Positions 1-59,162 are shown, numbered from the whole stretch's first letter. The stretch: 59,162 nucleotides of DNA, filler included, from Basidiobolus ranarum (GCA_040143965.1; 8 parts of 8 records of this genome joined end to end with filler, not necessarily neighbours in it); one strand, 5' to 3'. Program-made: numbers and translations. Notes: generated from the letters alone by a model not told the origin.

Positions 1-3000
1 ATCTCAATTACATGGTAGGCATATTCTTCCTATTCTGTGACTTTACTCAGTGTCAAGGGACCCGTTGAGGGTTGAACCTGGATTCCGTCCTGACACAAAT
101 CACTGAGTAGATTGCCACTTACATTAAGAAGGCCATCAACTCTAAGATAGCTGATAACGTAGTTGTTCTTTGCCATGTTGGTGCTTCAGCCTCGGAGCCA
201 TGCGGAAGCGGGAATAGCCCAAGGGCCTGTACGACCAGCCCTAATCGGCCCAATATTTAGTCTGGCGGTTCGGTTCCTTTGCTAATTTAAGAATTATTCA
301 GCCGATAATAAAAATGAACAAAATGATTGAGTTTCTTATGCTAGAGTAAGTTACTTCAATTGTACGAAGTTCTAATTATTGAGTTTTCAATTAATGTTAA
401 TAGAAGAACTAATATCATCAGAAATAATTGATTTGTTTTGTTAATTGATAGGGGCTGCTAACCCAAAATTTCAAAAGTTGTGGAAGATTTTAAGAACTCT
501 CGGTCTGGCATGGACATTTCTCAATATTTAAGACGTTTAGGACCACTTATTACAAAGACGAGCAACCATTCTCTCGTAGCAAGCACTACGGGCAAAGTAA
601 CAAGATATACTTTTTTATAGAGACCCAGCTACCACGAATGCAAACCAATCTCCAATCTGCTAACACTGGAAGCATCTAATCTTAATATAGTGGTCAGTCA
701 GCAGGATTTTGATTTATTTCCAGTTCGAGACTCTTAATAAACCCTTAAGTTCTACAGTTTCAAAGTAATAAACCAAGAATGTTACCGATATTTGAGGGTA
801 CTCATGGGTGTTTCTCGTTACAATCCGGATTAATTTTACCCAATTTTCCCACAATCACGGTGTGGTGAAGAGCTTAACTCATCTCGATAGGTTTCAAGAG
901 TTTTCCTGAGATTCCGCATCAATGTTACGTCTAACTGGTTAAGGCTATATGGTTATAGTTCCCATCTTGATTCAGCATATTGACCCCCATGTAATTTAAA
1001 AAAGTCCGTTACAAATATTCGCGTATTTTGGCATGTGGATATGGTCATCATTATTAACGATGCTTCAAAATTAATTCCCACTAGAGGTATTACCCGCTGA
1101 CATTTGCATACACCATTTTCAATTACTATTGGCACATTGCCTAAGACGACCTCATCGAACTTCCACTCGATCAAATGGGGAGTTTCAACGTGCAGAGTTT
1201 ATTCCCATGCTGCCGGACAAGTGAGAACTAATCTTGATCAAACTCAAGTTGATTGCATCTGAAGTTTCTAGGATTTACCATGTGGTGTAGATTAGAATAC
1301 TATCTGCGTTAAGGTTCATCATTGTCAATCGAACTTTTAGCCATCGTGTTTAGCACACAATGGAAGAGACTGGTAGATGGCTTGTTGGCTAGCTTATGCT
1401 CGCTTTGGAGATACTGAGGATTATTGCTGCAATTAACTCTGAAGCTTTTCCTCGGTACCGGCAACCATGGACTGAGGAATATCCGACCCAACGTTACGCC
1501 TGGAATCCTGGACAATTCATTGGAATTGATATCACTTGCTTTCATTATGTAAACATGGGATTTATCTCACCATCGCTACAACCTAATCCCAGGAAGTAGT
1601 AGCCCACCTGACACCATACTTTCCTGGAATGAATGCATGAAAATGGGGATGTGTATGTAACCGTCGAAGAGAATTTTCTCAGTCATGTATCGCTATCAGG
1701 GAAGATTTCGTATCTCTAATGGTTACGCTTGGTGACTTATTATGAAAGACGATTTGGTGTGTGCATACGATAGAAATCCTGAGGCACTTTGAATTCCGTG
1801 TGAAATTGAATCGATTCGTTGCCTTATTATGGTAAATTGAACGTTACTGAAAGCTGGGTTCGTACCACCCTCTGGCATAGAATCATGGGATGTTGAACGG
1901 TAAAGGTTGGGATAATCTACATGTTACATGCAGTGTGAATATTGGTTCACCAATGAATCCAACTGGCCTTTGTGAATTCCTACCATCTCATGACGCGATT
2001 CCAAGGTCACTGTGAGAGCTCACCTGAAACACGGATGGATTTCTCAATTGACTGTAGCTGAATTCCAGGATCACTCCGATTCTAAGGATTGCGCAGAAAG
2101 TCGAGCATGCTAGCGGTTGGTGTGTTACCGAATACACCATAAGATGTAGTTGTGTCAAGTACTATCCAGTATGAGTCTAGAATGCCCCCTAGCACTTGTG
2201 ATGGCTGAGGTACGTAGAGGTTTCCCCGCGTAGCCATTACGGCTTTCTTGTTCACTAATAAGATGTAATTCATAAAAATCCTTGATGGCGGTTGTATTAC
2301 CTGTAGACCTGGTATTGGCCAAAGACGCCCATTGCATCTCATTATTCGTATGATAAAGGATGCATTGTCATCAGGTGATGATATATTAGTCACAGCGAGT
2401 GAATGCTCATTCTCAACCCTAGGGTAGATATAGTGCGGGTTTAAGTCTTGTGCCACCCAGGAAGTTGAGAACCTTCTGTATCAAAGAACACCTTCAAAGA
2501 TGGCAAAGCACTTCTCGATATTCGGCAACGAATACTGCACTGAAATGGATTCTTGGGACTCATTGGTTGAATACAAACCCGAGAAACCATCGACGTTTAA
2601 TTTACATAGTCTGCCATTGTTAGGATCTAGCTGATAACGGGATTCATAAAGGCTATGTAGCACAGGTTTCAGTTTCTATTTTCTACATTGAATGCTTCTT
2701 ATTCAGTTGTCTTGCACCATGATCGACGCTATTAAGTGGGCCCAATAAGCGTCGCAGAAATCCATATTAGTCAAGAAATTCATGAATTTGGTGCTCCTGA
2801 GCAATATGCATTTGGAATGAACAAAACGGAATTAAACTACTAGGTTAAGATTGGGGTGTCTTCTAATTGCAACCTCAAGGTCACGAGATGTAACTGTAGT
2901 ATCCATTCAATCTGCTGAAGATGGTAATCCCTAAGGTTATCTTGAAGACGAAATCCTGTACGAAGAGGGGCATCGTACCAATTGGGCGATTAACAAAGGT

Positions 3001-3143
3001 TGCAACGATAACAAATATGTAAGAGCTCGTGAACTAGAGGTGCGAAAACTGTGGCCTAGTACCACTTACTTTGTATAGAAAACTGAATATTTTCTAAGGT
3101 GGTGAGAATGTTTTAGTGGCCTTAGAATCGACTAACCACAGAG

Positions 3144-3150
3144 TATAAAA
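3144..3150 (+). promoter_or_regulatory. Putative TATA box of subtilisin gene
   Basis: TATAAAA about 100 nt upstream of ATG 3248, followed by a pyrimidine-rich leader. Confidence 0.5.
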
Positions 3151-3247
3151 ACCGTGGAGGTCGGTTCATGAAAAGACAAGTTTTCTTCTTCGTTAATCCT
3201 TCTCAGTTCTCTCTACGGTACTATTCCTTGAGCATCTTATTTTGAAA

Positions 3248-5865
3248 ATGAGATTCCAACAACTATTCCTATTGTCCACCCTTTTGATGGCTGATTATGC
3301 CCTTGGTAGTAGACCTACAGGGGTTCTCAAGAGTCTTCCCGCGGATTTCGGTACTAGCACTACCTCTGTCGTGCCTGACGCTTATATCGTCGAATTCTTC
3401 GAGGATGGTGCTAAATCCACCGTTCGGGATCAACTCTTTTCCAATCTTAAGGAGCAAGGAATCGTTTACAAGGAACGTACCACTTTCTCAGACTCGTTTA
3501 ATGGTGTCTCAATAAATGTAGATTCTCAGCATGCTGATTTCTTGGCCTCCGTTCAAGGAGTTAAAGCCGTTTGGCCAATTGTATGTATCTTACGTAGTTC
3601 GTATAGCTTGATTTGAGTTTCATCACTAATAAGCATCTTCTTTAGACTCAACACAAGAGAAGCGCCGCCATTGATACTAGTAAAATCTATGGCTCAGGAA
3701 GCCTACCCGCGAATCTCATCTCATCTCCTCACGTCATGACTGGAGTTGATAAAATTCATCAGAAACTCAAGAATACCGGTGCTGGCATTAAGGTTGGTGG
3801 CATCGATACTGGTATTGATTATACCCATCCTGCTCTTGGTGGCTGCTTCGGCAAAAACTGCAGAGTCCAGTACGGTTATGATTTCGTTGGTGATGCCTAT
3901 AACGGTGATGTCGGATCTCTTAAGGGAGATAGCGACCCTAAGGATTGCCAAGGTCACGGTACTCACGTTGCCGGTATCATTGGAGCCAATGATAAAAGCT
4001 TTGTTGGTGTTGCTCCTGATGTCACTCTTGGTGCCTATAAGGTGTTTGGTTGTGATGGTGGTGCCCCCACTGATATGATTATCAAGGCTATTGAACAATC
4101 GGTGGTTGACAAAATGAATGTCATTAATCTTTCATTAGGCAGCTCTCTCCCTTATCCCGATGATCCTATGACCAGAGCTCTTAACAAAGCATCTGATGCT
4201 GGTGTGGTCGTAGTCGTTGCTGCTGGTAATGACGGTATGAATGGTCTCTGGACCATTGGAAGACCTTCCACCGCTGTTAAATCTATCGCCGTTGCTTCCT
4301 TTGATAATGTCAAATATCCTGGACAAGCATTCACCATCAATGAAGATAAAAATAAGAAATTCGTTGCCGGTTATGAAGGTACTGAGGCAGTTACTTTCAA
4401 GAACACTCCCTTTGCTATCGCCAAAACCGGTGGCTGTTCTCCTTTGAATGAAGACCTTACTGGTAAGGTTGTTCTATTCTTCAAAGCTGAATCTTGCGAT
4501 TTGACTGTCAAAGGAGTTAACGCTCAAAATGCTGGGGCTGTTGGTGCCTTCGTTTACTCCAGTACTTTTGGAGCTTACGTTGCCACTACCATGGATCCCA
4601 GTCTCAAGATCCCCTTGATGGGTCTTCAAGCCAGTGATGCTGCTTACTTGAATGATCTCTACACTAAGAATAAGGACCTTACTATCTCATTCGATACCGT
4701 CCAAAAACTTTACGACAATCCCAATGGTGGTAAACCTTCTTCCTTCACCTCTTGGGGTCCCGATTTTGAATTGAACTTCAAACCTGATGTTGGTGCCCCA
4801 GGTGGTATCATTTACTCTACCTTCCCCATTGCTAAGGGATCTTATGCCCATTTAAGGGGTACCTCTATGGCTTCCCCATATACTGCCGGATCTGCCGCTC
4901 TGGTTCTCAAGGCTAAAGGTCTCATCGAACCCTCAGTGGTTCGTACTCTTTTACAACACACCTCTCAACCTGTCAGAGAGCTCAACTTCAAGGGTCTCAC
5001 CTCAGCAGGCAAGCAAGGTTCTGGTTTGATCAATGTCTGGGATGCTATTCACACCACTACTTTTGTTTCCCCTGCTAAGTTCTCCTTGAATGATACCACT
5101 CACTTCAACGGAATTCATACCTTCACTCTCAGCAACAATGGCAAGAAATCTATCACTTATGCCATCGATCACTACCCTGCCGTCTCAGTTAATGGCTATG
5201 ACAAGAATGGCTACCCCGCCCTTCAAAATGGATTTGTTCTTTCAGGAGCTGGTGCTTCAGCTAAGGCTTCACCATCCACTGTTACCGTACGTCCAGGTCA
5301 AAGCAAGAAGGTCAAAGTCACCCTCACCCCACCACGTTTCGATAAAAAGGATCTATGGATCTATTCTGGCTATGTCAACTTCAAGCCATTGAATACCAAA
5401 GACAACGTTGTTCGCGTTCCCTATGCTGGTGTTGCTGGTGATCTCCACAGTGTCAAAGTGATTGACCTCAAGGGTGAGAGACAGCCCACCGTTGTTTCTT
5501 ATATCACCGGTCTTCCAAAGGATGAGTATACCTTGGTTGGTGCCGATGTCCCTCGTATTAGCTTCCCATTGATCCATGCTACCAAATACCTTTCCATTGC
5601 CTTGGGTGACGCTAAGGGACAAGAGGTTGGTCTTCTTGGATTAGTTGAAGGTGGTTTCTCTCGTAACTACCCTGGTACCACTGTGAAGATCGCCTTTACC
5701 GGCACTATTACCGTTGTCAAGGATGGTAAAGCACAAGAAGTTCAAGCACCCTCTGGTACTTACACTGTTATCGTAAAGGGACTTAAGCCATTCGGTAGCC
5801 CCAACAAGCCTTCCGACTTCGACACCTGGGTTTCTAAGCCTTTCGCTGTTAAGCGCAAGAACTAA
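3248..5865 (+). CDS. Secreted S8 subtilisin-like serine protease (signal peptide, I9 propeptide, S8 domain with PA insert, Fn3-like C-terminus), about 850 aa
   Basis: Exon 1 3248-3580; intron 3581-3645 (GTATGT...CTAAT...TTTAG); exon 2 3646-5865 stays in frame. Catalytic motifs IDTG, HGTHVAG, AAGN, GTSMASP. Confidence 0.95.
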
Positions 5866-5992
5866 TTTATTTAGATTATTTATATCAATATTGAAATCAT
5901 AATACAGTAATCGTTTTTGCATTACATAGTATAGTGCTTAATTTAAAATGAGATGAATTAAATTAATCAATTAGATATTTCATAAAATAAAT

Positions 5993-7070
5993 GGGACTAT
6001 CGCAAAAAATTGGAGATCAGTGAACAAACCAAATTAGAAATAGCAATTCTTTTTCTAGACACATGGCAAAAGAAGAAGTGTTCGAAGACTTTCTCTGTAT
6101 CAAATGCTTCGTGTAGCGATAACCGATTGTTTGCTCTTTACGTTAGTCGACTGTTGCTAGCTGACGACATACCCTTTCTTTTATACTCGGTGGAGAGAAG
6201 ATCCTTCAATCTGCAAAAACCTTCTGGTCTTTCCCCATTTGAGCGCAAGTTAAAATGGGTATGTCTAAGGTTCAAAGTAGCAGCCAGGTCACGATTCCAA
6301 AGACAGTGGTGAGAATCTTCAGTACTCTCCTCAGTAGTATTGGCCACGACCTTTAAACATTGTTGGTTTTTGAACCTGAACAGAAATTAGGTTTGATTTT
6401 TTACTTGCATATAAAAAGCGTTTACCTTAAAAGGCCACAATAGGGTACTTTTCTCTTTTGTGTGGTCTAGGATTTTGAACCTTTTGAAACTTTTCCAGTT
6501 CACCGTTCTGGCAAGTAGGGTACAGACTTGAGGTTATAAACTCGTCAAGGAGGTATTGCTGGAGGCCTTCTTTGGCTATCATTTTTCTCATTCTGACGTC
6601 TCTGTTGGGTTCATGATACTGTTCATTTCCAGCCAACCAGTCACCAAGTATTATTATAGTGCCCTTCCCAAACTTCTCTTGAAGATTTTTGGCAAGCCAT
6701 TTGTCTGATTGTAGTTGGTTAATGAAACTCGAGAGCTTCGTTTTTCTAGAAGGTAACAAACCGCTGGTACGCCAGTCTTCTCCTGCAAGGTGATCTTCAT
6801 TTGAGCTATATGCTCCCATGACTGGAGTGACCTTGGCTTTTTCTTGAAGATACTTGGCAAACTTGTCTTTGTTGGCAGTTGAAGATTTAAAATGTGACAG
6901 GGAAAGCTCAGCTGTGATGACTTGATCTGTCTTCATGTTCTCTCTGAGCTTCCTCAATTTTTTGTATTTTGTTTCAATTACTTTTTGGTTGTTTGTGTAT
7001 TGGTAAACCATTTTGTTTTCAGCTGTACTTTCTCTGTGCATACAATACAGCAAGTTGTGACATCTGTGGG
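5993..7070 (-). mobile_element. Decayed Fanzor (eukaryotic TnpB-like RuvC nuclease) element remnant with a spliceosomal intron
   Basis: Motifs LLYCMH, ILGDW..G..YHEP, LLDEFITSS, NPRP, GLLR, LWNRDLAATLN, GERPEGFCR. 50-nt intron 6376-6425. RuvC-I Asp missing (5' truncated), two Zn-finger Cys replaced (Y, F), one frameshift. The element end near 5993 is inferred from a composition change. Confidence 0.85.
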
Positions 7071-7090
7071 TAGGGTTAGCCTAACCCTAA
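7071..7090. repeat. Head-to-head telomeric repeat junction TAGGGTTAG-C-CTAACCCTAA
   Basis: Perfect 9-bp inverted TTAGGG-type repeat exactly where Fanzor coding similarity stops. Confidence 0.8.
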
Positions 7091-7325
7091 GTTTGTGTTG
7101 GAGAATCTTGACATAATGGGGGTAGACTTTGGGTATTAGAAGCAACTTATGATAGTGTGTTTTAGTTACTTTATTCTTTAGAGTATATGGTGACCTATAT
7201 AGTAGAAAAGTAATTCAATTGTTTGAGATATTCAGGAGTTTGTGTAATAAGATATAATAGATAAGTGGGGGTAATAAGACATACTTGTTATATAGATATA
7301 GAGATATTCCTATTTAGAATATAGG

Positions 7326-7425
7326 NNNNNNNNNNNNNNNNNNNNNNNNNNNNNNNNNNNNNNNNNNNNTTAATTAATTAANNNNNNNNNNNNNNNNNNN
7401 NNNNNNNNNNNNNNNNNNNNNNNNN
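7326..7425. other. Artificial contig-joining spacer
   Basis: 44 N + TTAATTAATTAA (stops in all six frames) + 44 N. Confidence 0.99.
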
Positions 7426-8193
7426 TAAGAGCGGGAATTACGACCACTATAATCGGCTACTTATGGGGCAATGTTGGTACAGTATGATTGATGGAATGGA
7501 ACTCCTTGGTTTTCTAGAAATATTGATGCTGATATACGAAATGTGTGAAATCATAATTGGATGCTATGGCATTGCTATAGTGGGGAAGATCAAGACTGGT
7601 AAAAGCAGTTTTCTGCAAAATCTCGGATTCAATGCTGAAGCATCAGCGGAGAAAGCCACCGAACATATCAGGGCTTATCAACCTCCCATGAAGAACAACT
7701 TCTTAGGGTTAGCCTTGACGAGCGGTCGGAAGTGATACAAAAGTCGATATTTTACAATACCAATATGGCAGGTGCATATATATTCATTGCCGACATAATG
7801 ACTATCAGGAGTAGGGAGTTCATAGAAATGCTCGAAAACCACATGTTAAATTACCGTAGCAACTGTAGATGCATCATATTTTTGAACAAGGTTGACACCT
7901 GGCTTGAAGACGTTTTAACGGATCCGGCGTTTGATGTTGACAAAGCAATTCAAAAAAAGATACGCGGTCTCAAAATGGACTTTTTGAAATTCAGATGTGG
8001 TGAACCATCATATCTACAGATATATCCATCATACTTCAAGAAGAAATCCGCCATAAGGCAGGAAAATGCTGAAATGATGTGTTTAATGAGGAAATATGCT
8101 ATTTTAGATTCCAGGGGGGCTATGGAGAAAATTCAAATTATGCTGAATGAGGATGATGTGGAATGTGATGTAGCTTCCTTCAGATATCAGTGA
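7426..8193 (+). pseudogene. 3' part of a P-loop GTPase-domain gene, frameshifted, G3 motif absent
   Basis: G1 IAIVGKIKTGKSS and G4 IIFLNKVD lie in different frames. The frame switch is at TTAGGGTTAG (7703-7712), where DxxG is expected. The reading frame is open to the contig start. Confidence 0.7.
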
Positions 8194-8204
8194 ACCTTAA
8201 ATAG

Positions 8205-8249
8205 TATTGCTTGAATCATTACTGCTTGAACCATTACTGCTTGAATCAT
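8205..8249. repeat. 15-bp tandem repeat x3
   Basis: TA(T/C)TGCTTGAA(T/C)CAT three times. Confidence 0.85.
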
Positions 8250-8350
8250 TGACGTAATATGAGTGCTAAACTGCCCTCCACTTGAGCACTTGGGAAATTT
8301 CAACCGAATTTGACTTCTGCTTACCAGAAATAAACAAGCTAGCATCTATA

Positions 8351-8510
8351 TCAATATCCAATTTAAACTATGTTGAGTGATGTTGCTCTTTCAATATCCA
8401 ATTTAAACTATGTTGAGTGATGTTGCTCTTTCAATATCCAATTTAAACTATGTTGAGTGATGTTGCTCTTTCAATATCCAATTTAAACTATGTTAAGCAA
8501 TGTTGCGCTT
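8351..8510. repeat. 40-bp minisatellite x4
   Basis: TCAATATCCAATTTAAACTATGTTGAGTGATGTTGCTCTT, three identical copies plus one variant, no spacers. Confidence 0.95.
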
Positions 8511-9957
8511 TGTCCAACAACATCAAGATTCCATTATCTAGATGTTTTTCACAAATCTCCATTTCGATTTCCATGTACCGGTTTTGACTTAGACAGCCTA
8601 CTTAACGCTGCGTGACTATCAAAGGATCTGATGGGCTAAATACACATCCAATATATCCATTTGAGCTTGAATTTCTCTTTATTTTCTCCGTTTGGTAAAG
8701 ATGAGTATCTTGATGTAATCATTGCTAATATAGCTCATACTTAGACATGTTTCAAGTGCCAAGTATCTAAAAAATGCCAAGGTTTACTAATTAGCATCTT
8801 TCACGCTTGCCATAATTGCTTTTTATTTTGTCACCAATTGTTTAAAACTTTTGGTACAATTATTATGAGGGATATCCACTGTGTTACTAAAGTAATTAGT
8901 GCTCAGAGCCACTACTCAAGCTAGAAAATTTGTACTGGTGAAATTATGCTAATTACTTTAGGGCTGATTTAAGCAGTAACAAACTCATCTGTTGGCAGGC
9001 AGCCAGTAAGCCAGAAATTTCTTGTAAGCATATCAGTCTAGAGCAAGAAGGTTCACCAGTAACAATATGAGCTGTTCAAGGTTTGTGAGCATATATGTCC
9101 AGAGAAACAAAATATGCATCAATGTTTGATATGATCAGCACCAAAAATGGTATTATCTTGCTATTACTGCTAACATCTTGCTTTATAGCCAAGATAACTG
9201 GGACGTGTAGCATCAAGTCATAAAAGAAAAAGCTGGTCCAGTAGCTTTCAAGCTCACGTGAAATACAGTTTCATTATCAGAACCGGGCTAGAACAACTTT
9301 TCTGGCAGAACATCAAATTTGTCAACTTATGGTGTATCACTCCATCCTTTCCTACTCATACTCTTTTCATCGTATTTCATGTTGGCTAAGGTTATCTTTC
9401 AAAGACATCTTAGATCATGTGATCTTGATTTCAAAGATATCCTATTTCTTACTACCATGAATTTTCATTTCATTTTAGCATATCTTCATCGATTGACAAG
9501 CGCATTTCATTATCGTTTCGTAATGACTTGGTCTACACTAAGGAATAAAAGTAAAGAGCAACCTCAAACGCAATCTAGGACTCGCAATCTAGGACTCGCA
9601 GTACAACTGCTATTTTTTCGCCACTATTTGATTTGATCAAGATACCTATAATGCAGTTGAAAACTCACTAACCATCCAAGCATCTAAGTCACCTATACCA
9701 AACACTTCAGCTCAAATGATTGATTAATTGCCAATGGTTACTAATGAAGATTTATTTTGGAATTGCCAACACAATTATCAGCTAATACCAAGCAGTTAAC
9801 TATGTCACAAGAAAAGTAATTTGTTAAAAGAAAAAAGAAATACCGCTATCTAATAACCACCAAATATACAGCATAATTCAATTAACAGAACTGAACTGAG
9901 CTGCATTTATTACTACAAAAACCAAGAAAATTCCTATCCAGGACACACTTAGTTCAA

Positions 9958-10800
9958 CTAAAATTTCCCATGGATCTCTTGGTCTTTTTGGATCAACTTA
10001 GTGAGGTGTGCCTCAGCTTCATGGCGAGACATTTCGCGCAATTCAACCAGGGCATCTTGGTAATGAGTCCAGAACTTTCTTTCCTTATCCATGTTTGTCC
10101 AGCTTCCTCTGCGCTTGCTAGTGTCTCTTAGTAAGACGGCGCGCTTGACCATCTGATGAGTGACAGGGTAGCCTTGTGGTAGTAGAGTTCGGGTTAATTG
10201 TTTACCATCGAATTTACGATGGTGACGATGGCTCATACGAGCTCCGATAACCTTATTGCGAATAGCAGCACGTTCTAGCACGTAAAGAGTTTTGATCCAT
10301 GCTAAAACACGCTCACGTCCATGTCGGCTGCTTAGGACACTCTCAGGGAAGACGTTCCAACTACGGATCATAGCCAAAATCACTTGATCATCGTTGGGAA
10401 GGAAGTAGGAAGATTGAGGAGAGTGAAACTGTCTTAGTGCCATGGTGCGAGCTTGTTGATGATAAGGTGAGCACAGTACGGTCCAATGATGGGGAAGATT
10501 ATCGACGGATTTAGGAGTCACACCTTGGCTCTGTAACGTTAGATCGTCTAGTTGCTTGCAAGTCTCTAGGAGTGTGGAGTACAATTCGGTGGATTGTTTC
10601 CGGTCTTGAACTATCTCTCGGAATTCCTGCTTGGTAGGTAGGTTGATTTTACTGACGAATTGGAGAAGCTCCTGGTGGGGATCAGCCTCTTCAACATTAG
10701 TTTCCGATTGGAGTGTTGGCACCTGTTCAATCTCAACCTCGGCGTCAGCGTAGTGAGGGAATTTGTGGAGAGTCTGGGTTTCCAACATAAGATTCGACAT
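9958..10800 (-). CDS. Hypothetical 280-aa protein, intronless
   Basis: Long clean ORF, higher GC than flanks, TATAAAAG about 55 nt upstream on the minus strand; no family recognised. Confidence 0.75.
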   Translation of the reverse strand: MSNLMLETQTLHKFPHYADAEVEIEQVPTLQSETNVEEADPHQELLQFVSKINLPTKQEFREIVQDRKQSTELYSTLLETCKQLDDLTLQSQGVTPKSVDNLPHHWTVLCSPYHQQARTMALRQFHSPQSSYFLPNDDQVILAMIRSWNVFPESVLSSRHGRERVLAWIKTLYVLERAAIRNKVIGARMSHRHHRKFDGKQLTRTLLPQGYPVTHQMVKRAVLLRDTSKRRGSWTNMDKERKFWTHYQDALVELREMSRHEAEAHLTKLIQKDQEIHGKF

Positions 10801-11799
10801 GATAGTATTTGTGATTGTTAACTTTTGAAATAGAAAAGGAGAGCAATCCGGCTTTTATAAGAGTTCTACAGTTGAAACGGGAAACCAAGCACTGCCAAGG
10901 AAGTCAGATTGATCTATTGTAGAAACTTGATTATCAGCAACTGAAGTGGCACAGTACTCTGTATTGACCGCTTGTATAGGTTATTTGACATTAGCTTATG
11001 TATTTAGTTCTTGTATGGCAGGATCTTGCATCGCTGTTACGTCAACTCCCAGATTGGGATTTCCATATTTAAAAATGTCCCCGTTTTTATTACAGCTATT
11101 TAGCTCTGATTGGATTGAACGACCAAACAAAAAAGCCGCATCCAACTGACACCAAGGTAACATTACTTAAGAAAGTGCTAGAGGAAGAAAGTGACAATTG
11201 TAAGGGCTTTTTAATATTAGTGAAAGAATGTTTCCTCATTGCACTTGACTCCCCAAGCAATATGAATATTTAATCACGATCTCACTTCTCATTGCATAGG
11301 TTAACCGCGTGGAAATGATGGTCAATTACGTCCATTTTTAGAAGTCTTCACGTTAGGACCAATACAAATGTTTACTGAATCAATTGCTTTTCGAATCCAA
11401 GGAATAGTCTTCGTAATTAATCTTAATATGGAAGGTTGGTATTGCTATAAGCCGTAAGGAGAAGGATCGAGAACCAGCTGGAAAATGTTGTCATAAATAA
11501 TAAACAAATTGTTTAAACTTAAGCCAGAACACCTTTTACTTGATTAGAATTTGTTCATACAATATGTCAAGCTGAAACTCTTTTGATGAGTTAGATTTAA
11601 GTTACAGGTAGATACCACTCCACCCGACTGATAAATTCTTTAATAAGTGCTATCTAAAGGTACCAATTTGTAGATACAACAAACTTGTGTATACAAGCAT
11701 TAACTCTTTTGCTAACACTATTGTAGGAATGTAGGATAGTAATTAGCTCAAAATATTTTTAAGAAATCGGAGCTAAAAAAGGGAAGGATTTGCATCAGT

Positions 11800-12055
11800 G
11801 ACAAATTACGACTGTACTTTACAGAATCATATATATAGCACATTCGCAGTCTTTGTTTCCCAACGAAGACACTAATACCAAGCTGGTGGATGAGTAGTAG
11901 TATGCTGTCCATAAAGGGAAGTGTGGAAATAACTTGTTTAGTTCTTCGAAGCCTCAGAGTATTTCCAGTTAATGAACTTGTCGATTGATTATTCCAACAA
12001 CCAGGCGAGGGCGGTTTGCACATTGTGACAGCTTGTAATTCTCTTAATATCATAA
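11800..12055 (-). pseudogene. Possible decayed Ulp1/C48 protease fragment (often transposon-borne)
   Basis: Across frames: WLLE*SIDKFI, TSYFHT, ILLLIHQLG(H)*CL, CYIYDS resemble the Ulp1 motifs WLND-I, HW and YDS; heavily disrupted. Confidence 0.3.
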
Positions 12056-12496
12056 AGAAAGTTCCATATCACTTGAGATATCCTGGCATTATTTACAGCT
12101 TGTTTTCAAAGCAAATATACTACAACTGATTTGAATTATCAAATGGTCTTTATGACTAGTCTTTAACTGCAAAAAATAATTAGTATTTTAGAATTTGTTC
12201 AAGATCTTAATCTGCTTGTGGTATTTAATCAGGTGGAGGTAAAAAATTATTCTCTAACTGGACCTAAATTCTGTAACTTCTCCTTGTTGTAGCGTAACTC
12301 TCCACTTCAGACCGAGTTGACTTTGCGTTCAAATTCCCTTGATTGTTGAAACTCGCATCATTCAAGCGATCATGGTTTCTAGTATCGGAAGTAAAAACTG
12401 GCGAGGTTGAGTCTCAACGCTTACTGGCATTTAAGTAAGAATATAGGATGGTTAGAAGAGAATTAATTGATAAGTCATAAATCATAAATCATATCT

Positions 12497-13269
12497 TTAA
12501 TTACACCGAAGACGCCTTGAGCGTGAGGATTTGAGCTCTTCCGGCTCTTCTGGTGAAGGAGTTTGATCTGCTTCAGTAGGCTGTGAAGGATAATATAATG
12601 TTTGATCAATTGTCTGAGCTTGATCAAACTGATTCGAATCGGACAATACATGGCCTACTTGTGCTGAACTCCTTTGGACCTGACCAGGTAACGCTTGCTG
12701 AGGTAAAGATTGGCCAAGAGTATTTGCTAACTGTGAGGGTAGATTGAAGGGCATAGTATCTGCCGAACCTGTATTAATTATTGTTTGTGCATTGTTACTC
12801 TCACTATTGAGCGCTGAGTCTGATGCTTGAAGCGGTAAAAAATCTTCAGAGCTAGAATTATGCGCTGGTGGTGCTGGAGACATTTCCATGCTACCCTCAG
12901 AATCCTGTGACATTCCATACACTCCTGGTGTAATATTACTATCACCATTTGATCTAAAATCTACAACTTCTCCCTGGTCAGATTTTATACCGCTACCTTC
13001 AACTTCAAAGCTAGGGCCGGACTGATACATGCCGTCAAAGTTCAAGTTATCATACTTTCTGGTAACAGTTGTAAACTCTTGTTTGAGTAGGGGAACCGAC
13101 TCGGGTTGAACCTCAACGCCTGCTGGCTGCTCAACAGAAGAATTTTGGTCTTGACTGTAACCTGCGGATTCCTCTGGTTGTATTCCACTTGTATGGCGAT
13201 TAGAGTATCTTCCACTAATATTTTAACAAACAAAACCGAAGTGAAGAGTAAGCTAGATGTGAGATGCAT
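12497..13269 (-). pseudogene. Frameshifted member of a Ser/Gln/Asp-rich putative secreted protein family
   Basis: Hydrophobic N-terminus MHLTSSLLFTSVLFVKIL, then a frame change near 13045 into GPSFEVEGSGIKSDQGEVVD; homologous to 48104-48490 and 48841-49195. Confidence 0.6.
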
Positions 13270-14748
13270 AGTTGTGATGTTCTTACATACGTATATTCAT
13301 GAGTATATATATACGCATAGACGGTTATATCAAGCTTACAGCACTGAGTTAGTGATAAACTAATTTATTAATATATAAACTGACTTAATGGCAACCTACC
13401 AAGTGTTCGGTTTATAAGTATGTTAGTCCCAATGGTAACCTTCATAAAATGACTCGCTTTGTTTCATCGATCTCCACTAATATTAGTGGATTCATTTTCA
13501 TCGTTACCGTTACTGTCATTTATGATGATCTAGAGAAATAAATGGTGAGGAATATATCGTTTACATCTTGAAATTACTAGTTATTATACTTTAATTGGAA
13601 AATGAGAATATATTGTCCTTGAATGCTCCTGTGCATATACGCAATAAACAAATAAATATATATATACAGTAGACAAATTTTATTTTTTTGACTGCTCATT
13701 CATTTCTGTGATAACCCGGTTTATTATAACGCTTTTGAGCTAAGGTATTTCTTGATTCATCCTTGAGCGCATATATAATGTGCGATAAAAATATGATAAT
13801 TTAGCCAAAACAATCGGATTTTCACGTTCGACTTGTACAAAACAAATTTAGTGATTTGCATTGCCCAGCTATAATTCAAAGCTTGGCTTAGGAATGACTG
13901 TAACTATATGAACTGCGAACAGTGGAAGCCTTTGTCACCGGTTTAGATATAAGAGGAAAATAATCTAACTCTATAAAGAGGATCTATTTGTTCTACAATG
14001 AAAGCCCTTTTTCTGCCGCCAGTTCTTTCCATGGCTCTTCTAGCTGTAGGATTAGCAAGTGCCCCATAAAATTTACTCTTCTTAGTAAGTAGTAATCTAA
14101 TAAGAAAATAGTATTTGGCTATTGCTTTAACATTTATAAATCGGAACACTCCACAGGATACAGCTCAGCAACTAGTCTTCACAGCGGGCTCCTGTCAGCA
14201 AGTGAGATTTGGTCCAGTTGATACAGTCAGTATGGCACCAATGTCACCTGGTAAGTTTGCACAAGCCGTATTGTCTCCCTCTCTACAAGGATGCAAAAAA
14301 CGTGATAATGGAGATGTTTGTTAAAGAAAATCAGTGAGGGTTGGAGCTGTTCGAGTCTTGGTTGATCAACTACGCATCTCGTGAGAAATGCACATCATGA
14401 GAGATCTACATTAGCCAACCCATATTCATCATCTATGCATCCAGTGTTAAACTGTTTCTGAGCATTAGCATGTGGTTACTGGGTTCGAGCGCTGAACTTA
14501 CTCATTATTTAATGGCACTCTTCAATTGCCAGTATTGGGGATTCTGTGTCAATCAGAGTAGAATATATGCTTACGGTATCTTGCAACTTTACCATTTGTT
14601 GATTGGTCAAACACTTACTAAATTTCATATTAATTAGAGCGATACAGCGAGAATATCGAGAAGTCGCACAACAGTATACATAAATCCACTTTGGTTCGCC
14701 TTAAATGGCTTAATTCAATAAAGGTTATTTATTGATAGTCTTGTGGCA

Positions 14749-14848
14749 NNNNNNNNNNNNNNNNNNNNNNNNNNNNNNNNNNNNNNNNNNNNTTAATTAA
14801 TTAANNNNNNNNNNNNNNNNNNNNNNNNNNNNNNNNNNNNNNNNNNNN
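14749..14848. other. Artificial contig-joining spacer
   Basis: 44N-TTAATTAATTAA-44N. Confidence 0.99.
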
Positions 14849-17800
14849 GGAGACATTGAGCGAGATCTTGGTGCTGCTGGGATTCTCAGGCCCGACCATT
14901 TAGACTCTGCAGTGGGGGGCTCGAGAATTTCACACTCCGATAAGCTCTCACTTTGTATTATGTCTTCTCGAATAGGTTCTCTATTCCAAGATCGGTTAGA
15001 AGAAATTGACGAACGGGGTGAACTGTTGATACGAGATGGTATGGGTGGTGGCATAGATGGCGACATCTGATTGATCGATGACGAGCTGTTTGAACTTGAA
15101 GCTTCAAAGCTTGCTTCAGGGATTGAGGTTAGGGAAAGTTCGGAAATTCCATTTAGTGATAAAGATATATGTTGTTCCTGACTAAGATGAGAATCAAGTG
15201 ATGACTGAGAGCCTCTAGCTGTGGTGTTTAGAAAGTCCATTGAGGGCTCAAAGAATAAATTCTCCCCAGAAGACTCCGATAAAATAGTATTAGCCGAATG
15301 AGAATTCTCTGGAGATGACGTTAAAATGGTCTCTGATGACAATTTCCTATTATGTTGACGCGGAGAGGCTGAAATAGATAGCCGACTTAACCTACTCTTT
15401 GCCGAAAGACCTTCCACTTTGAGAAGTCCATCTGCATCGGAAATACCATCAATATTACCAACCAAGTCTTCCAGGACAATGTCATACTGCCATTCTGCTA
15501 GAGACCCTGCTCCAGTAGAATCAGGAGTATCATGAAATATCACCGGGGTAAATATCAAGCAAATATTTGAGATATTCATCTTGTTAACGTCTGAATGCTG
15601 AACCACTCTAAATGCAAATATACCAAAGTTCAATTACCTACTGTTTATCGCATCGGCTCTATATAGTTCTATATAAGTACATATCATACTAACCGAGAAA
15701 GATGCCGACTAAGGTATAGTAAAGTATAAAGGTGAGCATCCGGTAGAGCACTCAATCTTTGACGCAAGATCAATCGTCTATCTTCTGGGTCAGAATTCCC
15801 TGATAAACAAAAGACTAATGTTAGTACAAGAACTTCAATGGTGCAACAAAGACACAGAAATAGGCCTACTCGAGTACTCAACACGCTCATTAAAAGGAAA
15901 AGGAAACAAAGGTTCTGGTAGCTCCCTAATATAAGTTTTAAGCAGGCTGGCAACAGATGCGACACTCGTGTCATCCTCTAAACTGATGGCTTCATTTTTC
16001 TCAAATGCTTGGCGTAGTTGTTGAATTTGGGAATGTTTGCCGGAAACCCTATATATTCCCTCTCTATTTAAGCCTAAAAGATTGCGGTTGTTATTAGGTT
16101 GTTCTAACCATGTTTAATGAGTAAGTCGCCACTAACCATGATTATCCACGAAATCGATACATTTCTCCACAATCAACGGGACATGTCGCTTTTTTAGGCG
16201 ATGATGCTCAGTGAGAGGAACACCGAAAATAAGATCTAGGCAGTGGAAAAGGTATTGAGTTGGATTTGAAACTAATACACAAAAGATCACCGACATTATT
16301 ACCTTTGGTAACACCAACATAATAATTCTTGTAGTAAACAGGTTGTGGCAATGTGCAATCGTGTGGCTGTCTAGATGCACTGAATAACCTTATATCAACT
16401 TCAGGCTTGATACATTCCACATAAGGAAATATTTGATCCAGAACCTAATGAATGGTACCGGTTATTTGGAGAATTGAATATACACAGCTCTCAAGACAAA
16501 GTATCACAGAACAAAACATACTGAAGTAGTCCCTTTACACATCTCTTGCTCTACGCTTCCATATTTTTGAAATATTTCCTTGGTTTCCTCAATGCGTTCG
16601 GACTCCAAATCTTTCGATTCCTGCCGAATGATAGTATTGTAAATTTAGTGTACAGCATGGCTGATTCGATGCTGTACATACCTCAAATGCGTTTTTAGTT
16701 TGTAAAGCATGCTTTTGTCTCACACGCTCTAGCTTTTGTATTCCTTGACGGTACTCTTCATCTGGAATGCCAAAGTTGGAACTTGTAAGTTTCAAACATC
16801 GTTTACAAAGATATGGGGTGTATAAATGATGGATGAATAGTTACCGGCATCATCCAGGTCCTTCTTGGCTTTAGTATACTTGACAAAATTCTATTACATA
16901 TGAAATTACATTACTGCGTACTTCCATGCGTTATCATTGTGTTAAGTAATACCTTGGAGTTCGTTTGTCTATGTCTTGGACTCTGGTTTGGCTTCGCTTG
17001 GTTCTCTTCGTCATTTCCAAATGCCTGTTTAAGTGATTCACATTTAGATATGTAGGATTTATGCAACTATTGTACATCAGTCGGATTAGTCGTGATAATT
17101 ATAGGAGCGTTCTAGTATTACACTCCAAGTACCTTTGGTAAAACTTGGGTTCTATATTCTAGATATTCTTTGTTAGCGGATTTTAGCACCGATTTAATAT
17201 GAGAACCTTTAGATCGATGATTATCCTAATATGAAAATGGCTTCGGATAAATAGATATTCCCACTTGACTACTATCCAAATGCATATATTCACTTTAATA
17301 ACGGCAAGGCGCTCCACAATATCCTTGGAAAGTTTCTCAGCAATATTCTTATGCAAGATTGCCAAATCCTCATGAGCATATACAATGGCTTTAAAAGCTT
17401 GTTGACAAGTGGTCATAAGGTTTGAAGCGCCGGTCCTAAAATTAGGATGTACGATTAATTTTAGCCAAAGTATTTTGATAGCGGAAGTAAGAAAACAGCG
17501 AATACATCAAAGGAAATAGTTCCGCCTGTCTCTTGGCAAGCTTATCGAGACTTTTCCAATATTGTTCCTCTATAATCAAGCTAAATCCATATATTAATTA
17601 TTAGATAAAAAAACTATCAACCAAAAAACAAAGGTCATTAAGGTATGTTTACCGATTTCGAAAAAAGTTTAAAAGTGAAGCCAGTTCTAGTTGATTTCCT
17701 TCGGTCATGTCCTTGACATATTGGTAAGAATGTTCAACATTGGTTATCTAGAATAAGAACGTAACAAAGAATTTCATTTAAGAAAACATGTAGCAAGGCT

Positions 17801-17899
17801 CAAGAAAATACATAATAGGTATCGCACGAGAGTTTGACTTACTACCAAGTCAAGGTCATCACTAGAATCGGCGGAGCGTACAGAAGCGTGGTTGGGCAT
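14849..17899 (-). CDS. F-BAR + RhoGAP protein (Rgd1-like), multi-exon, 3' end cut by contig end
   Basis: N-terminal F-BAR-like helices (FFRNR..IEEQYWKSLDKLAK; AFKAIVYAHEDLAILH). RhoGAP motifs IFGVPL, VPLIVEKCI, EGIYRVSG, NKMNISNICLIFTP. Many GT-AG introns. Start ATG 17899 is tentative. Confidence 0.85.
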
Positions 17900-20800
17900 G
17901 GCAAAAGAGGAGAATGCTTCCTAAATGGTTCGAACAGAAGCCAAATAGAGTCAATATATACAGTGGTTATCAGACAGAAAGTAAGAATATGTAAAAGCTA
18001 ATGTTCAGAACAGTATATATGTTTCCAGAGATAACCAAGTTAAATAACCTTATTTCTAACTGTCTTTACAGCTTTCTTGATACTTTGTTTCCTTTTTATG
18101 TTTTCCAGCTTGAAAATGGTGACTCAGGAGAAAGCGGTCACTGTTTAATTTGTAAGAAAGGAGAAGGAGAGAGATAGGGAAAGGGATATGAAAGCGGTGT
18201 GGACAAGTTATATCAGATCAAGCTATTAAGCGAGGTAAACCCGAATTGAGCGTAAAGTGTAGACGAGTAGGCTGAGATTTCATCAATCCTAATTGAGGGC
18301 ACAATTAGAACAATGTCCAATATTTTCACTCTCACCTGATGTATCATAATCTACGTGATTTGAAGCATTTTTGCCACTATAGTGGGTAGCCGACAAAGGC
18401 TATTGCAAAGTAACGCGGATCTAATTCAAAAGGCCCTCAGGGGCTTGATTCTGGATCCGGCCGACGATATATCACTGGATTTTCACTGAAATCCTTTGAA
18501 TGACTAAAAACAAAACATAATTACCGCTGCAGGGCCTACTTTCGACGGTATTCAGCGCTAATTGGAGCAAAAGCCTTGTTTATATGCATTATTTTACGTA
18601 CCAGTTGGTTCTGACTAATTACTAATGAATAGCTTAGTTTAATCCAGGCTTCTGAGTCTAATCTAAGTCAATATTAATGACTATTTGTGGGTCTTCACAA
18701 CATCCACAGCCATTAGTGATATTTCGTGTTGCACTGCGACGTGATCAAGAAGATCGACACAACCATTACTGGTCATGTCGTCATGCTGGTAGCCGTTGGA
18801 TGATTTCAGGAACCTACATTACTCGTTGAGTACTGGCCTGTACCCCTACCAATCACTGAACGCAAAGCATGATACATATTGGTGGTGAAACGTAGCAATC
18901 ATGTAGACTGTTAGGTCAGTTTAAGCATATGGACTTGGACAAATAACAACTCTCGGTGTCTTATGAGTTGCAGAACAAGTATTCATCATAGATAGGTTTC
19001 GGACTGACAGTGTAGCTGCATACGCTACGATTTCAGTAAACTCCATTCGGCACCACAGCTTGAAATGATTCTACGTAACATTATGCTCGGATATTTGTTT
19101 GCCATCAACTGTACTCAGCTTCAAGCGATAAGCTCTCCTAATTATCAATTCTAGCACAGCATGGACTGTATTCGACGGACTGCATGATGTTACCAGAATT
19201 GGTCAGGAGGTTGCTGATTAGCTACGTGACTATATAGCTGAAAGTCCCAAATTTGGGCCAATTCTAAATGTTTTAAAATCTAATAAGCAATCATGTATCA
19301 GGATTGGAAGTATATTTGGTAATTGGTGTGTGCTTCGGAAGAGTATTTCCTAATCCTCTTGGCCATCACGGAGAAATTAATTAACTTGCATTGCCTAAAA
19401 TGGAGAATGGAAGCTTATGGCAAAGTGGAAGTGCCGCATCTTGTTTTACCAGAGCGCCTATTGATTAGGCCGTTATAACACCGATAAAGTGGCTAAAAAA
19501 ATATATTGAGAAAAGAGCACCCACACAAGTTAAGATGACGTTGCAAGAGAACGAGCGGTGGTAAGGCAGGTGAATGGGGTGTTCACACAATGTCTGCAAC
19601 AAGATAGAAGGCGTACGACATTTATTTTGGATCTCGGAATGCAATTGAACTGTTGATTATAGACTTTTCATATGCTCCAGGTGCTTTATTATAGCTTCCA
19701 TGAATAGAGTTCTGAAGATGCTAAAGCAGGCAGACTTTACTAAAATTGGCTCAAGTACAAGTTCGAGATGCTATTTTTATGTAGGTTTAATACCCGGGGA
19801 GGCTCCTGCTGGCTCTATTCGACTTTCACCCATTTATGTATATATTATTGGGTCATAGGAAGCTGACTTTACCAACAAACCTGGGTAGAGTAAGTGTCAG
19901 AGTATATACCATGGAGTCTTATATATAGCCCTGAATTGATTTCCTTGGTACGCCATTTCCGGTTTGACAGGAGATAATAGATTATACAGATGGCATCGGA
20001 AAAACACTAACCTCAACCCATCCTAAGACTCCATAATTATTTGTGACGGTGACCAGATCCCTTGAATCAGGGATACACCGAGGCCACATCCCATAATGCC
20101 TAGGGCCGGTTCTTTCCAAATTTTCTCGTAACACTGCATTGGTAGGGAAATCAGTGCCACCATGGGGTAATCGGAAGATTCGAAATGCGACAATTTCGAT
20201 CACCATTTGGGACAGCAATGTCAGTGGCTAAATGTAAGTCACATAATTATAAGTATCACTTCAAAATTCCCTGTACCTCGTAAACATGGGCTAAACGTGA
20301 GCAATGTTCTCTCTCTTTAAAGTGTGGTTATTTGTTGGAACAATAATCTATAGAAAAGGCGCATATTCTGAATGGGTACTGTTTCGGTTTTGATATATGG
20401 GGGAATCAAGTCAATTCGTTAATACAAGCACAATGTACCAAGAGTTCAGACATTGTAAGGGGTTGGTAATTTGACTGGGGGACAGAGCATAATACAATTC
20501 AATATTTCGTCATTCATTATCATCAATGCCAACAAAAGACTGGTTTATTCGCACCAACACTCGCTCATCTACCCAAATTGAAACTGGAACGTTATTAAGT
20601 CTATCCTTGAACCAGCTTCCTAACAGATCAAAATTAGCAATAATAATACTAGAACTTAGTCAACATCAGGTATTAATCGGCATTATAATGTCACAAAGAA
20701 AAGCTTCATGTATAGACCTGGGATAGGACTATATGGTTTGAAAGTTTACATGTTTCTCTCTGACTCGATTCTTTGCGAAGCAAGACCCATAGTGGAAAAT

Positions 20801-21818
20801 AATGCCGAGAAGCACAAGTGAGAGTTCCCAAACAAAAGGAGAATTAACAGTCAAGTGTAGAGCAATCAGTTGCAAAGGGAAATTGAGCAAGTGCCGCATT
20901 AAAATTGTAGATATTGATTCTGATACAGATTGATCTTGATATTTTTGGCGCAAATGCTTGATATTATTTTCCTTTAAATACAGAGTTTCTTATAGTTGTT
21001 CAACTTGCATATACAATACTTAATTTTTGGTGGCTCAGCTGAAGGAATGCCTATAATTGAGTCGCTCCCTGACCAGAGCCCAAGCAATAATCAATATGCA
21101 GGCGAAGCTGACCCGGAACGCGATCACTTCAGGGTAGTGAGAGAAAGAATTGACTAATGACGATATTATGTCTCGAGCTTTGTAATGCTCTATACATTTT
21201 GGGCACTCTTCATCAACTTTGGTCAATGAGATGGTTTTTGAGAATAGTAGTCTGATTTGGAACAATAATCGAATAACTAGACTTAGAGGAATTTGTTCTG
21301 GGTCGCTTTGGAGATTCTTCAGGATGTTGATAGTCAAGGTGCAGTGTTATCAAAGGCAATTGAGAAGATTTATTTTCCAAGAGAATCCTGGTATGAAATG
21401 ATTGGATTTGTACGTATTTTGATCTCTACGATTGAAATTGAGTATCTGATAACAAAAAGGGATTCCAAGAGCATCAAGATATCCTTGTATAGGAATATGG
21501 AACAAATAAGAAAGTCAGAAAACCTATCAAAACTTTCGGAAACTAACCAGTACAAAATAGGAGGATAGAAGGCCTTATGGGTAGGCAAAACATATGTGGG
21601 CATCCCATCGGTTAGCCACATAACAAGATTCTGATCAAAGATCTGAGAGGTGTGCATACTCAATAGTATTGGAAAGCGCATAGAGTATGTCAGCATTCAT
21701 GGTAGGCAAAAATGGAAAGGTGTCAGACAAGGATCCCTAAAGATACTACCATGAAAGAAAGAGCGGAGATTTCGATAGTCTGTTATCATAATCATATGGA
21801 GGTGGCAAGGGAAATCTC

Positions 21819-22158
21819 TTAATAAATTGAAGAAAACCGTCGTCGTTTTGAAGGCGAGAGTTGATAAGGATGCGGGTGAGTCACGTGCGGCAATGGCGAG
21901 TAAGTGGCTTGGTATTTGTAGGATGGAGGGGAAATGGAATAAGGAATTACAGACACGTTATGGTGAGACTCAAGCTCAGACATGTATGCATGGAAATAAT
22001 CGTACTGACGTTCCAGGCTTGCCCGCCAGGATTCAAACTCGATGTGGCAAACATGGATATCCCATTTGAGACATTGGAAGAATTCTCGTTCCATGATACT
22101 TATTTCCTGGGCTCTAAGACCTGTTATTACTGACCAGGTTTTATTGTTGAAAGACTTG
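21819..22158 (-). CDS. 3' part of a Pho85-type (Pcl/Pho80/Clg1-like) cyclin
   Basis: SFNNKTWSVITGL..EISIMEREFFQCLKWDIHV matches the end of the cyclin box; 5' part lies beyond the contig end. Confidence 0.8.
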
Positions 22159-22258
22159 NNNNNNNNNNNNNNNNNNNNNNNNNNNNNNNNNNNNNNNNNN
22201 NNTTAATTAATTAANNNNNNNNNNNNNNNNNNNNNNNNNNNNNNNNNNNNNNNNNNNN
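22159..22258. other. Artificial contig-joining spacer
   Basis: 44N-TTAATTAATTAA-44N. Confidence 0.99.
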
Positions 22259-23083
22259 TAGTGAGGGTATTTACCGGAATGTAGGTCTTAAATCAACAAC
22301 CAACTGTTTTGATAAATATTTGAACAAGTACGCAATAGCGTTAAATGACCACTACACGAGAAAACGAAACAGAATGTTAGTCGGTCTCATTAACAAGATG
22401 GCAGTGGATACAGACGGATAGCATACCTCTAAAATATTAACATCTTTATGTTTTACAAGGGGAATGATGCAAGCGAGCATTCTTTCATAATAAGGGAAAA
22501 ATTCTTCTTGAAGATCTTTTGCAAGCATAGTGACCAAACTGATAAAAATCGAGTATAACTTTGTGAGAACTGGCGTACGATGAATGATGCAACAAAGAAG
22601 TCTCTTACTTCAACAATGGCTCTAAAGCTAAGCTATCTTCGACTTTCAAATGTTCCTCTAAAATATCGATCACATTCTCCTTATGATACAAGAGCTGTGC
22701 TAGACTTTGTGTATGTTTTTCAACTTTCACATAAAACTCAGCAAAATTAGTTGTGCAGTTAAGTTCCTTCCATGATTGTAAAGCTTCATTGAAGAAAGTA
22801 TCAGCATCCTGTATGAGGGGGCATTGTTAGCAACTATAATGTTTCGACTTCGACACTATTTCTCCACTTACTTCCGGTTCTTCTGTTACGGGCCGTACTC
22901 TATGAACGATATCAATGTGTAATTTTTCGACTCTGCTTTTAAAGGGTTGATACTAAACAGATTGAAGTTAGAGAGTGCATCAACAGTCACAAAGAGTTGC
23001 GAAACTACTATCAATCATACCTTCCAGCGATTTTCCCCTTCGCCTGTGTTCAGCTCTTTAACGATTATATTGTCCTTCACCAT
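22259..23083 (-). CDS. UTP20: 5' exons of U3 snoRNP HEAT-repeat protein Utp20
   Basis: Spliced translation ENRWKYQPFKSRVEKLHIDI..FNEALQSWKELNCTTNFAEF..SLAQLLYHKE..LALEPLL..LAKDLQEEF..FNAIAYLFKYL; truncated by contig end. Confidence 0.9.
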
Positions 23084-23753
23084 TCTAGATCAGTAAAGAG
23101 CGAGTCTAACCCCCTAACAGTATGAGCTTGAAGTCAACCTTGTTTAGTAAAACCAATAATGTAGGTGACAGAAAAAAAAAGCTCGTTCAAAAAAAAAATT
23201 ATGAGTTCGAAAATTTATTTTTCTATTTTCGGTAAATCCATAAACATCTACTTTTAAATATCGCGAAATCTACCCTCAATAATTAGTTAATCAACTATAA
23301 GTAAACTTCCATAAAAGGCAATGAATATTTGGAATTTTTGTACAAATAGATTTTCATCGAGGAATGTTGGATACAAAATCCTCGGTGGCTAGTTGTGACA
23401 TGCGGCAGATACTAATATGATGTCTTGTGACTGTCAGAAGTCTGACGAGAATTATAAAGAGTCACAGGGAGCGATCATAGTAGAATAGACGGGTAGTTGA
23501 TATGAGGCGAGTATTGCCGTGGATGGATAGTTGGAATATATAGAGATGTTTATTTTCGGGATTTTTAACGAGTTTCCGCTGTTTTCTCTGCTTAGTTCTT
23601 AAAGTAGGATTAAGGGAAGGGTTGGGGCCAAAGTATAGCAAACCACCAGGATGGAGGGTGCGAGCCTGAGAATTGGATCTTTTTGAACTCATTATCAGAG
23701 TGAACAGAGATGGGCGATTCGGAACATCAAGTACCAGCCAAGTTAAACGAATA

Positions 23754-26700
23754 TCAACTTGGCGGTCCATATATTCTGACGATCGAGTCTGCTCCACCAC
23801 TTGCAAGCCAAGGAAGGGATGGATGGTAGCGAATACTGCACACACCCTCATCGGACTTACGACGATGTGAGCTAAATTCTTGCAGACACGTATACATCGT
23901 GGTGTCCCAGACTCTTATGGACGAATCATGGCCTGTTAGAATAAGAAAGACATAAATATTCACGAAGGACCCAATAGAAAGATATTATTTGAATGATCAA
24001 CCTCCCGAAACCAGCTGCAGACCAGTATGATTTATATCCAAGGTAGATACAGAGTCTAGGTGCGCTATCATAGAGTGCACGCATTGTCCTAGTTTCTCAA
24101 AGTTAATAAGAGACACGACCAGAAAGAACATTTCAAGCAAAGTACCTGTATTGATGTCGAAAAATCGAATATATCGATCTTCATGAGCAGAAATAACCAG
24201 AGGAAGCGTGGGGTGAGCAACAATCTGATTGATCTGAGTGGCATTAGTTGAATCTGGTATTTACTGTGGTTAGTAGAGTTCTGATGATGGATTTGCTTGT
24301 GGCATGAGAGGTTGAGGTATTCGTACCATATGTAGTGTCGCTATTGAAGTTCAAAACCGGTTGTCCAGTTGCAAGGTCAAATAATCGAATGATAGAGTTT
24401 TGATATGCAACCATTATTTTCCCGGGCTCTGAATGACTAAATTCAATAGATGTGGGATTTGGCGAGCATTTATCTAGGAAAGGAGCATTAGATTATTGTC
24501 ACTCGGGTAGGCTCACTTCAATAGAACGTACCCATCTTGTCAAGCTCACCTCTGGTAATGGCTCCATCGTAACCAATTGGCGGCTTCACATCATCGGCTC
24601 TACACTCTGTGTCCCAAAGTCGTACTGTTCCGTCTGCGGAAGCAGAAGCAATGAACTGGTCTCCGTCGCGCTTTGGAAGAAGCTTCATATCCCAAACAGC
24701 ATCAGTATGCTCGATACAAGTGTTGTGACATGTTGCATCATCTATATATCAAAATAAGATATTAACAACAGATGGTTCAAAGAGAAGCATTCGAAGAGTT
24801 AATACAATTTGCGTCGTATAGATCTCGGTCAGGTGAAGGAAGATTCCAAACGCGAATAGTCGAATCTAAACTAGAGGAGAAGCATCTCTCTTGATCGGGT
24901 ATAAAAAGTACAGAAGTAACAGCTGCTGTATGGCCACGGAAATTAATAAAGGGTTCGCATTCTTGAGATCTACAAAAAACGATCAATGGTTGCTTTCCAG
25001 TTATTATAGAGAAGTGAGGAATTTTAATACTTTTTACCAGTATTCTTATGAATACGCCACAGTTTCACAACACCGTCTTCAGATCCCGAAGCCATGACTG
25101 GCCGAGTAGAGTGGAAACTCACTGTTCGAACCGTGTCCAGATGACTAAATCGAGGATCGTTTAGTGAATGTTACAAATCCACAAGACTTGAGTAATTACC
25201 TTCTTAATGCTAGTTGAAGTTTCCAGAGGCGTTCGTCCAGTTGTTTGGGTTCAGTGTTGCTCTACAATAAAGTCAAAAATAAAGATGTTAAGATTATTAT
25301 TGTAATGGTGATCACGAAATGGCAATTGAATTGCAATTTATCCCAACCTCAGTAGTGGATGCTCCTGCCTCGTTATCGTCCAAAGACCATGCCAACGAAT
25401 TCAACTCGTCTTGTGTTTCTACAGAGGAAATCTCAGTCATTAACTTTGCTCATGTTGTACTAATTATATATTGACTAAACCTGCTCCTTCGGCTTTAGAT
25501 TTGCTGTCATGTTTTTGCATCATAGTCGTCAATTGTTCGGAAGATATATTGTATTGGCTCTGGATATCACGCATCTATAAAATAACTTTGATTTAGTCAT
25601 CGTTCCTTGATCAAAGCATCAAAGTTCGTTCATACCAACTGTTCTTCTTCTTCTTCTTTGTTATCGGCATCTTCGTCTTTTGATTCTCTATTCGCCAACT
25701 TTTCTCTAGTTTGGATCCCATGATCGTCACCTTTGTCACGCTTTTCGAGGGTATCTATTGGATCACCATCATAAGTTGGAGGTGCTAAAACTGTAATTCT
25801 ACGCTTCTTTTTTTCATCAGCATCAGGATCCTTAGGTCGAAGGTTAACTTGATCATCACTATTGACAGAGGTAGCTTGATCATCGCCATTGACAGAGGTA
25901 ACTTGATCATCGCCATTGACAGATGTAGCCTGGTCATCACTATCTACAGAGGCAACTTGGCCATCACTGCTTACAGAGGTAGCCTGGACATTATCATTTG
26001 CAGAGGTTACCTTCTCAGTAAAATCCAGCGTCAAACCTAGAAGTTTCATTGCTTTTTTCATCTGAATATCCTTTTCTTCCTGAGACATTTCTTTTCTCTT
26101 GACATAGATTGGTGGCTGACCACCTGGATTCCGAGATATCATGGTCGTTTGGTTTTCATCATTCTCCTCGGAAAGCTCAGACACTGGTTTTGAAGGGGGA
26201 ATATCGGGCAGGTTTTCAACTTCTTTTAAACAACTGATATGGGATTGAAGTTGTGAGTAAATTCGTATGGTCATAAAAAAATATTGGTCATAACTAACGA
26301 TTTGAGAATCTCCCGACTTTTTACTCTGGATTTGACACTATTTGCGGTGTTGAAATGTGAATAAAGTGAAGGTAACGAGTAAGATTGCGTAAGCGAGGCT
26401 AAAATAAAGTTAGTTATTTATAAATAATCGTTCCATTATCCTATGAATAGCTTAATTACCTTTAGAATCCCCGTTCAGTACCTGGCTTCTAGTTTTTGAA
26501 AGAGCGGTGGGATCGGATGATGTGTTTTCTGTATCGGAGCGATGTAGCTGTTCAATGGGTGATTTCTTGGTAGAAGCTAACTCCAAATATTTATTTCTGC
26601 GAGAAATAATCAAGTTTAAACTTTGACGAAACTGATATGCTAGTAATAGACCTAAGGACTGCTTCAAACCTTTCTTTACGTAAGGAATATTCAAGCATTT

Positions 26701-27156
26701 TCACTCTGCGCATCAAATCGGTCTTTATAGTTTCAATTCCACCCCTTTCTCCTTCGAGAAACACAATACGAGCCTAAAAGAAATAGACGAATTCAAGGGG
26801 GAAAGCAAAGTAAAGAGAGGATATCAAGTTAATTAGAGTAAAATCTCAAAGGCCAATTCAAATAGGTCTATATAAACACACCTTCAACGCAGCTCTTTCA
26901 ATTTCCCACTCATTCTTCTCTCTTTCGAATCTACGCCATTCAGTCTGAAGGAATTGAAGAACTCCGGGTAGCGTATATTCTGGAGTACTTGTGGGCTACA
27001 TAACATCGGTTGTAAATGTTTAGATACAGTGGTTTACATAAAGTCGCGTGATAAAGATAATTCGTGAGGAAAATATACGGTATAAGTACGTAGCTTTCCT
27101 TGTAAAGAAAAATAAGGAACTCTTTAGCTTACTTCAGTTTTTTTAATCGGCCGCAT
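23754..27156 (-). CDS. Striatin family protein (STRIPAK scaffold; N-terminal coiled coil, C-terminal WD40)
   Basis: [29 protein letters not shown] and [19 protein letters not shown]40 repeats ending [28 protein letters not shown]; many introns; first exon tentative. Confidence 0.92.
25846..25986 (-). repeat. Coding 27-bp (9-aa) tandem repeat x5 in the striatin linker
   Basis: [45 protein letters not shown]. Confidence 0.9.
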
Positions 27157-27993
27157 GAGATCATATGCTAACAATCAGAAATATATGCGTGAGACTGCTC
27201 TAAGGAAGTGATTAAGATAGTAGTCAAGAAAGTTAAACACATTGTAACGTGAACAATTTAGCATAAAGTCAAGAAAACAGTGATCGCGACTACTTCACCC
27301 CTCATCTGAATACATAATTAGCTGGTTAATTTGCAACAAATTCTAAGATAAAACTGACTTCAGAATCCCTAACTTAAGCTGAATACTGTTACTAGTATAA
27401 TTCATATGTCATTTCCAGAGCCTGCAAGGTATTTGCAATGCATTGGTGATCAAACAGCCACGCTATTTGCATTATACCAGAACCATACAAATTGATTGGT
27501 TGTGAACCATAGTTTGTCACCAAGTAAGCTCTGCTACTCATGATGACTGAGATTTGGGTATATATGGTAACATCCAGTCGGGTAAAAATTTTAAAGGTAT
27601 TTAATCATGTGACCGTGAGTAAAAGACTGATTACTCATTTTTATAAATACGCTTGGCATTTGTGATTCTGGCTTACAACGTTGTTGTAGAAGCGAACTAA
27701 CACCTGATGTTATTACATTCCTGTAATTTCGAGTAATTTCTTAATCGGGTATTTGTTGATGAAGGTCAATAACATAGAATCAATTGAATTGTCGTATGAG
27801 CGCAAATTATTTACGATGCTGGGCTTTATTCCCTATTTCGAATCTTTATTACCACGAGCATTTACCCAATCTTACCATCCCTAAGTTTTTATAACGGAAA
27901 TAAATACAGTACCCCACACCTTCAGATTTATGCTTGATTTGTCTATCATACCCTTCTCTTGATTGCTCTTCGATTCGTTTCATTGCTAACAGT

Positions 27994-29355
27994 ATGCTTC
28001 TAAAAAGACTTTTTACCCAGGCCCATACACTTTCTAAAACTACAGCTGCTAGCTTGGTTCGTCCTGCATATGCCTCTATTCATATCCAACAGCGTGCTAG
28101 CTCCACAACTTCTGAGAGCGATACTTTTCACGTATGTTTACATATGTCGTTCGTAATACGTGATATATACGAACCCTCATTCACTTTCTTTCTTCATATG
28201 TTAGGCTTCTAAATTGATTAAGAACCCTAGTACCAAGCTCAAAGAGCTGGTTCCCAATCAGGAGTTGATATTCGGTCATACATTTACTGACAACATGTTA
28301 ATGATAGAATGGGAAGCTAAAAATGGTTGGGGAAAGCCTGCTATCAAGCCATACGGGAAACTCTCTCTCGATCCTAGTGCCGTTGTTTTTCATTATTCCT
28401 TTGAAGTAAGTGGTTGTATCGACGTCGAAGTTTGTTTTAATTCTTTACTTAATTTATTGTGTAGTGTTTTGAAGGTATGAAAGCTTACAAAGATAAGAAA
28501 GGGAGAGTTCGTCTTTTCAGACCTGATTTAAATATGAATCGATTAAGAAGATCTTCAGAGAGACTCACTTTACCCACTTTTGATACCAACGAGCTCATCG
28601 AATGTATCAAAGAGCTTGTTCGTGCGGATGAAAGATGGATTCCATCCGAACGTGGCTATTCACTCTACATTCGTCCCACTATGATTGGTACTTCGGAATT
28701 CCTCGGAGTAGGCCCTAGTGATCGTGCCATGCTATTTGCCATTTGCTGTCCCGTAGGACCTTACTATAAGACAGGCTTTAAAGCAGTCTCTCTTCAAGCT
28801 ACTGTTGATAAGATCCGTGCTTGGCCCGGTGGTACTGGTGATGCCAAAATCGGAGGAAATTATGCACCTGGTATTCTTCCACAAATCAACGCGATGAAAA
28901 AAGGATTCCAACAAAATCTTTGGTTATTCGGAAAAGATAATGAACTTACTGAAGTGGGTACCATGAATTGCTTCGTGTTCCTCGAGAATGAGCATGGTGA
29001 GAAAGAACTCGTCACTCCTCCTCTTAACGGAATGATTCTCCCCGGAGTTACTAGAGATTCTATCTTAGGTTTGGCAAGGGAATGGAATGAATTCAAGGTT
29101 AGCGAGCGTAAAATCACCATGTCCGAGATCATCAAGGCTGAACAAGATGGTCGTCTGATTGAAATGTTCGGTACTGGTACTGCGTGCGTTGTTAGTCCTA
29201 TAAAAATGATTGGTTTCGAAGGCAGAGAAATCAAGGTTCCCTTGGATCCCAAGGATCCCAACACTCAAGCTGGTCCATTGACAAAACGTTTCAATGATAC
29301 ACTATTAGGCATCCAATACGGAGACATTGAGCATCCTTGGTCTGTATTGGTTTAG
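27994..29355 (+). CDS. BAT1: Branched-chain amino acid aminotransferase, probably mitochondrial
   Basis: Exons 27994-28131, 28205-28405, 28465-29355 splice in frame. Motifs FEGMKAY, LFRPD, YIRP, KIGGNY, EVGTMN, LPGVTR, GTGTA. Arg/Ser-rich presequence. Confidence 0.95.
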
Positions 29356-29566
29356 ATATGGGATATTATGTGAATAATAAATCCTCGATATTTTATACCC
29401 TCATTAATCGATAATTATAAATTGAAATTGATGGGAGTTATTCAGAAAGGCTTCATATTTATTGTATAGAGTAAACGGAAATGAAATGAAATCAAATAAA
29501 ATGCAACATATTCAGATATTACGAGAGTGATGTGATCGAATGTTTGATAAAAATACAAATATAATG

Positions 29567-29666
29567 NNNNNNNNNNNNNNNNNNNNNNNNNNNNNNNNNN
29601 NNNNNNNNNNTTAATTAATTAANNNNNNNNNNNNNNNNNNNNNNNNNNNNNNNNNNNNNNNNNNNN
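29567..29666. other. Artificial contig-joining spacer
   Basis: 44N-TTAATTAATTAA-44N. Confidence 0.99.
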
Positions 29667-29694
29667 GACCTTTGGAAGCAATACCTTGCCTCCA

Positions 29695-29965
29695 AGACAC
29701 CTTTCTTAATTCCCATTATTCCAGGTTTTTGTCCTATTCTCCATCTGGTTTGCACTGAGTACCTTCCTTTCTGCTTATCACCTTTGCCCCTTATCACTAT
29801 ATTTACATCCTCTGAACTTGAGTACATTGGTCATCAGGTTAAGTGTGGATATGATCCATCATTGTCACAATATCTTAAAAGATTGATGTCTTGATTGTCA
29901 CTTTGTTTAGATTAGTATTTAAGTAAAATAAAGTTCACACCATCTGGTGCTTTTCATCCCCCTAA
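29695..29965. repeat. Dispersed repeat, copy A (probable transposon relic)
   Basis: 29852-29965 is nearly identical to 51871-51984; 29695-29958 is a diverged reverse-complement match to 47161-47419. Confidence 0.8.
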
Positions 29966-30406
29966 GCACATTTTGGCCAATTAAAATATTGATTCTGCAC
30001 TCTCACCAAAAAATCAGCTCAGTATCAGCATTAGCAAAAGTGCACTCTTACCAGAAAGATCATAACCCTAGACCATTTTGACCAATCAAATCGCTAATAT
30101 TCTGCACTCTTACCAAAAGAGCAGCATGGCATAAGTGGTAGGCAAAATAATGTGTGGAAATCATTGAGTGTTGTCAACATCAGCTTCATTTATACTTTAA
30201 TTTGGACACCATGCGTAGCTTTCACTTAATTTTTTGTAGGAAACCTTGTTTGTTTCCTGTAATTATTTTGTGAGTGCTTAACATTTATTACTTCTGACAA
30301 TCTTTCCTAAATCGTATATATATCATACAATGGTTTATTTATATAAGCTATATCTTATGATGGTTTGTTGGTTCAAAACCTTGTCTATTGGATGATATTA
30401 TGAGGA

Positions 30407-30797
<391 letters not shown>

Positions 30798-32819
30798 TTA
30801 TACTAGTACAGAAACTACGAATTAATAATATATTGAGCGAAAACAATGACAGCGTATTTCATCATTGGCTTACTAATTAATACTGCTGACTAATTTGCAG
30901 TGAAATTGATCTTAACCTTCTCCACATAATAGCATACCTCCAGGTTATTAGTATAAGTATATGAAGAATTAGCGAAGTTAGCACCATTTGGAAGTATAAA
31001 GTGTAAGTAGTGTTCCTAGTCAAGAATTATGGGAAATCTTGCTTAAAGTAGCAACCACAATTCAAAAACAAATAAAATGCTCTCTCCTTAACAATTATGT
31101 TTACTTAATAAAAGTACGAGCTAAATAAGTATTACTAGCAAAATCCGAACATATCAAACTCTGATGTATGAGTAAAATAGCGAAATATGCGTCAAATATG
31201 GCACCAAGTACTTAGGTTTAGTGTATACTACTAGTTGGATCGCTGTTAAATCGCACGATTAAGCTCGATTAATATTTATGTTCAACAGAATAGTGAGCCA
31301 TTAAGCAAGAAATACTACTGACCTAGCTAAAGATATTTTGGAACTAACCGGCATTACTAAAGGAAATAGTAATAAAGCCACTACAGATGATAGAAGCTCT
31401 ATCCAGTTTTGAGAGTTTTAAAGCTAATATCTCATCTCGTTGCTTGCAATATTTTTCATAAACCTATCACTCTCAAGCTCGATGGACTTAGCGAAGCTAG
31501 TTCACCAAAAACGAGTTAGCATTCTATATTGATGATCAATCCGAGTGTTGTACACATCCAAAGAATTCTTAATTGTGGGAGATAAGGCCATGATAGCATC
31601 GAAGAGGAGTCCTATTAATATCTTATCTGGCCGCTGATTTTGTACGGCTATAACTCGGCTTTTACAGTACCGGAGTCAGTGCCTGTCGTAAGTAAAAGAG
31701 CATGATTTGCATAAATCAACTTGAGGAAGTATCAGTCCTAGGAACCCAAGAAAGTGGAAAATAAAATTTCAGCTCGTAAAGATGGCCATTTGTGGGCCCA
31801 GAATTAGGGTATTGTTGGTAATGTTTGAAATTTTATTATTTTAGCTGAGAGAGCTGTCACGTCTCGATAATATACAAAAGACACAATTTGTATGTTTTAA
31901 TTTCCATATAACACATAACATAACATCTGAGCACTCGCGACCCCAATGCTTATTGTTAAAAGTTCATCTTGATTGATACCGACACCATTTCTCTACTCGT
32001 GCCAGCTCTTACTGTTCCTATTGAATGCAGTCAACACGTATTTACTGCTGACCCGGGGTATGTGTAGCTGTAAAAAAGGGTTAAAGCTCGTGGAGACAGT
32101 TAACTGGATACTTTGAAGAGGGTCCTAAGGCATAGAGGAACGATTCAAGGAATACGTAAGAATTCTGGAAGAGTTCAGTCTCAGCTCTCATTATCCAGAT
32201 AATTTAGTAACAAAGTGTGATGTTCCATAGCTGGTGGTATGCTCGGTAATGAGATTGATCACAGTATTGCACTCCAGGAAGAATGGGAAAAGATCGAGAG
32301 GAAACAAGACCTCCCTGCGGAGTTACCAGGCAATAAGGAAGCAAAGATATTTACATAAGTTCACCGGAGTGGATCAATAGTATCAAAAGGTAAGCTTTCC
32401 TCATATATATCATCCAGTCACAATGTAGGTAACGATACAATCGCGGATCTGATTACCAGACTTATACAAAAGATTCCGACTGCCTTTTTGACAACGCTTC
32501 CTGTCCCAATAATAGCTTTTAAGCCCATATTTGTATTTGGGGAAGGTTCAATAAGCAAATACTGGATTAAATATTTATTCAAGTTGAACAATCAGATTAA
32601 TTTATCAGTTAGTAATCAAAAGAAGGATTTTTCAAGTTCGGGTGGGGAAACCACTTTATCCGCTACTCTTTCTCCACCCCGCTTTCTCCACTAGGTAAAT
32701 TGATCAAGTCGAGTGAAGAAAGATCTGAAAGCGAATATAATTACTAATAGGTTCGAAAAGCCGTAGAATATAAGGCCTGTTGGGTTTGAATATTGGTAAA
32801 ATATTTCAAATATCTCATA

Positions 32820-33707
32820 ATGAACCAAAGTATTAAGAATATCGCTGTGGCTGGAGGAAGTGGAGGGCTTGGTGCTTTTATCACGAAGGCACTGATTCGC
32901 AGTAATTATCAAGTGACCGTTCTTACACGTGACACCAAAACTCTAGTACCTGGTGCCAAAACCGTAACCATCGATTATCATAACCACGATGACCTTGTTG
33001 AGGCACTCCGAGGAATTGATGCAATCGTCTCGACCATTTCTGGGACCGCGCTTCTTGACGGCCAAATCATCCTTATCAATGCCGCTGTTGAAGCTGGTGT
33101 TAAGCGTTTCTTACCTTCTGAATTTGGAGTCGACCTTCGTGGACTCGATAACCCAGAAGTTGACTTCAAGATTATGCATGAAGTTGAGCACAATCCCAAA
33201 AGCATTGTCCGTAAGGAGCTCATAAAACATCAGGATACCATGACTTGGACATTTCTCAATACTGGTTTCTTTACCGATACAACTTTACTCCCTGAACTCG
33301 GCTTTGATCTTGCCAACAAGAAGGTTAGCATTGTTGGAGACGGTAATGCTTTAGTGTCCTGGACTACTCGTTATGATGTAGGAGAGTTTGTGGTTGCAAT
33401 TCTCGCGGATTCAGAGAGTCAAAATCAAGAAATTAACCTTGTTGCCGATGTCAAGACTTTAAATGAGATCGTGTCAGATATTGAAAACATCCGAAATATA
33501 AAGCTCTCTGTTACATATCATTCCGCAGAGGAAGCAATTTCTATCCTCAGCAGAACTAAGTTCGAGCATCCATATCTAGCGTTTATTGAAGAGTTGAAGA
33601 GATTTCTTGGCAGTGGATATGCATATCAGAAAATCAACGACATTGCAAGATATACAAATGTCCAAACTACCACTGTCCATGATTTTATCAAGTGTTCACC
33701 TGCTTGA
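32820..33707 (+). CDS. NmrA / isoflavone-reductase-like NAD(P)-binding protein, 295 aa, intronless
   Basis: IAVAGGSGGLG Rossmann motif, AAVEAGVKRFLPSEFG, TTRYDVG. Confidence 0.92.
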   Translation: MNQSIKNIAVAGGSGGLGAFITKALIRSNYQVTVLTRDTKTLVPGAKTVTIDYHNHDDLVEALRGIDAIVSTISGTALLDGQIILINAAVEAGVKRFLPSEFGVDLRGLDNPEVDFKIMHEVEHNPKSIVRKELIKHQDTMTWTFLNTGFFTDTTLLPELGFDLANKKVSIVGDGNALVSWTTRYDVGEFVVAILADSESQNQEINLVADVKTLNEIVSDIENIRNIKLSVTYHSAEEAISILSRTKFEHPYLAFIEELKRFLGSGYAYQKINDIARYTNVQTTTVHDFIKCSPA

Positions 33708-34808
33708 GTGTTTGTATGACTTCGCTACACCTATCGTCGTAAATAAATACATCTTGATATTATCAAGATAGATTTTATGTTTGATATGTAAACCAATCGA
33801 TGTTGCTTGCAGTTAGCAGTAACACTCCGATAGTAGGAGAATATCCAAAAAGAAGTAATTATTGGATATTTACATTAGTGAGAACATAAATCAAATTAAT
33901 GTTAAATGAAAGGATGACATAGCACTTGAATTATTTATAGCCTACGCTTCCTGTTGTTTACTGGCTTGGTTCTCTGGACTAGTACCAGCACGGTAGATAA
34001 TTATTTCTTGATGTCGACCTAAGAGGTTCTCAGGATGCGAGTAGTACTGTTAAACCCAGATAATGCATATGCTTCGGTAATATCAATACGGATTGTAATT
34101 TGGAAGCTTTATCTGGTGGACTAAGGCACTTCAATATTCATACATAGCGGACATTAGCAAGGGCAGATAACGCGTACTACAACAAGTCGTTGGTCTGAGG
34201 TCATAGGATAATGGAGGGTTTATTTTCTGTTCTGTAGTGACACATTACATAAAGGTAGTTAATCACCTATTTCTATACTGCCATTGAAGTCGAATGAAGG
34301 TTTTGATTGGGAATGTCTTTAGGAATACTGATTACCAAAATAAAGAATTGTTTCTTGATACTCGATTGGTCATAACAACCAATTATCCTAAATATCTCAT
34401 CAACATACCAAAATAACTAGACAGTATTTACTCAAAGCGTGGAATGACACTTCTTGACCCGAAATATCTATTCGTTGCCAGAAGCATAAATGATAAAGAA
34501 TACCTATTTATAGACTATCATTCAATAATATAGGATAGAGCAGTGATATTTACTGTACTATTTTAGTTAAAATTATCGAGTCAAATTTACCATTTGCATG
34601 ATTAATGCGATAGAGAGATTTTCATGGATTAGTCAGCTATACCTGGTATCTGTCGCCGTCATCAATTTCTTTTATTTTGGAAGATTAGCTTAGTAATTTT
34701 TTCAAATCAAAAGTAATATATAAACCCGTCGCTCATCTCAGTTATTCCCAATTCACTATATTCCACCGCATTCCCCTGCATATTCTACCCAAAAGCTGAA
34801 TCGTAACA

Positions 34809-35204
34809 ATGAGTTTTCTCCAAGTGAGTGATCAAAAGGCGCTAGAACAAGACAAAATGAAAAACTGTTTGCAAGAGTATGTTGATGGCTTAAATGCATG
34901 TGAACCGACGAGAATTCTACAGTTGTTTGCAGATGACGCTGTGGTTCATGACCCTGTTGGAAATGAGCCATTAACTGATCGTCAACAAATCACTGGATTC
35001 TTCGAAAATGCGGGGAAAACGGTTAAGAGTGTTTCGATTATCTCACCAATAACTGGATCCTTTGCTAAAAGCGCGGCTATGACCATCAAAATAGAATTAA
35101 ATAATGGGGAAACAATCACTTCCATTGACGTAATGGAGTTCAACGACCAGTATAAGATTACAACCATGAAGGCATATTGGGGGTCCTCTGATCTCCGTAA
35201 ATAA
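34809..35204 (+). CDS. NTF2/SnoaL-fold protein resembling bacterial delta5-3-ketosteroid isomerase
   Basis: EYVDGLNA..LFADDAVVHDPVG..IDVMEFN..ITTMKAYWG; Tyr/Asp/Asp catalytic positions apparently kept; intronless; TATAAA upstream near 34719. Confidence 0.85.
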   Translation: MSFLQVSDQKALEQDKMKNCLQEYVDGLNACEPTRILQLFADDAVVHDPVGNEPLTDRQQITGFFENAGKTVKSVSIISPITGSFAKSAAMTIKIELNNGETITSIDVMEFNDQYKITTMKAYWGSSDLRK

Positions 35205-35461
35205 GTTTATGTCGGTAAGTTACACTAATCTCATTACTACAATAAATATGTTGAAATACTACTTTGAATTTCTTTACTCCCGAACTCTGACATGTTCTTT
35301 CAAACATTGAATTTGCTTAGAATGCTTGATTACTCTATAGCTCACTGATTATCATACATGCCAAGAATCGTCATCATGAATCACTTTCTTGGGTGGGAGA
35401 ATTAGCGGTCCCATGTATCCACCAAGAATCATAATCACTAAGAACTCAGCCCCAATCTGGT

Positions 35462-35743
35462 TTATATGATGATGATAGTAAAGTAATGAACTGTACAAAG
35501 AGCGTAGCTACAGCCACCAATGAGAAGACAGATACCACTATCTGAAGTGTTATAGAAGCCGCCTCCAAAGACAGTAAAAGTAGTGTAAAGGGCAATATTG
35601 TCATTCTTGGCGACCATAGCATTTTTTAGACTGCTACTACCCATACTATTAATGACATTGAACATGCCAGGCCAGCAGAAACATACAAAACCGAAGGACA
35701 GTCATACGGAATGCCGATCCCGTTGCGAAATTGGGTGACATGA
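35462..35743 (-). pseudogene. UNC-93-like MFS transporter fragment
   Basis: FGFVCFCWPGMFNVINSMG..NIALYTTFTVFG..IGGCSYAL matches the UNC-93 family N-terminus; frameshifts, and the rest is largely missing. Confidence 0.75.
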
Positions 35744-36560
35744 TCATTTGATCAGAAGTAAGAAAGTTGTGGAAATTAATTTGAGCTTTGTTTAATATTT
35801 ATAATCAGCCCAAAGGAACGTAGCAAGGACTAGTCGTATTACTTCGCAAACCCAAGTCCGATAGAAGTAATTATCGTTTGAGGGTAGAGCGCTTTGGACT
35901 AAATAGTACAGTCCATTAAAATGAATTATGTCTCACTTCTCACATCCAAATCAAGACTGCTTGACCTTGATCAGAATTTAAACTACATTGGTGATGCCAT
36001 TTTTAGTCAGGTACTATAAAATATGATCGCTTGTGACTGCTATACATGGTATAACTCAGACAAAGTAGCTCAAATAAATCCTGGAATTTTCCCATTCAAG
36101 TTGTAACAACCTAGGTCGTATCTGACTGACGATATAGAACTATCCTAATATAGCCATACGCGTTTGGACCATGAACATCAATAGTTTTCCTGATTTGCAC
36201 AAGTGACTTGTTTTCACTGTACTTGCCAGTTAATATATGCAAAACTTCCAAATCCAAATTCGTTCCTTGATAAACACAAGTACATTCAAGTTCAACTTTT
36301 CACAAACCCTTGTAGAAAGTGCCTGTTGCGTTCAATCCTATGTTTAAAATAAGAACGCATCATTGATATCATTGCTCACCAAATGCAAATATTGACCAAG
36401 GAGATATCAAAACACGTAGTTACACCAGTGAAGTATTACTTTGAAAAATCCATTAACCCAGAATTAGGCTACAATTAATGTTAACACGATATCTTTTAGG
36501 TAAATATATTCAGTTTATTTCTAATGAAAATTGGGAGTTCAAATCAATTCTTTTGTACAT

Positions 36561-36971
<411 letters not shown>

Positions 36972-37071
36972 NNNNNNNNNNNNNNNNNNNNNNNNNNNNN
37001 NNNNNNNNNNNNNNNTTAATTAATTAANNNNNNNNNNNNNNNNNNNNNNNNNNNNNNNNNNNNNNNNNNNN
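36972..37071. other. Artificial contig-joining spacer
   Basis: 44N-TTAATTAATTAA-44N. Confidence 0.99.
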
Positions 37072-38447
37072 CACTAAAGAAACCGGTACATTTACTCAAT
37101 GTTCAAGCATCCATATGGAGAGAACTAACCCCTTTTACTTAGATCACATGAGTATCAAGCTAGTCACTGGTTCGTTCCGTGGAGTCTTTCGTGTATTTAA
37201 TGTTTACCTTAACGGCGGTATATATGCAGTGTCTGAGGGTAAGCTGCCCATATTCTCAACGTTGGAGAATGCTGTATTTAGCTTCGATTTTTATTTAGAC
37301 GCGGTGTTCAGAACAAAAGATAAATCACCAGCGATTTATGTTAACGTCGTCAACATGAAGGGCTTACCGCAACGACCATGCAAATACAAGTCAAGTGAAG
37401 CCTCCATTGTCGATTCTGAGAATGACCATGTAGATTCGCCCAAGCCCAAACCCAAAACTGAGTCTCATTACTTTATATGTTGCTCTGAAGAGTCTATTAG
37501 AATTCACTTCAATTGCTCCGCAACAAAGCTGCATAAATGTATGATTCGGAAGGAAGATGGCAAGATCGTAAAAGCATCTATTTCTCGGTATCAAGGTACG
37601 TGCAATCTACTCGATGCATTAAAATCCTAAATGAATGGTAGACATAAGAATCTAACTTGTGTGTGTTTATTGCTTAGATCAAAGTTGTTTCGTAGCGCTA
37701 ACTAATGTAGGATTGATCAAGATCTTTTCGTTGCCCAAACTTGCGCATATTATTGATATTCCCATCACGAATTATATCCCTGAAAGGTAAATCTCGCATC
37801 TCACACTTTTACCATATGTTTGCATTCAAAGCTGAATTCCCGGTATTACAGGTTGAAAGATAGTATCATTACTGATGATGGACGTGTTCTTGTATCCGCT
37901 GCTCAATACCAATATCGGGAGTATACTTTCTTCAAGGAGAACTCGTTGTAAGTGTCATTTTGAGCTAACTTGAGATATCAAAGACTCATGCTCTTATTTG
38001 TTCAGCGTCAGTCTGATTCCCAAAGTATATCGCATTTACAACAAAGCAAAGAGAGTGCCCGAGAAGCCCATACTCAATAGCACCTGGTGGTTTGGAGGCG
38101 GTGAAGCAGCATCCAGTCATGATATCAATGAGCTTCGTACGTTATCTATTCATGGCTTTTATACCCTTTGCAATACTAATTGACTAATTGTTCGTTCAGT
38201 CGGTAAGGGTTTCACAGATAGGAAGGCTAAGCAACGAGAACAGCCAGAGAGTAGCCGAGCTCAAGATGAAGCTCAGAGCACTGCCAGTGTTCTAGCTGAT
38301 GCTGGCCGTATGCTAAATGAACGTGGAGAAAAACTCAACCGGCTTCAAGACACTGTCGCCAATATGGAAGCATCATCTGCTGGATTCTTGGATGATATAC
38401 GTGAATATAATAAAAGGATGGCGGCAAAGAAATGGTATCAGCTTTGA
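37072..38447 (+). CDS. 3' exons of Sro7/tomosyn/Lgl-family protein
   Basis: Beta-propeller-like exons, then C-terminal R-SNARE-like motif LNERGEKLNRLQDTVANMEASSAGFLDDIREYNKRMAAKKWYQL*; several GT-AG introns. Confidence 0.8.
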
Positions 38448-38611
38448 TTTACTGATCAGAAATCATGCACATTCTTTCAACAACATTCTACCTAGCATTC
38501 TACCACTGCTTTACTCTAATGGTTATATTCCCTCACAGATAAATATATGTAATACATGAGCAAGAAATATGAACAATACATCTAATTGAGCAAGAAATAT
38601 GGGCAATACAT

Positions 38612-39251
38612 CTAATTTATAACCAACTCCATAAAAGTAGTATCCAACCAACGATCGAATTTGTATCCAACATGATGGAAGGTTCCCACTAATGAAAATC
38701 CAAGTTGCTCGTAGAGTTTAAGAGACCCCACATTTTCTGTAGTGATTCCGGCTATATCAAATCTGGGTTAATATCACTGAGTTTGTCATAAGAATTTACA
38801 CTTCACTGTACCAATTATATTGCAAAAGCCTTGGCTTTTTCCTCGTTGAATCATTTCTTTCATCATTAATTTCCCGAGACCACGGCGACGGTAATCTTGG
38901 TGAATGTAGAGTGAGACCTCCGTTGTACTGTAAGAAACATATTAGAGGATATCTTAGGAGGTTAGGGAAACACTACAGTACAAACCTCTTGAACGCAGGT
39001 TTGTCACGGAACACCCCTAGGCAGCAATAACCGGCAACTTTTCCTTCCGAGGTAGAGTTGTCAATTGCAACAATTAGAGGATACCCTTTACTCTTAAGTG
39101 CATCAAACCAAGCTAGACGGTCTTCCAAGGTTTTTTCTTCATACTCGAAAATGGAAGTGCTATGAAGGATTTCCCAATTGAAAATGTCCAGGATCCCTGG
39201 CACATCTGCGGCTTGACAATCCCGAATCTCTATTTGACCTGTTGTAGACAT
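38612..39251 (-). CDS. GNAT acetyltransferase (phosphinothricin/methionine-sulfoximine acetyltransferase-like), 3 exons
   Basis: EVSLYIHQDYRRRGLGK acetyl-CoA motif, ENVGSLKLYEQLGF, VGYKFDRWLDT; two canonical introns keep the frame. Confidence 0.9.
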
Positions 39252-39561
39252 TCTCTATTCTATTGATACTTTATGGTAGTGGCGAAACCATTGGTTTTAT
39301 ATGATTCAAGTTCATCAAATTTTCCATATATATATAATATATCACATCATTCATATGTTTGGTGATAGGTTCTCGCTTTATCAACTATTTACTAAATTAA
39401 GAGAAGGAATATCTGACTAACTATGTGTAAGATATGCATTTGTGATGTTAGTTGCTGAATTTGTTGATTAAAATGGTGGCTACTTTTTGAAGAAATCATC
39501 ATATAACTCGATATAGTTCCTTACAGTACTTTCTGTTTCTTCCTTAAATTACCTTTTGACC

Positions 39562-40376
39562 ATGTCTAAGAATTCTTCAAAGTGGACCGTGGATTTTTCT
39601 ACTCTAGATCAATCAAGGTTTTATTCTCAACGTTTACTCTGGAAAAGTTTATTCTTCTCTAACCATAGTCATTCTTTGTCAGAGCTCGTAGAAATGAACA
39701 ACTCGATCCTCCTGGTTTCGTGGCTACCTCATCTGGCAACTCTAAAAATGCTACTGTAAATACGCCTTATTTGACTGATGTTTGTTTGAATGTTTCAACC
39801 AACTAAACACATATCTTATAGAAAAACATCAAGCCGGTAGATCCTGGAGTTTCGGCCAACTTAAAGTTGAAGGTATCTTTTTGAACGTTTTTCCAAATTA
39901 AATTAGAATTTTCATTTATCTTTCTCTCTTTCCATCCTTACAGAAAGCATGGGAAGTTTCTTTAGCACCAGCGAAAAACATCCCCATGAACGGTTTTATG
40001 CTCTATATGTCTGGTAGTGGAGTCCAAATTTTCAGTATTATTATTACTGGCATGTTATTCTTCCAACCTTTTCAAGCTTTGATGAACCTTGGTCCTGGTA
40101 TGTAGATATGAAGATTGATATATATATATATAAGCATTATATTGATTTTATTCGAAAGTTTTCGAACGATTTGAAGCGAAGCCCAGCAAAGGTAAAGGTA
40201 AAGTACCCGAAGAACAAGTCAACCTTATGCTTCCTAAACTGGTTTTCATTGCTGTACAATTGACGATAATGTGTATGGGTGTTTACAAATTATCTTCTAT
40301 GGGATTACTACCTACTGCTAGTTCAGATTGGTTAGCATTTATGGACCCAAAGCAAATGTTGGAATTTACTGTTTAA
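39562..40376 (+). CDS. EMC4: ER membrane protein complex subunit 4, 5 exons
   Basis: KAWEVSLAPAKNIPMNGFMLYMSGSGVQIFSI and KLSSMGLLPTASSDWLAF; four canonical introns. Confidence 0.92.
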
Positions 40377-40637
40377 CCACTCAATGATTGAATTATTCCC
40401 TACTATAAAAGAATCCTTTCTTCATTGTTATATCTTTGCTTCAACTCTATCTTTCGATGAATTTGTTATGTTTCTACCAAGCTAGTAATAAAAGAAGAAT
40501 TTTCATTTCTTGAATGCACATATTTTATTGTTTGATATTTTACATGAAATTTCTAAACTTTATTTGCGCTAGGGGAGGAATATTAAGCAGGCGCTTCTAG
40601 TCCCAGAGAATGGAGACTAAGTAGTGGTTTCTAGTCC

Positions 40638-43600
40638 TTAGACCTCACCACCATACATATCTTCAAGATCAAGCTTAGGGTCACCAATTAGTTTTAGTCC
40701 AAACTTATCAGAAAGAATCTTAACCGCACTAGGTCTCAAGAAAGCCGGCAATTGTGGACCAACTCGAATATTTTGCATTCCAAGGGACAATAAAGAAAGC
40801 AAAACCACCACCGCCTTTTGCTCAAACCAAGAGAGAACGATAGACAATGGAAGATCATGAATGGTACAATTCAAAGAATCTGCCAAAGCGGATGCGATTT
40901 GAATGGCAGAATAAGCGTCATTACATTGACCCATGTCAAGTAATCTAGGTATACCTGAATCACCAATCGTTTTCCATTCTAATGAATTAATTCGGAATTT
41001 ACCACAACCAGAAGTAAGAACCACCGCTGTTTCTGGTAACATACGAGCTAGATCTGTGTAGTAACTACGTTCTCCTTCATAACCGTCACATCCACCAATC
41101 ACAAATATTCTACTGATATCTCCCGTTTCAATTGCCTTCAAAATGGCGGGTGCCACATTTAAGATCGCTTCGGAACTAAAACCAACTTGGTAGCTATCTG
41201 TAAGTGGAGTAAAGCTGCTGGGTGGGTATTTGAATTCGGGAGTATTGTCATCAAAGCCTGGAGATTCTAAAGCCACCTTGATAACGGCACTGAAGTCAAG
41301 ATTATCACCAACATGTGGGATGTTTGGCCAGCCCACAACACCCACCGTAAAGAGTCGACCTTCATAGTCATCCTTAGGAGCTGTCAGACAGTTGGTGGTC
41401 ATGACGATAGCACCTGGGAAGTGAGGGAATTCAATGGATTGTCTTTGCCAAGCCACACCGTAATGGCCTGCTAAATGTTTATGTTGACGAAGCTTAGGAT
41501 AACCATGGGCGGGCAACATTTCACCGTGAGTGTAAATATTGATACCTAAGCCCTCGGTCTGCTGGAGCAAAGAGTTCAAGAACATGAAATCGTGACCAGA
41601 TACCAATATACATTTGCCGGGACGTGGTTTAAGGGATACGTTATGGGGGGATTGGGCTCCAAAGGTTGCGTTTGCATTATGCAATACATCCATGCATATT
41701 AAATTGATTTGTCCCAGCTCCATTAAGCAAGCCAAGGTTTTGTCCATATCTTTCGATTCTTTGGTGGTCAAAAAGTAGAATGCGCGATGTACGAACTCAT
41801 AAATACGACGATCTTCATGAGCTAGAACTAGTGCATGATCCGCATAAGCACATAGACCCTTCAAACCATAAACGATCATCTCTTGTAAGCCTACCAAAGC
41901 ATCATTCTTGGTGGCTCTCATGCGACTGAGAATACCCACTTCCTTGCCCTTAGAGACCAGCATGTCCTCAATATCTCCAACTGAGCCTGGAGTGCTATCG
42001 AGGATATCAGAAATACTCTCTGGAACAGGGCATTTCTTGGTACGTAAATTCAATCTCTTGCAAATGGCTTGATATTGAACACTCAAACGTTTGGTATATT
42101 CCCGGCAATCATGATGAAATTGAAGGAATCTACCACTGTCAAAATTGACGTTGGTCAAAGTGGAAAAGGTAGCCTTTAAAGAGTAATGATTTACTTCTGG
42201 GTACTCCACCTCAGATTCTTGCACTTGTTCGGGATGTTCATATTGTAATTGACGTAGATTGTACGCGAACCAGGAGAGGCGTTTAAGGCACGTAATTAAG
42301 AGATCTTGAAGTGCAGCTACTTCTGGAGTTTTACCGCATACACCAATGGTAGTGCATCCACGACCTTGATACGTTTGTTCGCATTGATAGCAGAACATCT
42401 TCGCGTCTTCATATAGATTTGCAGTGGGTACGTCTTCACCTTGAGATTGTCCACCTCTCTTGAGAATGATACTCTTGAGGGCATTCTCCTCATCAACACT
42501 CTTAGCATAGGCCTCTACCTCCCAGCGGTTTTGCTTTCTGAGATTAGCAATGATCTCCAATGACTCCTCATAGGAGACTTGTTTATTGGCTTGTAAGCAC
42601 TCCCCGATGGTGATCTCCATAGCACCTGGAATTAATCCACCAAGTCCACAATATAAGTACATACCATTGTTCTCTAAGTAGTCTGTCACCTTCTCGGGGA
42701 AGTCAAGCATTCTAACCGCGCAGTTCTTTTTGTGATCACGTGAGGCGGCATCAATTACCTCCACGAGACCTTTACGTGTGAAGTTATCCAATTCATCCTT
42801 GAATAGATATTCATGCTCGTAATATCTCATACCATAATAGAGACGAATTCGAGTCATATCATGTCCTTGGTCCAGCAATACTTCACGATGTTGAAGAATT
42901 GAACGGAATACACCGATACCACTACCCAAGGCTACACCTAGAATTGGAGTATCAAGGCGCTCAGGTAGATGAACCAAACCAGCATGAATCTTTAAGAATA
43001 CATTGGGGTTGGCCGAATCGGGGAATTTCTTGGATAAATAGGTCGAAGTTAAACCTTGGAATTTACCACCATTTTCGGTCATCCATTCTTCAACGAAGAA
43101 TACAATATCAATCTTATCCTTGGAGACAAGTGGGGATGATGCAATGGAGTAGTATCTGCTGGAAATCTTAGGAACGTTGCTGATGAATTGCTCCAAAGAA
43201 ATCTTGATCGATGGATAACGTTCGAGAATATCCACAATACTGAACACAGTGGATGTTGACAATTTCATGTACATATTACCAGCCAACATATCGGAGGCTA
43301 AACTCTCAAGAGCCTCTTGCTCGGTCACATTGGAAGCGAGGCAACTGAATCCTTCGATAAGAGCACGACTAGGAATTGAGTTGATATCCAGGTAATTCTT
43401 CAACAATTGACGAATAGTAGCTACAGTGGGCAAAGAGATTGAATCATCAGTGGGTTGAATTTCCACCACTGTATCCAAGTCTACATTCAAAATTTTAGCA
43501 GCTCGGATCACCAAATCATCCGGATTTTCGGGAACAACTTGAATATGACCAGCGACTTCGTACTCTTGATCTATACCACTAATGTCGAATGTAACCATAA

Positions 43601-44216
43601 CACCGGTTCTTTCGTAATCGGGAGAGGTAAGAAGTTTGTTACACACGACGGGTATTTTGGCGTATCCTTCATGTGTAACCTCGGGTACGGGTCTATCAGT
43701 TTGACGAATTTCAACAGAAACTGGTAAGGACATCTTAACATCTGAGCCAGTTAACTTGGTCCAAAATGCCTTTAACCAAGGACGAAATGCGGTTTCGTGA
43801 CCATTAGCATCGTATTCATCACCTAATCCAACTGGCATGATATTAAATCCACCAAGCTCACTCATACGTTGATCTAAAGATTTGGCGGCTTTGTTAAAGT
43901 TATCTTGTAGTGTTCTATTACCGAACCCGAATACAGCGTATCTACTATTACGGAACAGGTTGGAAGAATGATCTTGACGTTTAAGGAAACTCCAGAGAGG
44001 AGCAGCAGAGTCAGGGAATTCGCCGTTGTAGAAAGTACACGTCAAGAATACGATGAGAGGTTCATTTGGTAGACTCTCAAGTTCTACTTCATCCATTCGA
44101 GCCAATTTGACATCAAAACTACGAATTTTGGCGAAAGTTTGAACAATTTTGGCGTAACCCTCGGTAGTACCGGTTTGAGTACCATAAAGGATAAGCATTC
44201 TTGGTTTTTCAGACAT
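40638..44216 (-). CDS. hcp: Diflavin reductase (flavodoxin + FAD/NAD(P)H) fused to hybrid cluster protein (prismane), 1192 aa, intronless
   Basis: First true ATG is 44216. Residues 1-606: YGTQTGTTEGYA, CTFYNGEFPDSA, FGFGN, RYYSIASS, GLTSTYL, GSGIGVFR, YYGMR, YCG. From 42398: MFCYQCEQTYQGRGCTTIGVCGK, TLTNVNFD, SGHD, THGEMLPAHGYP, TTNC, GGCDG, GCGK, GQCNDAYS, SWFEQKA. Confidence 0.96.
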   Translation of the reverse strand: MSEKPRMLILYGTQTGTTEGYAKIVQTFAKIRSFDVKLARMDEVELESLPNEPLIVFLTCTFYNGEFPDSAAPLWSFLKRQDHSSNLFRNSRYAVFGFGNRTLQDNFNKAAKSLDQRMSELGGFNIMPVGLGDEYDANGHETAFRPWLKAFWTKLTGSDVKMSLPVSVEIRQTDRPVPEVTHEGYAKIPVVCNKLLTSPDYERTGVMVTFDISGIDQEYEVAGHIQVVPENPDDLVIRAAKILNVDLDTVVEIQPTDDSISLPTVATIRQLLKNYLDINSIPSRALIEGFSCLASNVTEQEALESLASDMLAGNMYMKLSTSTVFSIVDILERYPSIKISLEQFISNVPKISSRYYSIASSPLVSKDKIDIVFFVEEWMTENGGKFQGLTSTYLSKKFPDSANPNVFLKIHAGLVHLPERLDTPILGVALGSGIGVFRSILQHREVLLDQGHDMTRIRLYYGMRYYEHEYLFKDELDNFTRKGLVEVIDAASRDHKKNCAVRMLDFPEKVTDYLENNGMYLYCGLGGLIPGAMEITIGECLQANKQVSYEESLEIIANLRKQNRWEVEAYAKSVDEENALKSIILKRGGQSQGEDVPTANLYEDAKMFCYQCEQTYQGRGCTTIGVCGKTPEVAALQDLLITCLKRLSWFAYNLRQLQYEHPEQVQESEVEYPEVNHYSLKATFSTLTNVNFDSGRFLQFHHDCREYTKRLSVQYQAICKRLNLRTKKCPVPESISDILDSTPGSVGDIEDMLVSKGKEVGILSRMRATKNDALVGLQEMIVYGLKGLCAYADHALVLAHEDRRIYEFVHRAFYFLTTKESKDMDKTLACLMELGQINLICMDVLHNANATFGAQSPHNVSLKPRPGKCILVSGHDFMFLNSLLQQTEGLGINIYTHGEMLPAHGYPKLRQHKHLAGHYGVAWQRQSIEFPHFPGAIVMTTNCLTAPKDDYEGRLFTVGVVGWPNIPHVGDNLDFSAVIKVALESPGFDDNTPEFKYPPSSFTPLTDSYQVGFSSEAILNVAPAILKAIETGDISRIFVIGGCDGYEGERSYYTDLARMLPETAVVLTSGCGKFRINSLEWKTIGDSGIPRLLDMGQCNDAYSAIQIASALADSLNCTIHDLPLSIVLSWFEQKAVVVLLSLLSLGMQNIRVGPQLPAFLRPSAVKILSDKFGLKLIGDPKLDLEDMYGGEV

Positions 44217-44371
44217 GGTTGTTCCTAAGGCGAAGAGATGAGTAGTTGCGTATTCCAGAGTGGAGCTTCCCCAGGTATTTATTAATAAATAGGCTATTTG
44301 TCTAGACAATGCATACGCTTTCCTAGAAATATCGACTGCACATAAAATCACCAACAGTTTGTAATCTGAAC

Positions 44372-44471
44372 NNNNNNNNNNNNNNNNNNNNNNNNNNNNN
44401 NNNNNNNNNNNNNNNTTAATTAATTAANNNNNNNNNNNNNNNNNNNNNNNNNNNNNNNNNNNNNNNNNNNN
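44372..44471. other. Artificial contig-joining spacer
   Basis: 44N-TTAATTAATTAA-44N. Confidence 0.99.
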
Positions 44472-44507
44472 CCAACTCATCTTTTCTCAGCTTCTTACTG
44501 TCAAACA

Positions 44508-44678
44508 ATGAAATTCTCAGTTGCCGCTCTGCTCCTAACCGCCTTTGCAATGCTTTCCCTAACTGTTGAGGCTAACCCAATTACCAATGATAAGCGCACC
44601 ATGGAACCACGTGTGTGTTGCGTTGAAGATGGTTGTGGTCCAGATGCAAATAAATGTTGCCGTTGGGAATATTGTTAA
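44508..44678 (+). CDS. Small secreted Cys-rich peptide precursor 1 (56 aa; below the ORF-track cutoff)
   Basis: MKFSVAALLLTAFAMLSLTVEANPITNDKRTMEPRVCCVEDGCGPDANKCCRWEYC*; signal peptide, KR site, six Cys; paralogue at 46382. Confidence 0.85.
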   Translation: MKFSVAALLLTAFAMLSLTVEANPITNDKRTMEPRVCCVEDGCGPDANKCCRWEYC

Positions 44679-44920
44679 TTAATAGCCAACCCTTCACCTG
44701 GATCGAATGCTAAGAATTTGATTTACCAAATAAAATGACAAACCTTATTTTTGTTTGCTACAGTTTTATTGGGCGACGATCACTATCAATGATCGATCAA
44801 TTATTAAGGTGTGGGAGGTTGCTACGAAAGAAATGACGACTCTAGATCTTTATATATCAGAAGTATCCACTTGACTATCACTTATTCCCACAGCTATCAA
44901 TAACAACCACCGATGCATGA

Positions 44921-45196
44921 TATATCCGAGTGCTTCAGTCTAATTATATTTAACTTAGGTTTACGCCAAAATAAAATACAAAATCAATATTTTCCCTTGT
45001 TATATCCAAGCAACTAGTAAGTAAGGTAGAATTTACATTGAATTGGTATTCATGCACGTTATATCCGAGTGCTTCAGTCTAATTACGTTTAACTTAGGTT
45101 TACGCCAAAATATAGTACAAAGTCAATATTTTCTCTTGTTGTTATGTCCAAGCAACTAAAGTAGAATTTACATTAAATTGGTATTCATGCACGTTA
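44921..45196. repeat. About 139-bp tandem duplication, two diverged copies
   Basis: TATATCCGAGTGCTTCAGTCTAATT...GGTATTCATGCACGT starting at 44921 and at 45060. Confidence 0.9.
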
Positions 45197-45864
45197 TAAG
45201 AAATCTATTGCCCTCGTAGTGAGTACCATTACGACTTCTCCAAGGCAATTTACAGAAGTGAAATCAATTCACTGTTTGCCAAGAAAACTAATATTATGGA
45301 GATTGATGGCCAGGCTTTTGAATGACCTTCAATTTATAGATGATAAAAAGAAGGCGATATAAGCAGTGATCCTCAGAGAATACTTCTCTTGCCAGGTTTA
45401 TTATGAGATTCAAATAAGCATCCAACGAAACAAGAAATATCAAGTAGAGATTATTGTTGCTTGCTTTGCTTGTATAATACGTAACCAAATCACTCCAATT
45501 GGCTTAAAGCGTAACTTTCTTTTAGTACATCCTTTAACAATAATGCTAATATTTTTACATGTACCGAATCTACTTGTACCCAGTACATGTGCACATGTAA
45601 CCCATGCATACTAAGATATAATGTAGGATTAGTTACGTCTTGAGTTGTCTTGACTTCTCTGGTTACAGTGGGAAAAAAGCAATGCGAGTTACTGGGTACT
45701 TCCATTATCAAATCCAGGCAGTAAGCTTTTGAATACCCTAAAGCGGCATCTTCATAGATTCTTCTCATGGTAATAAACTCAAGCAATACCGGTAGCACAG
45801 TATCCACCACCTGATGTGCTTTAAATACAGCATCAATATCTATTTTATATTAGCATCTTGAATG

Positions 45865-45971
45865 ATGAAATTCTCCGTCGCTGCTCTCCTTCTAACCACT
45901 GAATATGATACTCTTGAGCTGTCAGTAGTTCAGATGGGTGTAAATACTGCATGTAGAGTGCTTGTAACTAA
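45865..45971 (+). pseudogene. Decayed third copy of the Cys-rich peptide family
   Basis: ATG AAA TTC TCC GTC GCT GCT CTC CTT CTA ACC (MKFSVAALLLT), then a deletion/frameshift, then SDGCKYCM*SACN*, compared with SDSWRCCQWSACMP in copy 2. Confidence 0.75.
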
Positions 45972-46381
45972 CGGATTGAACTATTCAAAATACGTTTTCT
46001 CTACTTGTATCAAATAAACTCCTATTTGTGTGCCATTACTTATTGGTCATTGTAGGCTTGGTATATTGTTTCACTACTTGGTTCTACTCACGGCATAAGA
46101 GACCTGTTTGATATGAAAATATAGTTTTACACAGTGAGAAGGAAGTTGACTGCACACCAGTCAGCACACCAGTTGATGAGCTTTCAAATTCCCTGAATTG
46201 TTGGAGCACCAGCTGATGAGCTTTTAAGTGTTCAAGCGAGATGCCACCAAGCCTAAAGCTAATTGGTGGTCCTGACATGGTGGCATTGCAACGTTTACAG
46301 GTGGTGTGAGTATAAAAGATTGACATCCAGCAGCTCAAAAGGCATCAATTTTGTATCTTCTCTCTGTCTGCATTCCAAAAG

Positions 46382-46570
46382 ATGAAACTATCCGTCGCTA
46401 CTCTTCTCGTAACTGCCTTTGCTCTGGTCACCTTGACCACCGAGGCTAATCCGGTTCCAGCTGAGGAAGTAAGTCCTAGCAGTAGTGATACTGTTAAGCC
46501 TCTTGCATGCTGCATTGAGTATTGCTCTGATTCGTGGAGATGTTGTCAGTGGAGTGCTTGTATGCCATGA
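46382..46570 (+). CDS. Small secreted Cys-rich peptide precursor 2 (62 aa)
   Basis: MKLSVATLLVTAFALVTLTTEANPVPAEEVSPSSSDTVKPLACCIEYCSDSWRCCQWSACMP*; TATAAAA at 46311-46317. Confidence 0.88.
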   Translation: MKLSVATLLVTAFALVTLTTEANPVPAEEVSPSSSDTVKPLACCIEYCSDSWRCCQWSACMP

Positions 46571-47160
46571 ATCAAGTTTTTTATGCTGTAGCAAACAAAT
46601 ACAATTCTTTTGTTGAAGCTCCAAGTAGCAAACGAATAAATGTATTTAAGTGCTAGTGACATACTTTTAACTCCTATTAGTGATATAATTGAATGTACGG
46701 TGACAGCCAACTTTTACTACTCAATAGTTTGTCAATCACCGAAAGTTTTGATATATATAATATATATGCTTGTCCGGCAGCTGTATCATAGTTCCAATGA
46801 ACTCTGGAGAACATACAACTAATATCTAACATGCTAACAATAATTACGCATTATGGGTATTCCGCTGTTCTGCACTAATGGGGCACTTTATTGAAAATAT
46901 AGCAAAATTTGGATAATTAATAACTGAGTACAGGCAATAATACAAATAAAATGGGATGAGCATTCCCAAAGTTATTCGTAAAGAACTTCCCTTCTACACT
47001 GTTGAAAACATAGGAGAGATGAAAAACATCAGTATTACGCTCCTTTAGTAAATAATATCTATTTAGACAAGTCAAATGGGCTCACATCCCAAGTGGTTGC
47101 TTTAGAAACTCTTACCAACCTCATCTATAAGTACAGTGGAAGAGACTCTCAGTATTGAGT

Positions 47161-47419
47161 GATGAAAAGCACCCAGTGGTACAAACTCTATTTTGTTGGA
47201 CCACTAACCTAAACATGGTCTCACGCATAGGTAATAATTTCCTAACAAAATTTGATAGAAAATGATCATACCTACTCTTAATATATTTAGCAAAAATCGG
47301 AAGCTGTAACAAGTGTGTTAATTGTGAAAAACACTAAGCATTGTGGGAGAAAAGTAAGACTTATCATAAGAAGAGTGGGACAAAAACCTAGATTAACAGA
47401 ATGAAGAAAAGGTGTCTTT
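47161..47419. repeat. Dispersed repeat, diverged inverted copy
   Basis: GATGAAAAGCACC..TGGT..AACT.TATTTT and GGACAAAAACCT..AAAGGTGTCTT match the reverse complement of 29695-29958. Confidence 0.7.
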
Positions 47420-47654
47420 ATACTCCCCATTAAAGGTTAGGGCTGGGAATCACCTGAGGACTTAATAATCTTTTTCCATGAAAATAATCTATGAGGAACT
47501 TTAAAATTATGAAAATCACAAATACAAAGTATTGTTATTATGCTATTTGATTTTAATTATGCAGCTTAAAAGATATATTAACCTATTTGTGATTAATACT
47601 TGGGTTTGTTTTAGTTTTTGGTTAATTTTGAAATATCTATAATATGAATAAAAT

Positions 47655-47927
47655 ATGCAATTGTCCTGTAACTTAATAGTTTAAATATGGTATTGTTCTG
47701 TAACGCAGCTTAAACTCATGGTAGTGTCCAGCAACGCAGCCTGTAAAAGTGGTATTATCCTATAACACAGTTTGTAAAGAGTGTATTGTCCTGTAACGCA
47801 GCTTGAAATCATGGTATTGTCCCATAACAATACTTGTAAACATGGTATTGCCCTATAACGCAGCTTTTAAATATGTACTATCCTGTAGCACATGCCCAAA
47901 AACATGGAATTGTCTTGTAACGCAGCT
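47655..47927. repeat. Degenerate minisatellite, unit about 31 bp, about 9 copies
   Basis: Consensus approximately ATGGTATTGTCCTGTAACGCAGCTT(G/T)TAAA(C/T). Confidence 0.85.
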
Positions 47928-48103
47928 CACGATGCTCATAAGTCTGCTGAGACTAAGGATACTTGCAAGTCTAACGAGACTAACCCAGGTCTACCGAGAC
48001 TCACAAATCTCATAAGCCTACCAAGATCTCTAACTTGAATAAATTGATGAAGACCCAAGAGACTGAGGCCAAAGATAATTACAAGTCAATACAGACTTAC
48101 AAA

Positions 48104-48490
48104 CAGCAGGACCTAGCTTTGAAATGGAGGGTAGCGGCGTAAAATCTGACCAAAGAGAAGTTAAAGATTTGGGGTCAACTGGAAGTAGTAATATTTCACC
48201 CGGAATGTTTGATGTACCGCAGGACCCTGAGAACGAGATGGGAATTAATCCAATATCACCAACAGAAGATTCTCGAGACTATGCCACCTCAAGCAATAGA
48301 TTCAGGGTTCAATAATGAGAGTAACGATCCACAGGAAATATATGACACAGGTGCATTAGACGCTATACTCTTCGATCTCCCCTCACAGTTAGCAAATACT
48401 CTTGGCTAGTCTTTACCTCAATAAGTGTTACCTGATTAGGTCCAAGGGAATTCAGCACAAGCAGGCCATACTCTGTCAGATTCGAATCAG
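48104..48490 (+). pseudogene. Fragment of the Ser/Gln/Asp-rich secreted family, copy 2
   Basis: GPSFEMEGSGVKSDQREV..LPSQLANTLG*..SDSNQ collinear with 12630-13020 (minus); stops and a frameshift. Confidence 0.8.
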
Positions 48491-48840
48491 TTAGGCATAA
48501 GCTTAACTGTAAGTTACATTGATATGATCTCATAATTTAAACCATCCAACAAATCCACCATCAATATTTTTCCAGAGACACATCTTGCATTGACAATGAA
48601 GATAGTCTCTACGTGAGTTCGTGGCATTCCTGTGAGCACCTTTCGAGTAATATACTTGATTATCAACACTACTATCAGTAGTAGCAATTTTACAATTAGT
48701 ATTGGATCAATCTATACGCTAATAAATTGGTAGATGTTGTTTAATCACCAAGTCAGTGCTATAAGCTTGATATACCGCCTATCTCAATATAAATACCAAT
48801 GAATATACATACAGAAGGATATTAATGAATAAATACAAAT

Positions 48841-49195
48841 ATGCACATCATATTATCATCTCAGCATTACTTGCTAAAGTTTCCGTAGCAGTTCCCTCTG
48901 GCAGATACTCTAATCAATGTTATTTGAACAATGAGCAGCTGAAAGTCAGCCAGGGCCTGCTCCGTTACTCAAGCAAGTATTCACTACTATAACCAGAAAC
49001 CATGATGACTTAGTGATGCGAGTATCAATAATCAAGGAAATTCTGGCCTAAAGTATCAATCCGGACCTAGCTTTGAAGTTGACCGTAGAGGTATAAAATC
49101 TGACCAGGGTGAAATTGTAGATTCTGGGTTGAATGATGATAATAATATTACACCAAGGGTGTATGAAATGCCACAAGATACTGAGGATGGGATGT
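48841..49195 (+). pseudogene. Fragment of the Ser/Gln/Asp-rich secreted family, copy 3, with conserved upstream region
   Basis: Upstream TCAGTGCT.TAAGCTTGATATA matches 13325-13347 (minus); coding YQSGPSFEVDRRGIKSDQGEIVD; truncated. Confidence 0.75.
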
Positions 49196-49681
49196 GCAAT
49201 CTCAGTTTAAAATGCAATTCTAGCATGATTGTCGGCAGAAATTGAATGTAAAATCAATTTAGAAACTCTATGGCACTTGTTATAAAAACTAAGAAATGCA
49301 TTGTTGATATATTTGAGAACACTGAGGCATATATTATATATATGATATAATGTGAGCATTGATGTATCCGAAATATTGGTGTGTTTATTTACATAACGTA
49401 AATCATGATGATGATATCGAGGGATATTTATACATATATGGTCACATTTATTCTAAGATAGATTCGTTATTGGTGTAGCAAACCTTAGATAATCCTTTGT
49501 CTGGATGGTATAGTAACAAAATTAATACTCAGAATACAGAGGAATTGCAGACCTTTAGCATATTACCTGCATGGATTATTGACGTAGAGATAGTGATACA
49601 ACGTAATATCTCAACCAAGGATGAAGATTGTGACAGCTCATCTTGATCGTCTTATCTAGAAAACAGTCAGGAAATCTCAAT

Positions 49682-49726
49682 AGCATACAATGGTTCATGA
49701 TGCAAGGTTCGATTCCTTGTTATGCT
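49682..49726 (+). pseudogene. Internally deleted tRNA-like remnant
   Basis: AGCATA/TATGCT acceptor-like stem, GCAAG-GTTCGATTC-CTTGT T arm (B box), oligo-T terminator straight after; only 45 nt, no anticodon arm. Confidence 0.45.
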
Positions 49727-50505
49727 TTTTTTTATGATCTATGATGTAAATACACTAGAGTCACAACCATTGTCTTGACCTAATCTACTTACTATTCTTC
49801 ACTTTGTTTCCAGAATACATTACTGCTAACAAATGATACGCAGGACTTGCCTTTGTAGACATTGGCTCTGAGCTTACAATTCTATGACAATCTCATATGC
49901 TACCATCACACCGTACGAATATCCAGCTATGCCCAAAGGGACTTTCAGCTACTTCTTCCATTGACTCAAAGTAGCTGTCTGATGTTTTATTCTCAAGTCT
50001 TTCTCACTGTTTGCTAGTAAAAAGTTGGAAGTAAAAGTATAGCCTACTTCGAATATTTCAGCAATGTCTAAAAATGTCAAAGGCTCCAGGGTGATCACTG
50101 ACAATATCTATGCAATTTATATATATATATGCTCATTCAGAGGTGTAAAGTACCAATAGAGCTACTAATAGGGTTAGTCTTAGGTCAAATCTTATCTTAG
50201 GTTTGCTACAGTTTTATTGGGTGACAATTATTACCTCAATCAATGATCAATCAGTTCCTTTGAACACAGGTATAAATTTTGACTAGTTAGATTATTCTAG
50301 AAACACCAATTCTAGAACATTAACTGTATATCCAGATTTGAACACAATAGGCGGTTATTTGTAAATCCATATAATGACGGTAGCACAGTATAAGGCTGAA
50401 TATCAGTGATGGATACAGGTGTAGTTGTATTATATTACTATGAGGAAGATTGATATTATCGCATTAATAGGTTGGCTTTTCTTTTCCAAGTCTAGCTTTG
50501 CGCAA

Positions 50506-51770
50506 TTATTTGATTCTTGACTTTTTGTTCTCATTGTCAATGAATTTCCTGTCTACTTTACATAAAGTAGAACTGTCAAAGCCATCTTCTTCACCAGAAT
50601 CATCAGAATCTTGTTGTTGACGACCAATAGAATAACGGAGAATACCCTCCATCATATCATTTGTCTTCAGATGGTGTTGAAATCCTTGACCAAGAATATG
50701 TCTAAATGCATTCAATGGCAAAATCTTTGCCCAACCACGGAAGGTAAGAATCTTTCCACCAATTTTAAGTTCTTCTGTGGGTTTCACATTCTCCTCAACA
50801 CTTTTAACCACATCACGGAATACTGCCCTTTGTTCTGCTCGATCACTCTTTGCTCTACGACGACTGCTATCAATGGATAATTCCTTCAATGTGTAAATCA
50901 AACCATCGATATTGTCGTATTCAGGTTTAACAAGCTCTTCTTCACCATCATCATCAGAGTCCGAGTCTGATGACCAAAAGTTATTTGCAGTTTCAAAGAT
51001 TAAACCAACATTTTCACCAGCGGAGATTCGAATGTCTTTGTCTCGGCTTTCCAGCAACATCTCATGCACAGGCATCACCCTGAATATCAACAAACCCGTC
51101 AATAAAAACTCCATCAATAAAAAAGCTCACTCTATGATAAATTAGGTATCAGCTTACTTTTCTAATTCCTCCCATAACATATCAGAGTCTACAAGACCTG
51201 TAGTAAATGAAGCAGCAAACAATAAACCATATGCTTGAAGGACCTCGCTGAATAAATTATCCAAATCGGTAGATGATAAATCAGAGACATTGAAGTCAGC
51301 ACCATCTGTTTCAATGAAATTAAACAAGTAATCTCTCGCTAACTGCTTATCAATATCTGATGCGGCGGTATAAGTGATCAAAGACAAAGTTTGGAGACAC
51401 TAGAGATTAGATAAGATTTAGTAAGAGATCTAAAATAAAATAAGATATCATAGCTTCTTACACTAATTTTAATATCCACTTGTTCGCTATCCTTGATTCT
51501 ATTTCTCAACGAAGGTAGGATTCGGCGGTATAGATCATCACTTTCACTTTCTGAAATATCTTCCATATTGATAAATGTCAATGCGATAGCCTTGGAAGCA
51601 AGACATGCTTCATTAGTGCTTGAGTTCTTTAACAAGGATCTCTTTAATAAACCCAAGATTTCTTCTAAGCGACTCTCAATTTGAGGGGATGCATGATGAT
51701 TTGCCAAGATATGGACAAGTGTCTCGAGTAATTCTTCTCGGTTGCTGCTTTAAACCGTGTTAAAATAATC
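50506..51770 (-). CDS. IFRD (interferon-related developmental regulator) family protein, 3' exons
   Basis: RISAGENVGLIFE, LKELSIDSSRRRAKSDRAEQRAVFRDV, FRHILGQGFQHHLKTN; canonical introns; 5' part lies beyond the contig end. Confidence 0.85.
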
Positions 51771-51870
51771 NNNNNNNNNNNNNNNNNNNNNNNNNNNNNN
51801 NNNNNNNNNNNNNNTTAATTAATTAANNNNNNNNNNNNNNNNNNNNNNNNNNNNNNNNNNNNNNNNNNNN
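51771..51870. other. Artificial contig-joining spacer
   Basis: 44N-TTAATTAATTAA-44N. Confidence 0.99.
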
Positions 51871-51994
51871 TGATCCAGTATTGTCAAAATATCTTAAAAG
51901 ATTGATGTCTTGATTGTCACTTTGTTTAGATTAGTATTTAAGCTAAATAAAGTCCACACCATCTGGTGCTTTTCATCCCCCTAACCCTAACCCT
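51871..51994. repeat. Dispersed repeat copy B ending in telomeric CCCTAACCCTAACCCT
   Basis: Matches 29852-29965 up to CCCCCTAA, then continues as CCCTAACCCT. Confidence 0.85.
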
Positions 51995-52414
51995 TACTTC
52001 TTAGACCTTATCACTAAAGAAGAGGCCAATCTTCACACCCTGGCTCGTGGAGAATAGATCAATTATGCCTGGTCAAAAGCCTCCCCTGATAGAACCAAGG
52101 AGTTGGAAGTTGATCAGATTCAACTAGGTAAATGGGTGATATCGGGAAGTCTTTGCTCAAATGTGGTCGTAACTACGAACCTAGTGGTAATGTATAGCAA
52201 GTATCCGTATTTTACGCCATACCTCTAGCTGAAAAGAAGGAAGATTGGCTGAATGGAATGCTTTAAGGATGGGATGGGTTCTCTCAATGAGTTCACTCGA
52301 AGGGCTAATGATTACATCGATGTCCCTGGTGCCCATTACACGCCCATGAACCATCACTACGTTCCTTCGTTCCAGAAGTACCTCTGCGCACAACTTGGCG
52401 GATCAGGAATTTGA
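51995..52414 (+). pseudogene. Remnant C-terminal thioesterase domain of an A-T-TE NRPS-like enzyme (atromentin/terrequinone/furanone synthetase type)
   Basis: Across frames: YFLDLITKEEA..ASPDRTKELEVD..KWV..CGRNYEPSGNV*QVSVFYAIPLAEKKEDWLNGML*GWD/EFTRRANDYIDVPGAHYTPMNHHYVPSFQ; stops and frameshifts. Confidence 0.8.
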
Positions 52415-52806
52415 ACTTTTTTTCTCTTTATGTATACATCTCATATCACACAAACAGAAGAATAAGACACAAACAAAAGAATAAACAATAAATCATCAAA
52501 CTAAACATAGCTCAGGAGACTGCAAAGTCGGATATAAGAAAGTGGTTATAATTTTTGTTGAAACTTAGGTAACGCATGCTGAAGTAGAGGCTGGCCCAGG
52601 GTAGGTAGATCTTATGACTCATCCAATGCAAATAAGCTCTGAATGTGATGTTGAGAGTACTTTATTTTAGAATATACGACTTATAATATATGACTAGATT
52701 GAGATTGATCACATGTATTTGAATTTAATCACCTGCTATTTCAAGCTCAGCCATCAACAATCAGAAAAGGTGTCTACACCATGGCCTAAGCGTAACCCTA
52801 ATCTAC

Positions 52807-55800
52807 TTAACCCCATACATCCTCATTATATTTCCCGTGTTGTTGAAGTTGTTGGAAATAGGTATGTGCTTCTTCTGCACGCAACCCTCCAACCTGCTCG
52901 AATATAGCTGTGACAGTCGTACTAACATCACGAGCCATGCCGGAGGCAGAGCCACATACGTAAAAGGCACCTCCTTTGTTATGGATTAGATCCCACACTA
53001 AGGCCGCAGAAGCTAGTAAGTTGTGCTGAACGTATCTTTTGGGGTCACCAATTCGTGAGAAAGCCATTGTTAACTGATCTAGTGTTCCATCAGCTACAAA
53101 CTCTTCAAGTTCATCTTTATATATGAAGTCGTGTTCAGGAGATCGGCAACCAAAGAATAAATATGTGGTTGACTCGCCACCTTTTTTACTCGATTTACAG
53201 CCCTTCAGTCGACGCTCTTGTAAGAAACCACGGAAGGGTGCGATGCCTGTGCCTGCGCAAACCATGATCAAAGGGACTGTAGGATCCTCGGGTAGATGAA
53301 ATACATCTTTAGCATTCCGAATATTGGCACGTATAGGTTTTCCGGGATTACAGTTGGATAGGAATCCTGTGCACAGACCTTTGTATATCTTGTTTTGAAC
53401 CACATCTTCCACAATCCCCACACACAAGTGGGCGACATTTTTATGAACTTGTGGGCAACTTGCGATGGAGTATCTACGCTTAGTCATAACCGGCATAGCA
53501 CATAAGAAACTCAGAAAGTTGAGTGTTTTAATCATTGGGTAGTTCTTTAAAAGATCTATTAAGCACCGATTTTGTTTTACGAAACCTGTGTAGATCTCGC
53601 TTCCTTTTTCTCCAGTTTGGCACATGGATTCAAAGTATTGCTTTTCCGACTCGGTCTGGGAAATAGCTGATAAGCAGACACCAATGAACTGACGAGAAGG
53701 TGCCGCTTGAAGATCTGCATAGTTAGTTAAAACATGACGAACAGTATGTGGTCCTTTCAAATTGGCAGCCAGGGATCGTGAGCTCAGGTGGGAATTTGAC
53801 GAATCTTCGATTTTAACTTCGAATACTGCATCTAGGGCATAACCGAGTGTGATTGCTACTTCTTCCACTAAGTTGGGATCGTTCTCAGGGAATATTTCCA
53901 GATGATCCCCTGTCTGATAAATTTGATCTTCAGGTAACTGAATCTCCAAATGACGAGTGCTACGACCACTGCTTTCAACATTTTGAAGTTCCATATTTTT
54001 CCGAATAATTGCCAATTCTGGCTCCTTAGGCTGACTTGGTTTGTCTTTGAGGTTTTCTGCTGAAATGAATTGCAATGACACTCCTTTTGTAGGATCTCCT
54101 GAATTGGAAGTAGCTAATGAGCCAAGACTAGCACCTTCCAAGCCAAAATCAGCTAACAAAGCGGCATAAAATCTAGCTAACCATTCAGCAAAATCAGCAT
54201 CAACGTCTGAATCAGCATTACCAGCTCCAACAGGAAACAGTTGCTCTGCTCCGAGAAACTCCATTCTATCATTTACCTTTTTAGGGAAATTTTGATAGGT
54301 TCTCCATTGTTTGTTACCACATCCAAATACAGCGTAACGAAGCCCATTGAACGGTAGAATACCACTCTCTTTGTTTGCACTAATAAATTTGTCAAATTCA
54401 ACTGCATTGTCAGGTGGAAATCCGTTGTATGTGCTGGTAATGATCATAACTATAGGCTTAGTCTTTTCATCGTGGATTTCACCAGATTCGTATTTTCCAT
54501 TGGTCAGTACTTCCCAATCGTCCAAGGATGTTATGTCAACATTGGAAAATCCCAAATTTCTAGCATAGCCAGCTACCTTGTTAGCATACTCTTCTGACAT
54601 GCCCATATTGGAGCCAAAGAGAACTGTAAATTTAGGAAGTTGGATATTTGATGGAGGGGCCTTAGAGATAGTTAAAGCATCTGACAGCTGGGTGAAAGCG
54701 GTCGGCCCTTCAGAAGGTGGCTGTGTTGTCGGTTCAGGGAAACTAGTCCTGCGTTTAATATTGAAGTATAAGTCTTTTGGCTTTATAATTGCACCAGAGG
54801 CTATGTCAATATGGATAGGTTTGTCATCTGGCAATTGGAATTCAAATTTCCTCAACAGCATAGCCTAGAAGGATTGTTAATAAATACTACCAATATGCTA
54901 ATAAAAGACTATATGGCGAAAGTATTGTACCAGAATGATTTTTGCTTCTTGCATTGCGAATTGCAATCCAATACATCCACGAGCCCCGATAGAGAATGGC
55001 AACCAGGAGTATCGTGACCTTTTAGATTCTTCACTAGAGTTGAATCTATCTGGATTAAATACACTAGGATTTTCCCTACGAATCATATTATGTTAGAAAT
55101 GTACATGATGCACTATCACAGGTAAGAGATGTACCAAATATTTGGGTTATGATGCAGGGCATAGATTTGCACTTGCACAACGGTTCCCTCTTCGGCGAAA
55201 TACCCAAAAGGAAGTCTACAGTCCTTTATGCAGCTCTTTTGAAGCAGTGCCAGAGGTGGATACATTCTTAATGTTTCTTTCAACACCTACATTTACATTC
55301 AGTTAGATGGCTGTTGAATGTAACTAACAATCAAAGCTCTATTCACCTGAGTAAGGTACTTGAGGCGCGATATTTGAGCAGTAGTGGGCAGGTCATCATT
55401 GTTAATCCCAACATTGGCAATTTCTTGGAGAACATTTTTCAAGATAGCAGGGTTTTTTGCTAAGCAATACAGGCACCATGAGAGAGTGTTTGACGTAGTC
55501 TCATGACCAGCTATTAAGAAAGTAACCACCTGGTCACGAATCACCTCATCTGGTAATTTCTGGCCGGTGGATTTATCACTAGCATTGAGCATAAACCCAA
55601 GAAGATCTTTAGATTCATCCTCACCCTGTGGACAGCTCTTACGTTGAACAATCACCTAAATGAATAGGAATTTAACAGTTAGTTTGTGGAAGTGCTTAGA
55701 TTTCACTACTACAAGAAGAATACCTCGTCTACGGTATCCTTCATGAGTTTCATCATTCGATCAAATTGATAGTTTGACCATATAGGCAGCAGCTTCCAGT

Positions 55801-56970
55801 ATTGTGAGCGGAAGGCCCTAGTACGAGCTTGACTGTAGTGATGTTAATTTCAAGTAGTTCATATGTAAGCCATTCTAAGCCAACCTACCCTAAACAAAAT
55901 GACATCGCGTCAATCTAGTAAAATGTTACTAAAAGTCATTAAACTTGACTTATATTATATGCTTTACTTACAAATGGATGAATTGGTGAATCCTTCGACT
56001 CCAAGAGTCCGAAATCAAAGCCAAATCCAACGCGCCCAATAGTCTCGAATGCTGTAAATTATTGATCGTAAATCGATATGATCTCTCACTACGAATCATC
56101 AGGAGTCTACTTACTGATCTTTGTCATCCAGGGTGAGATTAAGACAGGTTCTTGTCCTCCACTAATGTCTTCCAGAACATTCACCAGTTTCTTCCCTAAT
56201 TTGGCCATCTCTGTAGCATAAGCCTTTGTTTGATAGTGTTAGTAGCCAAGCTAAATCAATGTGGTACTTTGCCAAATTACCTTCATTGCAGATGCCGAAA
56301 AAGCTGGCATTAGTAGTTTGTGAGCTAGTTTCCATATTTGTTCGTCAGAATCAGTAGTGAACAACCCATCTCCACCGATTGCCTTAACTTCAGCAAATGG
56401 TAAAACGATTTTCTTGGTGAAATATTCGTTTTCTTGAGCAAACAACTCGGCTATGGCTGGGTGATTAGTAGTAAGTGATCTCCGCTGAAAGGAGTACAAT
56501 TGCAATAAAGGGGAATCATATTCTTTGAAGAATTCTGCAACTGATCCAATAACATCGGGTAGTATATAAGGTAGTGTACCAAATAAGGGTACTGTAGGAG
56601 GAGTAGCAATTTCACGATAAGATGTTCCATTTAGGACCACAAAAGCTACATCCTTGGAGATAAGCTGCTCAACAGAGTTGATGGCTTCACCGTCCCTATC
56701 GTGAAACTCAATACCTTCACTACTAGAAATGTTCATTTTTTGTCCACACTCTCTTTTCACATCCTCCATGCTATTATAAGGCTGAATTTGGATGCTTACT
56801 CCGCTTTTACTTTCATCTTCTCCAGAAAATGAGACCCTGAGGGTTGTTTGATTGTCAGTTAGTGCTGTGTCTACTTGGGTTAGACTGTCCGGTAGCGAGT
56901 TTTCACACTTCAAGATAGAACTCTTGGGTGAGAGATCGACACCAGAATCTGAAGAGTATGCAACTGTCAT
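52807..56970 (-). CDS. Self-sufficient cytochrome P450-NADPH reductase fusion (CYP505/CYP102-like) with N-terminal extension, about 9 exons
   Basis: P450 motifs GDGLFT, AGHETT, ETLR, PDRF, PFSIGARGCIG. Reductase motifs FGSNMGMSEEYA, STYNG, FGCGN, RRYSIAS, GTGIAPFRGF, FFGCR, C-terminal DVWG. Confidence 0.95.
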
Positions 56971-58748
56971 AAAAGCAATAGATGATTTGTTTGTAGTTTA
57001 ATAATGCATACGTTGTACTCTATTTATAATATCTCCCATGAGTTTGTAAGTTGGTACTGTGTTACATTCATCGAACTATACCAAGGCCTTGCGATACTAA
57101 TTTGCAAGTAGAGGACGACTTCCGCAGTTTGTATACGCTCATAACCTGATCCATTCACTGGCCTATCTTTACTCCTATTTTCCATGTTACTAGTTAAAGC
57201 CCAGCTTTCTCGGAACTGACTCCGTGATTACCGAGGATATGTACGTGTGTCTAACATTTGACAATACAAGTATCAAGTTAGTGGATTTAATATCAGCGCC
57301 ATTGGATTACCTGACTGATCTGCAATCCACAACATATTCACCCAAGCCCATACCATCCAAATGAGACAGTCATAATAATAATAATAGGTGAGCTGGCCTC
57401 TTACCGTGATGCCTCGTGTACAGCTGTTGTTCAATCATGTATACCCCGTGATCAATGGTGGCGAATGATTATCGAAGTGTGTAAGATATTTCGGGATTCT
57501 CGAATCTAAACCCCGAGGCTACACAAAAGGTTATTATTGTGATAGGACATCCTCCTCAGGGTCATCCAATTAGACTCACCATGTTTTGAAAGATTCTTAT
57601 TATTTATGCATATTCTACCGAAACTTCTAACCCTACACCTAAATAGAGTCATTTTCATTGTAACCTTGGATGAATATGAGAAGTTAGAGATCAATAAACC
57701 TAGGGGAAATGTGTATCTAGGAAAGAGTGAATATAGTCTCTCGACAAATACCATTTGTATACGTTGACATGTAACCAAGTTAGTAAATCAGTATTTTTAC
57801 TTTTCCGAATAAGCATCCTACACGTATATGTGTACACGTTTATGTGTAGTTTAAGAAAGACTTCCAGCTAACTGCGGATGGCGAGATATTATATCCATTA
57901 ATTTTAAACATAGTGGACACTACGTACTTGGTAAGATGACAAACTATGACGCGTCTCACTATAAAATGAATATTCGTTAACTCTATATCCTGAATTTGAA
58001 TGATAAACCTGCCCACCATCGAGTCTTAGACCGTGAATTTTCAAATTCACCATTACTTTTATCTTTTATAAGCATAATAAACCATCCTCAAATTGACATG
58101 ATACTTCAACATTCTAAATACAATCATTACTGAAAAAGATACATCAACTCTTCTATAATGTAAACAATTTCTTGAATCTAGCGATTAGAAGAAAGAATAG
58201 CGAGTCTCTCGAAAGCCAACATAGTCGGTAACGAAACCGATGGTAGTACAGGGTATTGATATTCATGGAATATATACTTGGTATATTTCAACTACCCGAC
58301 CAACATTCACGGTAAGTATAATCGGAATTCTGGGACGGTAAATCTTTTTTTCCCTAAAAACCCAAGGAATACAATGTGAAAACTTTCCCAGGTGACGAGA
58401 GTTTGCGCAATCATTTCAATTGTATCTTGTAGTGAATTGATGTTTAATGGATTTGCAATCCATATATCATTATAATTTTGCTGACACATTATTCCATTGT
58501 CAAGCTTCATAGTGGGTAACTTCTATAGAATAAACAGGACTACCAATAGGTAATGAGTAAGGTCCTATAGATATGTTGTTTTCTATTTCTGATATACATA
58601 TCACAACTAAAGTTAACCAAGATGTTGCATAAAGATTAATTATCTAACACCTTCCCTTAATTCTTATTTATTTACTTAATTAACTTCCCAAAGCTTGAAG
58701 TTTTGAGTGGTTTTGTTAGTATATTAAGATATGATTAACTTGATCATA

Positions 58749-59162
58749 TCCTATTTCCTTGAGAAGACTCCTTAGCCATATAGCTTATTGAATAGCCATA
58801 GAGCATGCCATATATTCTGCTTCTGTAGTTGAAAATGTGACAGTTTGCTGTTTGTTACTAATCCAGCTTATTGGTCTATAAACTAGCTTAAGCACATATC
58901 CAGTTCTGGACTCATAGTCATATGTATTGTTAGCCTAGGCTGCAGCAGTATATCCTTCCAAAATGAGTGATATGCTATATTGCTTACTAACTTGAGTTCC
59001 ATGATATCTTGTTCCTTTCAGATAGTGTATTATCTGTTTCACAGCTATCCAATGTTCCATTGCAGGATTCTCCATATATTTGCTTATTATGCTTATAGTG
59101 ATTCCAAGACAATATGTTAGTGATCCAATATTTTGCTTTTCAAACTTGGTAGATAGCTAGGT
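58749..59162 (-). mobile_element. Degenerate Ty1/copia pol fragment (RT end + RNase H)
   Basis: KFEKQNIGSLTYCLGI / SKYMENPAMEHWIAVKQIIHYLKGT / LEGY..SRTGYVLKL..PISWISNKQQTVTFSTTEAEYMA..AIWLRSLLKEIG; stops and an internal deletion. Confidence 0.9.

What the first reader, a model, noticed from the sequence alone, without database searches (positions are those of the whole stretch)
40638..44216. Self-sufficient hybrid cluster protein: diflavin reductase fused to HCP in a fungus
Seen: one uninterrupted 1192-aa ORF with a flavodoxin/FAD/NAD(P)H module (aa 1-606) followed by a full HCP. The HCP keeps the cubane motif C-x2-C-x8-C-x5-C and the hybrid-cluster ligand motifs (GHD, HGEM, TTNC, GGCDG, GCGK, GQCND, WFEQK). 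Established: bacterial HCPs act as NO/hydroxylamine reductases under low oxygen and use a separate donor (Hcr or ferredoxin), while CPR-type modules normally serve haem enzymes such as P450BM3 and NOS. Inference: a single-chain NAD(P)H -> FAD -> FMN -> [4Fe-4S] -> hybrid cluster enzyme for nitrosative-stress defence or anaerobic nitrogen metabolism. No targeting peptide is visible, so it is probably cytosolic. I know of no characterised enzyme with this architecture, but cannot search to confirm.
Basis: partly seen in the sequence, partly recalled or inferred. Interest (0 to 1): 0.92.

Follow-up and report, generated by a model that had tools for sequence, protein, structure and literature searches.

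The report
Reductase-fused hybrid cluster protein, Basidiobolus-type fungus
This fungal gene really does join an NADPH-using two-flavin reductase to a complete iron-sulfur "hybrid cluster" enzyme in one chain, but the same fusion is already catalogued in many eukaryotes and simply has never been studied at the bench.

Summary
An uninterrupted 1192-codon frame lies on the minus strand at 40638-44216. It encodes Flavodoxin_1, FAD_binding_1 and NAD_binding_1 followed by a full-length HCP, and every metal ligand is present.

The window is eight ~7.3-kb contigs joined by N/TTAATTAATTAA linkers. The gene's true contig is 37072-44371, and its neighbours there are intron-split eukaryotic genes.

The protein is 88-91% identical over the HCP part to annotated Basidiobolus proteins. 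The novelty claim is overstated:
- 75 of the 120 listed long HCP homologues carry the same fusion. They come from fungi, oomycetes, ichthyosporeans, Chromera and protist transcriptomes.
- The fused HCP domains form one clade.
- The reductase half has no close stand-alone relative and no prokaryote relative.
- One paper footnotes such a fusion. My ten literature searches found no biochemical characterisation.

The likely function is a self-sufficient NADPH-driven NO or hydroxylamine reductase. This is inferred, not shown. The Cys motif is class-I type, and a 2023 paper says the donors for that class remain unknown, so the fusion points to a candidate donor type.

Interest is moderate. I file it as a new member of a catalogued but uncharacterised family.

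The parts
40638..44216 (-). Whole coding sequence of the diflavin reductase-HCP fusion. It has 1192 codons plus a stop at 40638-40640, in a single exon.
   Evidence: Searches show the open frame. One search shows four Pfam domains in order. Searches show it is colinear with 40 other fused proteins.
43776..44192 (-). FMN-binding flavodoxin-like domain (aa 9-147), with the phosphate loop T13-Q-T-G-T17.
   Evidence: Pfam PF00258, E 3.5e-30. It aligns to the rat CPR FMN domain. T15 and G16 are present in 40 of 41 fused proteins.
43038..43658 (-). FAD-binding and connecting domain (aa 187-393), with R354-x-Y356-S357.
   Evidence: Pfam PF00667, E 1.5e-45. R354 and Y356 are present in 41 of 41 fused proteins and S357 in 40 of 41.
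42507..42935 (-). NAD(P)H-binding domain up to the C-terminal aromatic residue (aa 428-570). It contains G431-S-G433, R464, S492-R493, C523, E568 and Y570.
   Evidence: Pfam PF00175, 24.9 bits against a cut-off of 22. E568 is present in 41 of 41 fused proteins. Position 570 is Y in 19 and F in 22 of 41.
42399..42506 (-). Inter-module linker (aa 571-606). D575 and N578 are invariant. Residues 578-594 are predicted to be flexible.
   Evidence: D575 and N578 are present in 41 of 41 fused proteins. pLDDT is below 50 for residues 578-594.
40641..42398 (-). Complete hybrid cluster protein module (aa 607-1192). It begins with a retained Met (M607).
   Evidence: Pfam PF03063, E 1.6e-135, covering profile positions 1-512 of 513. 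NCBIfam equivalogs score above their cut-offs. The model superposes on solved HCPs with target-normalised TM-score 0.92-0.93.
42336..42392 (-). Cubane [4Fe-4S] motif C609-x2-C612-x8-C621-x5-C627, with the short, class-I-type spacing.
   Evidence: 41 of the 42 fused rows show the same spacing.
37072..44371 (.). The true contig that carries the gene (7300 bp). It is bounded by artificial N/TTAATTAATTAA linkers.
39902..40373 (+). Neighbouring EMC4 gene in two exons (39902-40102 and 40146-40373), convergent with the fusion gene. It marks the contig as eukaryotic.
   Evidence: Pfam PF06417, E 2.3e-20 for profile positions 11-61 and E 2.5e-16 for positions 63-117, in two different frames.
38615..39254 (-). 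Neighbouring GNAT acetyltransferase gene, split into three reading-frame pieces.
   Evidence: Pfam PF00583 and PF13420 matches on two of the three pieces.

Best explanation
This is an intact, single-exon nuclear gene of a Basidiobolus-type fungus. It encodes a cytosolic, self-sufficient hybrid cluster protein.

The N-terminal 570 residues form a soluble diflavin reductase. It should take a hydride from NADPH onto FAD and pass single electrons to FMN. A ~35-residue tether, partly flexible, would let the FMN domain swing to the N-terminal [4Fe-4S] cubane of the HCP module. The cubane would then feed the hybrid Fe-S-O cluster. There NO would be reduced to N2O, or hydroxylamine to ammonium, as protection against nitrosative stress in low-oxygen habitats.

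Shown here:
- the architecture
- the presence of every cofactor-binding and ligand residue
- the eukaryotic context of the contig
- the single origin and wide eukaryotic spread of the fusion

Inferred:
- the direction and path of electron flow
- the preference for NADPH
- the substrate
- the cytosolic location
For: Architecture and intactness
- There are four ordered Pfam domains, and the HCP equivalogs score above their cut-offs.
- The cubane Cys and seven hybrid-cluster ligand positions align to D. vulgaris HCP. They are conserved in 38-41 of 41 fused proteins.
- The FMN loop, the RxYS FAD motif, R464, E568 and an aromatic residue at 570 are conserved.
- The AlphaFold2 model has mean pLDDT 83.8. 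Its HCP half matches solved HCPs (target-normalised TM-score 0.92-0.93). Its reductase half matches closed CYPOR (0.84). Only the linker (578-594) and residues 742-747 fall below pLDDT 50.

Not an artefact
- The protein is colinear end to end with 40 other fused proteins, including invariant linker residues D575 and N578.
- These proteins come from independent genomes. Several are labelled as assembled transcripts (TRINITY and MMETSP names).
- GC and GC3 are alike in the two halves: 0.421/0.393 and 0.428/0.375.
- The neighbours are intron-split eukaryotic genes, namely EMC4 and a GNAT.

Dedicated pairing
- The HCP domains of all 42 fused rows, plus three short derivatives, form one clade with SH-aLRT 96.
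- The reductase half has only 9 shorter hits. Three of them are truncated Aphanomyces fragments. The five longer remaining hits are 25-29% identical, and one 241-aa fragment is 33% identical over 28% of the query.
- None of 45 pattern matches in prokaryote species genomes was confirmed.
- This organism's own P450-linked reductase is only 25% identical.

Function by homology
- E. coli Hcp with its reductase Hcr is a high-affinity NO reductase, and Hcp has hydroxylamine reductase activity. I saw these titles in reference lists and recall their content.

Location
- Only 7 residues precede the first flavodoxin strand.
Against: - There are no expression data for this organism. Only 155 bp lie upstream before the contig ends, so an upstream exon cannot be strictly excluded. 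However, the three named Basidiobolus proteins start at the same place.
- The AlphaFold2 model has a pTM of only 0.56, so the relative placement of the two halves is not defined.
- The position of rat CPR Tyr178, which as I recall stacks on the FMN, is not a Tyr here (GNRTLQDNFN).
- The 2'-phosphate Arg (R493) is present in only 7 of 41 family members; 27 have His. NADPH preference is therefore uncertain across the family.
- The physiological substrate of HCPs is itself debated. NO, hydroxylamine, peroxide and S-nitrosylation have all been proposed (recalled).
Confidence: 0.7

Rival explanations
1. The fusion is an artefact. Either two adjacent genes were read through, or the sequence is a chimeric assembly or a bacterial contaminant contig.
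For: The assembly is fragmentary: the contigs are ~7.3 kb and were joined artificially. The gene has no introns, although its neighbours do. One relative in GenBank is flagged UNVERIFIED_CONTAM.
Against: There is no stop across 1192 codons. 75 of 120 listed long homologues have the same order of domains. The linker residues are conserved. Eukaryote-only EMC4 lies 260 bp away on the same contig. The two halves have matching composition. No prokaryote relative of the reductase half was found.
Confidence: 0.02
2. The fusion is real, but the reductase does not drive NO or hydroxylamine reduction. The enzyme might instead act as a peroxidase or an S-nitrosylase. It might act in nitrogen assimilation, for example detoxifying hydroxylamine from nitrite reduction. 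Or the diflavin module might mainly serve other acceptors.
For: The physiological role of HCP is unsettled (recalled). A 2021 review proposes ferredoxin re-oxidation and hydroxylamine reduction for algal HCP4 (PMC8003979 passage). Diflavin reductases are promiscuous donors (recalled). Two nested relatives have lost part or all of the reductase: P0032 keeps only the FMN domain and P0054 keeps none. HCP can therefore work with other donors.
Against: Gene fusion and strict co-inheritance across 41 full-length proteins point to a dedicated pair. So does the lack of a stand-alone form of this reductase. All ligands of the catalytic cluster are retained. None of this separates NO from NH2OH as the substrate.
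Confidence: 0.2
3. The gene is a silent or decaying recent acquisition and is not expressed.
For: The gene has no introns in an intron-containing neighbourhood. No transcript evidence is available.
Against: The 1192-codon frame is intact and all functional residues are kept. Orthologues at 86-90% full-length identity occur in two other Basidiobolus species, with two paralogues in B. meristosporus. This implies retention since before those species split.
Confidence: 0.05

Closest known systems
Annotated diflavin-HCP fusion proteins of Basidiobolus meristosporus CBS 931.73 and B. ranarum (P0003, P0004, P0005)
   Same: They have the same domain order and length (1195-1197 aa) and the same start. 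Full-length identity is 86-90%. The window's protein is sister to P0003, with SH-aLRT 98-99.
   Different: They differ only by point changes and a slightly shorter C-terminus. None of these proteins has been characterised, as far as my searches show.
E. coli Hcp-Hcr two-component system (class II HCP, PDB 7de4, plus an NADH:HCP oxidoreductase)
   Same: The HCP module gives its best PDB sequence match to 7de4 (E 4e-137), and the model matches it with a target-normalised TM-score of 0.92. The logic is the same: pyridine nucleotide, then flavin, then the cubane, then the hybrid cluster (PMC10502027 passage).
   Different: Hcr is a separate protein. As I recall, it carries FAD and a [2Fe-2S] cluster and uses NADH. 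Here the donor is fused, is a FAD+FMN diflavin reductase, and shows no Fer2 or Hcr-type domain. The Cys motif is Cx2Cx8Cx5C, not the class II Cx2Cx11Cx6C. It therefore lacks the protrusion said to serve Hcr.
Class I HCPs (D. vulgaris 1e2u, D. desulfuricans 1gn9, M. thermolithotrophicus 8cnr)
   Same: They share the same short Cys-motif spacing, the same seven hybrid-cluster ligand positions and the same monomer-type fold with outer helices.
   Different: Their physiological electron partner is stated to be unknown. Here a candidate donor is covalently attached. Sequence scores are lower than to E. coli HCP (386 against 461 bits).
Self-sufficient diflavin fusion enzymes: P450BM3/CYP102 and CYP505, nitric oxide synthase, and pyruvate:NADP+ oxidoreductase (PFO + CPR domain)
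   Same: They use the same FMN/FAD/NADPH module (PDB matches to CPR, NOS and BM3 reductases at E 1e-50 to 1e-55). They follow the same principle of tethering the reductase to its acceptor. PNO shows that the module can partner an Fe-S enzyme.
   Different: In those enzymes the reductase is C-terminal to the catalytic domain. Here it is N-terminal. The acceptor is an HCP cubane rather than haem. In PNO the electrons flow the other way, towards NADP+. Identity to any of these reductases is 23-26% (Foldseek), and 25% to this organism's own P450-linked reductase.
Rubredoxin-HCP fusion of Methanobacteriales (class III, M. marburgensis HCP)
   Same: It is a natural N-terminal fusion of a small redox domain to HCP through a flexible linker, sitting near the cubane (PMC10502027 passage).
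   Different: The fused domain is rubredoxin, not a flavoprotein. The HCP is a class III homodimer. It has no pyridine-nucleotide module, so it is not self-sufficient.

Membership tests
Hybrid cluster protein / hydroxylamine reductase (Pfam PF03063; NCBIfam TIGR01703, NF003658) | Full-length match above the curated cut-offs. | tested here: met
   PF03063 scores 453 bits against a cut-off of 27, over profile positions 1-512 of 513. NF003658 scores 638 against 367 and TIGR01703 scores 610 against 361.
Hybrid cluster protein / hydroxylamine reductase | N-terminal four-Cys motif for the [4Fe-4S] cubane. | tested here: met
   C609, C612, C621 and C627 are present. Each is conserved in 40 of 41 fused proteins.
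Hybrid cluster protein / hydroxylamine reductase | Seven hybrid-cluster ligands (D. vulgaris H244, E268, C312, C406, C434, C459, E494). | tested here: met
   They align to H875, E899, C943, C1043, C1071, C1098 and E1132 (counted). That these are the ligands is recalled. PMC10502027 states that there are seven conserved ligands.
Hybrid cluster protein / hydroxylamine reductase | HCP three-domain fold. | tested here: met
   The AlphaFold2 model matches 7de4, 1e1d and 1gn9 with target-normalised TM-score 0.92-0.93 and rmsd 3.1 A.
Hybrid cluster protein / hydroxylamine reductase | NO or hydroxylamine reductase activity and the characteristic EPR signals. | not testable with these tools
   This needs anaerobically purified protein.
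Class II HCP (the Hcr-dependent, E. coli type) | Extended Cys motif Cx2Cx11Cx6C, which forms the N-terminal protrusion. | tested here: not met
   The spacing here is Cx2Cx8Cx5C. E. coli 7de4 shows the two insertions in the alignment. Only P0131 and P0143 in my set have the long spacing.
Class III HCP | Absence of the ~100-residue middle (outer-helix) region. | tested here: not met
   The alignment to class I and II structures is continuous over query residues 1-584. The class III chains 7e0l and 7wsx align only from query residue 171.
Diflavin reductase family (CPR / CysJ / NOS-reductase / BM3-reductase) | Flavodoxin-like FMN domain, then FAD-binding domain with connecting domain, then NAD(P)H domain, in that order. 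| tested here: met
   PF00258, PF00667 and PF00175 occur in order. The reductase half of the model matches closed CYPOR with target-normalised TM-score 0.84.
Diflavin reductase family | FAD motif R-x-Y-S, and a C-terminal aromatic residue stacking on FAD with an acidic residue two positions before it. | tested here: met
   R354, Y356, S357, E568 and Y570 are present. That this stretch corresponds to the C-terminal CPR/CysJ motif is partly recalled.
Microsomal NADPH-cytochrome P450 reductase (canonical CPR) | N-terminal membrane anchor ahead of the FMN domain. | tested here: not met
   Only 7 residues precede the first flavodoxin strand.
Sulfite reductase flavoprotein CysJ (TIGR01931) | Score above the equivalog cut-off. 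| tested here: not met
   The score is 186.6 bits against a cut-off of 668. The name 'sulfite reductase' used in the PMC8003979 footnote therefore describes a resemblance, not membership.
Hcr (NADH:HCP oxidoreductase) | FNR-like FAD/NAD module with a C-terminal [2Fe-2S] ferredoxin domain. | tested here: not met
   No Fer2-type or FAD_binding_6 match appears among the four Pfam families found at E <= 0.01. The Hcr domain composition is recalled.

The most novel reading that the evidence does not exclude
The diflavin-HCP fusion is a eukaryote-only invention with a single origin. It has moved between distant eukaryotes: three separate fungal lineages, ichthyosporeans, oomycetes, a glaucophyte, Chromera and marine protists. 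It is the first self-sufficient HCP, a one-chain NADPH:NO (or hydroxylamine) oxidoreductase. As a 'Rosetta-stone' fusion, it also suggests that an FMN or flavodoxin-type donor is the long-sought electron partner of HCPs with the short, class-I-type Cys motif.
Probability: 0.45. Interest if true: 0.65.

Novelty: new member of a known kind. Interest (0 to 1): 0.48.

Why it matters
HCPs are widespread, yet both their physiological role and their electron donors are unsettled. A 2023 structural paper says the partners of class I and class III HCPs remain unknown.

A natural fusion that attaches a complete NADPH-FAD-FMN chain to an HCP with the class-I-type motif gives a ready-made single-polypeptide system. 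With it one could measure:
- which substrate is turned over, NO or NH2OH
- at what affinity
- through which docking surface electrons enter

For eukaryote biology it would add a route of NO detoxification, and perhaps of N2O production, in early-diverging fungi, oomycete and ichthyosporean animal associates and marine protists. That route would be distinct from P450nor, flavohaemoglobin and flavodiiron proteins.

The patchy distribution is also a clean case for studying gene transfer between eukaryotes. Fungal monophyly is rejected with p 1.9e-71.

The window's own copy adds little beyond its annotated Basidiobolus orthologues.

Tried and rejected
- **Docking test.** I ran the FMN domain (aa 1-160) against the HCP module (aa 600-1192) with complex prediction. 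The score was 0.00 and the tool returned 'no answer'. The controls were not run and my alignment was not used. This says nothing either way.
- **Expression and junction reads.** The junction is supported only by orthologues.
- **Whole-genome search.** No genome is held for this window. Copy number and Fe-S maturation genes could not be examined.
- **Prokaryote origin of the reductase half.** The scan of genome contigs gave 45 pattern matches, and none was confirmed. The method finds close relatives only.
  - 'hybrid-cluster protein' + 'diflavin' gave 0 papers.
  - 'hybrid cluster protein' + 'cytochrome P450 reductase' gave 1 paper, on the anaerobic parasite Spironucleus salmonicida. I saw only the listing, not the text.
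  - Other term combinations gave only the Cyanophora footnote.
  - 'Basidiobolus' + 'hybrid cluster' gave two papers, seen as listings only (one on Basidiobolus genomes, one on secondary-metabolite clusters). I guessed the term there means 'hybrid' biosynthetic gene clusters and did not open them.
  - The taxon-name search returned 329 papers. None of the 15 listed holds the HCP term, so it was uninformative.
- **Papers I could not see.** van Lis et al. 2020 (FEBS J) is not held. I did not request Hagen's HCP review. Both are outside what I could search. Either could mention the fusion, as could the supplementary sequence files of PMC8003979.
- **Fungal vertical inheritance.** This was rejected by the AU test. 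That tree used the simpler LG+G4 model, and I named the group 'fungi' after seeing an earlier tree.
- **The other seven contigs as context.** I rejected this once the linkers were seen.


Full report
**1. What is in the sequence**

The ATG is at 44216, the stop at 40638-40640, and there are 1192 codons.

Pfam finds Flavodoxin_1 (aa 9-147), FAD_binding_1 (187-393), NAD_binding_1 (428-530, marginal at 24.9 bits against a cut-off of 22) and Prismane (607-1184, E 1.6e-135). The two NCBIfam hydroxylamine-reductase equivalogs score 638 and 610 bits, well above their cut-offs. The CysJ equivalog scores 187 bits against a cut-off of 668, so the reductase is CysJ-like but is not CysJ.

In the HMMER alignment to D. 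vulgaris HCP I counted residues H244, E268, C312, C406, C434, C459 and E494. They fall on H875, E899, C943, C1043, C1071, C1098 and E1132. That those residues are the ligands is recalled. A 2023 paper confirms that there are seven conserved ligands.

**2. The window is a concatenation**

N runs and TTAATTAATTAA six-frame stop linkers divide the window into eight pieces of 7325 to 7292 bp, in descending order. The gene's real contig is 37072-44371. Nothing outside it is a neighbour.

On that contig lie three other features:
- an EMC4 gene in two frames (Pfam E 2e-20 and 2.5e-16, covering contiguous profile segments)
- a GNAT acetyltransferase in three pieces
- a synaptobrevin-like R-SNARE tail (25.1 bits, just under the 26.4 cut-off)

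EMC4 is a eukaryotic ER-complex subunit, and the split frames indicate short introns. The contig is therefore eukaryotic and not a bacterial contaminant. The fusion gene itself has no intron. GC and GC3 are alike in the two halves: 0.421/0.393 and 0.428/0.375.

**3. Whose gene it is**

Searching long proteins (655-2086 aa) with the HCP part gave 181 hits, of which 120 were listed. The top three are 'hybrid cluster protein' from Basidiobolus meristosporus CBS 931.73 (two paralogues, 91% and 88%) and a B. ranarum protein (89%). Full-length identity is 86-90%. The window's protein is sister to one B. meristosporus paralogue, with SH-aLRT 98-99. The host is thus a Basidiobolus-type fungus (phylum Basidiobolomycota in the NCBI taxonomy).

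**4. How common the fusion is**

Of the 120 listed rows, 75 carry FAD_binding_1 plus Prismane, and 72 of those also carry Flavodoxin_1 (my count). Named sources are:
- Fungi: Gonapodya (two species, two copies each), Hyaloraphidium, Polychytrium, Podochytrium, and a Siphonaria record flagged UNVERIFIED_CONTAM.
- Oomycetes: Aphanomyces, Saprolegnia, Achlya and Thraustotheca.
- Other named organisms: Sphaeroforma arctica, Chromera velia and Chrysophaeum taylorii.
- EukProt and MMETSP transcript models. I read the labels tig00000882, CFRG and Hpha as Cyanophora, Creolimax and Hemistasia from memory.

Against 1.84 billion representatives clustered at 50% identity, seven full-length fused representatives appear among the best 150 hits, plus two partial ones.

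**5. One origin**

I built a tree of 83 HCP domains (IQ-TREE quick search, LG+C20 mixture model, 569 columns). I left out Tetrabaena P0015 as a multi-piece model. All 42 fused rows, together with three short non-fused rows, form one clade with SH-aLRT 96. That clade sits among eukaryotic HCPs. The nearest stand-alone bacterial HCPs (46-48% identity; the named ones are Verrucomicrobia, Kiritimatiellae, Planctomycetota, SAR324 and Elusimicrobiota) lie outside.

Of the three non-fused rows, two look like secondary derivatives. P0032 keeps the FMN domain and the end of the linker but lacks the FAD/NADPH part. P0054 keeps only the end of the linker. For the third, P0124, the match to the query begins only at the HCP Met, so one search shows no retained linker.

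The 41 full-length proteins align colinearly, with D575 and N578 in the linker invariant.

The reductase half has no close stand-alone form:
- Only 9 shorter hits were found. Three are truncated Aphanomyces fragments. The five longer remaining hits are 25-29% identical, and one 241-aa fragment is 33% identical over 28% of the query.
- None of 45 pattern matches in prokaryote species genomes was confirmed.
- This organism's own P450-linked reductase is 25% identical.

**6. Not simply vertical**

On a full-length tree (30 rows, 1176 columns, LG+G4, quick search) the fungi fall into three separate groups:
- monoblepharids
- Basidiobolus
- chytrids, which sit next to the ichthyosporeans, with the oomycetes as sister to that pair

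Forcing the fungi into one clade costs 259 log-likelihood units (AU p 1.9e-71). There are caveats: the model is simple, the search was quick, and ancient paralogy with losses is not excluded.

**7. Mechanism**

The reductase keeps these features:
- the FMN phosphate loop (T-Q-T-G-T)
- the RxYS FAD motif
- R464
- the Ser-Arg pair (S492-R493) that, as I recall, binds the 2'-phosphate in CPR
- C523
- E568 and the aromatic Y570, which close the module

R493 is present in only 7 of 41 relatives; 27 have His. The position of CPR Tyr178 is not a Tyr.

The AlphaFold2 model, built from the 41-sequence alignment, has mean pLDDT 83.8 and pTM 0.56. Only residues 578-594 in the linker and 742-747 fall below pLDDT 50. 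By Foldseek the HCP half matches solved HCPs (target-normalised TM-score 0.92-0.93) and the reductase half matches closed CYPOR (0.84). No PDB entry covers both halves; the query-normalised TM-score never exceeds 0.44.

The picture is two well-folded modules on a partly flexible tether. This is compatible with an FMN domain that shuttles between FAD and the HCP cubane, but the docking itself is not shown.

The Cys motif is the short Cx2Cx8Cx5C type in 41 of 42 fused rows and in the nearest bacterial HCPs. It is not the long class II motif. [quoted passage not shown] The same paper describes a natural rubredoxin-HCP fusion.

Only 7 residues precede the flavodoxin fold here, so a cytosolic location is likely. 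Many members of the second subclade (clade B) start with MMRR/MLRR-type extensions of 12-101 residues, which suggests organellar forms.

**8. What is known**

I found one explicit mention in print. [quoted passage not shown] Andersson et al. 2006 (PMC1484493) treat HCP transfer into protists, and my term search of the text found no mention of a fusion.

No search returned a characterised enzyme of this architecture. The FEBS J paper on algal HCPs is not held. I did not request Hagen's HCP review. Supplements are closed. Any of these could contain a mention.

Precedent for a CPR-type module joined to an Fe-S enzyme exists in pyruvate:NADP+ oxidoreductase (PMC6993867 passage).

**9. Verdict**

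The gene is an orthologue of already annotated Basidiobolus proteins. It belongs to a catalogued but uncharacterised, eukaryote-wide family.

Its value lies in the family. It is a ready-made self-sufficient HCP that could settle both donor and substrate questions, and it is a clear case of a patchily distributed eukaryotic fusion gene.

Noticed in passing
window 7326-7425, 14749-14848, 22159-22258, 29567-29666, 36972-37071, 44372-44471, 51771-51870: Seven 100-bp artificial joints (N44 + TTAATTAATTAA + N44) split the window into eight contigs of 7325 to 7292 bp, in descending size. Any gene-neighbourhood argument across these joints is invalid.
   Followed up: yes
window 52807-56997, minus strand (last contig, 51871-59162): This looks like a second self-sufficient redox fusion. 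Intron-split cytochrome P450 exons lie at 56254-56997, 55302-55655, 55119-55286 and 54901-55092, covering Pfam p450 profile segments 4-109, 228-327, 327-377 and 378-431. They run into a 685-aa frame with Flavodoxin_1, FAD_binding_1 and NAD_binding_1. The arrangement resembles CYP505/P450BM3-type enzymes (that name is recalled). Its reductase is only 25% identical to the HCP-fused one.
   Followed up: partly
proteins P0032 (756 aa) and P0054 (676 aa), from metagenome and MMETSP sources: Two relatives are nested inside the fused clade. P0032 keeps only the FMN domain and the end of the linker in front of HCP. P0054 keeps only the end of the linker, behind an unrelated N-terminus of MLRR type. 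They may be natural 'half' and 'zero' reductase derivatives, or they may be gene-model errors.
   Followed up: partly
proteins P0079, P0082, P0090, P0092, P0094, P0101 (HD domain + HCP); P0095 (HCP + AraC HTH); P0099 (Rrf2 + HCP): Other HCP fusions of ~675-840 aa appear among the long homologues. An HD (PF01966) domain or a transcription-factor domain is joined to HCP. In the tree the ones I sampled group with bacterial HCPs.
   Followed up: no
fused proteins of clade B (e.g. P0035, P0039, P0046, P0076, P0080) and Gonapodya P0027: These have N-terminal extensions of 84-101 residues (87 in Gonapodya P0027). The clade B ones begin MMRR, MLRR or MR(K/R), and shorter extensions of 12-39 residues occur in other clade B members. 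The extensions are absent from the Basidiobolus, oomycete and ichthyosporean forms. This suggests organelle-targeted versions of the same enzyme.
   Followed up: partly
window 3646-5865 (+), 28465-29355 (+), 32790-33707 (+): Other long frames lie on other contigs of the window: a subtilase with PA and Fn3-like domains, a class IV aminotransferase, and an NmrA-like protein.
   Followed up: no
window 38184-38444 (+), with 37073-37630 (+) upstream: A synaptobrevin-like R-SNARE motif (Pfam 25.1 bits, cut-off 26.4) sits at the end of a multi-exon gene whose upstream 185-aa piece has no Pfam match. It may be a tomosyn/Sro7-type gene, but that is a guess from memory.
   Followed up: no
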